A stretch of DNA of 64,000 bases from Bugula neritina (Eukaryota; Animalia; Bryozoa), in assembly GCA_964035545.1 (NCBI GenBank), contig OZ037768.1:12657675-12721674 (forward strand), written 5' to 3'. A program made the translations under genes and the position numbers. Positions within the stretch are counted from its first letter, which is position 1; the number at the start of each line of letters is the position of its first letter. Below are positions 1-64,000 of this stretch, piece by piece. Below the pieces are notes generated by a model. That model was not told the DNA's origin. It made no database searches and saw only the letters and a list, made by a program, of their open reading frames with translations.

Positions 1-1
1 T

Positions 2-2074
2 CTATATGGGCGCACATTCCGGCTTCAGACGGATCATGCGTCCCTGATATGGCTGTGTCGACGGGCAGAACCATCAAGCCAAGTGGCGCGCTGGCTAGAG
101 ATCCTGGCAGAGTTTTCTTATCGGATCGAGCATCGACCCGGTAAGAAACACGGTAATGCAGACGGACTCAGCCGCCGCCAGGCAGATGGGTGTAAGCAAT
201 GCCAGAATATCGAGCGCAGGGACGGTGGACCCCCTCGCTCGGACGTCGAAGCGCAGTTGGGGAAAGCGGGTGTGTACAGCTGGGAAGAAGGGCAACTCCT
301 GTCCGAATCACCCAACAAAGCTGTTAACAACCTTCACGCAAACCCCACGTTGCTTCGGAACGTCAGAGAGCTATGTCGGCTCCAGTCTACGCTACCAGGA
401 GTGGTAGCTGACCTAGTCCGGGCCAAGAAGGAGGGACGGCGGCCGAGTGAGGCCGAACAGCGAGTGAAGAGTACTGAGTTTAAGTACTTCTGTGACCGCT
501 GGGACTCCCTCAGGTTCAACAGCGATGGGCTGCTAACGATCACGTTGGCAGCCGGCACCAATCGCAGTGAACGAGAGAGGGTAGTCTGCCCGTCAGCTCT
601 GAGGGGGGAGTTGATCTGGGACACCCATAAGCAAGCTCACGCAGGAGCTAGCCGGGTGATCAGGTGTCTTCAACTCCAGTGGTTTTGGCCCGGTATGACC
701 CGGGATGTCCGACTCCGGGTGCGGAAGTGCGAGGTGTGCCAAGCTAGCAAGCATGGCCGCCCCACTGAGACCGCAGGGAGGCGTCGCCTCCATGCCGGTC
801 GTCCGTGGCGGGTGGTTGCTGTCGATCTGGTAGACCCCATGCCCACTACAGCGAGAGGTAATAACTGGGTACTGGTATTAACTGACCATTTCACGCAGTG
901 GGCTGATGCACTGGCTATTCCAGATGCGTCGGCCCCCTCGGTGGCCAGAGCCTTGGATCAGCAGGTGTTCTGCTATTTCGGCTTGCCGGAGCAGATACAC
1001 TCTGACCAAGGCGCCCAGTTTCAGTCGCAACTTATGAGCGATCTCTGTAGGGTGTGGGGGGTAAACCAGAGTCGGACGACCCCGTATCACCCACAAGGGA
1101 ACGGGGTCGTGGAGCGGAACAACCGAATGCTAGGGGACTCTCTGAGAAGCCTGCTTATCGGTAGGAGCCAGGAAGAGTGGGACTTGGTGTTGCCGCAGAT
1201 CATGCGAGCGTACCGTAGTACCCCTCACTCCAGTACACTGGAGACCCCTAATTTTCTCATGCTGGGGAGAGAAACAAGGGTTCCTGAGCACGTAACCTAT
1301 CATGTTCCGACTCCCGAGAGCAATGTGGACAAGCTCGTAAAACGCATGGGGACGGCTCACGAGGTGCTACGTGAGCAGCAGTGGCAGGTCAGGAGTGGTG
1401 ACTCTGACGACCCACCTTTATACAAGGTGGGGGACTGGGTCTGGATGACCAGTCATCGCCGCAGGCGCGGACAGGCAGCCAAGTTGCAGCCGAAGTTCGT
1501 AGGTCCCTACTGTGTAATTGAGGTAATGCCAAACCATACATACAAAGTGGAACGGTCTGGACAAGTGTCGGTCCAGAACGAGGCACGGCTAAAACCTCAC
1601 TGGGCAAGTCCTGATGCGGCAGGTCAAGCACCTCCTCTCTTAGAGCCAGCTAGGCGCCCTCCTATGAGGGGGCGACCCATGGCGTATCGAGAGATTGAGG
1701 AGATACTGCCAGACCAGGACGGGGCGGCTGATGCGTCAGCCGACCAGCCCCAGCCTCCTCCACCCCAGGAAGAGGAGGCCGACACACCTGAAGACCTGTC
1801 AGAGCCAGCCCCACCACCTGTGGAGCCGGTCGACAGGCCCATCATTCCGGATGAGATGGAAATTCCTCAAATAATGAGGGAGAGGCAGCTGGGGGAGGGC
1901 CACCCGTACTGGTGGACCCCCCCCCCCGTACTGGCGACACCACCCGTGGTGGAAGAGTCACCAGTCGCAGCAAACTCCCCGGTACCGTTGGACCGTAGCC
2001 AATGTACCAGGGCGCCACCATCTTATTTAAAAGACTTCTTGTGTGACTTGGTCGACATGCACAGTATTCTGTAG
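2..2074 (+). CDS. pol: Gypsy pol, partial (RNase H C-terminus, HHCC zinc finger, DDE integrase, GPY/F motif, Pro/Glu-rich tail)
   Basis: Frame open from the window start (TDHASLIWL); HKQAH...CEVC; VDLV..SDQG..VERNNR; KFVGPY; tail motif PPSYLKDFLC. The same frame continues after the TAG to 2323. Confidence 0.93.
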   Translation, partial: LYGRTFRLQTDHASLIWLCRRAEPSSQVARWLEILAEFSYRIEHRPGKKHGNADGLSRRQADGCKQCQNIERRDGGPPRSDVEAQLGKAGVYSWEEGQLLSESPNKAVNNLHANPTLLRNVRELCRLQSTLPGVVADLVRAKKEGRRPSEAEQRVKSTEFKYFCDRWDSLRFNSDGLLTITLAAGTNRSERERVVCPSALRGELIWDTHKQAHAGASRVIRCLQLQWFWPGMTRDVRLRVRKCEVCQASKHGRPTETAGRRRLHAGRPWRVVAVDLVDPMPTTARGNNWVLVLTDHFTQWADALAIPDASAPSVARALDQQVFCYFGLPEQIHSDQGAQFQSQLMSDLCRVWGVNQSRTTPYHPQGNGVVERNNRMLGDSLRSLLIGRSQEEWDLVLPQIMRAYRSTPHSSTLETPNFLMLGRETRVPEHVTYHVPTPESNVDKLVKRMGTAHEVLREQQWQVRSGDSDDPPLYKVGDWVWMTSHRRRRGQAAKLQPKFVGPYCVIEVMPNHTYKVERSGQVSVQNEARLKPHWASPDAAGQAPPLLEPARRPPMRGRPMAYREIEEILPDQDGAADASADQPQPPPPQEEEADTPEDLSEPAPPPVEPVDRPIIPDEMEIPQIMRERQLGEGHPYWWTPPPVLATPPVVEESPVAANSPVPLDRSQCTRAPPSYLKDFLCDLVDMHSIL

Positions 2075-2571
2075 CATGGCGACATTCACAAAGAAGTTTG
2101 GGGGAGCGAGGTAATTGATAACAGGCGACCCAGTGGCAGATTGAATAGGTCAGCCGGGGGTCAGCAGAGCGTAGCCAACTCAACAGCGTATAGGGTGTTA
2201 CATAAGCACTCTAGTTGCGAGCGCTCTTTTCAATTACAGCTAGCAAACAGGCAGCACGTCTTTTGCAGTAAACAATTTGGCTATCTACGAGCCCTAAGAA
2301 AACAGCAGCATCATTATGTCTAATGCAGCAACTGTTTTGGGGGGTAAGTCTACTAGAAATTCTATAATAATTAATTAGAATTTACTCTGGTAGCGACAGC
2401 AGTCTCACTTTATCATAATGATAAAGTTGAAACTCCTGACATCAGACAATATTTGATAGTTAGAGTGGGACGGTCGACTCAGCTGATTATACAATCAGTG
2501 AGTGACAGACTGTGAGACTCGATTATCAATATCGTTTGGAACGGGAGTCCCACGCATAGAGTGTAATTCAA

Positions 2572-3498
2572 ATGATACATGAATTTAAATACTCTATTGC
2601 AGGTGAGACTGGGCCTGTATCCGACGAGATACAGGCATTACTTGACACACCTACGACTAACTGGGACAGCATGTCAGAAGCAGGGGTAGACATGCTGTCC
2701 GACATACACTTATCGACACTTACGGACTCTCCGACAAACACCGACCGACATACTGTGATGCAGATGGACATAACTGACTTGACTGTCGCCAATGACAATA
2801 CTTTGGCACTGCCACAAGCCTTACTCCAACGGACTAACTGGATGACTCGACGGACTCGTACGCTGATTCAAGCACTAGTAGGGTCAGACGATAATAGACA
2901 ATGTACTGAGTGTAGACGAACACTATCCACTACCAAGAGACTTAAAATACATGTCCCCCAACATTTTACTGTGGCTTTCTGTCCCTGCGGAGTCCACCAC
3001 TTCTGCAGGGACACTATACTACGACATCAACGGACTCGAGACTGCTACATTGGACACTTATATGAAGTTGACGCGGACTCCTACACTGAGTTCAGGGATC
3101 TGATACTACCCCACGTGACCGACCCAGACCGACGACAGACTCTCCTAGACCACTTCCCCGCTACCCGACCTACAGTAGAGAGTGACTCTGATGCAGACCC
3201 CCAACCCTCTGAGACAACGACAACCTACCCTCCAGACGTAACCACTCAACCTCTACGCGTCATAGTAACCCGTACTGGACACGCTGTAACTAAGGACTCA
3301 CCACCCCCAACGACGACGATCTCCTATGTGCCCCGACACACCCACAAGAAGAGGAGGGGTGCTAGCAACACACCCCGAGATGACAGCGACCCTGACCAGT
3401 CCCTACTAACTAACATTAGGAAAGTGCAACGGCGTATGGCCCGCCTCAGTAAGGAACAGAAGCGAGCGGCCACCGAGCTGGCTAAGTTGCAGACCTGA
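2572..3498 (+). CDS. Gypsy ORF3: double zinc-finger protein with basic patch and C-terminal coiled coil
   Basis: Intact 308-aa ORF between pol and the PPT; C-x2-C-x12-H-x3-H followed by CPC-x12-H-x5-C; HKKRR; heptad-like C-terminus; homologous to 8492-9565. Confidence 0.85.
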   Translation: MIHEFKYSIAGETGPVSDEIQALLDTPTTNWDSMSEAGVDMLSDIHLSTLTDSPTNTDRHTVMQMDITDLTVANDNTLALPQALLQRTNWMTRRTRTLIQALVGSDDNRQCTECRRTLSTTKRLKIHVPQHFTVAFCPCGVHHFCRDTILRHQRTRDCYIGHLYEVDADSYTEFRDLILPHVTDPDRRQTLLDHFPATRPTVESDSDADPQPSETTTTYPPDVTTQPLRVIVTRTGHAVTKDSPPPTTTISYVPRHTHKKRRGASNTPRDDSDPDQSLLTNIRKVQRRMARLSKEQKRAATELAKLQT

Positions 3499-3776
3499 CT
3501 AGAGAAACGGCTGGCGAAGAAGTGATAGAAGTGCGGCCACCTACACACGTACCCCCCCCCCCATTCTGGCTAGTCAAGTAATGTAAATAGGTTTTATGGA
3601 CTACGGCGTGAAGACTCGTTTTATTATACTTATATTATTTACCCTGTATATATTTTTCTCTTGTTCAAGTGTGTACCTCTAGTTTTGTAAAAACCTATGT
3701 TATTTTAATCATTATTCGTGTGTTACTGTCATGTAAATATTAGGTATAGAGAGTACTTTTTGATAGGTGAGGAGAG

Positions 3777-4185
3777 TGTGATGGATTTTAGTAGTGCAAT
3801 TATTATTGTATTAATCGAAAAGGTTCACTCTATATGGTTTATTATATTGTGAGTTCGACTATGTCGGACTGTAGCTATGGACAGCAGTGGCACCATTAGT
3901 AACCACCAATCAGGACAGTCACACTAATTAATAGCAGGTGGAGCTAGCTACTCGTAGTTGCAGTGCGCTGAGTAGCTAGCCGGCAGAGCAGCTTGGGACT
4001 TCATTTAGAGTAGTTGTGTATTAAAGCTCACTAATTATGTAATCGTTTTTTATTCATGCTAGCAGTAAATAACCTTCGTGTATTTGTGTAAATAATAAAG
4101 TTATCTTAGTGTAAACAACCTGGTGCAGTGGCTTTGTTTAGGTAGACCCACACATAATAATAATGAACTGGCAAAATTTACTACA
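3777..4185 (+). repeat. 3' LTR of Gypsy element 1
   Basis: Starts TGTGATGGATTTT directly after the PPT and ends AAAATTTACTACA (imperfect terminal inverted repeat); contains AATAAA. Confidence 0.85.
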
Positions 4186-4527
4186 ATATAACAAGCAACT
4201 GTGACAAGACATGACAGTGACTCTAGCCAATCATCGCTATGAGAAATATGTAGTTTCAAAACAGTTGGAGTTATCCTTCCTCACCAAACGCAAAACAGCT
4301 TTCCAGCATGTGCAAACATGAAAGTACGTTTTTGCTTGCGCATCTAACAGACGCTAGTTGAGACATCCAAGCGTAGAAATACACAAACAATGTAAATTTA
4401 AAAACAAAATCACTCAACCATACACCACAACGACCTGATACGCGAAACAAATTTATAGTGGATAAAATGAATATAATATTATAAGTTTATTATATCCGAA
4501 ATAGTATCAATATAAAAAATATATATA

Positions 4528-5355
4528 GGAGTAACGGGGGGGGGGGCACAACGGTCATAGGGGTACAAAAAGCCGGCCAAATTGTGAGAGAACTTATTGA
4601 CTTAGAGCCGTGATTTTTTTTAATAAAAAGGTATTGACATAAATATACAGCCATTGTAGTTTCAACACTTGCAGAACATACGTGTTGAAAAGGCGAGTGA
4701 AAAACTGTTTTTACATAAATTTTGTAAAATTTTTAGGATGTCGTTAAAGGTTTATAACTTTTTACACTCAAAGGTAACAAGCCTAGATTTTACTGATATT
4801 GTTGCCATTGCTTTTCTCTACATTGCTTAACTAGTATAACAGCAAACTCTAAAATAAATTTCCCTTGAGGCACATTTGTGTTCAATTTGGCCACACGGGG
4901 CACAATGCGCCACGCTGACCGGGGCACAATGGGCCACCTGATTATTGTACCCTGATCACTGTTATTAGTTTGTTTGCCCAAAAAGTTGGTTGAAATGTTA
5001 CTAAAATCTATAGATATGGCCATTTCTGACTTTTTTTGTAAAATATCAAAGACATCATGGTAAGACTACAAAACTACAAAGTGAAGCTCTCCTAATATAT
5101 TATACATCTGGTGAGGTTAAAGCTATGCTATTTTATACATAATACAAAACACTCTGCTGTTGCTACTAGTAAATAGTCATGATATTCATTATACATTATA
5201 TCATTGAGGGAGCATACATGTATTTGACTAAAATAAATTGTGATTTGCTCATTTGCTTCCCCCTCTCCCTATTGAACTAGTAACTTGAAAAACAGACAAA
5301 TGAGAGCACAAAATGCAAAAGTCAGCCCGTTGTGCCCCCCCCCCCCTGTTACTCC
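4528..5355. mobile_element. Non-autonomous DNA transposon (MITE), TA target site, Tc1/mariner-pogo-like
   Basis: TIRs GGAGTAAC(G)n-CACAACGG / CCGTTGTG(C)n-TGTTACTCC flanked by TA. An inverted internal relative lies at about 17640-18165. Confidence 0.75.
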
Positions 5356-7232
5356 TATATATATAATTGAGAAAAGAGCAATTTTAATTAGATGTTGTTT
5401 TATTGTGCTACTAGTATTTTCATGCCTCTTCTGCACTCCTCAGGCACAATATTGATGGATTCAAGTTTTCTCTACATCATGTACTCTAGCTGTTATATAA
5501 TCTTTCGTGTCTAAGCATTACTTATGCTAATATAGTAGTACATTCTCTGGCTCATGGTTTGAAACCAATTAAAGATTACCTACCACTCAAAACTAATCCA
5601 AACTTCCTTATCTCAATATCTGTTTACCCACAAACAATTACAATAACAATTACAAAACATTGGAATACTCACAGACATAAACAGTGATGAAACCCTAAAC
5701 CCTAGACTTCCAACCTGAAACCTTAAACCTCTAACCTACAACCGTTAAACCTCCCATCTCACAAATCATAAACCCAAAATTTTCTGCTCCTGTATCTTTA
5801 TATATACAGGGTTTATAGGAAAAAAGCCATTATTTTAGGCACATATTGTCACTCACTTTTTCTCTTCTGACGTGTTTAATGCTCAATAAAGCATATTACA
5901 ATAATACTAAATTTACTAATATAACACCAGATTCTTTACATTCAAAGAAAACAAATCAACACCTATTGTGTGAGATAGTTATGCTGGTACAGGGGGTGGT
6001 AGCAGTGATCCCTTTTTTTGTTCAACTTCTGTTTTTTGGCAGAATGAACATGATTTACATTCCTCCTCTAGAAGGTTTCAATAGAGACTGTTAAGTACAA
6101 CGAACATATCTTTCTAATGCAGCTGGCAGCTACAATCAGTTGTGCATAACTTTAGTAGACATTTTCCAGCTACATTTAATTGAGATTATTGTTATTAATA
6201 AATGTTACTCTGGTTATGTTTAAAATCCAATGTAATTATAACAGGTGCTTAAGCACACTGTATGCTAATATTATAATTACATTGCTATGAATATATCGCA
6301 ATTAAATAGATTGTCATTACATATTAAACACAACAACTTTATAATTGTATTCCTTGGAGCAATAACTCCTAAAAATACTTCACAATTACCTATGTATATA
6401 AATACTGAGTGGTGCCATCACACTTAGAGAATCATAACTAATTTATCAAATCAAGATTTGCCAAGCAGATATCTTTTGATAATTATAATAACTCTGCTAC
6501 ACAAACTGAAAAATTTATTTTCATCAGTTTAGAAAGCACAAACTATTTGTTTTCAATTATTGATTTTGTTTGAGAAATTAGACTGACATTTTCAATTTCA
6601 GACATGTTTGTCACTATAATAGCTGTTTTAGAATTTTCTATAATCATACTTATCCATGACTGGTGTTTGGTATTAAATATAATTAGTGTGCTTCACTGCA
6701 TGTACTCATTAACAATACATGCAAAAGTCAATTATGTAAAAATCTCAATGAGCAGGAAAGGTTGATTTGGTGTACATTTATTTATTGAACAAAAAACAGT
6801 TCATCCATAAATATTGTAAAGCGGAAAAGAAACGCTATGCTGCTGTATAAATAAATAGATAACCAGATGTATACAACTTTACAGCAAGTGATTTCAATAG
6901 ACAATTAACATCATCTTAGAAAAGCTAAGGTTAGCTATTGTATCTTAAAAACAGGAATAAAATTATCGTTGTTTGCTAAAATGCTGCTGAGTAAATTGCT
7001 TTACAACAATAAATTGCAAATATTTCTACAATGTCAAATGTGTTTCCCATATCAAAGCAAACCCAAAAGTAAGTGAAGTTGAACTTGGACAATGCAAACG
7101 TAAAGACATGCAAAATTTGTCAATTTATCAAAAGTTTTAAGTCAGATTAATGGTTCTAGCAATCAGCCTAATGAAAAATAATGTCATGTTTTCAATGTAA
7201 TATAAGTTAAAGAGTATATTATATTCATCTAG

Positions 7233-7888
7233 GCTTGAAGTACAAGAGTGTTTTCACACTGAAAAAGAAAAAGACCATTCCGGCTGTTTACAGCACAACT
7301 GATTGTCAGAAGAATGTCAACTTTGACAATTTATATAGAAACAAAAATTCTGGAATTACTAAGTATAAGTTTAGTATTTGACTTTTCAGGTCCTCCATTA
7401 GAATGGAGTAACACCAGTGCATCTAAGTATGGAAAAAGATCACATCTCTGTAGAAGAGATCCTGTTAAAGTATGGTGCTAATCTTTTCTCAACTTCCAGA
7501 GCCGGTTGTTCTTCAGCTGACAGACATAGTGGTCAGGTAAATAATTATTGTAAAATCTTTGTCAAAAACTGAAGCAGAAGTTTGGTTAATATACCACTGC
7601 TATAGTACATTTTAGGATGGATTAACCCCAATGCACCTGTGCATGCAGAAAAACCATGTTCTCATAGCAGAGATCCTGTTGAAGTATGGTGCTAGTCTAT
7701 CCTCAACTGCCAGAACGGGTTGTTCTTCAGCTGACAGACATAGTGGTCAACTTAATATGATCAATTTTCTTCCAAAATATGAAGCAGAAGGAAATCTTAA
7801 AGTTTTTAGCATGAAGATAGATAGAAAATTGGTAAGTTTTCCAAGATTGCATGGCCAGATTCCATGCTCCCACAAATTTGAAGCATAG
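7233..7888 (+). pseudogene. Inverted, scrambled fragments of the ANK-ZU5 gene (linker exon followed by two copies of the last ANK exon)
   Basis: ag|GLKYKSVFTLKKKKT...GIT|gt (7233-7362), ag|NGVTPVHLSMEK...SGQ|gt (7402-7537), ag|DGLTPMHLCMQK... (from 7616). These are homologs of exons 8 and 6 of the minus-strand gene, in the wrong order. Confidence 0.7.
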
Positions 7889-7918
7889 ATCATGTTTCTT
7901 GCAATAATGTTGAGCTAT

Positions 7919-8224
7919 TGTTATAGTTTTCAGATTTAGGGTTGATGTGTCACCAAGAGAGTCTATTTATCACTAGAGAAACTTCACCGAGTTAAGTCGA
8001 GTAGATATCGTTATATTTTAATACAAGAATACATAATAAAATCTAATGTACAACAGTAATGATACGCACGTCTATTTAATTTACAGCACTATCCTCAACT
8101 GAGCTAGTAGCGCAAAGCGGCTACTATTACTTATAAAACAGCCTAGCTAATTGGCTAATACATTGTTCCGGGTCAATACGCAACCTTGCGTATTGTGTTG
8201 CTGGTAGCTCCACGAGCCACCACA
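7919..8224 (-). repeat. 3' LTR of element 2
   Basis: TG...CA; near-identical to 15058-15363; preceded on the minus strand by PPT GGAGGGGGCAG. Confidence 0.95.
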
Positions 8225-8491
8225 CTGCCCCCTCCAGCAGAAAGCCCACTTTCTGATAAAATAAAATTCACATAAAAAAACGTATACTTCGTTGTGGGGG
8301 GGTAAGAGAACAGTATAAAAGTATATACAAAAAAACAACAACTGATAAAATATACAGGTATATATAACGTGCACAATAAGTAATAAGTAAGAGAAGGTCC
8401 TATCTACATGTAGAGTACGTGCCACCATTACGATAAGGAATGCCACAGAGAGGTAGGGGAAGAGTAGTATGGAATTGTAGGTAGACTCAAG

Positions 8492-9565
8492 TTAACTGCG
8501 GGCCGCACGCTTCATGCGTTTAATAGACTCCTGTAAATATTTGAGTTCACTGGATGCAGCCTGCACCCGTGGGGCCAGTCTGTACACTTCTTGCTCCAAG
8601 TCGTGTGCCCTAGCTTCTACTTCACGTAGGTTGCGGGCCCAGGGGGACGAGCGAGAGGAAGTCGGCTGTCTGTGTCTTTTCCGCTCGGAGGATGGAAGGG
8701 GAGGAGGGAGTGTATACGCATTTGTGTCTACCCTCTGTAGTACGACACGAGGAAAGGTATGCGGCATGCGTAGAGGACTGTGAAGTGGAGAGTTAGTAGA
8801 CTGTGTAGGTTTATCTGCGGCTCCAGAGATGATGGGTCGCGGGGAAGGGAAGCCTTGCTCTAGGCGAGATAGCCGAGCTGAGTCAGTGATGAGTGGTTTG
8901 ATGGCGTTGAAAAAGGCAGGATAGGATGATTCGTCTACTTCATAAACATGCCCTTGATAACACTGCATAGTACGTTGGTGCCGCAATAGGTAATCACGAT
9001 TGTAGCTATATTCTCCGCAAGGGCAGAAAGTGGTGATGTAGTGCTGCGGCAAGTGTACTTTTAGTCTGCGGTGGGTTGTGAATCGCTGCTGGCAGAGGTT
9101 GCATTCACGATTACTCTCACCTCCTTGATGGGTCCTGATTTCTCTCTCTGTGGCAGGGGTAATCCAGTTGGAGGTTGCTTCCAACTGGGGTGGCAGTTGC
9201 CTTGTTGTAGAAGTTGTTGGGGCCGGCTCTGGGTCCCACGCCATCTCTAGAGAAGGCATGCCCGGAGAGACGGGCGCGAGTGTGTCTACAAAAGTAGAAT
9301 TATTGTTAGATCGCGGTGGATCTTTACAACATAATTCTAGTGACTGTCGACCGTTGCTAGTCTGAGAGTCACAGCTTTTGGAATGCACTCGAGGAACTGA
9401 TGAATCATGTGTGGACTGACCAAGAACAGTGTCTAGCTCCAGGTCTAACAGACCGTCGGCCATTACAGTGTCTTCATCGTCAATCACATGAAACGTGGTT
9501 CCCAGTAATTCTGATTCAATCTGCTGAATTAGTTCAGAATTTACTGGCATCGAGCCCGTTTCCAT
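8492..9565 (-). CDS. Gypsy ORF3: double zinc-finger protein with C-terminal coiled coil
   Basis: Intact 357-aa ORF; CNLCQQRFTTHRRLKVHLPQH (canonical C2H2 spacing with F/L) plus CPC-x12-H-x5-C; RKRHR; LREVEARAHDLEQEVYRL coiled coil. Confidence 0.85.
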   Translation of the reverse strand: METGSMPVNSELIQQIESELLGTTFHVIDDEDTVMADGLLDLELDTVLGQSTHDSSVPRVHSKSCDSQTSNGRQSLELCCKDPPRSNNNSTFVDTLAPVSPGMPSLEMAWDPEPAPTTSTTRQLPPQLEATSNWITPATEREIRTHQGGESNRECNLCQQRFTTHRRLKVHLPQHYITTFCPCGEYSYNRDYLLRHQRTMQCYQGHVYEVDESSYPAFFNAIKPLITDSARLSRLEQGFPSPRPIISGAADKPTQSTNSPLHSPLRMPHTFPRVVLQRVDTNAYTLPPPLPSSERKRHRQPTSSRSSPWARNLREVEARAHDLEQEVYRLAPRVQAASSELKYLQESIKRMKRAARS

Positions 9566-9582
9566 GAATAGGAATACAAGAC

Positions 9583-10233
9583 TTATACTGGCTTACCTGG
9601 GAACTCAGTATTAATGTCCATACTCAACGTTCTTGGTAAGGTTGGAGCTGGTTGTGAGATACGTCTGCCTTTGGCGATGTCAGCATAAGAAAAGGCTGAG
9701 CATCGTTTCTGAGGCACGAGGTCGGAACTATTTGCTTTACGTGCATTAATTCCTCCCACTATTCCGCCCTCGCAAAAGTTGATATTTGCGTGGGGTTCAC
9801 AACTCCAACATTTTATCGTACGGTTTTCCCCTAGACTTTCATGTGCGCCGCTTCTAATGCAGTCACATACGAAGTCTTTCAAATACGGTGGGGGTTTCCT
9901 TGTACGCTGTCCCCTTTCTAGGTGGGGTGACACGCTTGCCGGTTCGTTAGTAGGGGCCTCTAATGGCATCTCTACTTCACCGTTAGCGGTCAGCTCTTCT
10001 TGTTCTCCGGATGGAGCCCCTCCCTCCGTGGGGGTTTGCACTTCCGGAACCAGCTCGGTTTCTGGAAGTGATGGAATTAGACTTGGCGGTGGCGAACACG
10101 CTTCTGTTGACAAAAGCTGCCGCTCCTCTCTCACCAAGTTTTCCTCCCGCGGTATGACCACTTCGTATTCAGGTCCATGCCGCCGTCACCCGCGCGTCGT
10201 TGTCTGCCTCCTGGGCTCTAACAACGGGGGGGG
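9583..10233 (-). pseudogene. Detached C-terminal tail of pol (frameshift plus in-frame TGA)
   Basis: Homologous to the element 1 pol tail (PPLLEP.R; PPPYLKDFVC). Separated from pol by one extra base in the G8 run at 10226-10233 and a TGA at 10186-10188. Confidence 0.75.
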
Positions 10234-13200
10234 TTTCTCCCACTCCGTTGGGGCTAGCCCAATACGGTTTCAAGCGAGACTCATTCTGGATAGACACCTG
10301 TCCTGAGCGCTCAATCTTGTACGTATGATTGGGCATAGCCTCGACGACCACGTAGGGGCCTACGAACTTAGGCTTCAGTTTATCAGCCTGTCCGCGACGC
10401 CTACGGTAATTGACCATCCACACCTTATCTCCCGTTTGATCTAGAGGTGGTTCATCGGAATCTTCGTGCCGCACCTTCCACTGCTGTTGACGCAGTATAT
10501 CGTGTGCGGCCTTCATCCGTTCCACTAGTTCACTGGCATACTCGTGAACCGAGTTGTCTTGCTCTGGAACGTGATAGGTGAGATGGTCAGGGACACGAGT
10601 CTCTCTCCCGAGCATCAAGAGGTTTGGGGTCTCACCAGTACTGGTGTGTGGGGTGCTACGGTATGCACGCATGACTTGCGGCAACACCGTATCCCATTCC
10701 TCTTGACCTCGTCCAAGGAGGAGACTCCGGAGTGCATCACCTAGCATCCGGTTGTTGCGCTCCACCACCCCGTTACCTTGAGGGTGGTAGGGGGTGGTCC
10801 TGCTCTGATTTACTCCCCAGAGGTGGCAAAGGTCGCTCATCAGTTGAGACTGGAATTGAGCGCCTTGATCAGAGTGTATCTGTTCGGGAAGCCCAAAATA
10901 ACAGAATACATGTTGGTCTAGTGCCCTGGCCACTGTTGGGGCTGATGCATCTGGGATAGCCAGAGCATCCGCCCACCTAGTAAAGTGGTCGGTTAGTACT
11001 AGGATCCAATTATTGCCTCTAGGGGTCAGGGGCATGGGTCCGACCAGGTCTACAGCGACTACTTGCCAGGGCCTACCAGCATATAGCCTCCGCCGTCCTG
11101 CTTCACCAGGGGGGCGGCTATGCTTACTGGCCTGGCAGATCTCACACTGTTTGACTCTGAGCCGGACGTCACGCTCCATCTGCGGCCAATACCACCGGAG
11201 TCGTAATTTGGATATCACTCGCTTGATCCCTGCGTGGGCCTGCTTGTGAGTATCCCAAATCAACTCACGGTGGATGGCTGTGGGGCAGACTACCCTCTTC
11301 CTTTCCGGGTGTCTGCCGCTGGCGGCTAAAGAGATGGTTAGCAACCCATCCTGCCCGATCCGCAGCGAGTCCCAACGCTGACAGTATAGCCGGAACTCGG
11401 CGCATCCCTGTCGTATGCGTTCCTCGCTGGGTCGTCGCCCTTCCCTTTTAGCCCGGTATATGTCTGCCACAACTCCAGGCAGCTCTTCTTGGAGCTTCTT
11501 CAGCTCTCGAACATTACCGGCCAGTACAGGGTTGGCGCGGAGGTTTTGTACATCCTCCGGGGACTCATCAACTCTTTGCCTGAGTTGACCTTGATCCCAG
11601 TCAAACGGTGCTCCGTGATGAGCCAGCGTCTCCAACTCGCATCGTGGGGGACCTCCATCCCTCCTCTCGATGTTGAGACACTGTTTGCAACCTCCGTCAG
11701 GTTGGCGACTCAACCCATCCGCATTGCTGTGTCTCTTGCCCGGTCGATGTTCGATCCGGTATGAGAATTCAGCTAGGATTTCGAGCCACCGGGCGACCTG
11801 ACTAGAGGGCTCTGCTCTCCTGCACAACCAGATCAGCGAGGCATGATCCGTACGCAGCCGGAACTTCCTGCCATATAGGTATGGTCTGAAGTGCTTCACT
11901 GACTTGATTACTGCCAGCAGCTCCTTGCGGGTAGTGCAGTAATTTCGTTCAGCGGGAGAGAGAGACTTGCTGTAGTAGGCTACTACTACCTCTCGGCCTT
12001 CCTGCACTTGTGACAGCACAGCGCCAACATTCTGGTCACTGGCGTCCGTGTCTAGGATGTACTCCAGAGTGGGGTCTGGGTAGGCCAAGATGGGCGCCGT
12101 TAGTAGGCAGCCCTTGAGGCGGTCGAACGCTTCTTGTTCGACTGGAGTCCACTGCCACGTCACTCCCTTTGCGGTGAGCCGGTTTAACGGCTGGGCTATG
12201 CCCGCAAAGTCTGGTATGTATTGTCTGTAATACCCTACCAGCCCCAAGAAAGCCCGGAGTCCGGTCAGGTCTTGGGGGGTGACCCAGTCTTCTACTGCCC
12301 GCACCTTTTCGGGATCCGTTGCCACGCCGTTTCGACCGACAACGTGCCCCAGGTACTTGACCTCCGGCTGCAATAGAGCGCACTTGGAAGGTTTGAGCTT
12401 AAGACCGGCACCTCGGAGTCTCTCGAAAACCTCCTGCAGACGACTGACATGTGTCTCGAAGTCTGGAGAGATTACGATGACATCATCGAGGTAGACCAGC
12501 AGTGTCTTCCAATGGAGTCCGCTAAGGACTTGTTCCATCAGCCTCTGGAAGGTGGCTGGGGCGGAGGTTAACCCGAAGGGCAGCACCTTCCACTTCCACA
12601 AACCGTCCTGTGTGATAAACGCCGCTTTCTCTTGGGCGTCGGGACTCAGAGGAACCTGCCAATAGCCGCTTAGCAAGTCTAACGTACTGAAGTACTTGCT
12701 GCCGGCTAGGGCGTCCAATGACTCGTCAATACGAGGTAGAGGGTAGGCGTCCTGTATGGTTACGCTATTGAGTTTGCGGTAGTCCACACAGAACCGCCAA
12801 CTGCCGTCTTTCTTCCGGACCAGTACGACTGGCGAGCTCCACGCACTATGGGCGGGCTCTATCAGTCCCCGGTCCAGAAGATCCCGTACTTGTCGGCTAA
12901 CCTCCTTCTCTTTCTCCGGCCCCAGCCTGCGCGTGGGCTGCCGGACAGGGACTGTCCCTGCAGTCAGCGGTATTTCGTGTCTGACAATTCCAGTCAGTCC
13001 CACGTCATGCTCTCCGCTGCTGAACACATCACCGTAGTCGCGTAGTAACTTGGCCATAGCTTGGCGTTCTCTGTTACTCGCGCAGCCGCCACTGGCTGTT
13101 TCGTATAACTCCTGGAGATGTGTTGGGACTGCCCCTCGTCCCTGAATAGGGTGTCGAGGGGGTGCCTCCGTCGCGTCACCCAGCGACGGGCCCACGTCCT

Positions 13201-14209
13201 CTTCCTGGACGGAATGGAACCGGCCCAGCATTGACCCAGCTGGGAGCTCAATGGGCTCGGTAAAGGGGTTGACGCACTGCACTAAGACCTCCCCTCGCTC
13301 AGTTAGTCGGTTTAAACTACTGGCGAGTTGGATCCTTTCGTGCGCGCTTTCAACGACCCCGAGCCTGGCTATCCGGTTGCTGTTCACTCGGCAGTGGATA
13401 GTAGCTCTGGAGCGTCCGCGTACGGTGCAGTTTCGAACTACCTGAACACCGCCCACCAGAGGACGCCCAAACTTATCCACACAGGCGAGTTCTCGCCCGC
13501 CCATCAGCACCACCGACTTACTAAAATCTATTCGGCACTGGTGTTGCTTCAAGAAGGGCATTCCGAGGATAGCATCTTCCTCCAGTTGACCTATGATAAA
13601 GGTCTCCTGTACAGCCTGATCTCGGACACGCCCAGGGAGCTCGATAATACCATAAAAGGGGATACATGACCCGTCTGCCAGGGTGCCATGTTCTCCAGTA
13701 TACGGTCGTACTCTATCCCTGTCCCGGCGGGGCAGTGCCTCAAAGACTCTACGACTGAGAAGGTTGGTAGTACAACCGGAGTCGAGCAGAAAAGTGACGG
13801 CGTTGCCAGCCACCTTTCCGGGTAGGAAATAGCTCTCTCCATGTGGTTGTACTTTCACCCCTCCCGCATGTGCTGTCCTGGATTGACAGGACGGCGGGGG
13901 TTTCACCCGTGATTTACGGGGCTTCCGGCGGCGAGGTTGGTGCCGGCGGGGTTTGGGGCTCTCCACTGGGCCTTCTGGCTCCATTTCAGTGGCGGGCTCC
14001 TCTTCCCGAGGTAACCGGTGAAACCGGTTAGCGAGTGGCAGGGAGAAGGTACTGGGCCGTTGTGCGGGCCTACTAGTCCTGCGTGGTACCTGCCACTCGG
14101 GTGGAATGTTCCGCCGTGTCCGTACGGACAGACGACGGCGTGTTCCACCATACTCATTTAGTTGCGGCCCGCGGGGAGGGAGAGTGTCCGCGGGCCGTGA
14201 CAGTTTAAC
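10169..14209 (-). CDS. pol: Gypsy pol (protease, RT, RNase H, integrase), expressed by -1 frameshift from gag
   Basis: LLDSGCT, LPFGL, YLDD, TDAS/ELLAV/TDH, HHCC, D-D-E, GPY. The frame is open without stops from the slippery site at 14209 to the Met at 13984. Confidence 0.95.
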   Translation of the reverse strand, partial: VKLSRPADTLPPRGPQLNEYGGTRRRLSVRTRRNIPPEWQVPRRTSRPAQRPSTFSLPLANRFHRLPREEEPATEMEPEGPVESPKPRRHQPRRRKPRKSRVKPPPSCQSRTAHAGGVKVQPHGESYFLPGKVAGNAVTFLLDSGCTTNLLSRRVFEALPRRDRDRVRPYTGEHGTLADGSCIPFYGIIELPGRVRDQAVQETFIIGQLEEDAILGMPFLKQHQCRIDFSKSVVLMGGRELACVDKFGRPLVGGVQVVRNCTVRGRSRATIHCRVNSNRIARLGVVESAHERIQLASSLNRLTERGEVLVQCVNPFTEPIELPAGSMLGRFHSVQEEDVGPSLGDATEAPPRHPIQGRGAVPTHLQELYETASGGCASNRERQAMAKLLRDYGDVFSSGEHDVGLTGIVRHEIPLTAGTVPVRQPTRRLGPEKEKEVSRQVRDLLDRGLIEPAHSAWSSPVVLVRKKDGSWRFCVDYRKLNSVTIQDAYPLPRIDESLDALAGSKYFSTLDLLSGYWQVPLSPDAQEKAAFITQDGLWKWKVLPFGLTSAPATFQRLMEQVLSGLHWKTLLVYLDDVIVISPDFETHVSRLQEVFERLRGAGLKLKPSKCALLQPEVKYLGHVVGRNGVATDPEKVRAVEDWVTPQDLTGLRAFLGLVGYYRQYIPDFAGIAQPLNRLTAKGVTWQWTPVEQEAFDRLKGCLLTAPILAYPDPTLEYILDTDASDQNVGAVLSQVQEGREVVVAYYSKSLSPAERNYCTTRKELLAVIKSVKHFRPYLYGRKFRLRTDHASLIWLCRRAEPSSQVARWLEILAEFSYRIEHRPGKRHSNADGLSRQPDGGCKQCLNIERRDGGPPRCELETLAHHGAPFDWDQGQLRQRVDESPEDVQNLRANPVLAGNVRELKKLQEELPGVVADIYRAKREGRRPSEERIRQGCAEFRLYCQRWDSLRIGQDGLLTISLAASGRHPERKRVVCPTAIHRELIWDTHKQAHAGIKRVISKLRLRWYWPQMERDVRLRVKQCEICQASKHSRPPGEAGRRRLYAGRPWQVVAVDLVGPMPLTPRGNNWILVLTDHFTRWADALAIPDASAPTVARALDQHVFCYFGLPEQIHSDQGAQFQSQLMSDLCHLWGVNQSRTTPYHPQGNGVVERNNRMLGDALRSLLLGRGQEEWDTVLPQVMRAYRSTPHTSTGETPNLLMLGRETRVPDHLTYHVPEQDNSVHEYASELVERMKAAHDILRQQQWKVRHEDSDEPPLDQTGDKVWMVNYRRRRGQADKLKPKFVGPYVVVEAMPNHTYKIERSGQVSIQNESRLKPYWASPNGVGETPPVVRAQEADNDARVTAAWT

Positions 14210-15024
14210 GCCCCCTGGTATTGGGGTCGTCCTTTCTGTCCCTGGTCCTGATCAGCGCTACTCCAGCCCTGCCCCACAGGTGTTGGGGGCACCCGCAGGG
14301 CCTGACCGGGGCCAGCACCGGCCAGAATGGTTACCAGTTGTCCCAGCATCTCTACCATACGGTCCACTTCGGCTTCCAGCGGGAGGGCTTCGGAGCCTGT
14401 CGTAGCCCTGGCAGCGCTGACTCCAACTACTGGTGGGTTCCTTTGTGCTCGATGCATTTGGGTAGCCAACAGGTAAGCTTCTCCAGCTTTCAGGGCATCC
14501 TCTATTCTGGTTATCCCTTTAGCTCGTAGGTGATGGTCTAGGCCCAGGTCGTTTAGTGACTGGACAAAGGCGTCATAGGTGTAACGCTCTTGGTGTTGTG
14601 CTGGCAGATCGCTATATGCAATCTGCGCCAGCTTCTTCACCGTCGCGGCATGTTCTTGCAGCGAGGTCCGCGGGGTGCGGCACAATCTCTCTAGCTTGGT
14701 CCTAGCGTCTATTACAGAGGTGCCAAAACGGGCCCGCAGCGCAGCCAGTATCCCGTCTACGTCCGTTCCCACTCCGGACGGCTTGGCTTGCTCCGTCACC
14801 GCTCTCCGCAATTGAATAAGGGCCACTCTATGCGGCCATTGAGCAACTTCCATTACCTCTCTAAATTCTTGTATAAATTGTTCGACATCTTCCGACCCAG
14901 TAAAGGAGGGAGCTTTCAAGCAATGTCTATAAGCTTCTTCTCCTTCACGATTCACAGGATTAACAGCATTTCTACGCTCACCTTCTACTGGGGGTGGTTG
15001 CATTCTAGCATTTTCAGTCTCCAT
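14158..15024 (-). CDS. gag: Gypsy gag (capsid-like; no CCHC knuckle visible)
   Basis: 288-aa ORF immediately after the PBS; FTGSEDVEQFIQEF...W...ALRARFG...LQEHAATVKKLAQIAY capsid-like pattern. Confidence 0.85.
   Translation of the reverse strand: METENARMQPPPVEGERRNAVNPVNREGEEAYRHCLKAPSFTGSEDVEQFIQEFREVMEVAQWPHRVALIQLRRAVTEQAKPSGVGTDVDGILAALRARFGTSVIDARTKLERLCRTPRTSLQEHAATVKKLAQIAYSDLPAQHQERYTYDAFVQSLNDLGLDHHLRAKGITRIEDALKAGEAYLLATQMHRAQRNPPVVGVSAARATTGSEALPLEAEVDRMVEMLGQLVTILAGAGPGQALRVPPTPVGQGWSSADQDQGQKGRPQYQGALNCHGPRTLSLPAGRN
14165..14209 (-). promoter_or_regulatory. -1 programmed ribosomal frameshift signal
   Basis: G_TTA_AAC in gag frame (14209-14203), 5-nt spacer, perfect 10-bp GC stem CGGCCCGCGG/CCGCGGGCCG with a 13-nt loop; pol is in the -1 frame. 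Confidence 0.8.
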
Positions 15025-15038
15025 CTTTGATATACACT

Positions 15039-15056
15039 ATCCCACCGCTGCCACCA
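15039..15056 (-). promoter_or_regulatory. Primer binding site, tRNA-Leu
   Basis: TGGTGGCAGCGGTGGGAT, 1 nt inside the 5' LTR, complementary to the 3' end of eukaryotic tRNA-Leu (ATCCCACCGCTGCCA-CCA). Confidence 0.88.
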
Positions 15057-15057
15057 C

Positions 15058-15363
15058 TGTTATAGTTTTCAGATTTAGGGTTGATGTGTCACCAAGAGAG
15101 TCTATTTATCACTAGAGAAACTTCACCGAGTTAAGTCGAGTAGATATCGTTATATTTTAATACAAGAATACATAATAAAATCTAATGTACAACAGTAATG
15201 ATACGCATGTCTATTTAATTTACAGCACTATCCTCAACTGAGCTAGTAGCGCGAAGCGGCTACTATTACTTATAAAACAGCCTAGCTAATTGGCTAATAC
15301 ATTGTTCCGGGTCAATACGCAACCTTGCGTATTGTGTTGCTGGTAGCTCCACGAGCCACCACA
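15058..15363 (-). repeat. 5' LTR of element 2
   Basis: Direct repeat of 7919-8224, followed by TSD CTAT. Confidence 0.95.
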
Positions 15364-16043
15364 CTATTTGAGTACTTGCAGTTATTGTATTACATTATAT
15401 ACACTATCTGTCATCTCAGTATGGATATAGTACTATCACTTATTTTATAAAGACCAGTTTCTCTTTAGTATTAATCCAAAACATTCCATCCAGCTGGCTG
15501 GTGATGGTCAAGCCGGTAGTTTGTATAAGACTGAGATTCGTAACACTCAGCTCTCTAATGACTATATTCTTCCAGAAAAGATTTGCTACCCCCAAACATC
15601 TCTCGTTACATGTAAATCTACTTTGTTGAACTTATATTCACATTCACATTGAGGTTGGAAAATGTTACTTGCATTTGTTGTTCTGTTTTCTTCAGTGATG
15701 TTCCAAATTTCCCAATTACTAAAACTCGTTCTGGAATTACTTTTAATTTATTGAGTATTTATTTCATGCAAACCTTACCCTAACTGATGATTGAAGTCCG
15801 AAAGTCTCTGAATAACCCTAATATAACTCTTGCAGTTTAAGTATATTAACACTCAACATAGCTTCATGACAACAATGCTTTCTGTAAAAATGTACACAAA
15901 TAAAGATGATGTCATACAACAATGGTATTCTAGATTCAATTTAGTAATTGTTTAAATCCACTATTACTCTAGCTTCAATATAATATAATAGGACTCAGTG
16001 GCAAACATTTTTGTTTTGTAAAAAATTGATGCAAATTTGCTGC

Positions 16044-16049
<6 letters not shown>

Positions 16050-16110
<61 letters not shown>

Positions 16111-16565
16111 ATATAGTGAAACGAGCATAAGAAATTGTAATAAACAGTGCAGAATGTCACTGGGGTAGGTTGTTGCAATGCTTAGTCTCCAGGCATGTTG
16201 TGCTATGCCCCCCCCCTGTTCCTATGCTTACTTGGAGCCACGCTTATGTGTCGGTATCAAGCAACTGCATGTATTATGGTCAAACTGAATTATGGCATTC
16301 ATTTGTGCCCCATGTGGTACTTCCCCTCGTGGGCGCCGGAAGGTGTTGGTTATATACAAGAGCTCAACTCTGATTGGTCGACCTATATTCTATTTGTTAT
16401 TATGCATATTAATTGGCAGGTTGTGGCATGTAGCAACGACATGACTATGAGTGGAGAAGGCATGACTTGGAGTTGTCTTTCCTGGGCATAAACTATCGCG
16501 TCATGTTTAGCAGGGGACACAGGTTGTTATACTTCCGCTGGCCATAACGTTATTCACCAACATAA
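16050..16565. repeat. (TA)n microsatellite plus unclassified dispersed repeat
   Basis: The same TA-anchored repeat recurs, with an internal deletion, at about 47778-48165. Confidence 0.6.
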
Positions 16566-17070
16566 TATTATGATATGGGGACAAAGCATTGAATTTTGGA
16601 TTTTTTGCTCTCATTCGTCTGATTTCGAAGTTACTAGTTCAATAATCTCTAGTCCTAATGCTGCATCTGTTGTCTATTACAGGTATCAGTTTGTTGTTTC
16701 TATCTCTCTCACAACTTTCATAATGAAATTTTCATGACGAAAAAAACCGGCCCATTGTGCCCCAGTACCGGGGTACAATTGACCACTGGGTGGGACACAA
16801 CAAATATATTGAAACTTTGCAAATTTTGTTCCATCTGATTTATATCTATTTAATATTACAAATAAATGAAAATATTCTTTCAGATCTACAGCAAAATTCA
16901 TGTTCTAGCTGTACCTACAGTTTGTGCCACCACTGATAGCAGAGGAAGGCTAAATCAAACGCACATTACTCGGTTCTACGGTGTCATTATCATTACTGTT
17001 TATAAACTGAAAATGTTTTTTCATTTTCACTTCAGAGGAAATTTCATCAGAAAAAAACTTTAGTAACATA

Positions 17071-17399
17071 TGTTATAATTTTGCCAATTATAATATTTAG
17101 GGTGGATCCTGTGTGCAACTGTGTTCTCTTTAGATGAAGGTCACAATAACTTCACAGAAGATACGTGATAAAAGACCATATTTAACTATATAGATACAAG
17201 AAACATAAAAAATACATTTAACATCCACAATACTCTCACAAGTCTACTTAACCTACTATCTCTATTCCTGTACTACTCTGAACTAACTAGCTATATAAAA
17301 CTGTCTGGAAGCGTTCTGCTCCGCAGGGAGTAGTCACGTGCTTCAACACGATTGATTATGGTGCACGTGTATGATTAGTACGCTTCGCTGGCCACTACA
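17071..17399 (-). mobile_element. Solo LTR (Gypsy-like, third family)
   Basis: TGTTATAATTTT...CCACTACA with 4-bp TSD CATA on both sides; termini resemble the LTRs of elements 1 and 2. Confidence 0.75.
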
Positions 17400-18859
17400 C
17401 ATATGCTACAATAATATTCCAATGGACTTCTTTCTATGAACTGTAGCTAAGGGGCATGGCTTCGGTTTAAGTGACTGGAGTACGGAAGGGAGAGGGCGGA
17501 GCAAATGAGCAATCCACAATTTATTTTAGTGAAATACATGTATATTCCTTCAATGATATAATATATAGTGAATATCATGACTATCTACTAGTAGCAACAG
17601 CAGAGTGTTTTGTATTATGCATAGAATGGCAAATCTCTAACCTCACCAGATGTATATATTACAGGAGCTTCACCTTGTAGTTTTGCAGTCTTACCATGAT
17701 GTCTTTGATATTTTACAAAACGGTTTAAAATGGCTATATCTATAGACTTTAGTAACATTTCAACGAACCTTTTGGGCAAACAAACTAGTAACAGTGATCA
17801 GGGTGCAATTGTGCCTCATGTGGCCAAATGGAAAATAAATGTGCCTCAAAGAAAATTTATTTTAAAGTTTTCTGTTATACTTGTTAAGTGATGTAGAGAC
17901 AAGATATGGCAACAATATCAGTAAAATCTAGGCTTGTTGCCTTTGAGTGTAAACAGTTATAAAGCTTTAACTACATCTAAAAAAATTTGCAAAAAGTAGG
18001 TAAAAACAGTTTTTCACTCGCCTTTTCAACATGTATGTTCCGCAAGTGTTGAAAATACAATGGCTGAATAATTATGTCAATACCTTTTTTATGAAAAAAA
18101 TCACAACTCGAAGTCAATGAGTTCTCTCACAATTTGGACGGCTTTTGTACCCCTGTGACCGTTGTGGCTGGTTGGCAAGTTTTTATAATATTCGTTTTCA
18201 TCCCTCACTAACTTGTGGTAAAATGTATAATCAGTGTGGTTGACTATGCTTATCAACATTACATGAACCAGGGATTTATGTGGAATACTTAATCAACAAC
18301 AAAGTATGTTTTGGTGTACACTTTATATGTGTGTATTGAATGAGGAAAATAATTTTACCCTCAGGTATATTGCACAGACTATTACACACTATTGCTGCTC
18401 TATATTATACATATGTGATTATGTGTGATTACGCAAGAAAATGTATATAATTACACAAAAATGCTTTAAATAGACAAATATAGGTGAATATAGGTAAAAT
18501 ATTAAAGCAAGCAGTATACACTCAACAAGTATTTAGAAGTAAACATTGGTAAAACACTTGAAATTAGTATCAAAACCAAAGATTTTAGTTTGTTTGATGC
18601 CAACTTCGTAGTCAAATATGTTTTGAAGTTCCCCTTTATGTTGGAGAATAAGAATCATAACAACTTGATGACTAGAGAAGGTATCGAGGCCCAAAGCATT
18701 GAATAAAGCACACTTCATTTTATATCACAAAAGTAGTTTGAGAGCTAAGAACTTATTCTTTTTCAATGCAACATAATTAATATTTATATATAGCAGTTAA
18801 TAATAATAATGTCTTTTATATAGTTTTCTATATAATCTTCACATAATACTTTTAAAACT

Positions 18860-21800
18860 TCAGAAGTCAGAAGTATTTTCCCTTTTCGCTTTTGAGACGA
18901 AAGCACAATATCGGCGCAGCCTCGCTGTAACAATTCTTGTCATATTCTTTTCTGCTATTCTGTCCAAAGTCTCAACGTCTAAAGAGCACATAACATATAT
19001 CAGATTAGTTATGTATTAAAGTTTTCTTGCTATGCTTTGATACAAGTTTACAATCCTAATATTTTTATATAAAGAGGGACGATATATTAATAGTGCTACT
19101 ATTTGAAGTGTAAGCAGAAGCTAGTTTCACTTTTCTGATCATCTTGCATGTTACTATTAGCTTCAAAAGATATCAGAGATGTTCTTAAAAAAGACTACTC
19201 AATGAATATAGTGGCTATACCCATAGCCAGCTGCATTAACTAGAAGAAGGAAGCATTTCGAGGCAGTGAACAGTTGAGATTGTTTATACACTTCTGAAGG
19301 TATTAAAGTCTGGAGACATGCTAGACAGTTAATATAAATTTGTATAAATACCAGCATGTGACATGCTATAACAACCTGTTTCTATACCTGGTAACTTTAC
19401 ATTGCTTGTGAAAATAACAGCTCTTCAATACTGATGAATCGTAGGGTGTTGACAGCTCAAAATTGGCAAAAGCTAAAGTTGATAACAAAGTTTACTATTT
19501 AATACTACATACCACAAAGGCTGTCATTCACTGTCTGCTTATGTTCCTGCCATGTTACACCATCATCACTTGCGATGACAATGGTTTCCTGTCCATCTTG
19601 ACTAGCAGCAACATCTATTATGACAGGACTGAAAAGGAAAAACACAGGTGCCAATTTTAGAAAACAGTTATACTTTTTACATGCACTGTGTTTGAATAAA
19701 GGTGTAATAAGGTTTAATGAAAACATGAAAAAGTAATAAAAATGATATAAAGATTTTCAGTTTCGCCCACTAAACTCAATGACAAGTGTGTGAATAAAAA
19801 TTACCCAATAAAGGTAGCACAAGCAGGTTCTAGAGAGAGAATGGGGGAAATGACAGATTCACTGTTATGAAGAGAGGGCATCACTCTTTTCTCAAGGAGA
19901 CGGCACACAATCCTCATTGGTTCGGTTGCCACACCAGGTGGGATGGTAAAATGCACTTTCTCTCGGCATCCCTGGAAGACTCCTCCTCTGGCATCCACCA
20001 GGAAACTGATACGGAATCTAAAGTGAGATGCATATACCATGTGAACAGAGCTGATAATGAAGTAGCTGGTTGTGTAGCGTTTGTGTGTGTGGGCGTGTGT
20101 TGTTATTGCAGTAGCAGTTTTCTTATATATATAGAAAAGCTTCTACTGTAATTATTAAAATAAACCCAATAGAAACGAGTAATGTTTAGCAACAGTTTTA
20201 ACTGCAACAATTCTTCCAAGTTAGTTATCATTACCTTTTCAATTTGAGCTTCTCACTACAAATAAAGAAAAAAAAACTGATTTTATAGAACAAATTTACA
20301 AAATGTCTTTCATAAACCGCTTTTGAACTACGTACAGCCAAAGAATGAGAAACATGCTCATTGCATTTCTTGTCTATGTGATATATAGAAAAAATAGATC
20401 AACTTGCTTCACATATAGATGGGTACATTATATACTAAACGTACTTAGTGACTCCAGAGTTTTTACTTTTCATTGAATTGTCAGAGTGTAAATCCTCCTG
20501 AGAATGAAGTGTGCTGTGGGCCCTCTCACAAGTTTTTCTCTTTTTCAGAGTAAATACACTCTTGCATTTGAGGCCTAAAATGAATAGAATAAACTACTAG
20601 TATGGGTGCGTGTGGGTGTTTGTGGGTGTTTGTGGGTGTTTGTGGGTGTGTGCGTGTGAGTCGCTGCGTGTTCGTAAAGAACTGATATATATTTACATAC
20701 ATTGATGGCTAAATTATAGCTTGGAACTCACTAGGCCTCTAACAATAAAGTAAAATTAGCTATGGGTTTTACCATTATGCAAAACCATAAATTAGTAATC
20801 TTCGATTCGAAAAATTCTTAACAATTTAATTTTGCAAATAATTGCCAGTATGAAACAAAGTAATTGGTGAGTTAATAATCAGATCCTTACCAGCAGAGGC
20901 GATGCTACGTAAAGCCCGCCTTATTTTTCCTGTTCGAGGTTTTGTCTCAACGCTCTGCATACCATACACCTACAAGGGAATTATTGCATTGCTATTGTAC
21001 AATCACACTAAATATACATTTTCATAGGTAGACACTTTAATAGGCGTTTATAATATATATAATAATGAAATTATGCACTCCTAATATACTAATTCAACAT
21101 TCATAACGCTGTGACCAATTTATTAAGTGAAGAGTGCCTAACTAAAAAACCAGTAACTATAAAAGGTCCTAAATAAACAGAATAATTGAAAATTTATCAT
21201 TCTTTTGGCAGTTACACTGGTTCACACAAAATTAACGACTTGTATATCTCAATGCTTAGCGATAATTGACCAAAAACAGAACTGACATGCATTGGGAAAA
21301 CGCTTATATCAAAATGAGTAAAATGATGCACGTTTAGCTCATGACTTAGAAATAGACTGTGATCCAGATAAACACTAGACGGAGCCAGATTGACTACTAA
21401 TTTCCTCACATGTTCAATCAGTTTGAGGGACAAAATTTAGAAATGCTTTGATCAACTCATTGACTAATGGCCCAGAAGATGTTGTGGCAATGTTTTGCTG
21501 AGACAAAATTAAATGTCAGACTAAGTCAATGTGAACACAAAATTAACACACAATCAAATATGTTTAGTCCAATATAAGTTGCAATATTGAACACTACAAT
21601 GTTATGATTCTAATATCAAACTGTAGATGATGTTATAACAGATAATGTAAAGGCAATGTCTACTTTTGCTTCATGTTTTGACAGAGATTTTACCATATTT
21701 ACCTGACCACTATGTCTCTCAGCTTTAGAGGTTGTAGGGAGACTAGCACCATACTTCAAGAGAATCTCTGCTGTGAGAGCATGGTTTTTCTCCCTGCACA

Positions 21801-24286
21801 GGTGCATTGGGGTTAATCCGTCCTAAAATATACCATAGCAGTAGCAACTCAATCAAATATTCAATATTCAATATTCAAATAATATTTAATAAGAAAAGCT
21901 TTCAATTTTATGTTTTCCACTTCATGATAAGGGTCATAGTTCATGATAATAATCAGTTGGTATAACAGTTGCAGTTGTAACGTTAAGGGCACAGTTTGTG
22001 TTGTCACATTATTTTAGTAACTTGGAGTTGATTTTCTTAGATTTGTAGCTTCTCTACTTACGAGCTGATTTAAAATAAAAGTTATCAGCTTCTTTGACAG
22101 ATTCAGGACCTTGATTTAAATCATTTATAAATAAAACTTATCAACTATTAATCACTTATAAAATAGATATCTGCTGAATAAAAATTTAATGGAAGTTTGA
22201 ATAAAGAAACTTAAAACAGCAAATGTTGAGATAGTATGCTGCCGCACTGGCAGTTGATCACAAGAAGTAACTGTAACATCGCTAGCTGTTCGGAAAAGGT
22301 AGACTTACTTTGGTATAACAGTTGGGACTAGCACCATTTTCCAACAGCATCGATACAATATCACTGAGTCCATCCATAGCGGCAATGTGTAGGGGGGTGA
22401 ACCCATCTTCCGACTCTGCGCTTACTCCTGCGCCATACTCAATCAGAGCACAGACCGTATCCATGTCACCTTTTCCCACAGCATAATGTAGAGGCGTGTA
22501 GCCATTCTGTAAACACAATTACTAGTAACCGTTCAGTAGACTTTATGAATCATCAGAGATTAGAAAAAAGAATATAATTAACAAGATGTAAGCACTCTTA
22601 CTAACATTATGATGAGGGTTTCTAGATTCAAGAAAATATAACAATTCTTTTTATAGGTTATGTAGTTCAACAGTAAGCAGAACATTAACATGGCCATTTA
22701 CAATGTAGATAATTTTTAATCATAAAAAGTAATGAAGCTAACATACATTGATCAAACAGACTCCAAAATGTTCATAATTTTGCTGAGCTATCACAAGTTT
22801 AGCAGAATAATTTTCACCTTAGCCCTGCTGTCAGGGGAGACACCATATTTCTCCAGCAGAAGTAAAACTATTGCAGCTTGACCATGCTGAGCAGCTAGGT
22901 GCAGAGCTGTATGTCCATCATCATTTTTGAGTTCAGGCTTTGCGCCTTTTTGGAGTAACATCCTTGTTACTGTCTGTTGATTGTTTTCAATGCTGACATG
23001 GAGAGGCGTCAATCCATTCTACAAGCACCAGTATGCACTGTGTCTACATGTAACTCAAAATAATTTAGGAGTAAATTCTACAACAATTGAAAGTAAATTT
23101 TGGTAGACTGGCTTTTACCAGTTCTAATCAACATACACAGCAAACGGTTGTTCTCAGGTGGAGGAACTGAATACACTAAATTGTTACCTTAGTCATGGAA
23201 TCGAATAGTTTTGAATGCTTTGGAAATGAAATGATAACTCGTTCAATTCCTTCTTTTGCTGCTGCATGCAGCAGGGAATAGTTATCTCTAGCCTCAGCAT
23301 TCACATTAAACTCACGCTGCAACAGAAACAGTACACTATTTACACTACTCACTACTTCAACTCTTGTTGTTACATAATAAACAAACATTATTTGTATAGC
23401 TATACAGGTTTCTCAAAGTAGTGATGAAACAGAAAAGTAAAGCACCATTTCCAAAATAGTCCACCAGGAACTTCAAGTCTTCTCAATTGAAAACTAAATG
23501 TGAAAGTGAAAGTAATTGCAGTGTAGTTCTACAGTTACTCCTAACTCTTTAAGTTTAGTGTGTGCTTACTGAAGATGGGTCTTCATTGTCCAGAGAAGAG
23601 GGTGTATGTAGTTGACTACTACTGATCTCACTCTGATCAATAGATAGTTCCTCACTGTCAACCTCTATTTCAGATTCACTAGCTCGGCAACATACTAAAA
23701 GTGACAATACTGTCATGTATAAACTCGGATATATTCATTTTACAATCTGATTTAAAGAGGTCTATGGGATTTGAATACCACTTCAAAATATCAAACACAC
23801 CATTAGCCGATCTTTTAACTTTATGCCTAGATCCTAGTTACTAGATTTACTGTATCCCTTTGCCCAAAACAAAATAGTACGTAAAAAAATTAGTAATACT
23901 GTTTCATCTTCCTCTAATGGGACTATATTCACCAGATTGATGTGTATTTTACTGTGCGCAAACACTTTAATGAAAATATTTAAACTTCTGCCTGATTGTT
24001 TATAATGATGGCAAGATGATATGGCCAGATTGCCATATAGTAATGCAGGCAGCTTTAATTAGACAAACTGAGAAGGATATGACAAACATTCATATGATAC
24101 AGTCACTATAAGAGTGTACATACATGTAGCTGATTAATATATTTATATTGGAACAAAATCAGCTAAACCTAAGTGACTAAGATATATATAGTGTTAGACA
24201 AGTTTGCAAATTATTTAGCTTTGCATACAAAACTTACCCAAATTGGTAATTGAGGCCCGAAAGCTTCTGAATAATTCTAATATCAT
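18860..24286 (-). CDS. Short ankyrin-derived protein, copy A (about 6 ANK repeats + one ZU5), 12 exons, 499 aa predicted
   Basis: Exons 24286-24238, 23694-23570, 23316-23188, 23018-22818, 22506-22309, 21822-21703, 20969-20891, 20574-20445, 20255-20235, 20017-19805, 19628-19513, 18978-18860. All junctions are GT-AG and phase-consistent (1500 nt). Motifs: TPLH repeats, FLVDARGG, SDDGVTWQEH, RIVT. Confidence 0.85.
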
Positions 24287-25667
24287 TTTCGCAGTATAAA
24301 CATATTAACACTCAACATAATATTAAGACAATAATGTTTTCAACAGAAATGTAGACTAATAATTATGATGTAAGCAGTTTCTGTTGTGGGTAGTATTATG
24401 ATTGTGATGTCATACAACAATGGTATCCCAATTTAAATGTAGCAAATATTTCAATTTATTATTACATTAACTTTAATATCTTATTATTAGGACTTATAAG
24501 CAACAATTGCAAGGTTTTCATACTTCGCAAAGTGGTAGACAGTTTGTATTTAATTTGAATTTTAATAAAAAATTATTGAAATTCATATAAATTTGGTACT
24601 TGCAGGACAATTGGATGAATAAAGTGAATAAATTAAGTGAATAATTTTTTAAATAACTTTTTCACTGCAGGTTTTTAAAAACCTAATATAAGAACAAATT
24701 TGAGAAAGCAGTACTATGTTCAGCATGTTTTCCTATATACTTATCTGTTGGAGCATGTGAAGCCGTCTGCAACTTGAGTAAATTATAATAGCGCTAAATT
24801 TCTAATGGTAAATGTAATTATGAACGAACTAATATCAATGAACTTATTAAAATTCTATGACTGTAATATAACATACATAATATATGAAAACTGACCAGAG
24901 CTACAATTCAATAACTTGTGAGAGAGTTATCTTTTTGTACACCCATGACCATTCCACCCCCCCCCTCCCCCCTACTATTATTTGAATAACCTGTGAGAGA
25001 GAGTTATCTCCTCTCTACTATATTGACTGCTCTTATGAATCTCAAATGAAATGGAATTCTATAAACCAACTTCAAACTTATGTCAGACTGCACTGGGTAG
25101 TCAGAAAGATACTTTATAGTTCAGTTGCTTTATTAGAATAGAAAGCCATTAATGTACCCCATGTAGTGCAAAGTAACTGTTACTCATTGCTTTGCTGTTT
25201 TTAAATAAAAACCTGAAAAATCAGTCATGTTATATTAGTTTTCAGATTCACAGTCCGATGTGAATAGATCTATTCTCAAATACAACATTTTTAACAAGAA
25301 TACAGTATATCAATATCAATAACATGCTATTAGTAATTCAAGTTTATCCAAAAACTAGGCTGCTTGACTAGTGCCAACATGTCACATGACTAATTTTGAA
25401 ACTGATTTGCAAGTTCTAAAACATGCTGACAGTATACTACTAGAAGTAATATAGAGTAAACTATATATTAGTCTTGAAAGGTATATACTATATATGATGA
25501 ACTGTTTTTAATTGTCAATAGAAAGCCAGTACTGTGGAATATTCAGTCTTATAAAGGTAGAAAATATACAACGACTGCTACCACAGAGCCATCAGTACTG
25601 TATGATGGATAATATTATAAACAATTCTACAATAACAAATGTATGAATGAGATGGTAATGTACATAA

Positions 25668-27697
25668 CAGGGTTGGGGTAATTGTAATTGGTTGTAATAA
25701 ATTACATTTTTTCAAGTAATTGAATGTAATTTGTAATTAATAATTGTAATTAATTACATTGCCAATGTAATTGATTTTTACAATTACTATATAATTACAT
25801 GTCAATTACTTCAAACTTAAAAAATGTCCTACTTATTCTACCATGCCTACTGTTGAATAACAAGTTCAGATTAGGTCTAGGTCAGTGGTTCCCAACCTGT
25901 GGGGAATTCTCCCTAGGGGGGAATTTGGACATTTTAGGGAGGATTTGGATTTTAAAAAATTCACGAACTTTGTTGAAGGCTTTTTGAGCTCTTGCACATT
26001 ACATAAGTATATATGCATATCTATAAATCTTTTTTTAGTTCATCTATTTAACCAAACCATATTCTGCAATCTTAGTTTACTTCTACATTAATGTGTTTAT
26101 TAGTTACTCTATCCTAACTGTTCTCTTCGCTATTTCCGATGGAGGTCAAAAAATTTGCAAAAACCAACAGGCCAACTTTTAGCAGCTATGCAAGTCAATT
26201 TCTATAAATTGTATGTACTACATACTTGGTGAATATAATATTTTCTACACTAAATAATCTGAACCTAAAAATGCAGGAAACCTGTTCTAATTTTAGGCAA
26301 AAATGGCACAGGTAAAAATCGCACACTGGTGTTAAATTTTTCCAAACCCAAAAACCCAAACCTCCAAACTCCTTATTCTGAATGCCTAACCCCCAATTCA
26401 AATCTCCAATGCTAAAGTTGAAAATGTGCCATTTTTATTTAATTTTTCCATTTGTGCCAATAATGCTACTTTTACATGTGCCATTTTACCGGACACCACC
26501 TGTTCTCTCTACTCTCATCTCTGAACTGTTAATGAAGTTTTAACAATATTTCTCTAAGCTACCTCCCAAAAAGAAAGAGCTAGATTCTCAACTTGAAATG
26601 TGACTCATTGCAACGCTTTGTTGAAAAGTTTTTAGAGAAATCATAGGAGGATTTCATTGAGTTGGTTCACAATTTAGCAATGAAGGATGATTTGAAGCTA
26701 TCTCCAATTGATGGATTGTGGGTGGTGTCCAGTAGAAATGGTATAGGTAATAATGGCACAAATGGAAAAGTAGGTAAAAATGGCACATGTTTGCAATGTT
26801 GGGGTGGGGGTTCGGAGTTTAAAAAAAGGGTTTGAGGTAAAAATTTTAGGTTTCTACTTGAGGTTCTGGAGTTTGAGGGTGGGGGTTTGAGTTAGAGGGT
26901 AGGGGGTTTGGGTTCAAAGATTGGGGGTTTGAGTTTGGAAAAATTTCACATCAGTGTGCCACTTTTACATGTGCCATTTTGACCTAAAGTATTTCTGGGT
27001 TTCAACAAGCAAACTCTTCCCACACATAGCTGACAAATCAAGGTTTTGGTACCATCTAGCACCACCTATCTGTGTGAGGTAAGATTCTCATCGATTCAAA
27101 GAGAAAAGAAACTGCCTTAACCCGCAGAGTGACTAAAGATGGGCCTGGTCATAAACAGAGTCGGACTTAACCAAGATGGCACAAAAGCATCAACTGAAGT
27201 CATAACATTAATAATTGGACTGCTCTGTGTTTTATAACACAAAAATAATGATAATATTACTATTAAGATAATTATATTATATGCAAATATAATAGAACAA
27301 AATATATTGCATTGTATCATATATTCTCATTCAGTAAGTCATAAAATCTTTTCGCTCTTTGAATGGAGGGGGGGGAATTAATAGTCAACATTTATGAAAG
27401 AGGGGGATAGTCTGAAAAAGGTTGGGAATCACTGGTCTAGGTAGTATAGTATCACTGTTGAGAACAAAGGAGGTTCACTCCTGTCAAAATTGCCCCTGGT
27501 AGTTGGACACTATAAGTGAGCTTGCAGAACTTCTATTTATTGCTTGTAAGAACAAAAGTAATTGTAATTAATTACATTGTCAAGTAATTGTAATTGTAAT
27601 TAATTTCATTACTTTTTATCTGTAATTATAATTGTAATTGACAAATTTTGATGTAATTATAATTAATTACATTCACATGTAATTGACCCCAACCCTG
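25668..27697. mobile_element. hAT-type MITE (CAGGGTTGGGG TIR, GTAATT-rich arms) containing a nested element
   Basis: 8-bp TSD GTACATAA; the empty site is present in the paralog near 56409. Confidence 0.85.
25883..27434 (+). mobile_element. Nested hAT Buster/Charlie-like deletion derivative
   Basis: TIRs CAGTGGTTCCCAACCT / AGGTTGGGAATCACTG; 8-bp TSD GTCTAGGT; residual STTYLCEVRFS (hAT dimerisation-like) near 27057. Confidence 0.8.
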
Positions 27698-29446
27698 GTA
27701 CATAACCAACCAGTGTCATTAGGTCAAAAGAACTGCCCAATCAGCTGTCTTCACACTTGTCACTTTGTAAACAAAATAACTAAATGCGTTTGCTGCAAAA
27801 ACTACTTCCTTTCCCACATCAACCTGATTTCTTGTGATGAAAAATAAATGAAGTGAGGAGGCAACTTCAGGATGATAATTACTAGTTTCTTATGAGATAT
27901 CATAACCAGTAACATAAACCAAGGCTTGGGGAATAAACTGAAAGATAAGAAAAGAGTTTGACAGGATAAACATACCTGACAAAAAGGTTAAGTTGAATTG
28001 AACAAAAATGAAAGCAGAGAAAAGCTGCACTAGTTCTTGTGCCTGATGTCACAGTAATTGAATTGACAAATATTATTGGTCAAAACAGTGTTATCTTATG
28101 CTATCACTTTGATAGGTTTTTCAACATTTCCACATATTCTTGCTTTGGCACGTGTTTGAATTTTGGGAATCGGAAAGTTCTGAAGTTGTCCCTACTTGAT
28201 ATAATATAACAGACAAGTCTGAAGCATTGACTGCATCAGCTTACAAAATGTCATAGGAGGGACATAACTCCTACTATATACATAATACCTGTTCAGTTGA
28301 GTTGGTAGAATAGAACTTTTTTCTCATCAGATCTGGGTACAATCAAAATGTCTTTATACACATGGAGATCAAATGAACTACTATCACTCTTAACAGTTGC
28401 CTCTTCTAGCATGGATATCTGTCTACCTACATTATAACAAGTTTACTGTAGATAATAGCTTAAATATAATATATATCCAGAAATTTAAGGAAAACTACAC
28501 GCGCCTACAAATTGTTTTCATATATTTTAGTCCAGTGCTAACCACACTATATTCCAGGGTTGGAGTAGTTGCAATTTGTAATTGTAATTGATAGTAATTA
28601 ATCACATTTTTTCAAATAATTGAATGTAATTAGTAATTGATGTGTAAAAACGTATATGTAACAACAATATCAGGAAACTCAAGCAAAAGATTTGGCCCTA
28701 CATTCTCCTCCATTTGCCCATAAAAGCATTTCACAATAAAGTGAATTTATAGCAATTGTGACCATCACGTGGAAAAGCTGAGAAACAACAAAATAAACAG
28801 TCATCAACTGATTCAACAAAGAGTTATGGGAAGGAATTACCTCATCATGTTTTCTAAAAAATAGTTTACTGCACACAGTGCAGTAGATCACTGCTGGTAC
28901 TTTCTCTATCCCTTTCTTTGTGCAGATGGCACATGTCACAGAGTTGTCCTCTACATCAGCAGAAGGCAGGCTTTCTACACTAACGTCAAATACTTCCCCA
29001 AAGAACAACACATAGGCTGAATAAAACTTCTGAAATGATCATTCTGGATACATTACAATAGAGTGGCACTGGATACTTTTTATAATTGTTAGAAATCTAA
29101 ATGTTGCTTAAATTTACTTAGCATGGATTATATTTGTTTTATAATGACTATGCAATGTTTTGTTACTTGCTAAAATATATAATCTAATGTAAATGTGTTT
29201 CCAGCTGTCAATGTGCAGCATATGCTACCCAAGAATCACTATGCAAAAGTGTACCTTCGTTTTAGATTACACGTTCACCTGACTGCTAATTATATTTTTA
29301 AACAATAAAGAAAATCACAATTTTTGAAAAATAAATTGCCTACAAATAAATAGTAAAATTAAATTTAAAGCTTAGTTGGTTAGTAGTAATTATAATATTA
29401 ATACTAATAATAATACCATAACTATTATTACTAGTAGTAATGCTAT

Positions 29447-29998
29447 TGTTATAACGGGATCTTGTGGTATCCAGCTACAACTTACTGTATAGCTGTTACT
29501 AATATGGCCTTAGTGATTTACTTTAACAGTATTATATGCATATAATTTATGGTAATTACCTTGTAGATTGTGGATGACTCCTCTTGTTCTGGGTACGTCT
29601 ACCTGAAGCTGGGTCTTACAGAGAAGTGACTTCAGATAGCTGTTGGGTGTAGCAAGATACTTCTTGCCGGTTAGTTCCACGTCAGCTAGCAGTCAGGATA
29701 GGTTACTGCCTTTACAAGGGTGGCTGCATCTCCATATAAGGATAAAGCCACGCAGCTGCAGGATCAGGGTGTTTGACGTATGGGAACTGGCTTCAAAGCG
29801 AAAATGTAATTGTAATTACAACGAAATTAGTAAATGTTACAGACAGTAGGAGACAGCTTGGCTATTGTGATGACATTAATTGTCTCTAGTCTGCATACCA
29901 ATAGAAAGTTATTTTATGTGGAGTAGAGCTGGGCGTTGGGAGATGAGAATGTAGAATGAGAATTGAATAAATCTAAAGTCCATAATTCCACTACAACA
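29447..29998 (+). mobile_element. Solo LTR
   Basis: TGTTATA...TACAACA, 4-bp TSD CTAT, AATAAA near the 3' end; absent from the paralogous unit. Confidence 0.6.
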
Positions 29999-30002
29999 CT
30001 AT

Positions 30003-30360
30003 TACTAATATTAGTAGTAGTAGTGGTAGTAGTAGCAGCAGCAACACTAACAGTAACAGTAACTGAGTAAGTGTAACACTAACAGTGGCACTAGTATTCT
30101 GACGGTATTACTAGCACTACTACTTGTAGTAGTAGTAATACTATTATATTAGTATTACAATTAGTATTACTATTACTATTACTATTAGTATTAGCAGTAA
30201 CAGTAGTAGCAGTAGACCTAGTACTAGTAGTAGTGTAGTAGTATTACTATTACCATTACTATTAGTATAAGTGTTAGTAATAGCAGTAACAGCAGCAGTA
30301 CTACAACTACTACTACTAGCGATAATAGTACTAGTACTAGTAGTAGTAGCAGTAGTACTA
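30003..30360. repeat. Degenerate (AGT/TAG)n low-complexity tract
   Basis: Direct reading; a shorter paralog lies at about 58005-58110. Confidence 0.8.
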
Positions 30361-31253
30361 CCGTACCAGAACTAGAACTGAGGGTGAGACTGAGAGCAGA
30401 CTCAGACTGTAGACTGTGTAGTCACTGTAGAGTGTCAGTGTAACTGTAGAGTTGGAGTACCCTTAGACGACGACATAGTTTTAGTCTAGTAGAAAATTAA
30501 TTACTGAGTAGTAACTTACCAGTTACACATACTTATAGAGATAGCAATTACATTTACTGTATCGATATAACTACGCAAGGGTTGCAGAATTGCTAACATT
30601 CAGTATAAATTATTTATCAGTTTGACTTGAAAGCAAAAATTTAGGTTTATGTTTACACGTGCTGGAAAGCTCTTGCGTTTGTTGAGAGAGAATAACTCCG
30701 GTTACTTTAAAATTGCATAAATCATTTCTCATAGCTACATAAGTTACATCTATTGGATAAGTTTGAGTACGATTAACAAATTTTTAAAATATTCTATTTT
30801 AGGCTGAATTTTGTGTTGCTTTCTCTTTAAGTCCAGATGTGTCTGCTGAGCTATGTTGGCTTTTTCTGTATGTAAATGCTTATACAAAGACTTAATATAC
30901 CAGGCAACTGTGAGTTGTGACAAGACATGACAATGACTCCAGCCAATCATCGCTATGAGAAATATGTAATTGTAAAACAATCGGGGTTATCCTCCCTTAG
31001 CAAACGCAAAAAAGCATAAAAGTAAGTTTTGCTTGCGCATTTAACTGACGCTAGTTAAGACATCCCAGCGTAGAAATACACAAACAATGTAAATTCCATA
31101 ACAAAATCACTCAACCGTACACCGCGACGACCTGATAAGTGTAGCTTGCATTACGCGAAACAAATTTATAGTCGATTTAAGCCCCCTGAATGAATATATT
31201 TAAGTTTATTATATCCGAAATAGTATCAATACAAATATATATATATATATATA

Positions 31254-31289
<36 letters not shown>

Positions 31290-31292
<3 letters not shown>

Positions 31293-33102
31293 GGATGTAG
31301 TGGTAAAAATATTCTAGGCCATACTCTCAGGCCGGGGATCCAGGGGGCCGCCCAGGCCCCCGGCGGGGTCCGGGGCAGCGCCCCGGCCGCCGAAGCCCTC
31401 AGAGTGCTTCTGATGCAAATTTATGCAATTTAAAGCCATTATGAATTATGATTCTTCTGAAAAAAATCTGTGTTGAAATGTGCACCTCGCTATTATTTTC
31501 ATACCATACCAGCTACATGACGACTGGGCATTGCTGCAAACTATATAAATATTCAGTCTTGTCCCATAGCTGTTGACTGTAATGTAATGTAATGTAGTCT
31601 TACTCAACTGCAGTTAGGTTTGTTCTGACATTAAGTCCAACCTGTACAGAAAAATTGCTGAATATCTCAAAAAGATGGAAGGATAGAGGCAGGTAACAAG
31701 TGCTCTCCAAATGCAACCTGATTACTTTAAATAACTAATACACTGCCGTGCATAGAAAAAGAATAATAGTTCAGAACAGAGGAAGACTGCTAATCAGAAA
31801 ATGTGTGTTGATTATTTATAAAGAGCAATTTGAATTGATAACTCATTGGCATGCAGAAATTGGTTGAAAACCTATTTGGAGTTTATTAGAGTACTAGTCT
31901 AATCCATAAGGTGATACCGCCACACCTCCTTACACACAATAAAGCACACCCAAGAAGAGTATGTTAACTTGGTTTTAAAATAAAAACCCCTGAGCTTCCA
32001 CTAGATATATCAAGGAAATATACCCCAAAAGAACAAATTTGACAGATTTAATATGTGTTAACCTAGAAGATGATTAAATGTAAAGCATGCAGACGTTAGT
32101 ACAATCAAACATAAAAGGTTACTTATGGTGGTGTACAGTTTGCAAAACCTTATTGCATTGATGATTAATATGCAATAGTGTTAGGTTTTTGACGAAAATG
32201 TGGATATAGTAGGTACCTGTAGACCTCAGTGATAAATTTTCATTAGCCTCTCCTACACACCTGGTACTGTTTCTTGAAGACATTTTGATTTTATTTCTGG
32301 ATTTCATGTTGGTTTTTTCTAAATTCCATTGCTTAATGACAAAATGCAAGTCCACACAAGATAGATAAGGGCAACCTTCTAGCTGTCACTGCCTTGCTTA
32401 GGCCACATCATTGGTATGTTATAAAAATTCAGTCCTGCCAAATAACCTCACTTAATTGTGCTAGAATTAAAATTTAAAAACCATGTTTTAGATCTTCCTG
32501 GTCCCCAGAGCACCTGCTTTTTCGAGTTTTCAATATTTCTTTGTAAAGTTATAGACAAAAATCTACCCATTTTTGGCCAATTTTACCTGAAAAATTTATT
32601 TTTCAATCCCTGCCAAATATCTCAGCAGGAAAGCATGGTATTCGAATAGAACAAACACTGTCGGAAACCTGAGAAATTTATGCATGGCAAATGTTTTGAT
32701 CTTTTCAATAGCCTTCATAGATTTTCTACAAGTTAGTGATTTATACACCGAAAATGAAAGATTTTAAGTCCTTAGTAATCACCAATGCACAGCACTTCGC
32801 GCTTCAGTGAATACGTAGAGATGAGAAGACGGAATGTTGATAGCTCTTATTATTCATAGTGTAATCTCAGGCTAAACAATCACAAGTAGGCAACACGCAT
32901 GCCACCCACATAGCATTACCATAACAAGAACTTGAATTAAATTGTGAGCGAAATTTATGATATTCTCAGTGAGGATGCCCAAACTATCCTGTGCACTAAT
33001 CATCTTTCAAAAATATGCCCATACGGGCGTATGGCCTAGAACAGTCTATTTTCTTCTAGGCCATGCGGCGTATGGGACCGTATGGGTACCACTACATCCC
33101 TG
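31290..33102. mobile_element. hAT-like non-autonomous element inserted in (TA)n
   Basis: TIRs CAGGGATGTAGTGGTA / TACCACTACATCCCTG flanked by TA repeats; GC-rich subterminal region. Confidence 0.75.
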
Positions 33103-33121
33103 TATATATATATATATATAT

Positions 33122-33600
33122 TTAAAGGAATCCACCATCGAAAAGTAGCCGAAGCTCTCTACAATAAACAAATAAAACCGCAACTCAATAAACAAAATTA
33201 CTCCATACCACTAAAACTATATCAATAGCTCCACACTACTCAACTCTCACATAGTTTCACTAATTCTTGCTGTTTTTATATTTGGATATCTATTTTTTTT
33301 TTATCAATTCTAATTTATTTTCATGCAAAAAAATCAGTATAATTTTTGACCTGCGTCATATATAAAATAAGATTATCTCCCTAAGTTTCAATAATTTACA
33401 ATAACTGCCACTCTCTATTCTTTGTGTCATGCATAACGTCTAACGTAACATACTAATTTTTGAATTTCATTCATTGCTACTCTGAAGATGGGTACAGTGG
33501 TACCCGAAATATCAGTGTAATTACTTTACCTAATACAGTAAAAAAACAACAATGTTTTTCGTATACCTATTTATAATCAAATTACTAGCTCGTAAAGATA
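33122..33600 (+). mobile_element. Penelope-like element remnant (GIY-YIG C-terminus + pLTR)
   Basis: Reads HHRKVAEALYNKQIKPQLNKQNYSIPLKLYQ* (stop 33226-33228), followed by a hammerhead motif; flanked by (TA)n. Confidence 0.75.
33473..33521 (+). ncRNA. Minimal type I hammerhead ribozyme
   Basis: ATTGCTACT-CTGAAGA-T-GGGTAC(AGTG)GTACCC-GAAA-TA-TC-AGTGTAAT; predicted cleavage after C33513. Confidence 0.8.
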
Positions 33601-33604
33601 TATT

Positions 33605-33685
<81 letters not shown>

Positions 33686-33770
33686 TGACAGTTTTTGGAT
33701 ATGTGTTCGTAGTGATCAGTTGTATTCTTTCCAAACAAAGATATTTTAGCGAGCTTTAAGTACAATACTA

Positions 33771-34084
33771 TTACACACAGGTCTAGGGGTTTAAGCGTTT
33801 GCTTTATAAACACGAAGTTGTGGGTTCGAACCCTGACAAAGGCCATTGGTGATGTTAGGAAGAGCATCCAGTCATAGTTGCTCCTGTGCCTCATTTAAAC
33901 AAGTCCTTAGCCCAACAAAGGCCATTGGTGATGTTAGGAAGGGCTAAGGACTTGTTTAAATGAGGCACGGGAGCAATTATGACTGGATGCTCTTCCTAAC
34001 ATCACCAGTGACCTTTGTCGTGTTCGAACCCACAACTTCGTGTTTATAAAGCAAACGCTTAAACCCCTAGACCTGTGTGTGTAA
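33771..34084. repeat. Palindrome of a tRNA-derived SINE-like head (about 143-bp arms, 27-nt loop)
   Basis: Arms 33771-33913 and 33941-34084 are reverse complements; B-box-like GGTTCGAACC. Confidence 0.75.
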
Positions 34085-34428
34085 GCCTAGGGCCACACGG
34101 TGCGTATTTTTGCATGCGAAAATTGAAATCACAAGTAGCAAAGGTGTCCACTGTGCGCGTTGAGAAAAAGTTCGCACTTGCGTTGAAAATGCTGAGCGAC
34201 AAGTGCGAATCGTTTCTGTCATCGTCACCTAATTGGCTGGTAGCTATTCAGCGAGCCTAATTTCTTTAATTTAGTGCTACTTTCCAGCAAATTGCGTTCT
34301 ATTGAAAGCGAGTGCGATTTAAAAATGAAAGCTTTATTTATCACGCATCACTGACGCTACAGTGGACACCTTTGCTACTTGTGACTTCAATTTTCACATG
34401 CGAAAATACGCACCGTGTGGCCCTAGGC
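34085..34428. mobile_element. PIF/Harbinger (Tourist-like) MITE
   Basis: Long TIRs GCCTAGGGCCACACGGTGCGTATTT; TSD TAA. Confidence 0.8.
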
Positions 34429-34492
34429 TAATAGTCCTTTCCATCAGGGGTTTCTCAGAGGAATAGTGACTATAAACTTGCGTGAGTATTTT

Positions 34493-34684
<192 letters not shown>

Positions 34685-35072
34685 TCTCTTTGCTGTTTGC
34701 TTTTATTTGACTCGCCACCTTTTTTCTTTTGACCAAATTCATTTTGAAATCTTTTAAAAGCTACATGGTAATGTTACTAGTATGCTTTGCAGCAGTATAA
34801 ATTTCTCGCGTCTTTGTTTAATTTGCATGTAAGACATTCAATAAGCTATTAGGAGTGCTTTTGTTATTCAATTCTGTTTCAATTAGTTCTAACTGGAAAA
34901 AAACAAAGAAAAGTAGTGTTTATGTCAATTAAAAACAACTTAGCAGTTTATAGGTTCTGCTTTGGTTTTCTAAAGCATATTGAACGCTCTATTAAATCAG
35001 ATATATTCATCATTTTATATAGTATAATACTCTATATTCCCACTGGAATTAACTTAAAATGTCACCAAGTAG

Positions 35073-35644
35073 AAGAGTTGGGCTAATATTATAATTTGTG
35101 ATTGCAATTGGTTGTAATTATAACTATATTCTTTCAAGTAATTGAATATAATCTGTAATTGATGTATAAAAAGATAATTTTCATTGTTATAATTGTAACT
35201 AATTACATATCTAACGTAATTGATTATTACACTTACTTTATAATTACATGTCAATTACTTCAAAGTATTAAGTTTTTGAACATGTAATACTTTTCCTACT
35301 ATGTCTTCTGCTAAATAACAACTATAGACAAGTTTAGATTTGTTCAACTTGGTATTGTATCATCCTATAAATTACTGTTTGGAACAAAGGAGGTTCTCTA
35401 CTGCCAAAATTGCTTGAGTATTTAAACCACAGAAGTGAGACTGTATATATAACTCTTATTTATTCTTTGTGAGAACAAAAGATATTGTAATTGCATGCCA
35501 TAATTAATTAAATTACCATGTAATTGTGATTATAAATATTAATCACATCATTTTTAAATGTAATTATAATTATAATTGTAATTGACAAGTTTCATGTAAT
35601 TGTAATTGTTATTAATTACCTTCATGTAATTGACCCCTACCTTG
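35073..35644. mobile_element. Older copy of the GTAATT-rich hAT MITE
   Basis: 8-bp TSD CCAAGTAG; similar to 25668-27697 without the nested insert. Confidence 0.7.
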
Positions 35645-36778
35645 CCAAGTAGGGTATAGTGTAATAATTTCAGTGAGATCAGAACTTAAACTTTTGCATT
35701 TTAAAACAGCACACTTTAGCTAAAAATAATTATTATATATTATTCATATGTGCTCTGTTAATCAAAAGGCTATATTGATTGCCTGCAGTCTCTTGACATA
35801 TATAGAACAACTTTTTTGTACACAAAAACAAGAGTTCAGTAGAATGTATAAAGATATATCGTAATGAGGCTGCAACTCAAGGAATTGCAATTAGATTGTT
35901 CTTCTTTGATAGAAATATAATAGTTTAAAGATTTCTTCTCAAACTTTACATGTGTACAGCTAAACATGGGGCAGCGTCAACTTCACACAAGTCATTAATA
36001 ATGCTCAATCATCACAATTTAATTGAGTTCTGTGATTGTTGATAATGGCGGCTGACAATTGACTTAGGCCTCAGGCTATCAGCTAAATACTTAGTGCTAA
36101 TACTCTAACATATAACTGTTATAACCCAACACCCTGATATGTTTGGCCTCACCACCATCATTCTATTGTTACAATGTTATTGTATTAATTTGTATTATGT
36201 GTATACTCTGTAACATACATTATAGTAATTAGTGTACTTGGTTATATAATCTTTTGTGCCTAAGCATTACTTATGCTAATATAGTAGTACATTCTCTGGC
36301 TTATGGTTTGAAACCGATTAAAGATTATCTACCACTCGAAACTAATCCAAACTTCCTTATCTCAATATCTGTTTTTCCACAAACAATAGGGGCTTTTCAC
36401 AAGCCCTCTGGGGACATTCGTATTTTGAAGTTGTCTCCTCCCAGAAGGGCGAAGTGTAGTCTCCATGATTTATAGAACAAGCACATAAAATCAGTAGAAA
36501 TTTAAGGTTTGTGGGGAGACTATTGCTAGTACCAGTTTCATTTTTTCTGAGATTAATATTTTGGTATAAGCACACAGGTTAGCAGTTCCAGAAAATTTAT
36601 AAAAACTTTCTTTTTTCAAAAGTCTTGAGAAAAATTAACTTCAAAGCATGTTTGTGGTTTTGGTTACTGCATGAGCAAGTTGAATTGGCAACTATGAGAT
36701 AAGTCCCATTAATCATTTGTTATGCTGGCTGTCATATTTAATTTATAGCTGTTGACCTTTCAACTCTTTGGTCAGAAT

Positions 36779-37556
36779 CACCGGCTTTCCATGTACCGAT
36801 CTCAGATCGATCTCGCTGAGATCGATCTGAGCATACCTCTCAGATCGATCGTTTTTCCATGAGAAGTGTCAGATCGATCTCACGGAGTTGCCTCCTCTTA
36901 AGTGAAGAGTACTTTAATAGTATAATTTGTTCACAAATCTGGATGATTAAAGCTGCTGAGGTTAAAAAACAAGATTGTTGATGTCTAAAAATTAATGGTG
37001 CTTGTAAACAATACGCAACAAAGCTTTTAGTGTAAAGTAATATAGCCAATTTAAGATAATCACTTTTAATTTTTTAGCTCAACAGCTTAAATAAAATTAA
37101 TAGCTATCTTGCAGATTATTCATAAACTTACAGGATTGTTAAGCTTGAAATTACGCAGCAAATAACTAATGAAAGTAAGTTTTACTAGTCATTTAAATTC
37201 AATTTAAATGCTCCAATTTTTTGTAATTTCTATGGACTATAATTTTATATAATTGAGTTTTTTTAATCATAGTACTGAAAGTCAAAGTTTTGGCATCTGA
37301 AAATGTGGCTATCGTAATTATTAAGTAATTTGCTTAGTAATTATCAATAAGTTGTCATTTTTATCAGCAGACAACGTTTTAGCGAACAGTCTTTTTCTAC
37401 TTCTCAGATCGATCTGGAGTCTTTCCATGGATCGATCTCACTGAGATCGATCTGAGTTCGAGCTCTACAGACCGACCAGCTCAGAACGACTGAGATCGAT
37501 CTTTGACATCTTTCCATGGATCGATCTCGCTGAGATCGGTACATGGAAAGCCGGTG
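36779..37556. mobile_element. CACCGG-TIR MITE copy 1
   Basis: TIR CACCGGCTTTCCATGTACCGATCTCAG; TSD AAT; many subterminal AGATCGATCT palindromes. Confidence 0.85.
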
Positions 37557-39160
37557 AATGTGCTGTTAACACAGTGTTAGAGCACTGCTACTCTGCTAGT
37601 GCACTGAATGAGAGCAGATTAGCTGTGTTAGCATTTTCATTACACTTATGCTATGAGAATAGCTAGACTATAACCTCAACATCCATCATTTTCACAAAAA
37701 GCATTTTCACAAAGCTATAGATATATATTAAATAGACAAATTAAATTTGTAGTATAGAACGAATATGAAATGTGCTTTGATACATGTCGGTTAATTTTCT
37801 AATACAGGTTAAATGCATCTATTGCAATTGTAACAATTGTGCTCAAATAAATATATATCTAGATAATTTAATCAGAAACCGAGATAGCCTTTTAGCAGTT
37901 GGCATTCAGGCCCTTGGGTTACAGCTTTGTTATTTCTTAATTATGCCTGTGGCTTGTAGCATTTAGGAGCATGCAGTAGTGAAGAAATTGAGATAGCCTA
38001 AGTTCTTTAACTTTCTTTACGAATGTTGGTGTTGCGTATAACACAACTTTTTTGCTACATTTCTAATCTAGAAAAAAGGCTTTTCTCAATTTCTCCATTA
38101 GTACTGCATCTACCTTGTGTGTAGTAGTCATCTCCGTCAACTGCGGTAGATTCAGGATCCTAGTTAATGTATGGTAGGTTAAAGTATAGTTATATAATAA
38201 AATGGATATACAATATAAAATAGGTAAACTAAGCTAATCACTACTGCACCTGAAAGCCCAAGTTTCCCAACTCATCAAATTGCAGCATAAACTGAATTCT
38301 CTGACAATTACTTTAGAAGGAAATTCTGGTTGAAAAGTATTAAGCAGATTCTTACAAGTGAAGCAGTGAAAGCATGTTGATAAAATTTGGTTATTAACAT
38401 TTTGCTTGGGTTTTCAGTTAAACTGTTTAATGTTATAGCTCCTCAACTTCTCATGCTTCAAATATCATGAGCTAGTGTTATTGACACTCAACTGCAGTTA
38501 TACAACTAGCTTGGCTGATCCCATGGGTCACAAAATGTTATAAAATATAAAGCCTTTCTTAAATTTGAGACTCGTATTTGAATGACATAAAATTTTAGAG
38601 TGTGGCTATAAGTCACGACAGCACCAATTAGAATATTACAGGTATTATCTTAAAATAGGCATGCGCGGGGATATGTAAGTTAAAATCAAGTATAACATTT
38701 CAATTAAATCTTTTAAATAAAACTATTAGACCTGTTGTAAAATATGCAATGAAGATTTAGAGCAGACAAAATATTTCAAGATGGATCGATACTGAATGAA
38801 AAGATGCCTGCCTAAATATAAAGTATTTTTAATAAATTTTTGCATAAACTGAGCTTTGCTTTTCTTGGTAATATTTTTCTTTTAAAGAAGTTTTAGCCAT
38901 AACATGAAACTATGTAAAGCATTTACGGTCCCTTAAACATAATGTAGCACAAACTCTTCAAAGTGTAATTAAGTGCACATGCTATCACGCATCATTTTGA
39001 TACTACAAATTTAATCTGTCTATATTTAATATATATCTATAGCTTTGTGAAAATGCTTTTTGTGAAAATGATGGATGTTGAGGTTATAGTCTAGCTATTA
39101 TCATAGCATAAGTGTGTAAGTGTAATGAAAATGCTAACACAGCTAATCTGCTGTCTCATT

Positions 39161-42197
<3,037 letters not shown>

Positions 42198-42250
42198 ATT
42201 CAGTGCACTAGCAGAGTAGCAGTGCTCTAACACTGTGTTAACAGCGCATT

Positions 42251-43027
42251 CACCGGCTTTCCATGTACCGATCTCAGATCGATCTCGCTGAGATCGATCT
42301 GAGCATACCTCTCAGATCGATCGTTTTTCCATGAGAAGTGTCAGATCGATCTCACGGAGTTGCCTCCTCTTAAGTGAAGAGTACTTTAATAGTATAATTT
42401 GTTCACAAATCTGGATGATTAAAGCTGCTGAGGTTAAAAAACAAGATTGTTGATGTCTAAAAATTAATGGTGCTTGTAAACAATACGCAACAAAGCTTTT
42501 AGTGTAAAGTAATATAGCCAATTTAAGATAATCACTTTTAATTTTTTAGCTCAACAGCTTAAATAAAATTAATAGCTATCTTGCAGATTATTCATAAACT
42601 TACAGGATTGTTAAGCTTGAAATTACGCAGCAAATAACTAATGAAAGTAAGTTTTACTAGTCATTTAAATTCAATTTAAATGCTCCAATTTTTTGTAATT
42701 TCTATGGACTATAATTTTATATAATTGAGTTTTTTAATCATAGTACTGAAAGTCAAAGTTTTGGCATCTGAAAATGTGGCTATCGTAATTATTAAGTAAT
42801 TTGCTTAGTAATTATCAATAAGTTGTCATTTTTATCAGCAGACAACATTTTAGCGAACAGTCTTTTTCTACTTCTCAGATCGATCTGGAGTCTTTCCATG
42901 GATCGATCTCACTGAGATCGATCTGAGTTCGAGCTCTACAGACCGACCAGCTCAGAACGACTGAGATCGATCTTTGACATCTTTCCATGGATCGATCTCG
43001 CTGAGATCGGTACATGGAAAGCCGGTG
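42251..43027. mobile_element. CACCGG-TIR MITE copy 3
   Basis: Near-identical to copy 1 and in the same + orientation; TSD ATT. Confidence 0.85.
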
Positions 43028-45543
43028 ATTCTGACCAAAGAGTTGAAAGGTCAACAGCTATAAATTGAATATGACAGCCAGCATAACAACTGATTAATGG
43101 GACTTATCTCATAGTTGCCAATTCAGCTTGCTCATGCAGTAACCAAAACCACAAACATGCTTTGAAGTTAATTTTTCTCAAGATTTTTGAAGAAAGAAAA
43201 TTTTTAAAAAATTTCTGGAACTGCTAACCTGTGTACTTATGCCAAAATATTAATCTCAGAAAAAATGAAACTCGTACTAGCAATAGTCTTCACACAAACC
43301 TTAAATTTCTACTGATTTTATGTGCTTGTTCTATATATCATAGAGACTACACTTCGCCCTTCTGGGAGGAGACAACTTCAAAATACGAATGTCCCCAGAG
43401 GGCTTGTGAAAAGCCTCTATTACAATAACAATTACAAAACACTGGAATACTCACATAAACAGTGATGAAACTCTAAACCCTAGACTTCCAACCTGAAACC
43501 TTAAACCTTTAACCTACAACCGTTGAACCTCCCATCTCACAAATCGAACCCAAAACCCTATCCTCAAATTCAAACGATTACCTTTGTCGTCATTGCCTGT
43601 GCCATTTTTACCTGTTCCATTTTTGCTTAACACCGGTGCAATCCTTATGCCATACATGCTCAATCAAGTTACGACCTCAGCAGGGGTCAGGTATGGCAGT
43701 CAATTCTTAAGCCATACTGGATGGACTGCTCTCATGTATTGATTGTTTGGTGTAAAATTAGCAGCACCAGCATTCCTACCTGAGTGTCATTTATCTGTCA
43801 ATGATTTTTCTTTGAGTTACTTTTTTTAAGAACTAAAGGATTCGCACTTACATTAACTTTGCTTTTTATTTCACCCAACCTATCGCTTACCAAATTTAGA
43901 TCATAGTATTTCACCTTGTATTAATTTAATTCAACTGAGAGATGTTTCTTAGAAATACTATATTATAATAGAATGTACTCGATTATCAGATAATACCACC
44001 TCAGGCTTTCAATAGTCGCTAAACACCTCTGCCAACAAATCCACTATAATGCAACTCCTTGTATCACTCTTAGGTCATTAAACAACCAGCCATTAAATTT
44101 TAGGCAAATTTTCTACCCCTGTATCTTCATATATACAGGCTTCATAGGAAAAAAGCCAATATTTTAGGCACATATTGTCACTCACTCTTTCTCTTCTCAT
44201 ATGTTTAATGCTCAATAAAGCATATTACAATAATACTACATATACTAATAACACAAGATTTTTTACATTCAAAGAAAACAAATCAACACCTATTGTGTGA
44301 GATAGTTATGCTGGTACAGGAGGTGGTAGCAGTGATCCCTTTTTCGTTCAACTTCTGTTTTTTGGCAGAATGAACATGATTTACATTTCTCCTCTATAAG
44401 GTTTCAATAGAGACTGTTAAGTACAACGAACATATCTTTCCAATGCAGCTGGCAGCTACAATCAGTTGTGCATAACTTTAGTAGACATTTTCCAGCTACA
44501 TTTATTTGAGATTATTGTTATTAATAAATGTTACTCTGGTTATGTTTAAAATCCAATGTAATTACAACAGGTGCTTAAGCACACTGTATGCTAATATTGT
44601 GCTTACATTGCTATGAATATATTGTAATTAAATAGATTGTCATTACATATTAAACACAACAACTTTATAATTATAATATTTCTTGGAGCAATAACTACTA
44701 AAAATACGTCACAATTACCTATGTATATAAATACTGAGTGGTGCCATCACACTTAGAGAATGATAATTAATTTATCAAATCAAGATTTGCCAAGCAGATA
44801 TCTTTTGATAATTGTAATAACTCTGCTACACAAACTGAAAAATTTATTTTCATCAGTTTAGAAAGCACAAACTATTTATTTTCAATTATTGGTTTTGTTG
44901 TAAAATTAGACTGACATTTTCAATTTCAGACATTTTTGTCACTATAATAGCTGTTTTAGAATTTTCTATAATCATACTTATCCATGACTGGTGTTTGGTA
45001 TTGAATATAATTAGTGTGGTTCACCATACCCATTAACAATACATGCAAAAGTCATTTATGTAGAAATGTCAATGAGCATGAAAGGTTGATTTGTGTACAT
45101 TTATTTCTTGAATAACAAAAGACAGTTTATCCATAAATATTGTAAAGCGAAAAAGAAACACTATGCTGCTGTATAAATAAATAGATAACCAGATGTATAT
45201 AAATTTACAGCAAGTGATTTCAATAGACAATTAACATCATCTTAAAATAGCTAAGGTTAGCTATTGTATCTCAAAAACAGGAATAAAATTATCGTTGTTT
45301 GCTAAAATGCTGCTGAGTAAATTGCTTTACAACATTAAATTACAAATATTTCTACAAAGTCGAATGTGTTTCCCATATCAAAGCAAACCCAAAAGTAAAT
45401 AAAGTTGAACTTGGACAACGCAAACGTAAAGACATGCAAAATTTGTCAATCTATCAAAAAGTTTAAGTCAGAATAATAGTTCTAGCAATCAGCCTAATGA
45501 AAAAGAATGTTATGTTTTCAATGTAATATAAGTTAAAAAGTAT

Positions 45544-45663
45544 TAGTCTAGAAGTAACCTCCCAAAAAGTGCTCAAAAAATTGACTTATTACACTTTACT
45601 AGGTGGCCACTCAAAAAAAATTGTTTTTAGATTAAAATTTTGTGCTAATTCTGAATCTACAAA
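45544..45663. mobile_element. Isolated left end of the Academ-like element
   Basis: Matches 60652-60771 at the orthologous site, then joins ankyrin intron sequence. Confidence 0.75.
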
Positions 45664-45805
45664 AGAATTGTTGTATTTTCTCGAATCTAGAAACCCTCAT
45701 CATAATGTTAGTAAGAGTGCTTACATTTTGTTAATTATAATCTTTATTCTAATCTCTGATGAGTCATAAAGTCTACTTAATGGTTACTAGTAATTGTGTT
45801 TACAG

Positions 45806-46414
45806 AATGGCTACACGCCTCTACATTATGCTGTGGGAAAAGGTGACATGGATATCGTCTGTGCTTTGATAGAGTATGGCGCAAGAGTAAGCGCAAAGTA
45901 AGAAGATGGGTTCACCCCGCTACATGTTGCTGCTAGGGATGGACTCATTGATATTGTATCGATGCTGTTGGAAAATGGTGCTAGTCCCAACTGTTATACC
46001 AAAGTAAGTCTATTTTTTCCAAACAGCTAGCGATGTTACAGTTACTTCTTGTGATCAACTGCCAGTGCGGCAGCATAATGTTGCAATGTTGCAACTGCAA
46101 CTGTTATACCAACTGATTATTTTCGTGAACTATGATCTTTATCATGAAGTGGAAAACATAAAATTGAAAGCTTTTCTTATTAAATATTATTTGAGTATTG
46201 AATATTGAATATTTGATCGAGTTGCTACTGCTATGGCATATTTTAGGACGGATTAACCCCAATGCACATGTGCAGGCAAAAGAACCATACTTTCATGGCA
46301 GAGATCCTGTTGAAGTATGGTGCTAGTTTCTCCTCAACTGCTAGAACCGGTTGCTCTTTAGCTGACAGACATAGTTGTCAACATTATATGATCAATTTTC
46401 TTCCAAAATATTAA
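45806..46414 (+). pseudogene. Inverted copy of ANK exons 5 and 6 with flanking introns
   Basis: ag|NGYTPLHYAVGKG...CYTK|gt (45806-46003, open) and ag|DGLTPMHMCRQK... (from 46247, donor lost, runs to a stop); reverse complement of 22309-22506 and its copy B equivalent. Confidence 0.8.
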
Positions 46415-47773
46415 GCAGAAGGAAATTTAAAGTTTTTTTAGCATGAACATAGATAAAAAATTGGTAAGTTCTCCAAGTTTGCATGGCCCGATTCCATGCT
46501 CCCACAAATTTGAAGCATAGAGCATGTTTCTTGCAATAACATTGAGTTATGTGCGTACTTGCAGTTATCCATCACATTATAGATGCTATCTGTTGTCTCA
46601 GTATGGATATAGGACCATCACCTATTATATGAAGACCAGTTTCTCTTTAGTAATAATCTAAAACATTCCATCCAGCTGGCTGGTGATGGTCAAGCCGGTA
46701 GTTTGTCTAAGACTGAGATTTGTAATACTTAGCTCTCTGATGACTATATTCTTCCAGATGAGGTTTGCTACTCCCAAACATCTCTCGTTACATGTAAACC
46801 TACCTTGTTGAACTTATTTTCATATTCACATTGAGGTTGGAAAATGTTACTTGCATTTGTTGTTCTGTTTTCTTCAGTGATGTTCCAAAATTTCCAATTA
46901 CTAAAACTCGTTCTAGAATTCCTTTTAATTTATTGAGTATTTTTTTCATGCAAACTTAACGCTAACTGATGATCGAAGTTCAAAAGTCTCTGAATAATCC
47001 TAATATAACTCTTGCAGTATAAGTATATTAACACTCAACATAGCTTCATGACAATAATGCTTTCTGTAAGAATGTACACAAATAAAGATGATGTCATACA
47101 ACAATGGTATTCTATATTCAATTTAGAAATTGTTTGAATCTACTATTACTCTAGCTTCAATATAATATAATAGGACTCAGTAGCAAACATTTTAGTTTTG
47201 CAAAAAATTGATGCAAATTTGCTGTTTTTCCATAATATTTTAAATGTTAGAATAGATTTATTTTCAAAGTATTTCAAAGCAAAGTCATTAAACTGGAATT
47301 AAAATCAAGTATTTGAATCTTCAAGTCCCTGCAGAGTGCAAGCAGTTTACTGGTCATAATGTTTATTAGCAACTGTTTTCAAACCCACTTGAATTTTTTT
47401 CAAATGAGCTTTGTTGACAGTGAGTAAATTGTGAGCCACTAAATACAAGCAGTGATCAGAGCTAGAAACTAGTACTTGATGTATTGTTGCAAATTTATGA
47501 GGATAACTAACTAGGTGTGGGTTATTAAGATGATCTAACCACGTAGGGTTATGTGCCTGTGTGCCTGTGTCAGCTATCAGCGGTATGCTGCAATATTTGT
47601 GACAGATAGCAAGAATAATACAAACTTGTAAGAAAAACTACATTATGCAAAAGTTACATCAAGTAAAGAAAAGAGTACGGTATTAAAAGTAGCTACTGGA
47701 TAACAGCGTGGGCTAGCTCAGGGTTTGTCCTTTATAATTTCGTAGCCACTCACTTTAGCATAAAACTAACACT

Positions 47774-47854
<81 letters not shown>

Positions 47855-49479
47855 CGAAACAAGCATAAGAAGTTGTAATAAACAGTGCAGAATGTCACTG
47901 GGGTAGGTTGTTGCAATGCTTGGTCTCCAAAAGGTGTTGGTTATATACAAGAGCTCGACTCTGATTGGTCGACCTATACTCTATTTGTTCTTGTCCATAT
48001 TAATTGGCGGGTCGACGCATGTAGAGGCGACATGACTATGAGTGGAGAAGGCATGACTTGGAGTTGCCGTTTTTGGGCCTAAACTATAGCGTCATGTTTA
48101 GCAGGGGACACAGGATGTTATACTTCCACTGGCCATTATAACGGTATTCACCAACATAATATTACAATGTATTCGGCAATTATATAAAACTAGTAGCGTT
48201 TTATTACTGCACAGAAGTTACTAATCACAAGAGTATCAAGTTCTGAGAGGATGTCAACCTCATTGTTCAAAGTTTATATAGGTTGGCTGTGGTCTTCACC
48301 ATGTACATAGCTACATAAGCTATGTATTGGTAAGTAGCATAATTCCAGAACACATAACAAAACTATAGCCACTGGAATTGCTTGCGTGCTTCATTGCAGG
48401 TTAAACTTTGCAAATATAATATCTTTGCATCTACAGTATAACGTTTTGGATATATTGTGACTAACTATATATTGACATTATACATGCTACACACAACGAA
48501 TGTTATATAACTACTTTCTTTGGGGAATTAACTCCCATGTTTTCTCACTAATCCTCATAATTATATTGAGTAGGCTACTGCCATTACACTTGGAAGATCA
48601 TAAATGATTTATCAAATCAACATTTGTCAAGAAGAGAATTCTTAATAATTCAAATGAGTTTACTTTTGTCACACAAAGTGATTAACTTTGATCAATTTAA
48701 ACAACACAAGCAAATTAATTATAATTAACAACTTGCTGTTTAAAAAAGTATGCTGCTATTTTTAAGATGGTTTTGTAATTAATGGCTGGTTGGCAAGTTT
48801 TTATAATATTCGTTTTTATCTCTAACTAGTTTGTGGTAAAATATATAATCAGTGTGGTTGATTATGCTTATCAACATTACATGCACCAGGGATTTATGAG
48901 GAATACTTAATCAACAACAAAGTATGTTTTGGTGTACACTTTTCATGTGTGTATTGAATGAGGAAAATAATTTTACCCTCAGATATATTGCACAGACTAT
49001 TACACACTATTGCTGCTCTATATTATACATATATGTGATTACACAAGCGAATGTATATAATTACACAAAAGTGCTTTAAATAGATAAATATAGGTGAATA
49101 TAGGTGAGATATTAGAGCAAGCAGTATACACTCAACAAGTATTTAGAAATAAACATTAGTAAAACACTTGAAATTAGTATTAAAACCAAAGATTTTAGTT
49201 TGTTTGATGCCAATTTCCTAGCCAAATATGTTTTGAAGTTCCCCTTTATGTTGGAGAATAAAAATCAAAACAACAACTTGATAACTAGACAAAGTATCAA
49301 AGCCCAAAGCATTGAATAAACCACACTTCATTTTAAATCACAAGAGTAGTTTGAGAGCTAAGAACATATTTTCTTCCAGTATAACATAATTATTATTTAT
49401 ATATAGCAGTTAAGGATAATAATGTCTTCTATATAGTTTTCTATATAATCTTCACATAATACTTTTAAAACTTCAGAAG

Positions 49480-52400
49480 TCAGAAGTATTTTCCCCTTTT
49501 CGCTTTTGAGACGAAAGCAAAATATCGGCGCAGCCTCGCTGTAACAATTCTCGTCATATTCTTTTCTACTATTCTGTCCAAAGTCTTAACGTCTAAAGAG
49601 CACATAACATATATCAGATTAGTTATGTATTAACGTTTTCTTGCTATGCTTTGATACAAGTTTACAATCCTAATATTTTTATATAAAGAGGGACGATATA
49701 TCAATAATGCTACTATTTGAAGTGTAAGCAGAAGCTAGTTTCACATTTCTGATCATATTGCATGTTACTATTAGCTTCAAAAGATATCAAAGATGTTCTT
49801 AAAAAAGACTGCTCAATGAATATAGTGGCTATACCCATAGCCAGCTGCATTAACTAGAAGAAGGAAGTATTTCAAGGCAATGAACAGTTGAGATTGTTTA
49901 TACACTTCTGAAGGTATTAAAGTCTGGAGATATGCTAGACAGTTTGTATAAATTTGTATAAATACCAGCATGTTACATGCTATAACAACCTGTTTCTATA
50001 CCTGGTAACTTTACACTGCTTGTGAAAAAAACAGTTTTTCAATACTGATGAATCGTAGGGTGTTGACAGCTCAAAATTGGCAAAAGCTAAAGTTGATAAC
50101 AAAGTTTACTATTTAATACTACATACCACAAAGGCTGTCATTCACTGTCTGTTTATGTTCCTGCCATGTTACACCATCATCACTTGCGATGACAATGGTT
50201 TCCTGTTCATCTTGACTTGCAGCAACATCTATTATGACAGGGCTGAAAAGAAAAAACACAAGTGCCATTTTTAGAAAACAGTTATACTTTTTACATGTAC
50301 TGTGTTTGAATAAAGATGTAATAAGGTTTAATGAAAACATGAAAAGGTAATAAAAATAACATAAAGATTTTCAGTTTCTTCCACTAAACTCAATGACAAG
50401 TGTGTGAATAAAAAATTACCCAATAAAGGTGGCAGAAGCAGGTTCTAGAGAAAGAATGGGGAAGATGAGTAATTCATCGTACTGAAGAGAGGGCATCACT
50501 CCTTTCTCAAGGAGACGGCACACAATTCTCATTGGTCCGGTTGCCACACCAGGTGGGATGGTAAAATGGACTTTCTCTCGGCATCCCTGGAAGACTCCTC
50601 CTCTGGCATCCACCAGGAAACTGATACGGAATCTAAAGTGAGATGCATATACCATGTCAACGCAGTTAATAATGAAGTAGCTGGTAGTTAATTTATGTGT
50701 GCATATGTGCGTGTTTGTGTGTGCGTGTGTGGGCGTGTGTTGTTATTGCAGTAGCAGTTTTCTTATATATATAGAAAAGCTTCTACTGTAATTATTAAAA
50801 CAAACCCAATAGAACTGAGTAATGTTTGGCAACAGTTTTAACTGCAACAATTCTTCCAAGTTAGTTATCATTACCTTTTCAATTTGAGCTTCTCACTACA
50901 AATAAAGAAAAAAAAACTGATTTTATAGAACAAATTTACAAAATGTCTTTCATAAACCGCTTTAGAACTACATACAGCCAAAGAATGAGTAACATGCTCA
51001 TTGCATTTTTTGTCTATGTGATATTTAGAAAAAATAGATCACTTGCTTCACATATAGTTGGGTACATTATATACTAAACGTACTTAGTGACTCCAGAGTT
51101 TTTACTTTTCATTGAATTGTCAGAGTGTAAATCCTCCTGAGAATGAGGTGTGCTGTGGGCCCTCTTACAAGTTTTTCTCTTTTTCAGAGTAAAAACACTC
51201 TTGCATTTGAGGCCTAAAATGAATAGAATAAACTACTAGTATGGGTGCGTGTGGGTGTTTGTATGTGCTTGCGTGTGAGTCGCTGTGTGTTCGTAAAGAA
51301 CTGATATATATTTACATACATTGATGGCTAAATTATTGCTTGGAACTCACTAGGCCTCTAACAATAAAGTAAAATTAGCTATGGGTTTTACCATTATGCA
51401 AAACCATAAAGTAGTAAATTTCGATTCGAAAAATTCTTAACAATTTAATTTAGCAAATAATTGCCAGTATGAAACAAAGTAATTGGTGAGTTAATAATCA
51501 GATCCTTACCAGCAGAGGCGATGCTACGTAAAGCTCGCCTGATTTTTGCTGTTCGAGGTTTTGTCTCAACGCTCTGCATACCATACACCTACATGGAAAT
51601 TATTGCATTGCTATTGTACAATCACATTAAAATAATATGTTTTCATAGATTGACACTTCAATAGGCGTTTATAATATATAGAATAATGATATAATGCACT
51701 CCAAATACACTAATTCAATTTTCATAATGCTGTGCCCAATTTATTAAGTGAAGAGTGCCTAACTAAAAAACCAGTAACTAAAAAAGGTCTTAAACAAACA
51801 GAATAATTGAAAATTTATTATTCTTTTGGCAGTTACACTGATTCACACAAAATTATCGACTTGTATATCTCAATGCTTTTCGAAACATGACCAATTTCTA
51901 GTAAACTTGTTACTCCAAATATTTTAAAGCTCTATCTAATCTCAGTCACATCCGCAAATTTCATTGATGTTATATTTACTAGTTAGCTGACAGAATAAAT
52001 CAATAATTGACCAAAAACAGAACTGACATGCATTGGGAAAACGCTTATATTAAAACGAGTAAAATGATGCACTTTTAGCTCATGACTTAGAAATAGACTG
52101 TGATCCAGATAAACACTAGACAGACTCAGATTGACTACTAATTTCCTCACATGTGCAATCAGCTTGTGAGACAAAATTTAGAAATGGTTTGATCAACTCA
52201 TTGACTAATGGCCCAGAAGATGCTGTAGCAATGTTTTGCTGACACAAAGTTAAATGTCAGACTAAGTCAATGTGAACACAAAATTAACACACTATCAAAT
52301 ATGTTTAGTCCAATATAAGTTGCAATATTGAATACTACAATGTTATGATTCTAATATCAAACTGTAGATGATGTTATAACAGATAATGTAAAGGCAATGT

Positions 52401-55034
52401 CTACTTCTGCTTCATGTTTTGACAGAGATTTTACAATATTTACCTGACCACTATGTCTGTCAGCTTTAGAAGTTGTAGGGAGACTAGCACCATACTTCAA
52501 GAGAATCTCTGCTGTGAGAGCATGGTTTCTCTGCCTGCACAGGTGCATTGGGGTTAATCCGTCCTAAAATATACCATAGCAGTAGCAACTCAATCAAATA
52601 GTCAATATTCAATACTCAAATAATATTTAAGAAGAAAAGCTTTCAATTTTATGTTTTCCACTTTTGATAAGGGTCATAGTTCATGATAATAATCAGTTGG
52701 TATAACAGTTGCAGTTGTAACATTAGTGGCACAGTTTGTGTTGTTACATTATTTTGGTAACTTGGAGTTGATTTTCTTAGATTTGTAGCTTCTCTACTCA
52801 GGAGCTGATTTAAAATAAAAGTTATCATCTTCTTTGACAGATTCAGGACCTTGATTTAAATCATTTATAAATAAAAACTAATCAACTATTAATCACTTAT
52901 ATAATAGATATCTGCTGAATAAAAATTTAATGGAAGTTTGAATAAAGAAACTTAAAACAGCAAATGTTGAGATAGTATGCTGCCGCACTGGCAGTTGATC
53001 ACAAAAAGTAACTGTAACATCGCTAGCTGTTCGGAAAAGGTAGACATACTTTGGTATAACAGTTGGGACTAGCACCATTTTCCAACAGCATCGATACAAT
53101 ATCACTGAGTCCATCCTTAGCGGCAATGTGTAGGGGGGTGAACCCATCTTCCGACTCTGCGCTTACTTCTGCGCCATACTCAATCAGAGCACAGACGATA
53201 TCCATGTCACCTTTTCCCACAGCATAATGTAGAGGCGTGTAGCCATTCTGTAAACACAATTACTAGTAACCGTTTAGTAGACTTTATGAATCATCAGAGA
53301 TTAGAATAAAGAATATAATTAACAAGATGTAAGCACTCTTACTAACATTATGATGAGGGTTTCTAGATTCAAGAAAGTATAACAATTCTTTTTATAGGTT
53401 ACGTAGTTCAACAGTAAGCAGAACATTAACATGGCCATTTACAATGTAGGTAATTTTTAATCATAAAAAGTAATGAAGCTAACATACATTGATCAAACAG
53501 ACTCCAAAATGTTCATAATTTTGCTGAGCTATCTCAAGTTTAACAGAATAACTCTCACCTTAGCCCTGCTGTCAGGGGAGACACCATATTTCTCCAGCAG
53601 AAGTAAAACTATTGCAGCTTGACCATGCTGAGCAGCTAGGTGCAGAGCTGTATGTCCATCATCATTTTTGAGTTCAGGCTTTGCACCTTTTTTTAGTAAC
53701 ATTCTAGTTACTGCCTGTTGATTGTTTTCAATGCTGACATGGAGAGGGGTCAATCCATTCTACAAGCACCAGCATGCACTGTGTCTACATGTAACTCAAA
53801 ATACTTAAGGAGAAAATTATACAACTACATCAGAAGTGAATTCCAGAAGATCACTTATTACCAGTCCTAATCAACATACACAGCCAATCGTTCTTCTCAA
53901 GTCGAAGCTCTGAATACACAAAATTGTTACCTTAGTCATGGAATCAACTAATTTTGAACGTTTTGGAAATGAAGTGACCACCTGTTCATTCCCTTCTTTT
54001 GCTGCTGCATGCAGCAGGGAATAGTTGTCTCTAACCTCAGCATTCACATCAAACTCATGCTGCAACAGAAGCAGTACACTATCTACACTATTCACTACTT
54101 CAACTCTTGCTGTTACATAATAAACAAACACTATTTTAATAGCTATACAGGTTTCTTAAAGTAGTGATGAAACAGAAAAGTAAAACACCATTTCTAAAAT
54201 AGTCAACCAGGAACTCCAAGTCCAGTCAACTTAAAACTAAATGTAAAAGTGAAAGTCATTGCAGTGTAGTTCTACAGTTACTCCTAACTCTTTAAGTTGA
54301 GTGTGTGCTTACTGAAGATGGGTCTTCATTGTTCAGAGAAGAGGGTGTATGTAGTTGACTACTACTGATCTCACTGTAATCAATAGATAGTTCCTCACTG
54401 TCAACCTCTATTTCAGATTCACTAGCTCGGCAACATACTAAAAGTGACAATATTTTCATGTATAAACTCAGATATATTCATTTTACAATCCGATTGAAGG
54501 AACTCTATGGGGTTTGAATACCACTTCAAAATATCAAATTTATACACCATTAGCCGATATCTTAACTTTATGCCTAGATCTTTACTTAATTTACTGTATC
54601 CTTTTGCCCAAAACAAAATAGTAGGTCAAAAAATAATACTGTAATACTGTTTCATCTTCCTCCAATAGGACTATATTCACCAGATTAATGTGTATTTTAC
54701 TGTGTGCAAAAACCTGAATGAAAGTATTCAAACTTCTGCCTGATTGTTTATAATGATGGCAAGATGATATGGCAATATTGCCATATAGTAATGCAGGCAG
54801 CTTTAATTAGCCAAGCTGAAAATGATATGACAAACATTCATATGATGTAGTTACTATAAGAGTGTACATACATGTAACTCATCAATATATTTATATTGGA
54901 ACAAAACCAGCTAAACCCAAGTGACTAAAATATATATAGTGTTAGACAAGTTTGCAAATTATTTAGCTTTTCATGCAAAACTTACCCAAATTGGTGATTG
55001 AGGCCCGAAAGCTTCTGAATAATTCTAATATCAT
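49480..55034 (-). CDS. Short ankyrin-derived protein, copy B (ANK repeats + one ZU5), 12 exons
   Basis: Same exons and splice sites as copy A; ATG at 55034. A 1-bp insertion in the last exon gives ...AKRGKYF* instead of ...AKRENTSDF*. Confidence 0.85.
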
Positions 55035-57036
55035 TTTCGCAGTATAAGCATATTAACATTCAACATAATATTAAGACAATAATGCTTTCAATAGAAATGT
55101 AGACTAATAATTATGATGTAAACAGTTTTTGTTGTGGGTAGTATTATGATTGTGATGTCATACAACAATGGTATCCCAATTTAAATTTAGCAAATATTTA
55201 AATTTACTATTACATCAACTTCAATATTTTATCATTAGGACTTGTATGCAACAATTTCGGGTTCTCCATATTTTACAAAGTGGTAGACAGTTTGTATTTA
55301 ATTTAAATCTTAATAAAAAATTATTGAAATTCATATAAATTTGGTACCTGCAGGACAATTGGATTCAAGTGAATGAATTTTTGAATAACTTTTTCACTGC
55401 AGGTTTTTAAAAACCTAATATAAGAACAATTGAGAAAGCAGTACTATGTTCAGCATGTTTTCCTATTTACTTATCTGTTGGAGCATGTGAAGCCGTCTGC
55501 AACTTGAGTAAATTATAATAGTGCTAAATTTTTAATGGTAAATTTAATTATGAACGAACTAAGATCAATGATCTTGTTAAAATTCTATTACTGTAGTATA
55601 GCATACATAATATATGAAAATTTACCAGAGTTACAATTCAATAATTTGTGAGAGAGTTATCCTTTTGTACACATATGACCATTCCACCCCCCCTCTCCCC
55701 CTATTATTTGAATAACCTGTGAGAGAGTTATCTTCTCTCTACTATATTGACCGCTCTTATGTCAGACTGCACTGGCTAGTCAGAAATATACTTTATATTT
55801 CAGTAGCCTCATCAGATTTGCAGGCCATTAATGTACCCCATGTAGTGCAGAGTAACTGTTGCTAATTGCTTTGCTGTTTTTAAATGAAAACTTGAAAAAT
55901 CAGTCATTTTATATCAGTTTTCAGATTCACAGTCCGATGTGAATAGATCTATTCTCAAATGCAACATTTTTAACAAGAATACAGTATATCAATAATAATT
56001 TAGCAAATATATCAGGAGTGAAGGGTGACGTAATATGTTATCGGTGATTTAAGTTTATCACTAATGGTCAACCTTTTCATATTCTCAAAAATACAAAAAG
56101 AAAACCAGGCTGCTTGCCTAGTGCCAACATGTCACATTACTAATGTTGACACTGATTTGCAAGTGCTACAACATGCTGATAGTTTACTACTATAAGAATA
56201 TAGAGTAAACTATTTATTAGTCTTGAAAGGTATATACTATATATGATGAACCATTTTTAATTGTCAATAGAAAGCAAGTAGTATGAAATATTCACTCTTA
56301 TAAGGCAAATAATATACAATAACTGCTACTACAGAGTCACCAGTACTGTATGATGGATGATATTATAAACAATTCTACAATAACAAATTATATGAATGGG
56401 ATAGTAATGTACATAACCAACCAGTGTTACTAGGTCAGGAGAACTGACTAATCAGCTGTCTTCTCACTTATCACTTTGTAACCAAAACAACTAGATGCGT
56501 CTTCTGTAGAAACTACTTCTTATTCTACTCGGTCTACTTTCCTAATATGAAAGATAAAAGAAGTGAGGAGACAACTTTAGATGAATAAATATTATTCAAA
56601 ACAGTAGAATATTGTATCATGATTACTTGTTGCTTATGAGAGATTGTAACCAGTTATATAAACCAAGGCTTGGGGAATAAACTGAAAGATAAGAAATGAG
56701 TTTGGCAGGATAAACATACTTGACAAAAAGGTTAAGTTGAATTGAACAAACATAGAAGCAGTGAAAAGCTGAACTAGTTCTTGTGTGTGATGTCACAGCA
56801 AATGAATTGACAAACTTTATTGGTCAAAATAAAATTAGGCTATGCTATCACTTTGACAGGTTTTTCAACATTTCCACATAGTCTTGCTTTGGTAAGTGTT
56901 TGAATTTTGGGAAACGGAAAGTTCTGAAGTTGTCCCTACTTGATATAATATAACGGACAAGTCTGAATCATTGACTGCATTAGCTTACAAAATGTCATAG
57001 GAGGGACATAACTCCTACTATATACATAATACCTGT

Positions 57037-58248
57037 TCAGTTGAGTTGGTAGATTAGAACTTTCTTCTCATCAGATCTGGGTACAATCAACATGTCTTAT
57101 ACACATGGAGATCAAATGATCTACTATCACTCTTAACAGTTGCCTCTTCTAGCATAGACATCTGTCTACCTACATTATAACAGGTTTACTATAGCCTAAA
57201 TATAATATATATATCCAGAAATTGAAGGAAAACATACACGCGCCTACAAATTGTTTTAATATATTTTAGTCTCGTGCTAACCACACTATATTCCAGGGTT
57301 GGGGTGAAATTAGTATTTTGTAATTGTAATTGGTTGTAATTATTCACATTTTTTCAAATAATTGAATGTAATTAATAATTGATGTGTAAAAATGTATATT
57401 TAATAACAATATCAGGAAACTCAAGCAAAAAATTTGGCCCTACATTCTCTTCCATTTGCCCATAAAAGCATTTCACAATAACGTGAATTCATAGCAATTG
57501 CGACCATCACGTGGAAAAGTTGAGAAAAAAAACAGTCATCAACTGATTTAACAAAGAGTTATGGGAAGGAATTACCTCATCATGTTTTCTACAAAATAGT
57601 TCACTGCAAACAGTGCAGTAGGTCACTGCTGGTACTTTCTCTATCCCTTTCTTTGTGCAGATGGCACATGTCACACAGTTGGCCTCTACATCAGCAGAAG
57701 GCAGGCTTTCTATACTAACGTCAAATACTTCCCTGAAGAACAACACATAGGCTGAATAAAACTTCTGAAATGACTATTCTGAATACATTACAATAGAGTG
57801 GCACTAGATACCTTTTTATAATTGTTAGAAATATAAATATTGCTTAAATTTACTTGGCATGGACTCGATTTGTTTTATAATGACTATGCAATGTTTTGTT
57901 ACTAGCTAAAATATATAATCTAATGTAAATGTGTTTCCAGCTGTCAATGTGCAGCACATGCTACCCAAGAATCACTGTGCAAAAGTGAGAGTTCGTTTTA
58001 GATTACTAATAGTAGTATTACTATTAGTAGTATTACTATTAGTAGTATTACTATTACTATTACTAGCAGTAGCAGTAGTAGTAGCAGTAGTACTACCGTA
58101 CCAGTACTACTAATAGAACTGAGGGTGAAACTGAGAGTAGACTGTAGAGACTAGAGTGTAACTGTAGAGTTGGAGTACCCTTAGACGACGACATAGTTTT
58201 AGTCTAGTAAAAGACTAATTACTAAGTAGTAACTTACCAGTTATACAT
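57037..58248 (-). pseudogene. B-box (TRIM-like) gene remnant, copy B
   Basis: MYNW mini-exon 58248-58238 splices in phase to 57732-57576 (CAIC...YCTVCSELFCRKH); the terminal exon has a 1-bp deletion relative to copy A. Confidence 0.6.
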
Positions 58249-60651
58249 ACTTATAGAGATAGCAATTACATTTACTGTATCGATATAACTACGCAAGGGT
58301 TGCAGAATTGCTTACAGTTACTATAATTATTTAATAATCAGTTTGACTTGAAAGCAAAAATTAACGTTTATGTTTGCACGTGCTGGAAAGCTCTATGCGT
58401 TTGTTGAGGGAGGATAACTCCGGTTGCTTTGAAATTACATGAATTATTTCTCATAGCTACATAAGTTACAACTATTGGATAAATTTGAGCACGATTAGCA
58501 AATTTTTAAAATATTCTATTTTAGGCTGAATTTTGTGTTGTTTTCTTTTAGATTCCAGATATGTTTGCTGAGTTATGTTGGCTTTTTCTGTATGTGAATG
58601 CTTATACCAAGCAACTGTGACAAGACATGACAATGACTCCAGCCAATCATCGCTGTGAGAAATATGTAATGTTGAAACAATCGGAGTTATCCTCCCTTAG
58701 CAAGCGCAAAAAGCTTTCTAACATAATTCTTTGTTTGGGCATTTAACAGACGCTAGTTAAGACATCCAAGCGTAGAAATACATAAACAATGTAAATTTCA
58801 AAACAAAATCACTCAACCATACACAACAACGACCTGATAAGCATAGCTTGCATTACGTGAAACAAATTTATAGTGGATAAAATGAATATATTATAAGTTT
58901 ATCATATATAGTATCAATACAAACAAAATATGTATATTTGCACTTGCATTAACTTTGCTTTATATTTCACTCAACCTTTTGCTTACCAAATTTATATTAT
59001 AGGTTTTTACCTTGTATTAATCTAATTCAACTGAGATATTATGTCTCTTAGAAATACTATATTAGTAGAATGTACTCGATTATCAGATAATACCACCTCA
59101 GGCTTTCAATAGTCGCTAAACACCTCTGCCAACAAATCCACTATAATGCAACTCCTTGTATCACTGTTAGGTCATTAAACAACCAGCCATTAAGTTTTAG
59201 GCAAATTTTCTACTCCTGTATCTTCATATATACAGGCTTCATAGGAAAAAAGCCAATATTTTAGGCACATATTGTCACTCACTCTTTCTCTTCTCATATG
59301 TTTAATGCTCAATAAAGCATATTACAATAATACTACATATACTAATAACACAAGATTTTTTACATTCAAAGAAAACAAATCAACACCTATTGTGTGAGAT
59401 AGTTATGCTGGTACAGGAGGTGGTAGCAGTGATCCCTTTTTCGTTCAACTTCTGTTTTTTGGCAGAATGAACATGATTTACATTCCTCCTCTATAAGGTT
59501 TCAATAGAGACTGTTAAGTACAACGGTCATATCTTTCCAATGCAGCTGGCAACTACAATCAGTTGTGCATAACTTTAGTAGACATTTTCCAGCTACATTT
59601 ATTTGAGATTATTGTTATTAATAAATGTTACTCTGGTTATGTTTAAAATCCAATGTAATTACAACAGGTGCTTAAGCACACTGTATGCTAATATTGTAAT
59701 TACATTGCTATGAATATAATGTAATTAAATAGATTGTCATTACATATTAAACACAACAACTTTATAATTATAATATTTCTTGGAGCAATAACTCCTAAAA
59801 ATACGTCACAATTACCTATGTATATAAATACTGAGTGGTGCCATCACACTTAGAGAATCATAATAACTAATTTATCAAATCAAGATTTGCCAAGCAGATA
59901 TCTTTTGATAATTATAATAACTCTGCTACACAAACCGAAAAATTTATTTTCATCAGTTTAGAAAGCACAAACTATTTATTTTCAATTATTGATTTTGGTT
60001 TAGAAATTAGACTGACATTTTCAATTTCGGACATTTTTGTCACTATAATAGCTGTTTTAGAATTTTTTATAATCATACTTATCCATGACTGGTGTTTGGT
60101 ATTGAATATAATTAGTGTGGTTCACCATACCCATTAACAATACATGCAAAAGTCATTTATGTAGAAATGTCAATGAGCATGAAAGGTTGATTTGTGTACA
60201 TTTATTTCTTGAATAACAAAAGACAGTTTATCCATAAATATTGTAAAGCGAAAAAGAAACACTATGCTGCTGTATAAATAAATAGATAACCAGATGTATA
60301 TAAATTTACAGCAATTGATTTCAATAGACAATTAACATCATCTTAAAATAGCTAAGGTTAGCTATTGTATCTCAAAAACAGGAATAAAATTATCGTTGTT
60401 TGCTAAAATGCTGCTAAGTAAATTGCTTTACAACATTAAATTACAAATATTTCTACAAAGTCAAACGTGTTTAATTTCCCATATCAAAGCAAACCCAAAA
60501 GTAAGTGAAAAATTGAACTTGGACAACGCAAACGCAAAGACATGCAAAATTTTTAAATCTATCAAAAGTTTTAAGTCAGAATAATAGTTCTAGCAATCAG
60601 CCTAATGAAAAATAATGTTGTGTTTTCAATGTAATATAAGTTAAAGAGTAT

Positions 60652-63392
60652 TAGTCTAGAAGTAACCTCCCAAAAAGTGCTCAAAAAATTGACTTATTAC
60701 ACTTTACTAGGTGGCCACTCAAAAAAAATTGTTTTTAGATTAAAATTTTGTGCTGATTCTGAATCTACAAACTTTAAAATTCTATCTTCACCCAAACTCA
60801 AGCTATTGCAAAAAACAAATCGACATCTTGAATGAGTCATGATAAAAAGAAATGTGGATTGTGCAAAACAGTATCCAATTTTACCAAGCTCTCTTGAAGA
60901 AAGAATATTTGCTAAAATATCAAAAATAATTGCCTCTTACCCAGAATTCTATGCTGATGCTGGATTTAAAGACTGCAAGACGCTATCTCAAATTAAAACC
61001 AAGTTGTTTACGTAAACATATATGTTTGTTATGTATCGACATATTGCATGCAGCGTAAGCATACAGAATAATGGTATGACCAAGCCATTTATACAAAAAC
61101 AAAAACAAAGTCATGCTGATGTGTGAAAAAACTATATTTATAAAATTATAGCACAAAATAAATGTTGAAATGAATAAATATTGAAATCTTTTGAACACAG
61201 CCCAAGTGAATCATTTGCTAGTCTGTCAGTAGCCGTTAAACATCTACAAAAATCAACAAGTATCTGTAAAATTATTTAGAGAAACAGAAGCATGAGAGAT
61301 GATCAAAATTGAATTGTTTGCAGCAAAATATATAACAAATGTCTAACAATAGTGCTTTATTAAGAAAAAGTATTCTCGCCATTGTCACTGCCGTGAGTCT
61401 CATCAGCTTCTTCTTCCCCAATATAGCGCTTTTTTTCAGACAATCCTTACATTGACAAGCATCAGCGAATGCACTGCATTTGAGACTTCTGGCATCCACA
61501 TCTTGGTATGTTGCAGCCGGTCTTACAGGAGCAGTTCAAACTTTGCAAAATACATGTTCAGGTGCGGGAGCTTGAATCATCCACTTTATATTTATGCTGC
61601 CATGATTCTCAACAATCTACCCATAATGTTCTGGCCCGGGTGGTCCATCAATATAGGCTGTTGTCGATCACCCTTCTCCAAATGGCTGCCTGATAATTTG
61701 CTCTTTTCAAGTGCAAATTTAATTCATCTTTCGTTTGAGGCAAACTGTATTGAGTTATTTTAGATGGTGAAGGAAATACAGTGTATTGGACATTATCTGT
61801 ATTTGAATTTTCTGCTCCATAAAGTTTACAAACAAATTGTTCTACTTTAGCTTGAAACACTTTTCGAGGTGTTCAAAGCTTCCCATACATTCTGGATGTT
61901 TTCTTAAAAGAGAGTAGGCTGTGCGCTATCTTTTTTCATAAAAAGCGCTATAGTCGAATCACAACCTGTTAAAGCATGAAATCTAGTAAGTTCTGCACAC
62001 AACTGCGGTCAGGATTTATTTGCTGCAATGTTGACATCCAAATACCTAATATGATTATGATTTCTTCCATATATTAATATTATCTATATAACTGTTGTGT
62101 TGATTGCTAAATAGCTATAATATGCTAACAGCTATAATAGCTAACATGAATTATTTAGAATAATATTCTATTATTTTTACAAATTTGTGTGGAACAAAAA
62201 GTAGTAATATACATTAATAATAGACACTATCTTTAATAGATACTTATTAACAAAATGTCTTTTCAAACAACGTACAAGATGTATAAAATATACAAAATTA
62301 ATAAGTTAAGGCAGATCAAAGGAATTAATTTATGTGCTAAATAACAAGCAATTAATCCAATTTTATTTGAATATACATATATTTTAATAATATTAAAACA
62401 GATTGCACATAAAAATACATTTTACCAAAATAAATAACTAGCGTCTAAGTAGGCAAATTAGCCTGACCTCTATCTGGGATGATACCACGATTACGACACC
62501 TGCGAAAAAATATAATTGGCAAAAAGGTAATGTCTAGCAAATATAGCGAGAATTAAGATGAAAACATCTGTGTCTTGGGCTTATGATGTTCATAAGATAT
62601 TTTGCATGTAACAAAGTTTGTGTACCTGCTTCCTCGTGATCTGATTGTAAGCAGTTGAGTTCTGTTTTCTTAGGAATTCCACCATGTTTGAAAAAATCTA
62701 ACTGAATGCAATTTTTGTTTGGTATGCAACAGCTATAATAACAGTATTGTTCTCTAAAGTATTTCTACTCCATTTTTCACACAAAAATGCACCAGTCCCT
62801 AATGCAGCTTGTTCTATTTGCTAATAAGGAAATATTTTTGTGACAAATGACACACATGAAAAAAGTACATGCCTATGATTTTTGAATAGGACAGCCCAAG
62901 ATCATTTTTTTATAATGGGTTGCTTAAATATAACCATATACCTATATATAGAATTATAGGAAAACTTTAGGGTATTTCTTTTGTAACTATAACTAAGCTA
63001 AATTGACTCTAGAGTCATTATATTAAGATAGTATAAAAATATGCATTTTAACCAATAGCATTGTTTTAAAAGCCAAATCGCTTATGTATATATAGTTCAG
63101 TTTAACTTTGTTGGCAAAGAAAAGTATCTATAATTATCAGCAAAATTATTTTGCTTATATAAAATAAATTAGCTTTAATAATTTAAAGATATTTAGCAAA
63201 CTCACAAAAACGTTGAGAGAAGACAACTCCGGAAAAGTTTAAAGCGATTTTATGGCTTACTGGGTGCACAGAACAGTCTAGAGTTTTCACAGATTGATTA
63301 AGACCTTTAAAACTCTCCATTTCTAAAAAGAGTGCGTGGCCACCTTTCGGAGTGTATTGAGTAAAAGATAATTGGAGGTTACTTCTAGACTA
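60652..63392 (-). mobile_element. Degenerate Academ (AcademX-like) DNA transposon
   Basis: TIRs TAGTCTAGAAGTAACCTCC; 3-bp TSD TAT; broken ORF with FHALTGCDST (XPG-like), LPQT..LNLHLKRANYQAAIW, W...PAP and a Cys-rich end; empty site near 7215. Confidence 0.75.
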
Positions 63393-63431
63393 TATAATAT
63401 ATTATATTCATCTAAGCTTGAAGTACAAGAG

Positions 63432-64000
<569 letters not shown>

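Follow-up and report, generated by a model that had tools for sequence, protein, structure and literature searches.

A third open reading frame in two divergent Gypsy elements of the bryozoan Bugula neritina encodes a conserved protein with a putative two-finger zinc core

Introduction

Additional ORFs other than env are already known as a class in LTR retrotransposons, as the accessible parts of PMC5408684 and PMC7264820 document. The former describes the bdelloid rotifer elements Vesta and Juno, whose ORF3s encode GDSL, DEDDy, coiled-coil or transmembrane (TM) proteins; like the ORF studied here, they are third, family-specific, non-env sense ORFs past pol for which a spliced RNA is assumed, but they are enzymes or membrane/coil proteins, and the text available to us mentions among them neither a zinc-finger nuclear factor nor an ORF3 with a coding intron of its own. 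In plants, the additional ORFs of Grande (gene 23) and Retand likewise lie between pol and the 3' LTR and are conserved, some of their products being nuclear; the nuclear ones are, however, antisense and plant-specific, and no zinc finger is mentioned in the accessible part of PMC7264820. Chromoviruses carry a chromatin-related module, the chromodomain, behind a Gypsy-clade integrase (PMC9289625, in the part available), and some relatives of our ORF3 are similarly fused to pol, whereas ORF3 itself has no chromodomain, is usually a separate gene and has only a putative role in targeting. For VANC of the VANDAL transposons, the accessible text of PMC6719617 describes a transposon-coded, family-specific anti-silencing protein, and we propose for ORF3 a comparable accessory protein acting on the chromatin of its own family. 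This is a functional analogy only, since VANC belongs to a plant DNA transposon and acts on DNA methylation. Complex retroviruses also encode nuclear regulators 3' of pol that are made from spliced RNA (foamy virus Tas, HIV Tat/Rev); no env is present here and no sequence likeness to them was found, so that this too is an analogy.

The window analysed here is a 64,000-nucleotide stretch of Bugula neritina DNA (GCA_964035545.1, contig OZ037768.1, positions 12,657,675 to 12,721,674). It holds two divergent Gypsy elements, each with an ORF3 between pol and the PPT. We propose, with a probability of about 0.45, that ORF3 would encode a chromatin regulator that acts in the nucleus, probably as a dimer, on the element carrying it.

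Two Gypsy elements in the window

Element 2, on the reverse strand, has the features expected of Ty3/Gypsy, namely TG...CA LTRs, a primer-binding site (PBS), a PPT, a target-site duplication and the pol order PR-RT-RH-IN. Its 5' LTR (15058..15363) and 3' LTR (7919..8224) differ at two sites over 306 bp and are flanked by the duplication ATAG (15364-15367 and 7915-7918). The PBS (15039..15056), which we take to be of the tRNA-Leu type, is identical or nearly so in the loci L001-L003, and gag (14158..15024) was assigned by position and by likeness to the gag ORFs of these loci, having no Pfam match. The pol frame (10169..14251) of this copy has a break near 10170-10185, and the pol tail continues in a second frame (9583..10185) that stops four codons past a CAG/GTAAG donor. 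Element 1, on the forward strand, starts left of the window and is represented by its 3' end only, with the 3' part of pol (RNase H end, integrase and tail, 2..2074), whose frame is open past its stop up to 2323, and a putative 3' LTR (TG...CA, 3777..4154) after a purine tract at ~3761-3776; the ends of this LTR are provisional because the 5' LTR falls outside the window. No chromodomain (Pfam Chromo) was detected at the integrase C-terminus of either pol or of P0251, a fused relative discussed below. On named Gypsy clades (e.g., MolGy and the C-clade), the accessible parts of PMC6238403 and PMC8556966 contain no ORF, zinc or PBS terms.

The LTRs were also scanned for dyads. In that of element 1 we found a perfect inverted repeat of 11 bp, equalled in 1 of 40 shuffles. 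Element 2 gave nothing better than expected by chance (11 of 40), and the idea of LTR dyads as dimer sites was therefore set aside.

ORF3 is conserved and likely spliced

The two ORF3 products, P0001 (element 1) and P0002 (element 2), match by BLASTP at E 8e-40, with 34% identity across 239 aa. The preliminary description had estimated by eye some 110 aa without gaps at roughly 45% identity, and the measured values are an ungapped core of 112 aa and 46%. Within this core, nucleotide identity at codon positions 1, 2 and 3 is 58, 64 and 29%, and between the two ORF3s dN is 0.51 with dS saturated; the core is under purifying selection. At the DNA level, the elements share by BLASTN no more than pol and a 45-nt piece of the pol tail, and thus ORF3, the linkers and the LTRs are not alignable as DNA, in line with the earlier view that LTRs and linkers are barely so.

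That both ORFs are intact proved only partly right. They are present at 2572-3498 (+, 308 aa) and 9565-8492 (-, 357 aa), but the element 1 ORF ends nine codons short of its closest relative, P0067, so this copy is not fully intact. Moreover, the start at 2572 had to be given up, as this Met sits within a probable intron, and the coding start of element 1 ORF3 is most likely 2316. Based on likeness to the homologue P0076, exon 1 (2316..2343) would comprise an ATG plus nine codons, ending in phase 1 at a G/GTAAGT donor, followed by a GT-AG intron of 259 nt (2344..2602, GC 0.36) and by exon 2 (2603..3498), which equals P0001 from residue 12. P0076 starts with the exon 1 peptide (8/9 identical) and joins both exons in register (22/30 identities for the second). 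In exon 2, an acidic region is followed by the two-finger zinc core (aa 89-200, 2836..3171), a PxVxL-like motif, LRVIVTR (3253..3273), and a basic patch (KKRR) with a C-terminal heptad helix (3346..3495).

In element 2, ORF3 (8492..9565) is open from its own ATG and contains the core (aa 133-244, 8834..9169), the motif PRVVLQR (8732..8752) and a basic patch (RKRHR) with a C-terminal helix of 49 residues (8495..8683). In the frame of the pol tail, a candidate exon 1 (9597..9621; ATG plus eight codons, phase 1) was placed by following the layout of element 1, no junction having been seen. The candidate intron (9286..9596, 311 nt, GT...CTAAC...pyrimidines-TAG) has matching end phases and overlaps codons 1-94 of the unspliced ORF3. 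The CAG/GTAAG at 9597 was also considered as an acceptor and dropped (rank 95 of 536).

Ahead of ORF3, acceptor-like sites rank high by a crude score among all AG sites (4/595 in L001, 1/384 in L003, 11/294 in element 1), which gives ORF3 an env-like position after pol and behind a putative splice acceptor, joined exons being seen in one homologue. No sequence joined across either predicted intron was present among the best 15 of 98 and 15 of 88 matches, all of them contigs. A single RNA-library contig covers 8565-8840, where carry-over of DNA is possible, and element 1 ORF3 is scarcely covered in X5, X6 and X2 when 88% likeness is required, which is uninformative. Taken from the exon structure, ORF3 is likely expressed from spliced RNA.

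The zinc core defines a family

The core belongs to a large family with no Pfam model of its own (144 matches at E<=1e-10 in a profile search), which we regard as a new domain family for annotation. No description of this ORF3 was found in the literature, and Repbase, Dfam or GyDB may list it unnamed. The double zinc finger proposed at first holds for finger 1, where 67 of 72 representatives have a canonical C2H2 pattern (43 with a spacer of 12), even though its Pfam scores (PF00096) are under the cut-off; finger 2, by contrast, has three fixed ligands (C-x-C-x11-13-H, again 67 of 72) and a fourth Cys/His that varies, 3-13 residues further along. The linker between the fingers is not of the TGEKP type.

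Structure prediction, which had been suggested as a check, gave a confident model of the core but no whole-domain structural match. In the AlphaFold2 model (pLDDT 96), a C2H2 finger and a C-x-C-x12-H finger form a compact wrap that is predicted to bind zinc. In superposition, residues 22-78 of the core match tandem C2H2 pairs bound to DNA at Z 3.0-3.6, with an rmsd mostly of 2.3-4.1 A over ~50-57 residues, under half of the domain. The top Z of the core-only search was 3.6 and no chain reached Z>=5; the lowest Foldseek E was 0.15, and searches with the whole protein returned generic coils or sub-threshold C2H2 matches only. A profile of the family hits arrays of C2H2 fingers (E 3e-6). ORF3 thus resembles tandem C2H2 factors such as Kaiso/ZBTB33, ZBTB7A, SALL4 and CTCF in its canonical finger 1 and in the superposition, but differs from them in having two fingers only, a C-x-C second finger, a non-standard linker and unmatched extra N- and C-terminal elements. 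The weak structural match, the linker and the lack of a fixed fourth ligand in finger 2 count against a regulator.

An acidic N-terminus and a PxVxL-like motif flank the core

The acidic N-terminus, basic patch and terminal coil noted earlier were confirmed in both window proteins, with C-terminal heptads. Among 28 long members, the N-terminal region carries a net negative charge in 27, the C-terminus has a heptad helix, and 16 have a basic patch. The PxVxL-like motif is the sole conserved island within the linker, identity across four subfamilies being 0.60 in the motif, 0.50 in the core and 0.18-0.25 elsewhere. Both window proteins have the HP1-ligand core (hydrophobic-x-V-x-hydrophobic with a basic residue at +4) in a disordered and conserved context (pLDDT <50 around the P0002 motif). 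The full HAC pattern, as defined in Drosophila (PMC12526061), is present in P0001, whereas the motif of P0002 has the core pattern but not the full one. Among 18 window-clade representatives, which are not independent of each other, the motif core occurs in 10 and the full HAC pattern in 7 (versus 1.4 and 1.0 in shuffles). In remote members the core motif was found upstream in 9 of 40 (2.1 expected) and downstream in 5 of 39 (2.5 expected). The pentamer alone occurs in more than half of the fly proteome, and the strand could instead be SUMO-interacting or structural; judging from the motif, the protein would likely bind HP1.

Linkage to pol and fused relatives

ORF3 is also found downstream of integrase in two metagenome loci, and its position recurs in families with integrases 54-64% identical. 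Linkage to this pol clade, the strictness of which had been suggested as a check, is not strict, as 2 of 5 informative integrase loci have no ORF3 and one element family includes a copy with ORF3 deleted; hence, some lineages can do without ORF3, or an element can do without it in cis. These absences also weigh against a regulator. Even so, the evidence supports the view that ORF3 is an accessory gene under selection and distinct from env, that its layout resembles that of a transcription factor and that it recurs beside this pol clade. Scans for ORF3 in metagenome, viral and prokaryote contigs confirmed 0/575, 0/118 and 0/46 stretches, and scans for integrase confirmed 0/21 stretches in viral and 0/36 in prokaryote contigs.

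In some relatives the core is part of Pol. P0251 unites RNase H, an integrase that shares 64% identity with that of the window, and the zinc core in a single 1460-aa frame, which by eye retains an internal Met and an acidic stretch like the start of the stand-alone P0213. In P0226/P0245 a protease of the clade is joined in frame to the core. Motifs that we take to be pol-tail-like precede the core in P0191, P0232 and P0137. All four fused rows of the tree lie within one 27-row clade (97/93). Longer fused forms were absent from 3034 candidates, which is weak evidence since only the range of 1309-3735 aa was covered.

Function of ORF3

As an accessory gene conserved in one Gypsy clade and probably made from spliced RNA, ORF3 would give a product that is predicted to enter the nucleus via its basic patch and to dimerise via its C-terminal heptads. 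There, the zinc core would bind DNA of its own element, as the partial likeness to DNA-bound C2H2 pairs suggests, and the PxVxL-like motif would likely engage HP1, so that ORF3 would decide whether its own element is transcribed. Because the N-terminus is acidic, we judge activation or anti-silencing to be about three times as probable as self-repression.

An unlikely but serious alternative is that the zinc core and HP1 motif guide the integrase complex to heterochromatin or to particular DNA, as in the chromodomain precedent (PMC9289625, in the part available), the link to Pol being direct in some lineages and made by splicing or protein contact in others. The pol fusions, whose four rows in the tree fall in one clade, suit such targeting better than they suit a regulator, the presumed pol-tail motifs count for it as well, and the donor of element 2 is in frame with the pol tail, in a phase that fits the candidate acceptor. 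However, ORF3 is separate with its own ATG in the window elements, L001 and L003, exon 1 of element 1 is outside the pol frame, and the fusions are single assembled copies that may reflect loss of a stop codon.

It is improbable that ORF3 is a Rev/Rex-like regulator that binds element RNA and oligomerises by its coil, either to shield unspliced genomic RNA or bring it out of the nucleus, or else to block silencing by small RNAs. An intron inside ORF3 would imply that unspliced RNA must persist for packaging, the Arg-rich patch and coil would suit this role, and 2 of 23 members, as well as the ORF of L001, gave weak sub-threshold matches to zf-C2H2_jaz, a dsRNA-binding finger; yet the top structural and profile matches are DNA-binding fingers, and the motif and acidic region would be left unexplained.

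There is still less to be said for ORF3 being a passenger or a gene captured from the host, without a part in the element cycle, in a family that is mainly one of host genes. Annotated bryozoan proteins (Watersipora subatra, Bugula neritina) do occur in 4 of 30 clusters looked up, two with tandem cores, but the selection between elements and the recurring position across families speak against it, ~97 near relatives resemble dispersed, partly decayed copies, and the bryozoan rows form a single group in 0 of 200 bootstrap trees, which fits repeated co-option or mis-annotated elements. Finally, a degenerate or unusual env or fusogen, suggested by position and coiled coil, is largely refuted: the Cys/His are laid out as zinc ligands, no env family or viral fusion glycoprotein was matched in Pfam and no fold at all in PDB or BFVD at E<=0.001, and there is no hydrophobic segment (28/28 members; top 19-residue hydropathy <=1.36, 0.87 and 0.58 in the window proteins) and thus, as the preliminary description had noted, neither signal peptide nor transmembrane anchor as in errantivirus env.

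Returning to the chromatin regulator, a broader version of it, which we hold to be doubtful, is that a Gypsy clade of ancient origin in animals has a zinc-finger chromatin factor of its own, made from multiply spliced RNA in the way of complex-retrovirus regulatory genes. This factor would bind the element, engage HP1 and lift or steer silencing, would have switched between free and integrase-fused forms, and would have been co-opted more than once in bryozoan hosts. If true, animal retrotransposons would have an equivalent of VANC. Transposon-coded proteins for counter-silencing or chromatin targeting are documented chiefly in plants and fungi, and ORF3s of animal Gypsy elements are generally filed as env. 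With its zinc domain and candidate HP1 motif, ORF3 offers a cheap and direct test of heterochromatin manipulation by retrotransposons in animals. It may also be a case of an intron retained within a retroelement gene, and the family a possible transposon origin of host zinc-finger genes.

Two Gypsy elements in opposite orientation

The window consists of animal-type DNA, rich in repeats and AT, in which two Gypsy elements lie on opposite strands with their 3' ends pointing toward each other. The pol of element 1 (+) runs in from the left window edge to 2074, and the terminal LTR spans ~3777-4154. Element 2 (-) is complete, with gag, a PR-RT-RH-IN pol (frame break near 10170-10185, pol tail ending at 9583), the TSD ATAG and 306-bp LTRs differing at 2 positions. 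In sequencing run X1, 6468 contigs fall on element 2, including its ORF3, and empty-site joints are present; the element is young and multicopy. Its gag (14158-15024, -) lacks a CCHC knuckle, whereas the gag of L002, an integrase-bearing contig locus, has one, and a strong donor-like site lies ~40 nt past the gag ATG. In the element 1 LTR, two 11-bp arms separated by 16 nt form a perfect inverted repeat (3943-3980), and the element 2 LTR contains a 10-bp palindrome (8174-8195).

Several other features were observed in the window. ZU5-domain (ankyrin/UNC5-type) exon-like pieces at 19801-20142 (-) and 50416-50742 (-) both lie inside a duplicated block, the copies of which are ~30.6 kb apart and 92-98% identical. 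A ~1.3-1.7 kb repeat, possibly a non-autonomous element, occurs in three copies of 88-98% identity and no long ORF (about 6000-7340, 43960-45660 and 59060-60770). A high-copy MITE-like repeat with inverted partners (4400-5350, 17487-18146, 31182-31277) has very deep contig cover in runs X5 and X6. A ~1.4 kb near-pure AT satellite (40140-41600, GC 0.10) has a 235-bp inverted repeat at its flanks, and a short Cys-rich exon-like piece at 28679-29038 (-), B-box-like by eye, gave only a sub-threshold Pfam match.

ORF3 defines a selected gene family

An extra sense gene between pol and the PPT (ORF3) was found in each element, as the preliminary description had it, and the products, P0001 (element 1) and P0002 (element 2), match each other with a BLASTP E of 8e-40. 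The gap-free block first put at ~110 aa and ~45% identity was measured as a 112-aa ungapped core, predicted to bind zinc,, 46% identical, with nucleotide identities of 58/64/29% at codon positions 1/2/3. Core dN is 0.51 and dS is saturated; with the integrase dS of 2.65 as a stand-in, dN/dS between the elements is ~0.2, rather than the value near 1 that would have spoken against selection. ORF3 is a real, selected accessory gene family, apparently undescribed so far.

Word-based searches identified 64 of 2019 candidates as relatives of P0002 and 33 of 3276 as relatives of P0001; no relative has a name or Pfam domain. A profile search returned 337 proteins at E<=0.001, a count that is too high because at least one match (P0148) is an ordinary C2H2 array, 144 at 1e-10 and 46 at 1e-30; 70 of the 150 listed proteins were inspected. 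Among remote members, 3/69 matched Pfam at E<=0.001 (two generic C2H2, one protease). Across 72 representatives under 60% identity, C155, C158, H171, H175, C181, C183 and H196 are 93-100% conserved, and W134, T139 and a VD pair 86-93%, percentages that are inflated since the representatives were picked by the family HMM. Finger 2 reads C-x-C-x11-13-H, with a variable fourth ligand. AlphaFold2 gave the core alone a pLDDT of 95.9 and a pTM of 0.86; in its prediction of the full protein the core sits between two disordered stretches, the second leading into a 49-residue helix. In a structure search, tandem C2H2 pairs matched core residues 22-78 only (Z <=3.6), and Foldseek with the protein and the core found no match at E<=0.001. 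The core, as modelled, would be a two-finger module inside a wrap without structural match.

Annotated bryozoan proteins occur in 4 clusters (30 proteins looked up), the remainder being unnamed or hypothetical, and bryozoan rows never group together in 200 bootstrap trees, which are unrooted and give no transfer direction. These rows may be domesticated genes or annotated elements. Three bryozoan proteins (P0200, P0247, P0252) have in common an extra N-terminal domain of ~50 aa before the core; two are Bugula genes with consecutive locus numbers, which suggests a host gene cluster.

Non-env ORF3s exist in bdelloids (PMC5408684), plants (PMC7264820, PMC9289625) and planarian Burro elements (PMC6431247), and a coiled-coil pol extension represents a non-env type in an ostracod (PMC7998251), but this domain is absent from their descriptions in the parts of these sources available to us. 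The main texts of mollusc and annelid Gypsy clade surveys, as far as available, mention neither ORFs nor zinc fingers, and a literature search confined to the text of papers found no description of ORF3.

Predicted introns

In element 1, an ATG at 2316 starts 9 codons followed by a GTAAGT donor and a 259-nt AT-richer stretch with a pyrimidine-CAG end at 2602, in matching phase. The homologue P0076 starts with the exon 1 peptide, which continues in register into that of exon 2 (identities 8/9 and 22/30), and appears to be the product of a spliced transcript or of an intron-less retrocopy; four other homologues with sequence upstream of the acceptor site have unrelated residues there. A similar arrangement is seen in element 2: within the pol-tail frame an ATG and 8 further codons lead to a CAG|GTAAG donor, and the ORF3's own ATG aligns with the element 1 acceptor. 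A candidate intron in element 2 would end at 9286/9285, with CTAAC upstream and a phase matching the donor. In 51/65 relatives that fit a motif pattern at this point, an Asp is in every case preceded by L/S/V/I, as a YAG acceptor would require; the flanks are set by the pattern itself. No read junctions at either predicted intron occur among the matches listed.

Linkage to pol

Scanning for the integrase yielded 14 loci, and at 5 of these the sequence extends >900 nt downstream. Linkage of ORF3 to pol, for which the preliminary description proposed a test of strictness, recurs but is not strict: the core lies in its own ORF directly after pol in L003 (iE 1.7e-11) and between post-pol sequence and PPT/LTR in the upstream copy of L001 (iE 4e-16), but no core was found downstream of the integrase in L009 and L011, which are more distant or decayed. 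In the downstream copy of L001, a deletion at a short microhomology has removed ORF3, and L006 has an acidic ORF interrupted by the contig end. L001 1-2036 and 7335-8100 are tandem or collapsed copies with a common LTR, one with ORF3 and one deleted for it; this LTR contains a 15-bp tandem repeat. The PBS of element 2, which we take to be of tRNA-Leu type, recurs identically or nearly so in L001-L003.

Putative function

The preliminary description's acidic N-terminus (27/28 members tested), basic patch (16/28) and terminal heptads recur across the family, and the parts taken together look like those of a small chromatin factor of the nucleus. Outside the core, the sole conserved island is a heptamer resembling PxVxL, the core of the HP1-ligand motif (identity 0.60 vs 0.18-0.25 elsewhere). 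Among representatives of the window clade it occurs in 10/18 vs 1.4 in shuffles, and the fuller, Drosophila-derived HAC pattern in 7/18 vs 1.0; in remote members the enrichment is weaker (9/40 upstream, 5/39 downstream). The source of the HAC pattern (PMC12526061) also cautions that the pentamer by itself occurs frequently. We tentatively favor, at a probability of roughly 45%, ORF3 as a regulator of its own element's transcription that would engage HP1.

The main rival, an integration tether, is somewhat unlikely and draws on fusions of the core to pol. In P0251 a single frame comprises RNase H, an integrase that shares 64% identity with that of the window, the core and a terminal helix, and in P0226/P0245 the window clade's protease is joined to the core. 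Three further proteins have pol-tail-like motifs (6/182 flagged by the motif), and the four fused rows in the tree fall inside one 27-row clade (support 97/93). P0226/P0245 comprise protease, pol tail and core without RT or integrase, and likely represent a non-autonomous element retaining the ORF3 module. An RNA-level regulator is distinctly less probable, and a passenger, against which the selection in the core speaks, is very improbable. Env is scarcely credible: the lack of a membrane segment noted earlier extends to every member tested (n=28).

As a transcriptional regulator, the predicted nuclear product would act on its own element and would engage HP1, more likely relieving silencing than imposing it. 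Regulation of the element's own transcription and tethering of integration need not be mutually exclusive, and both may hold.
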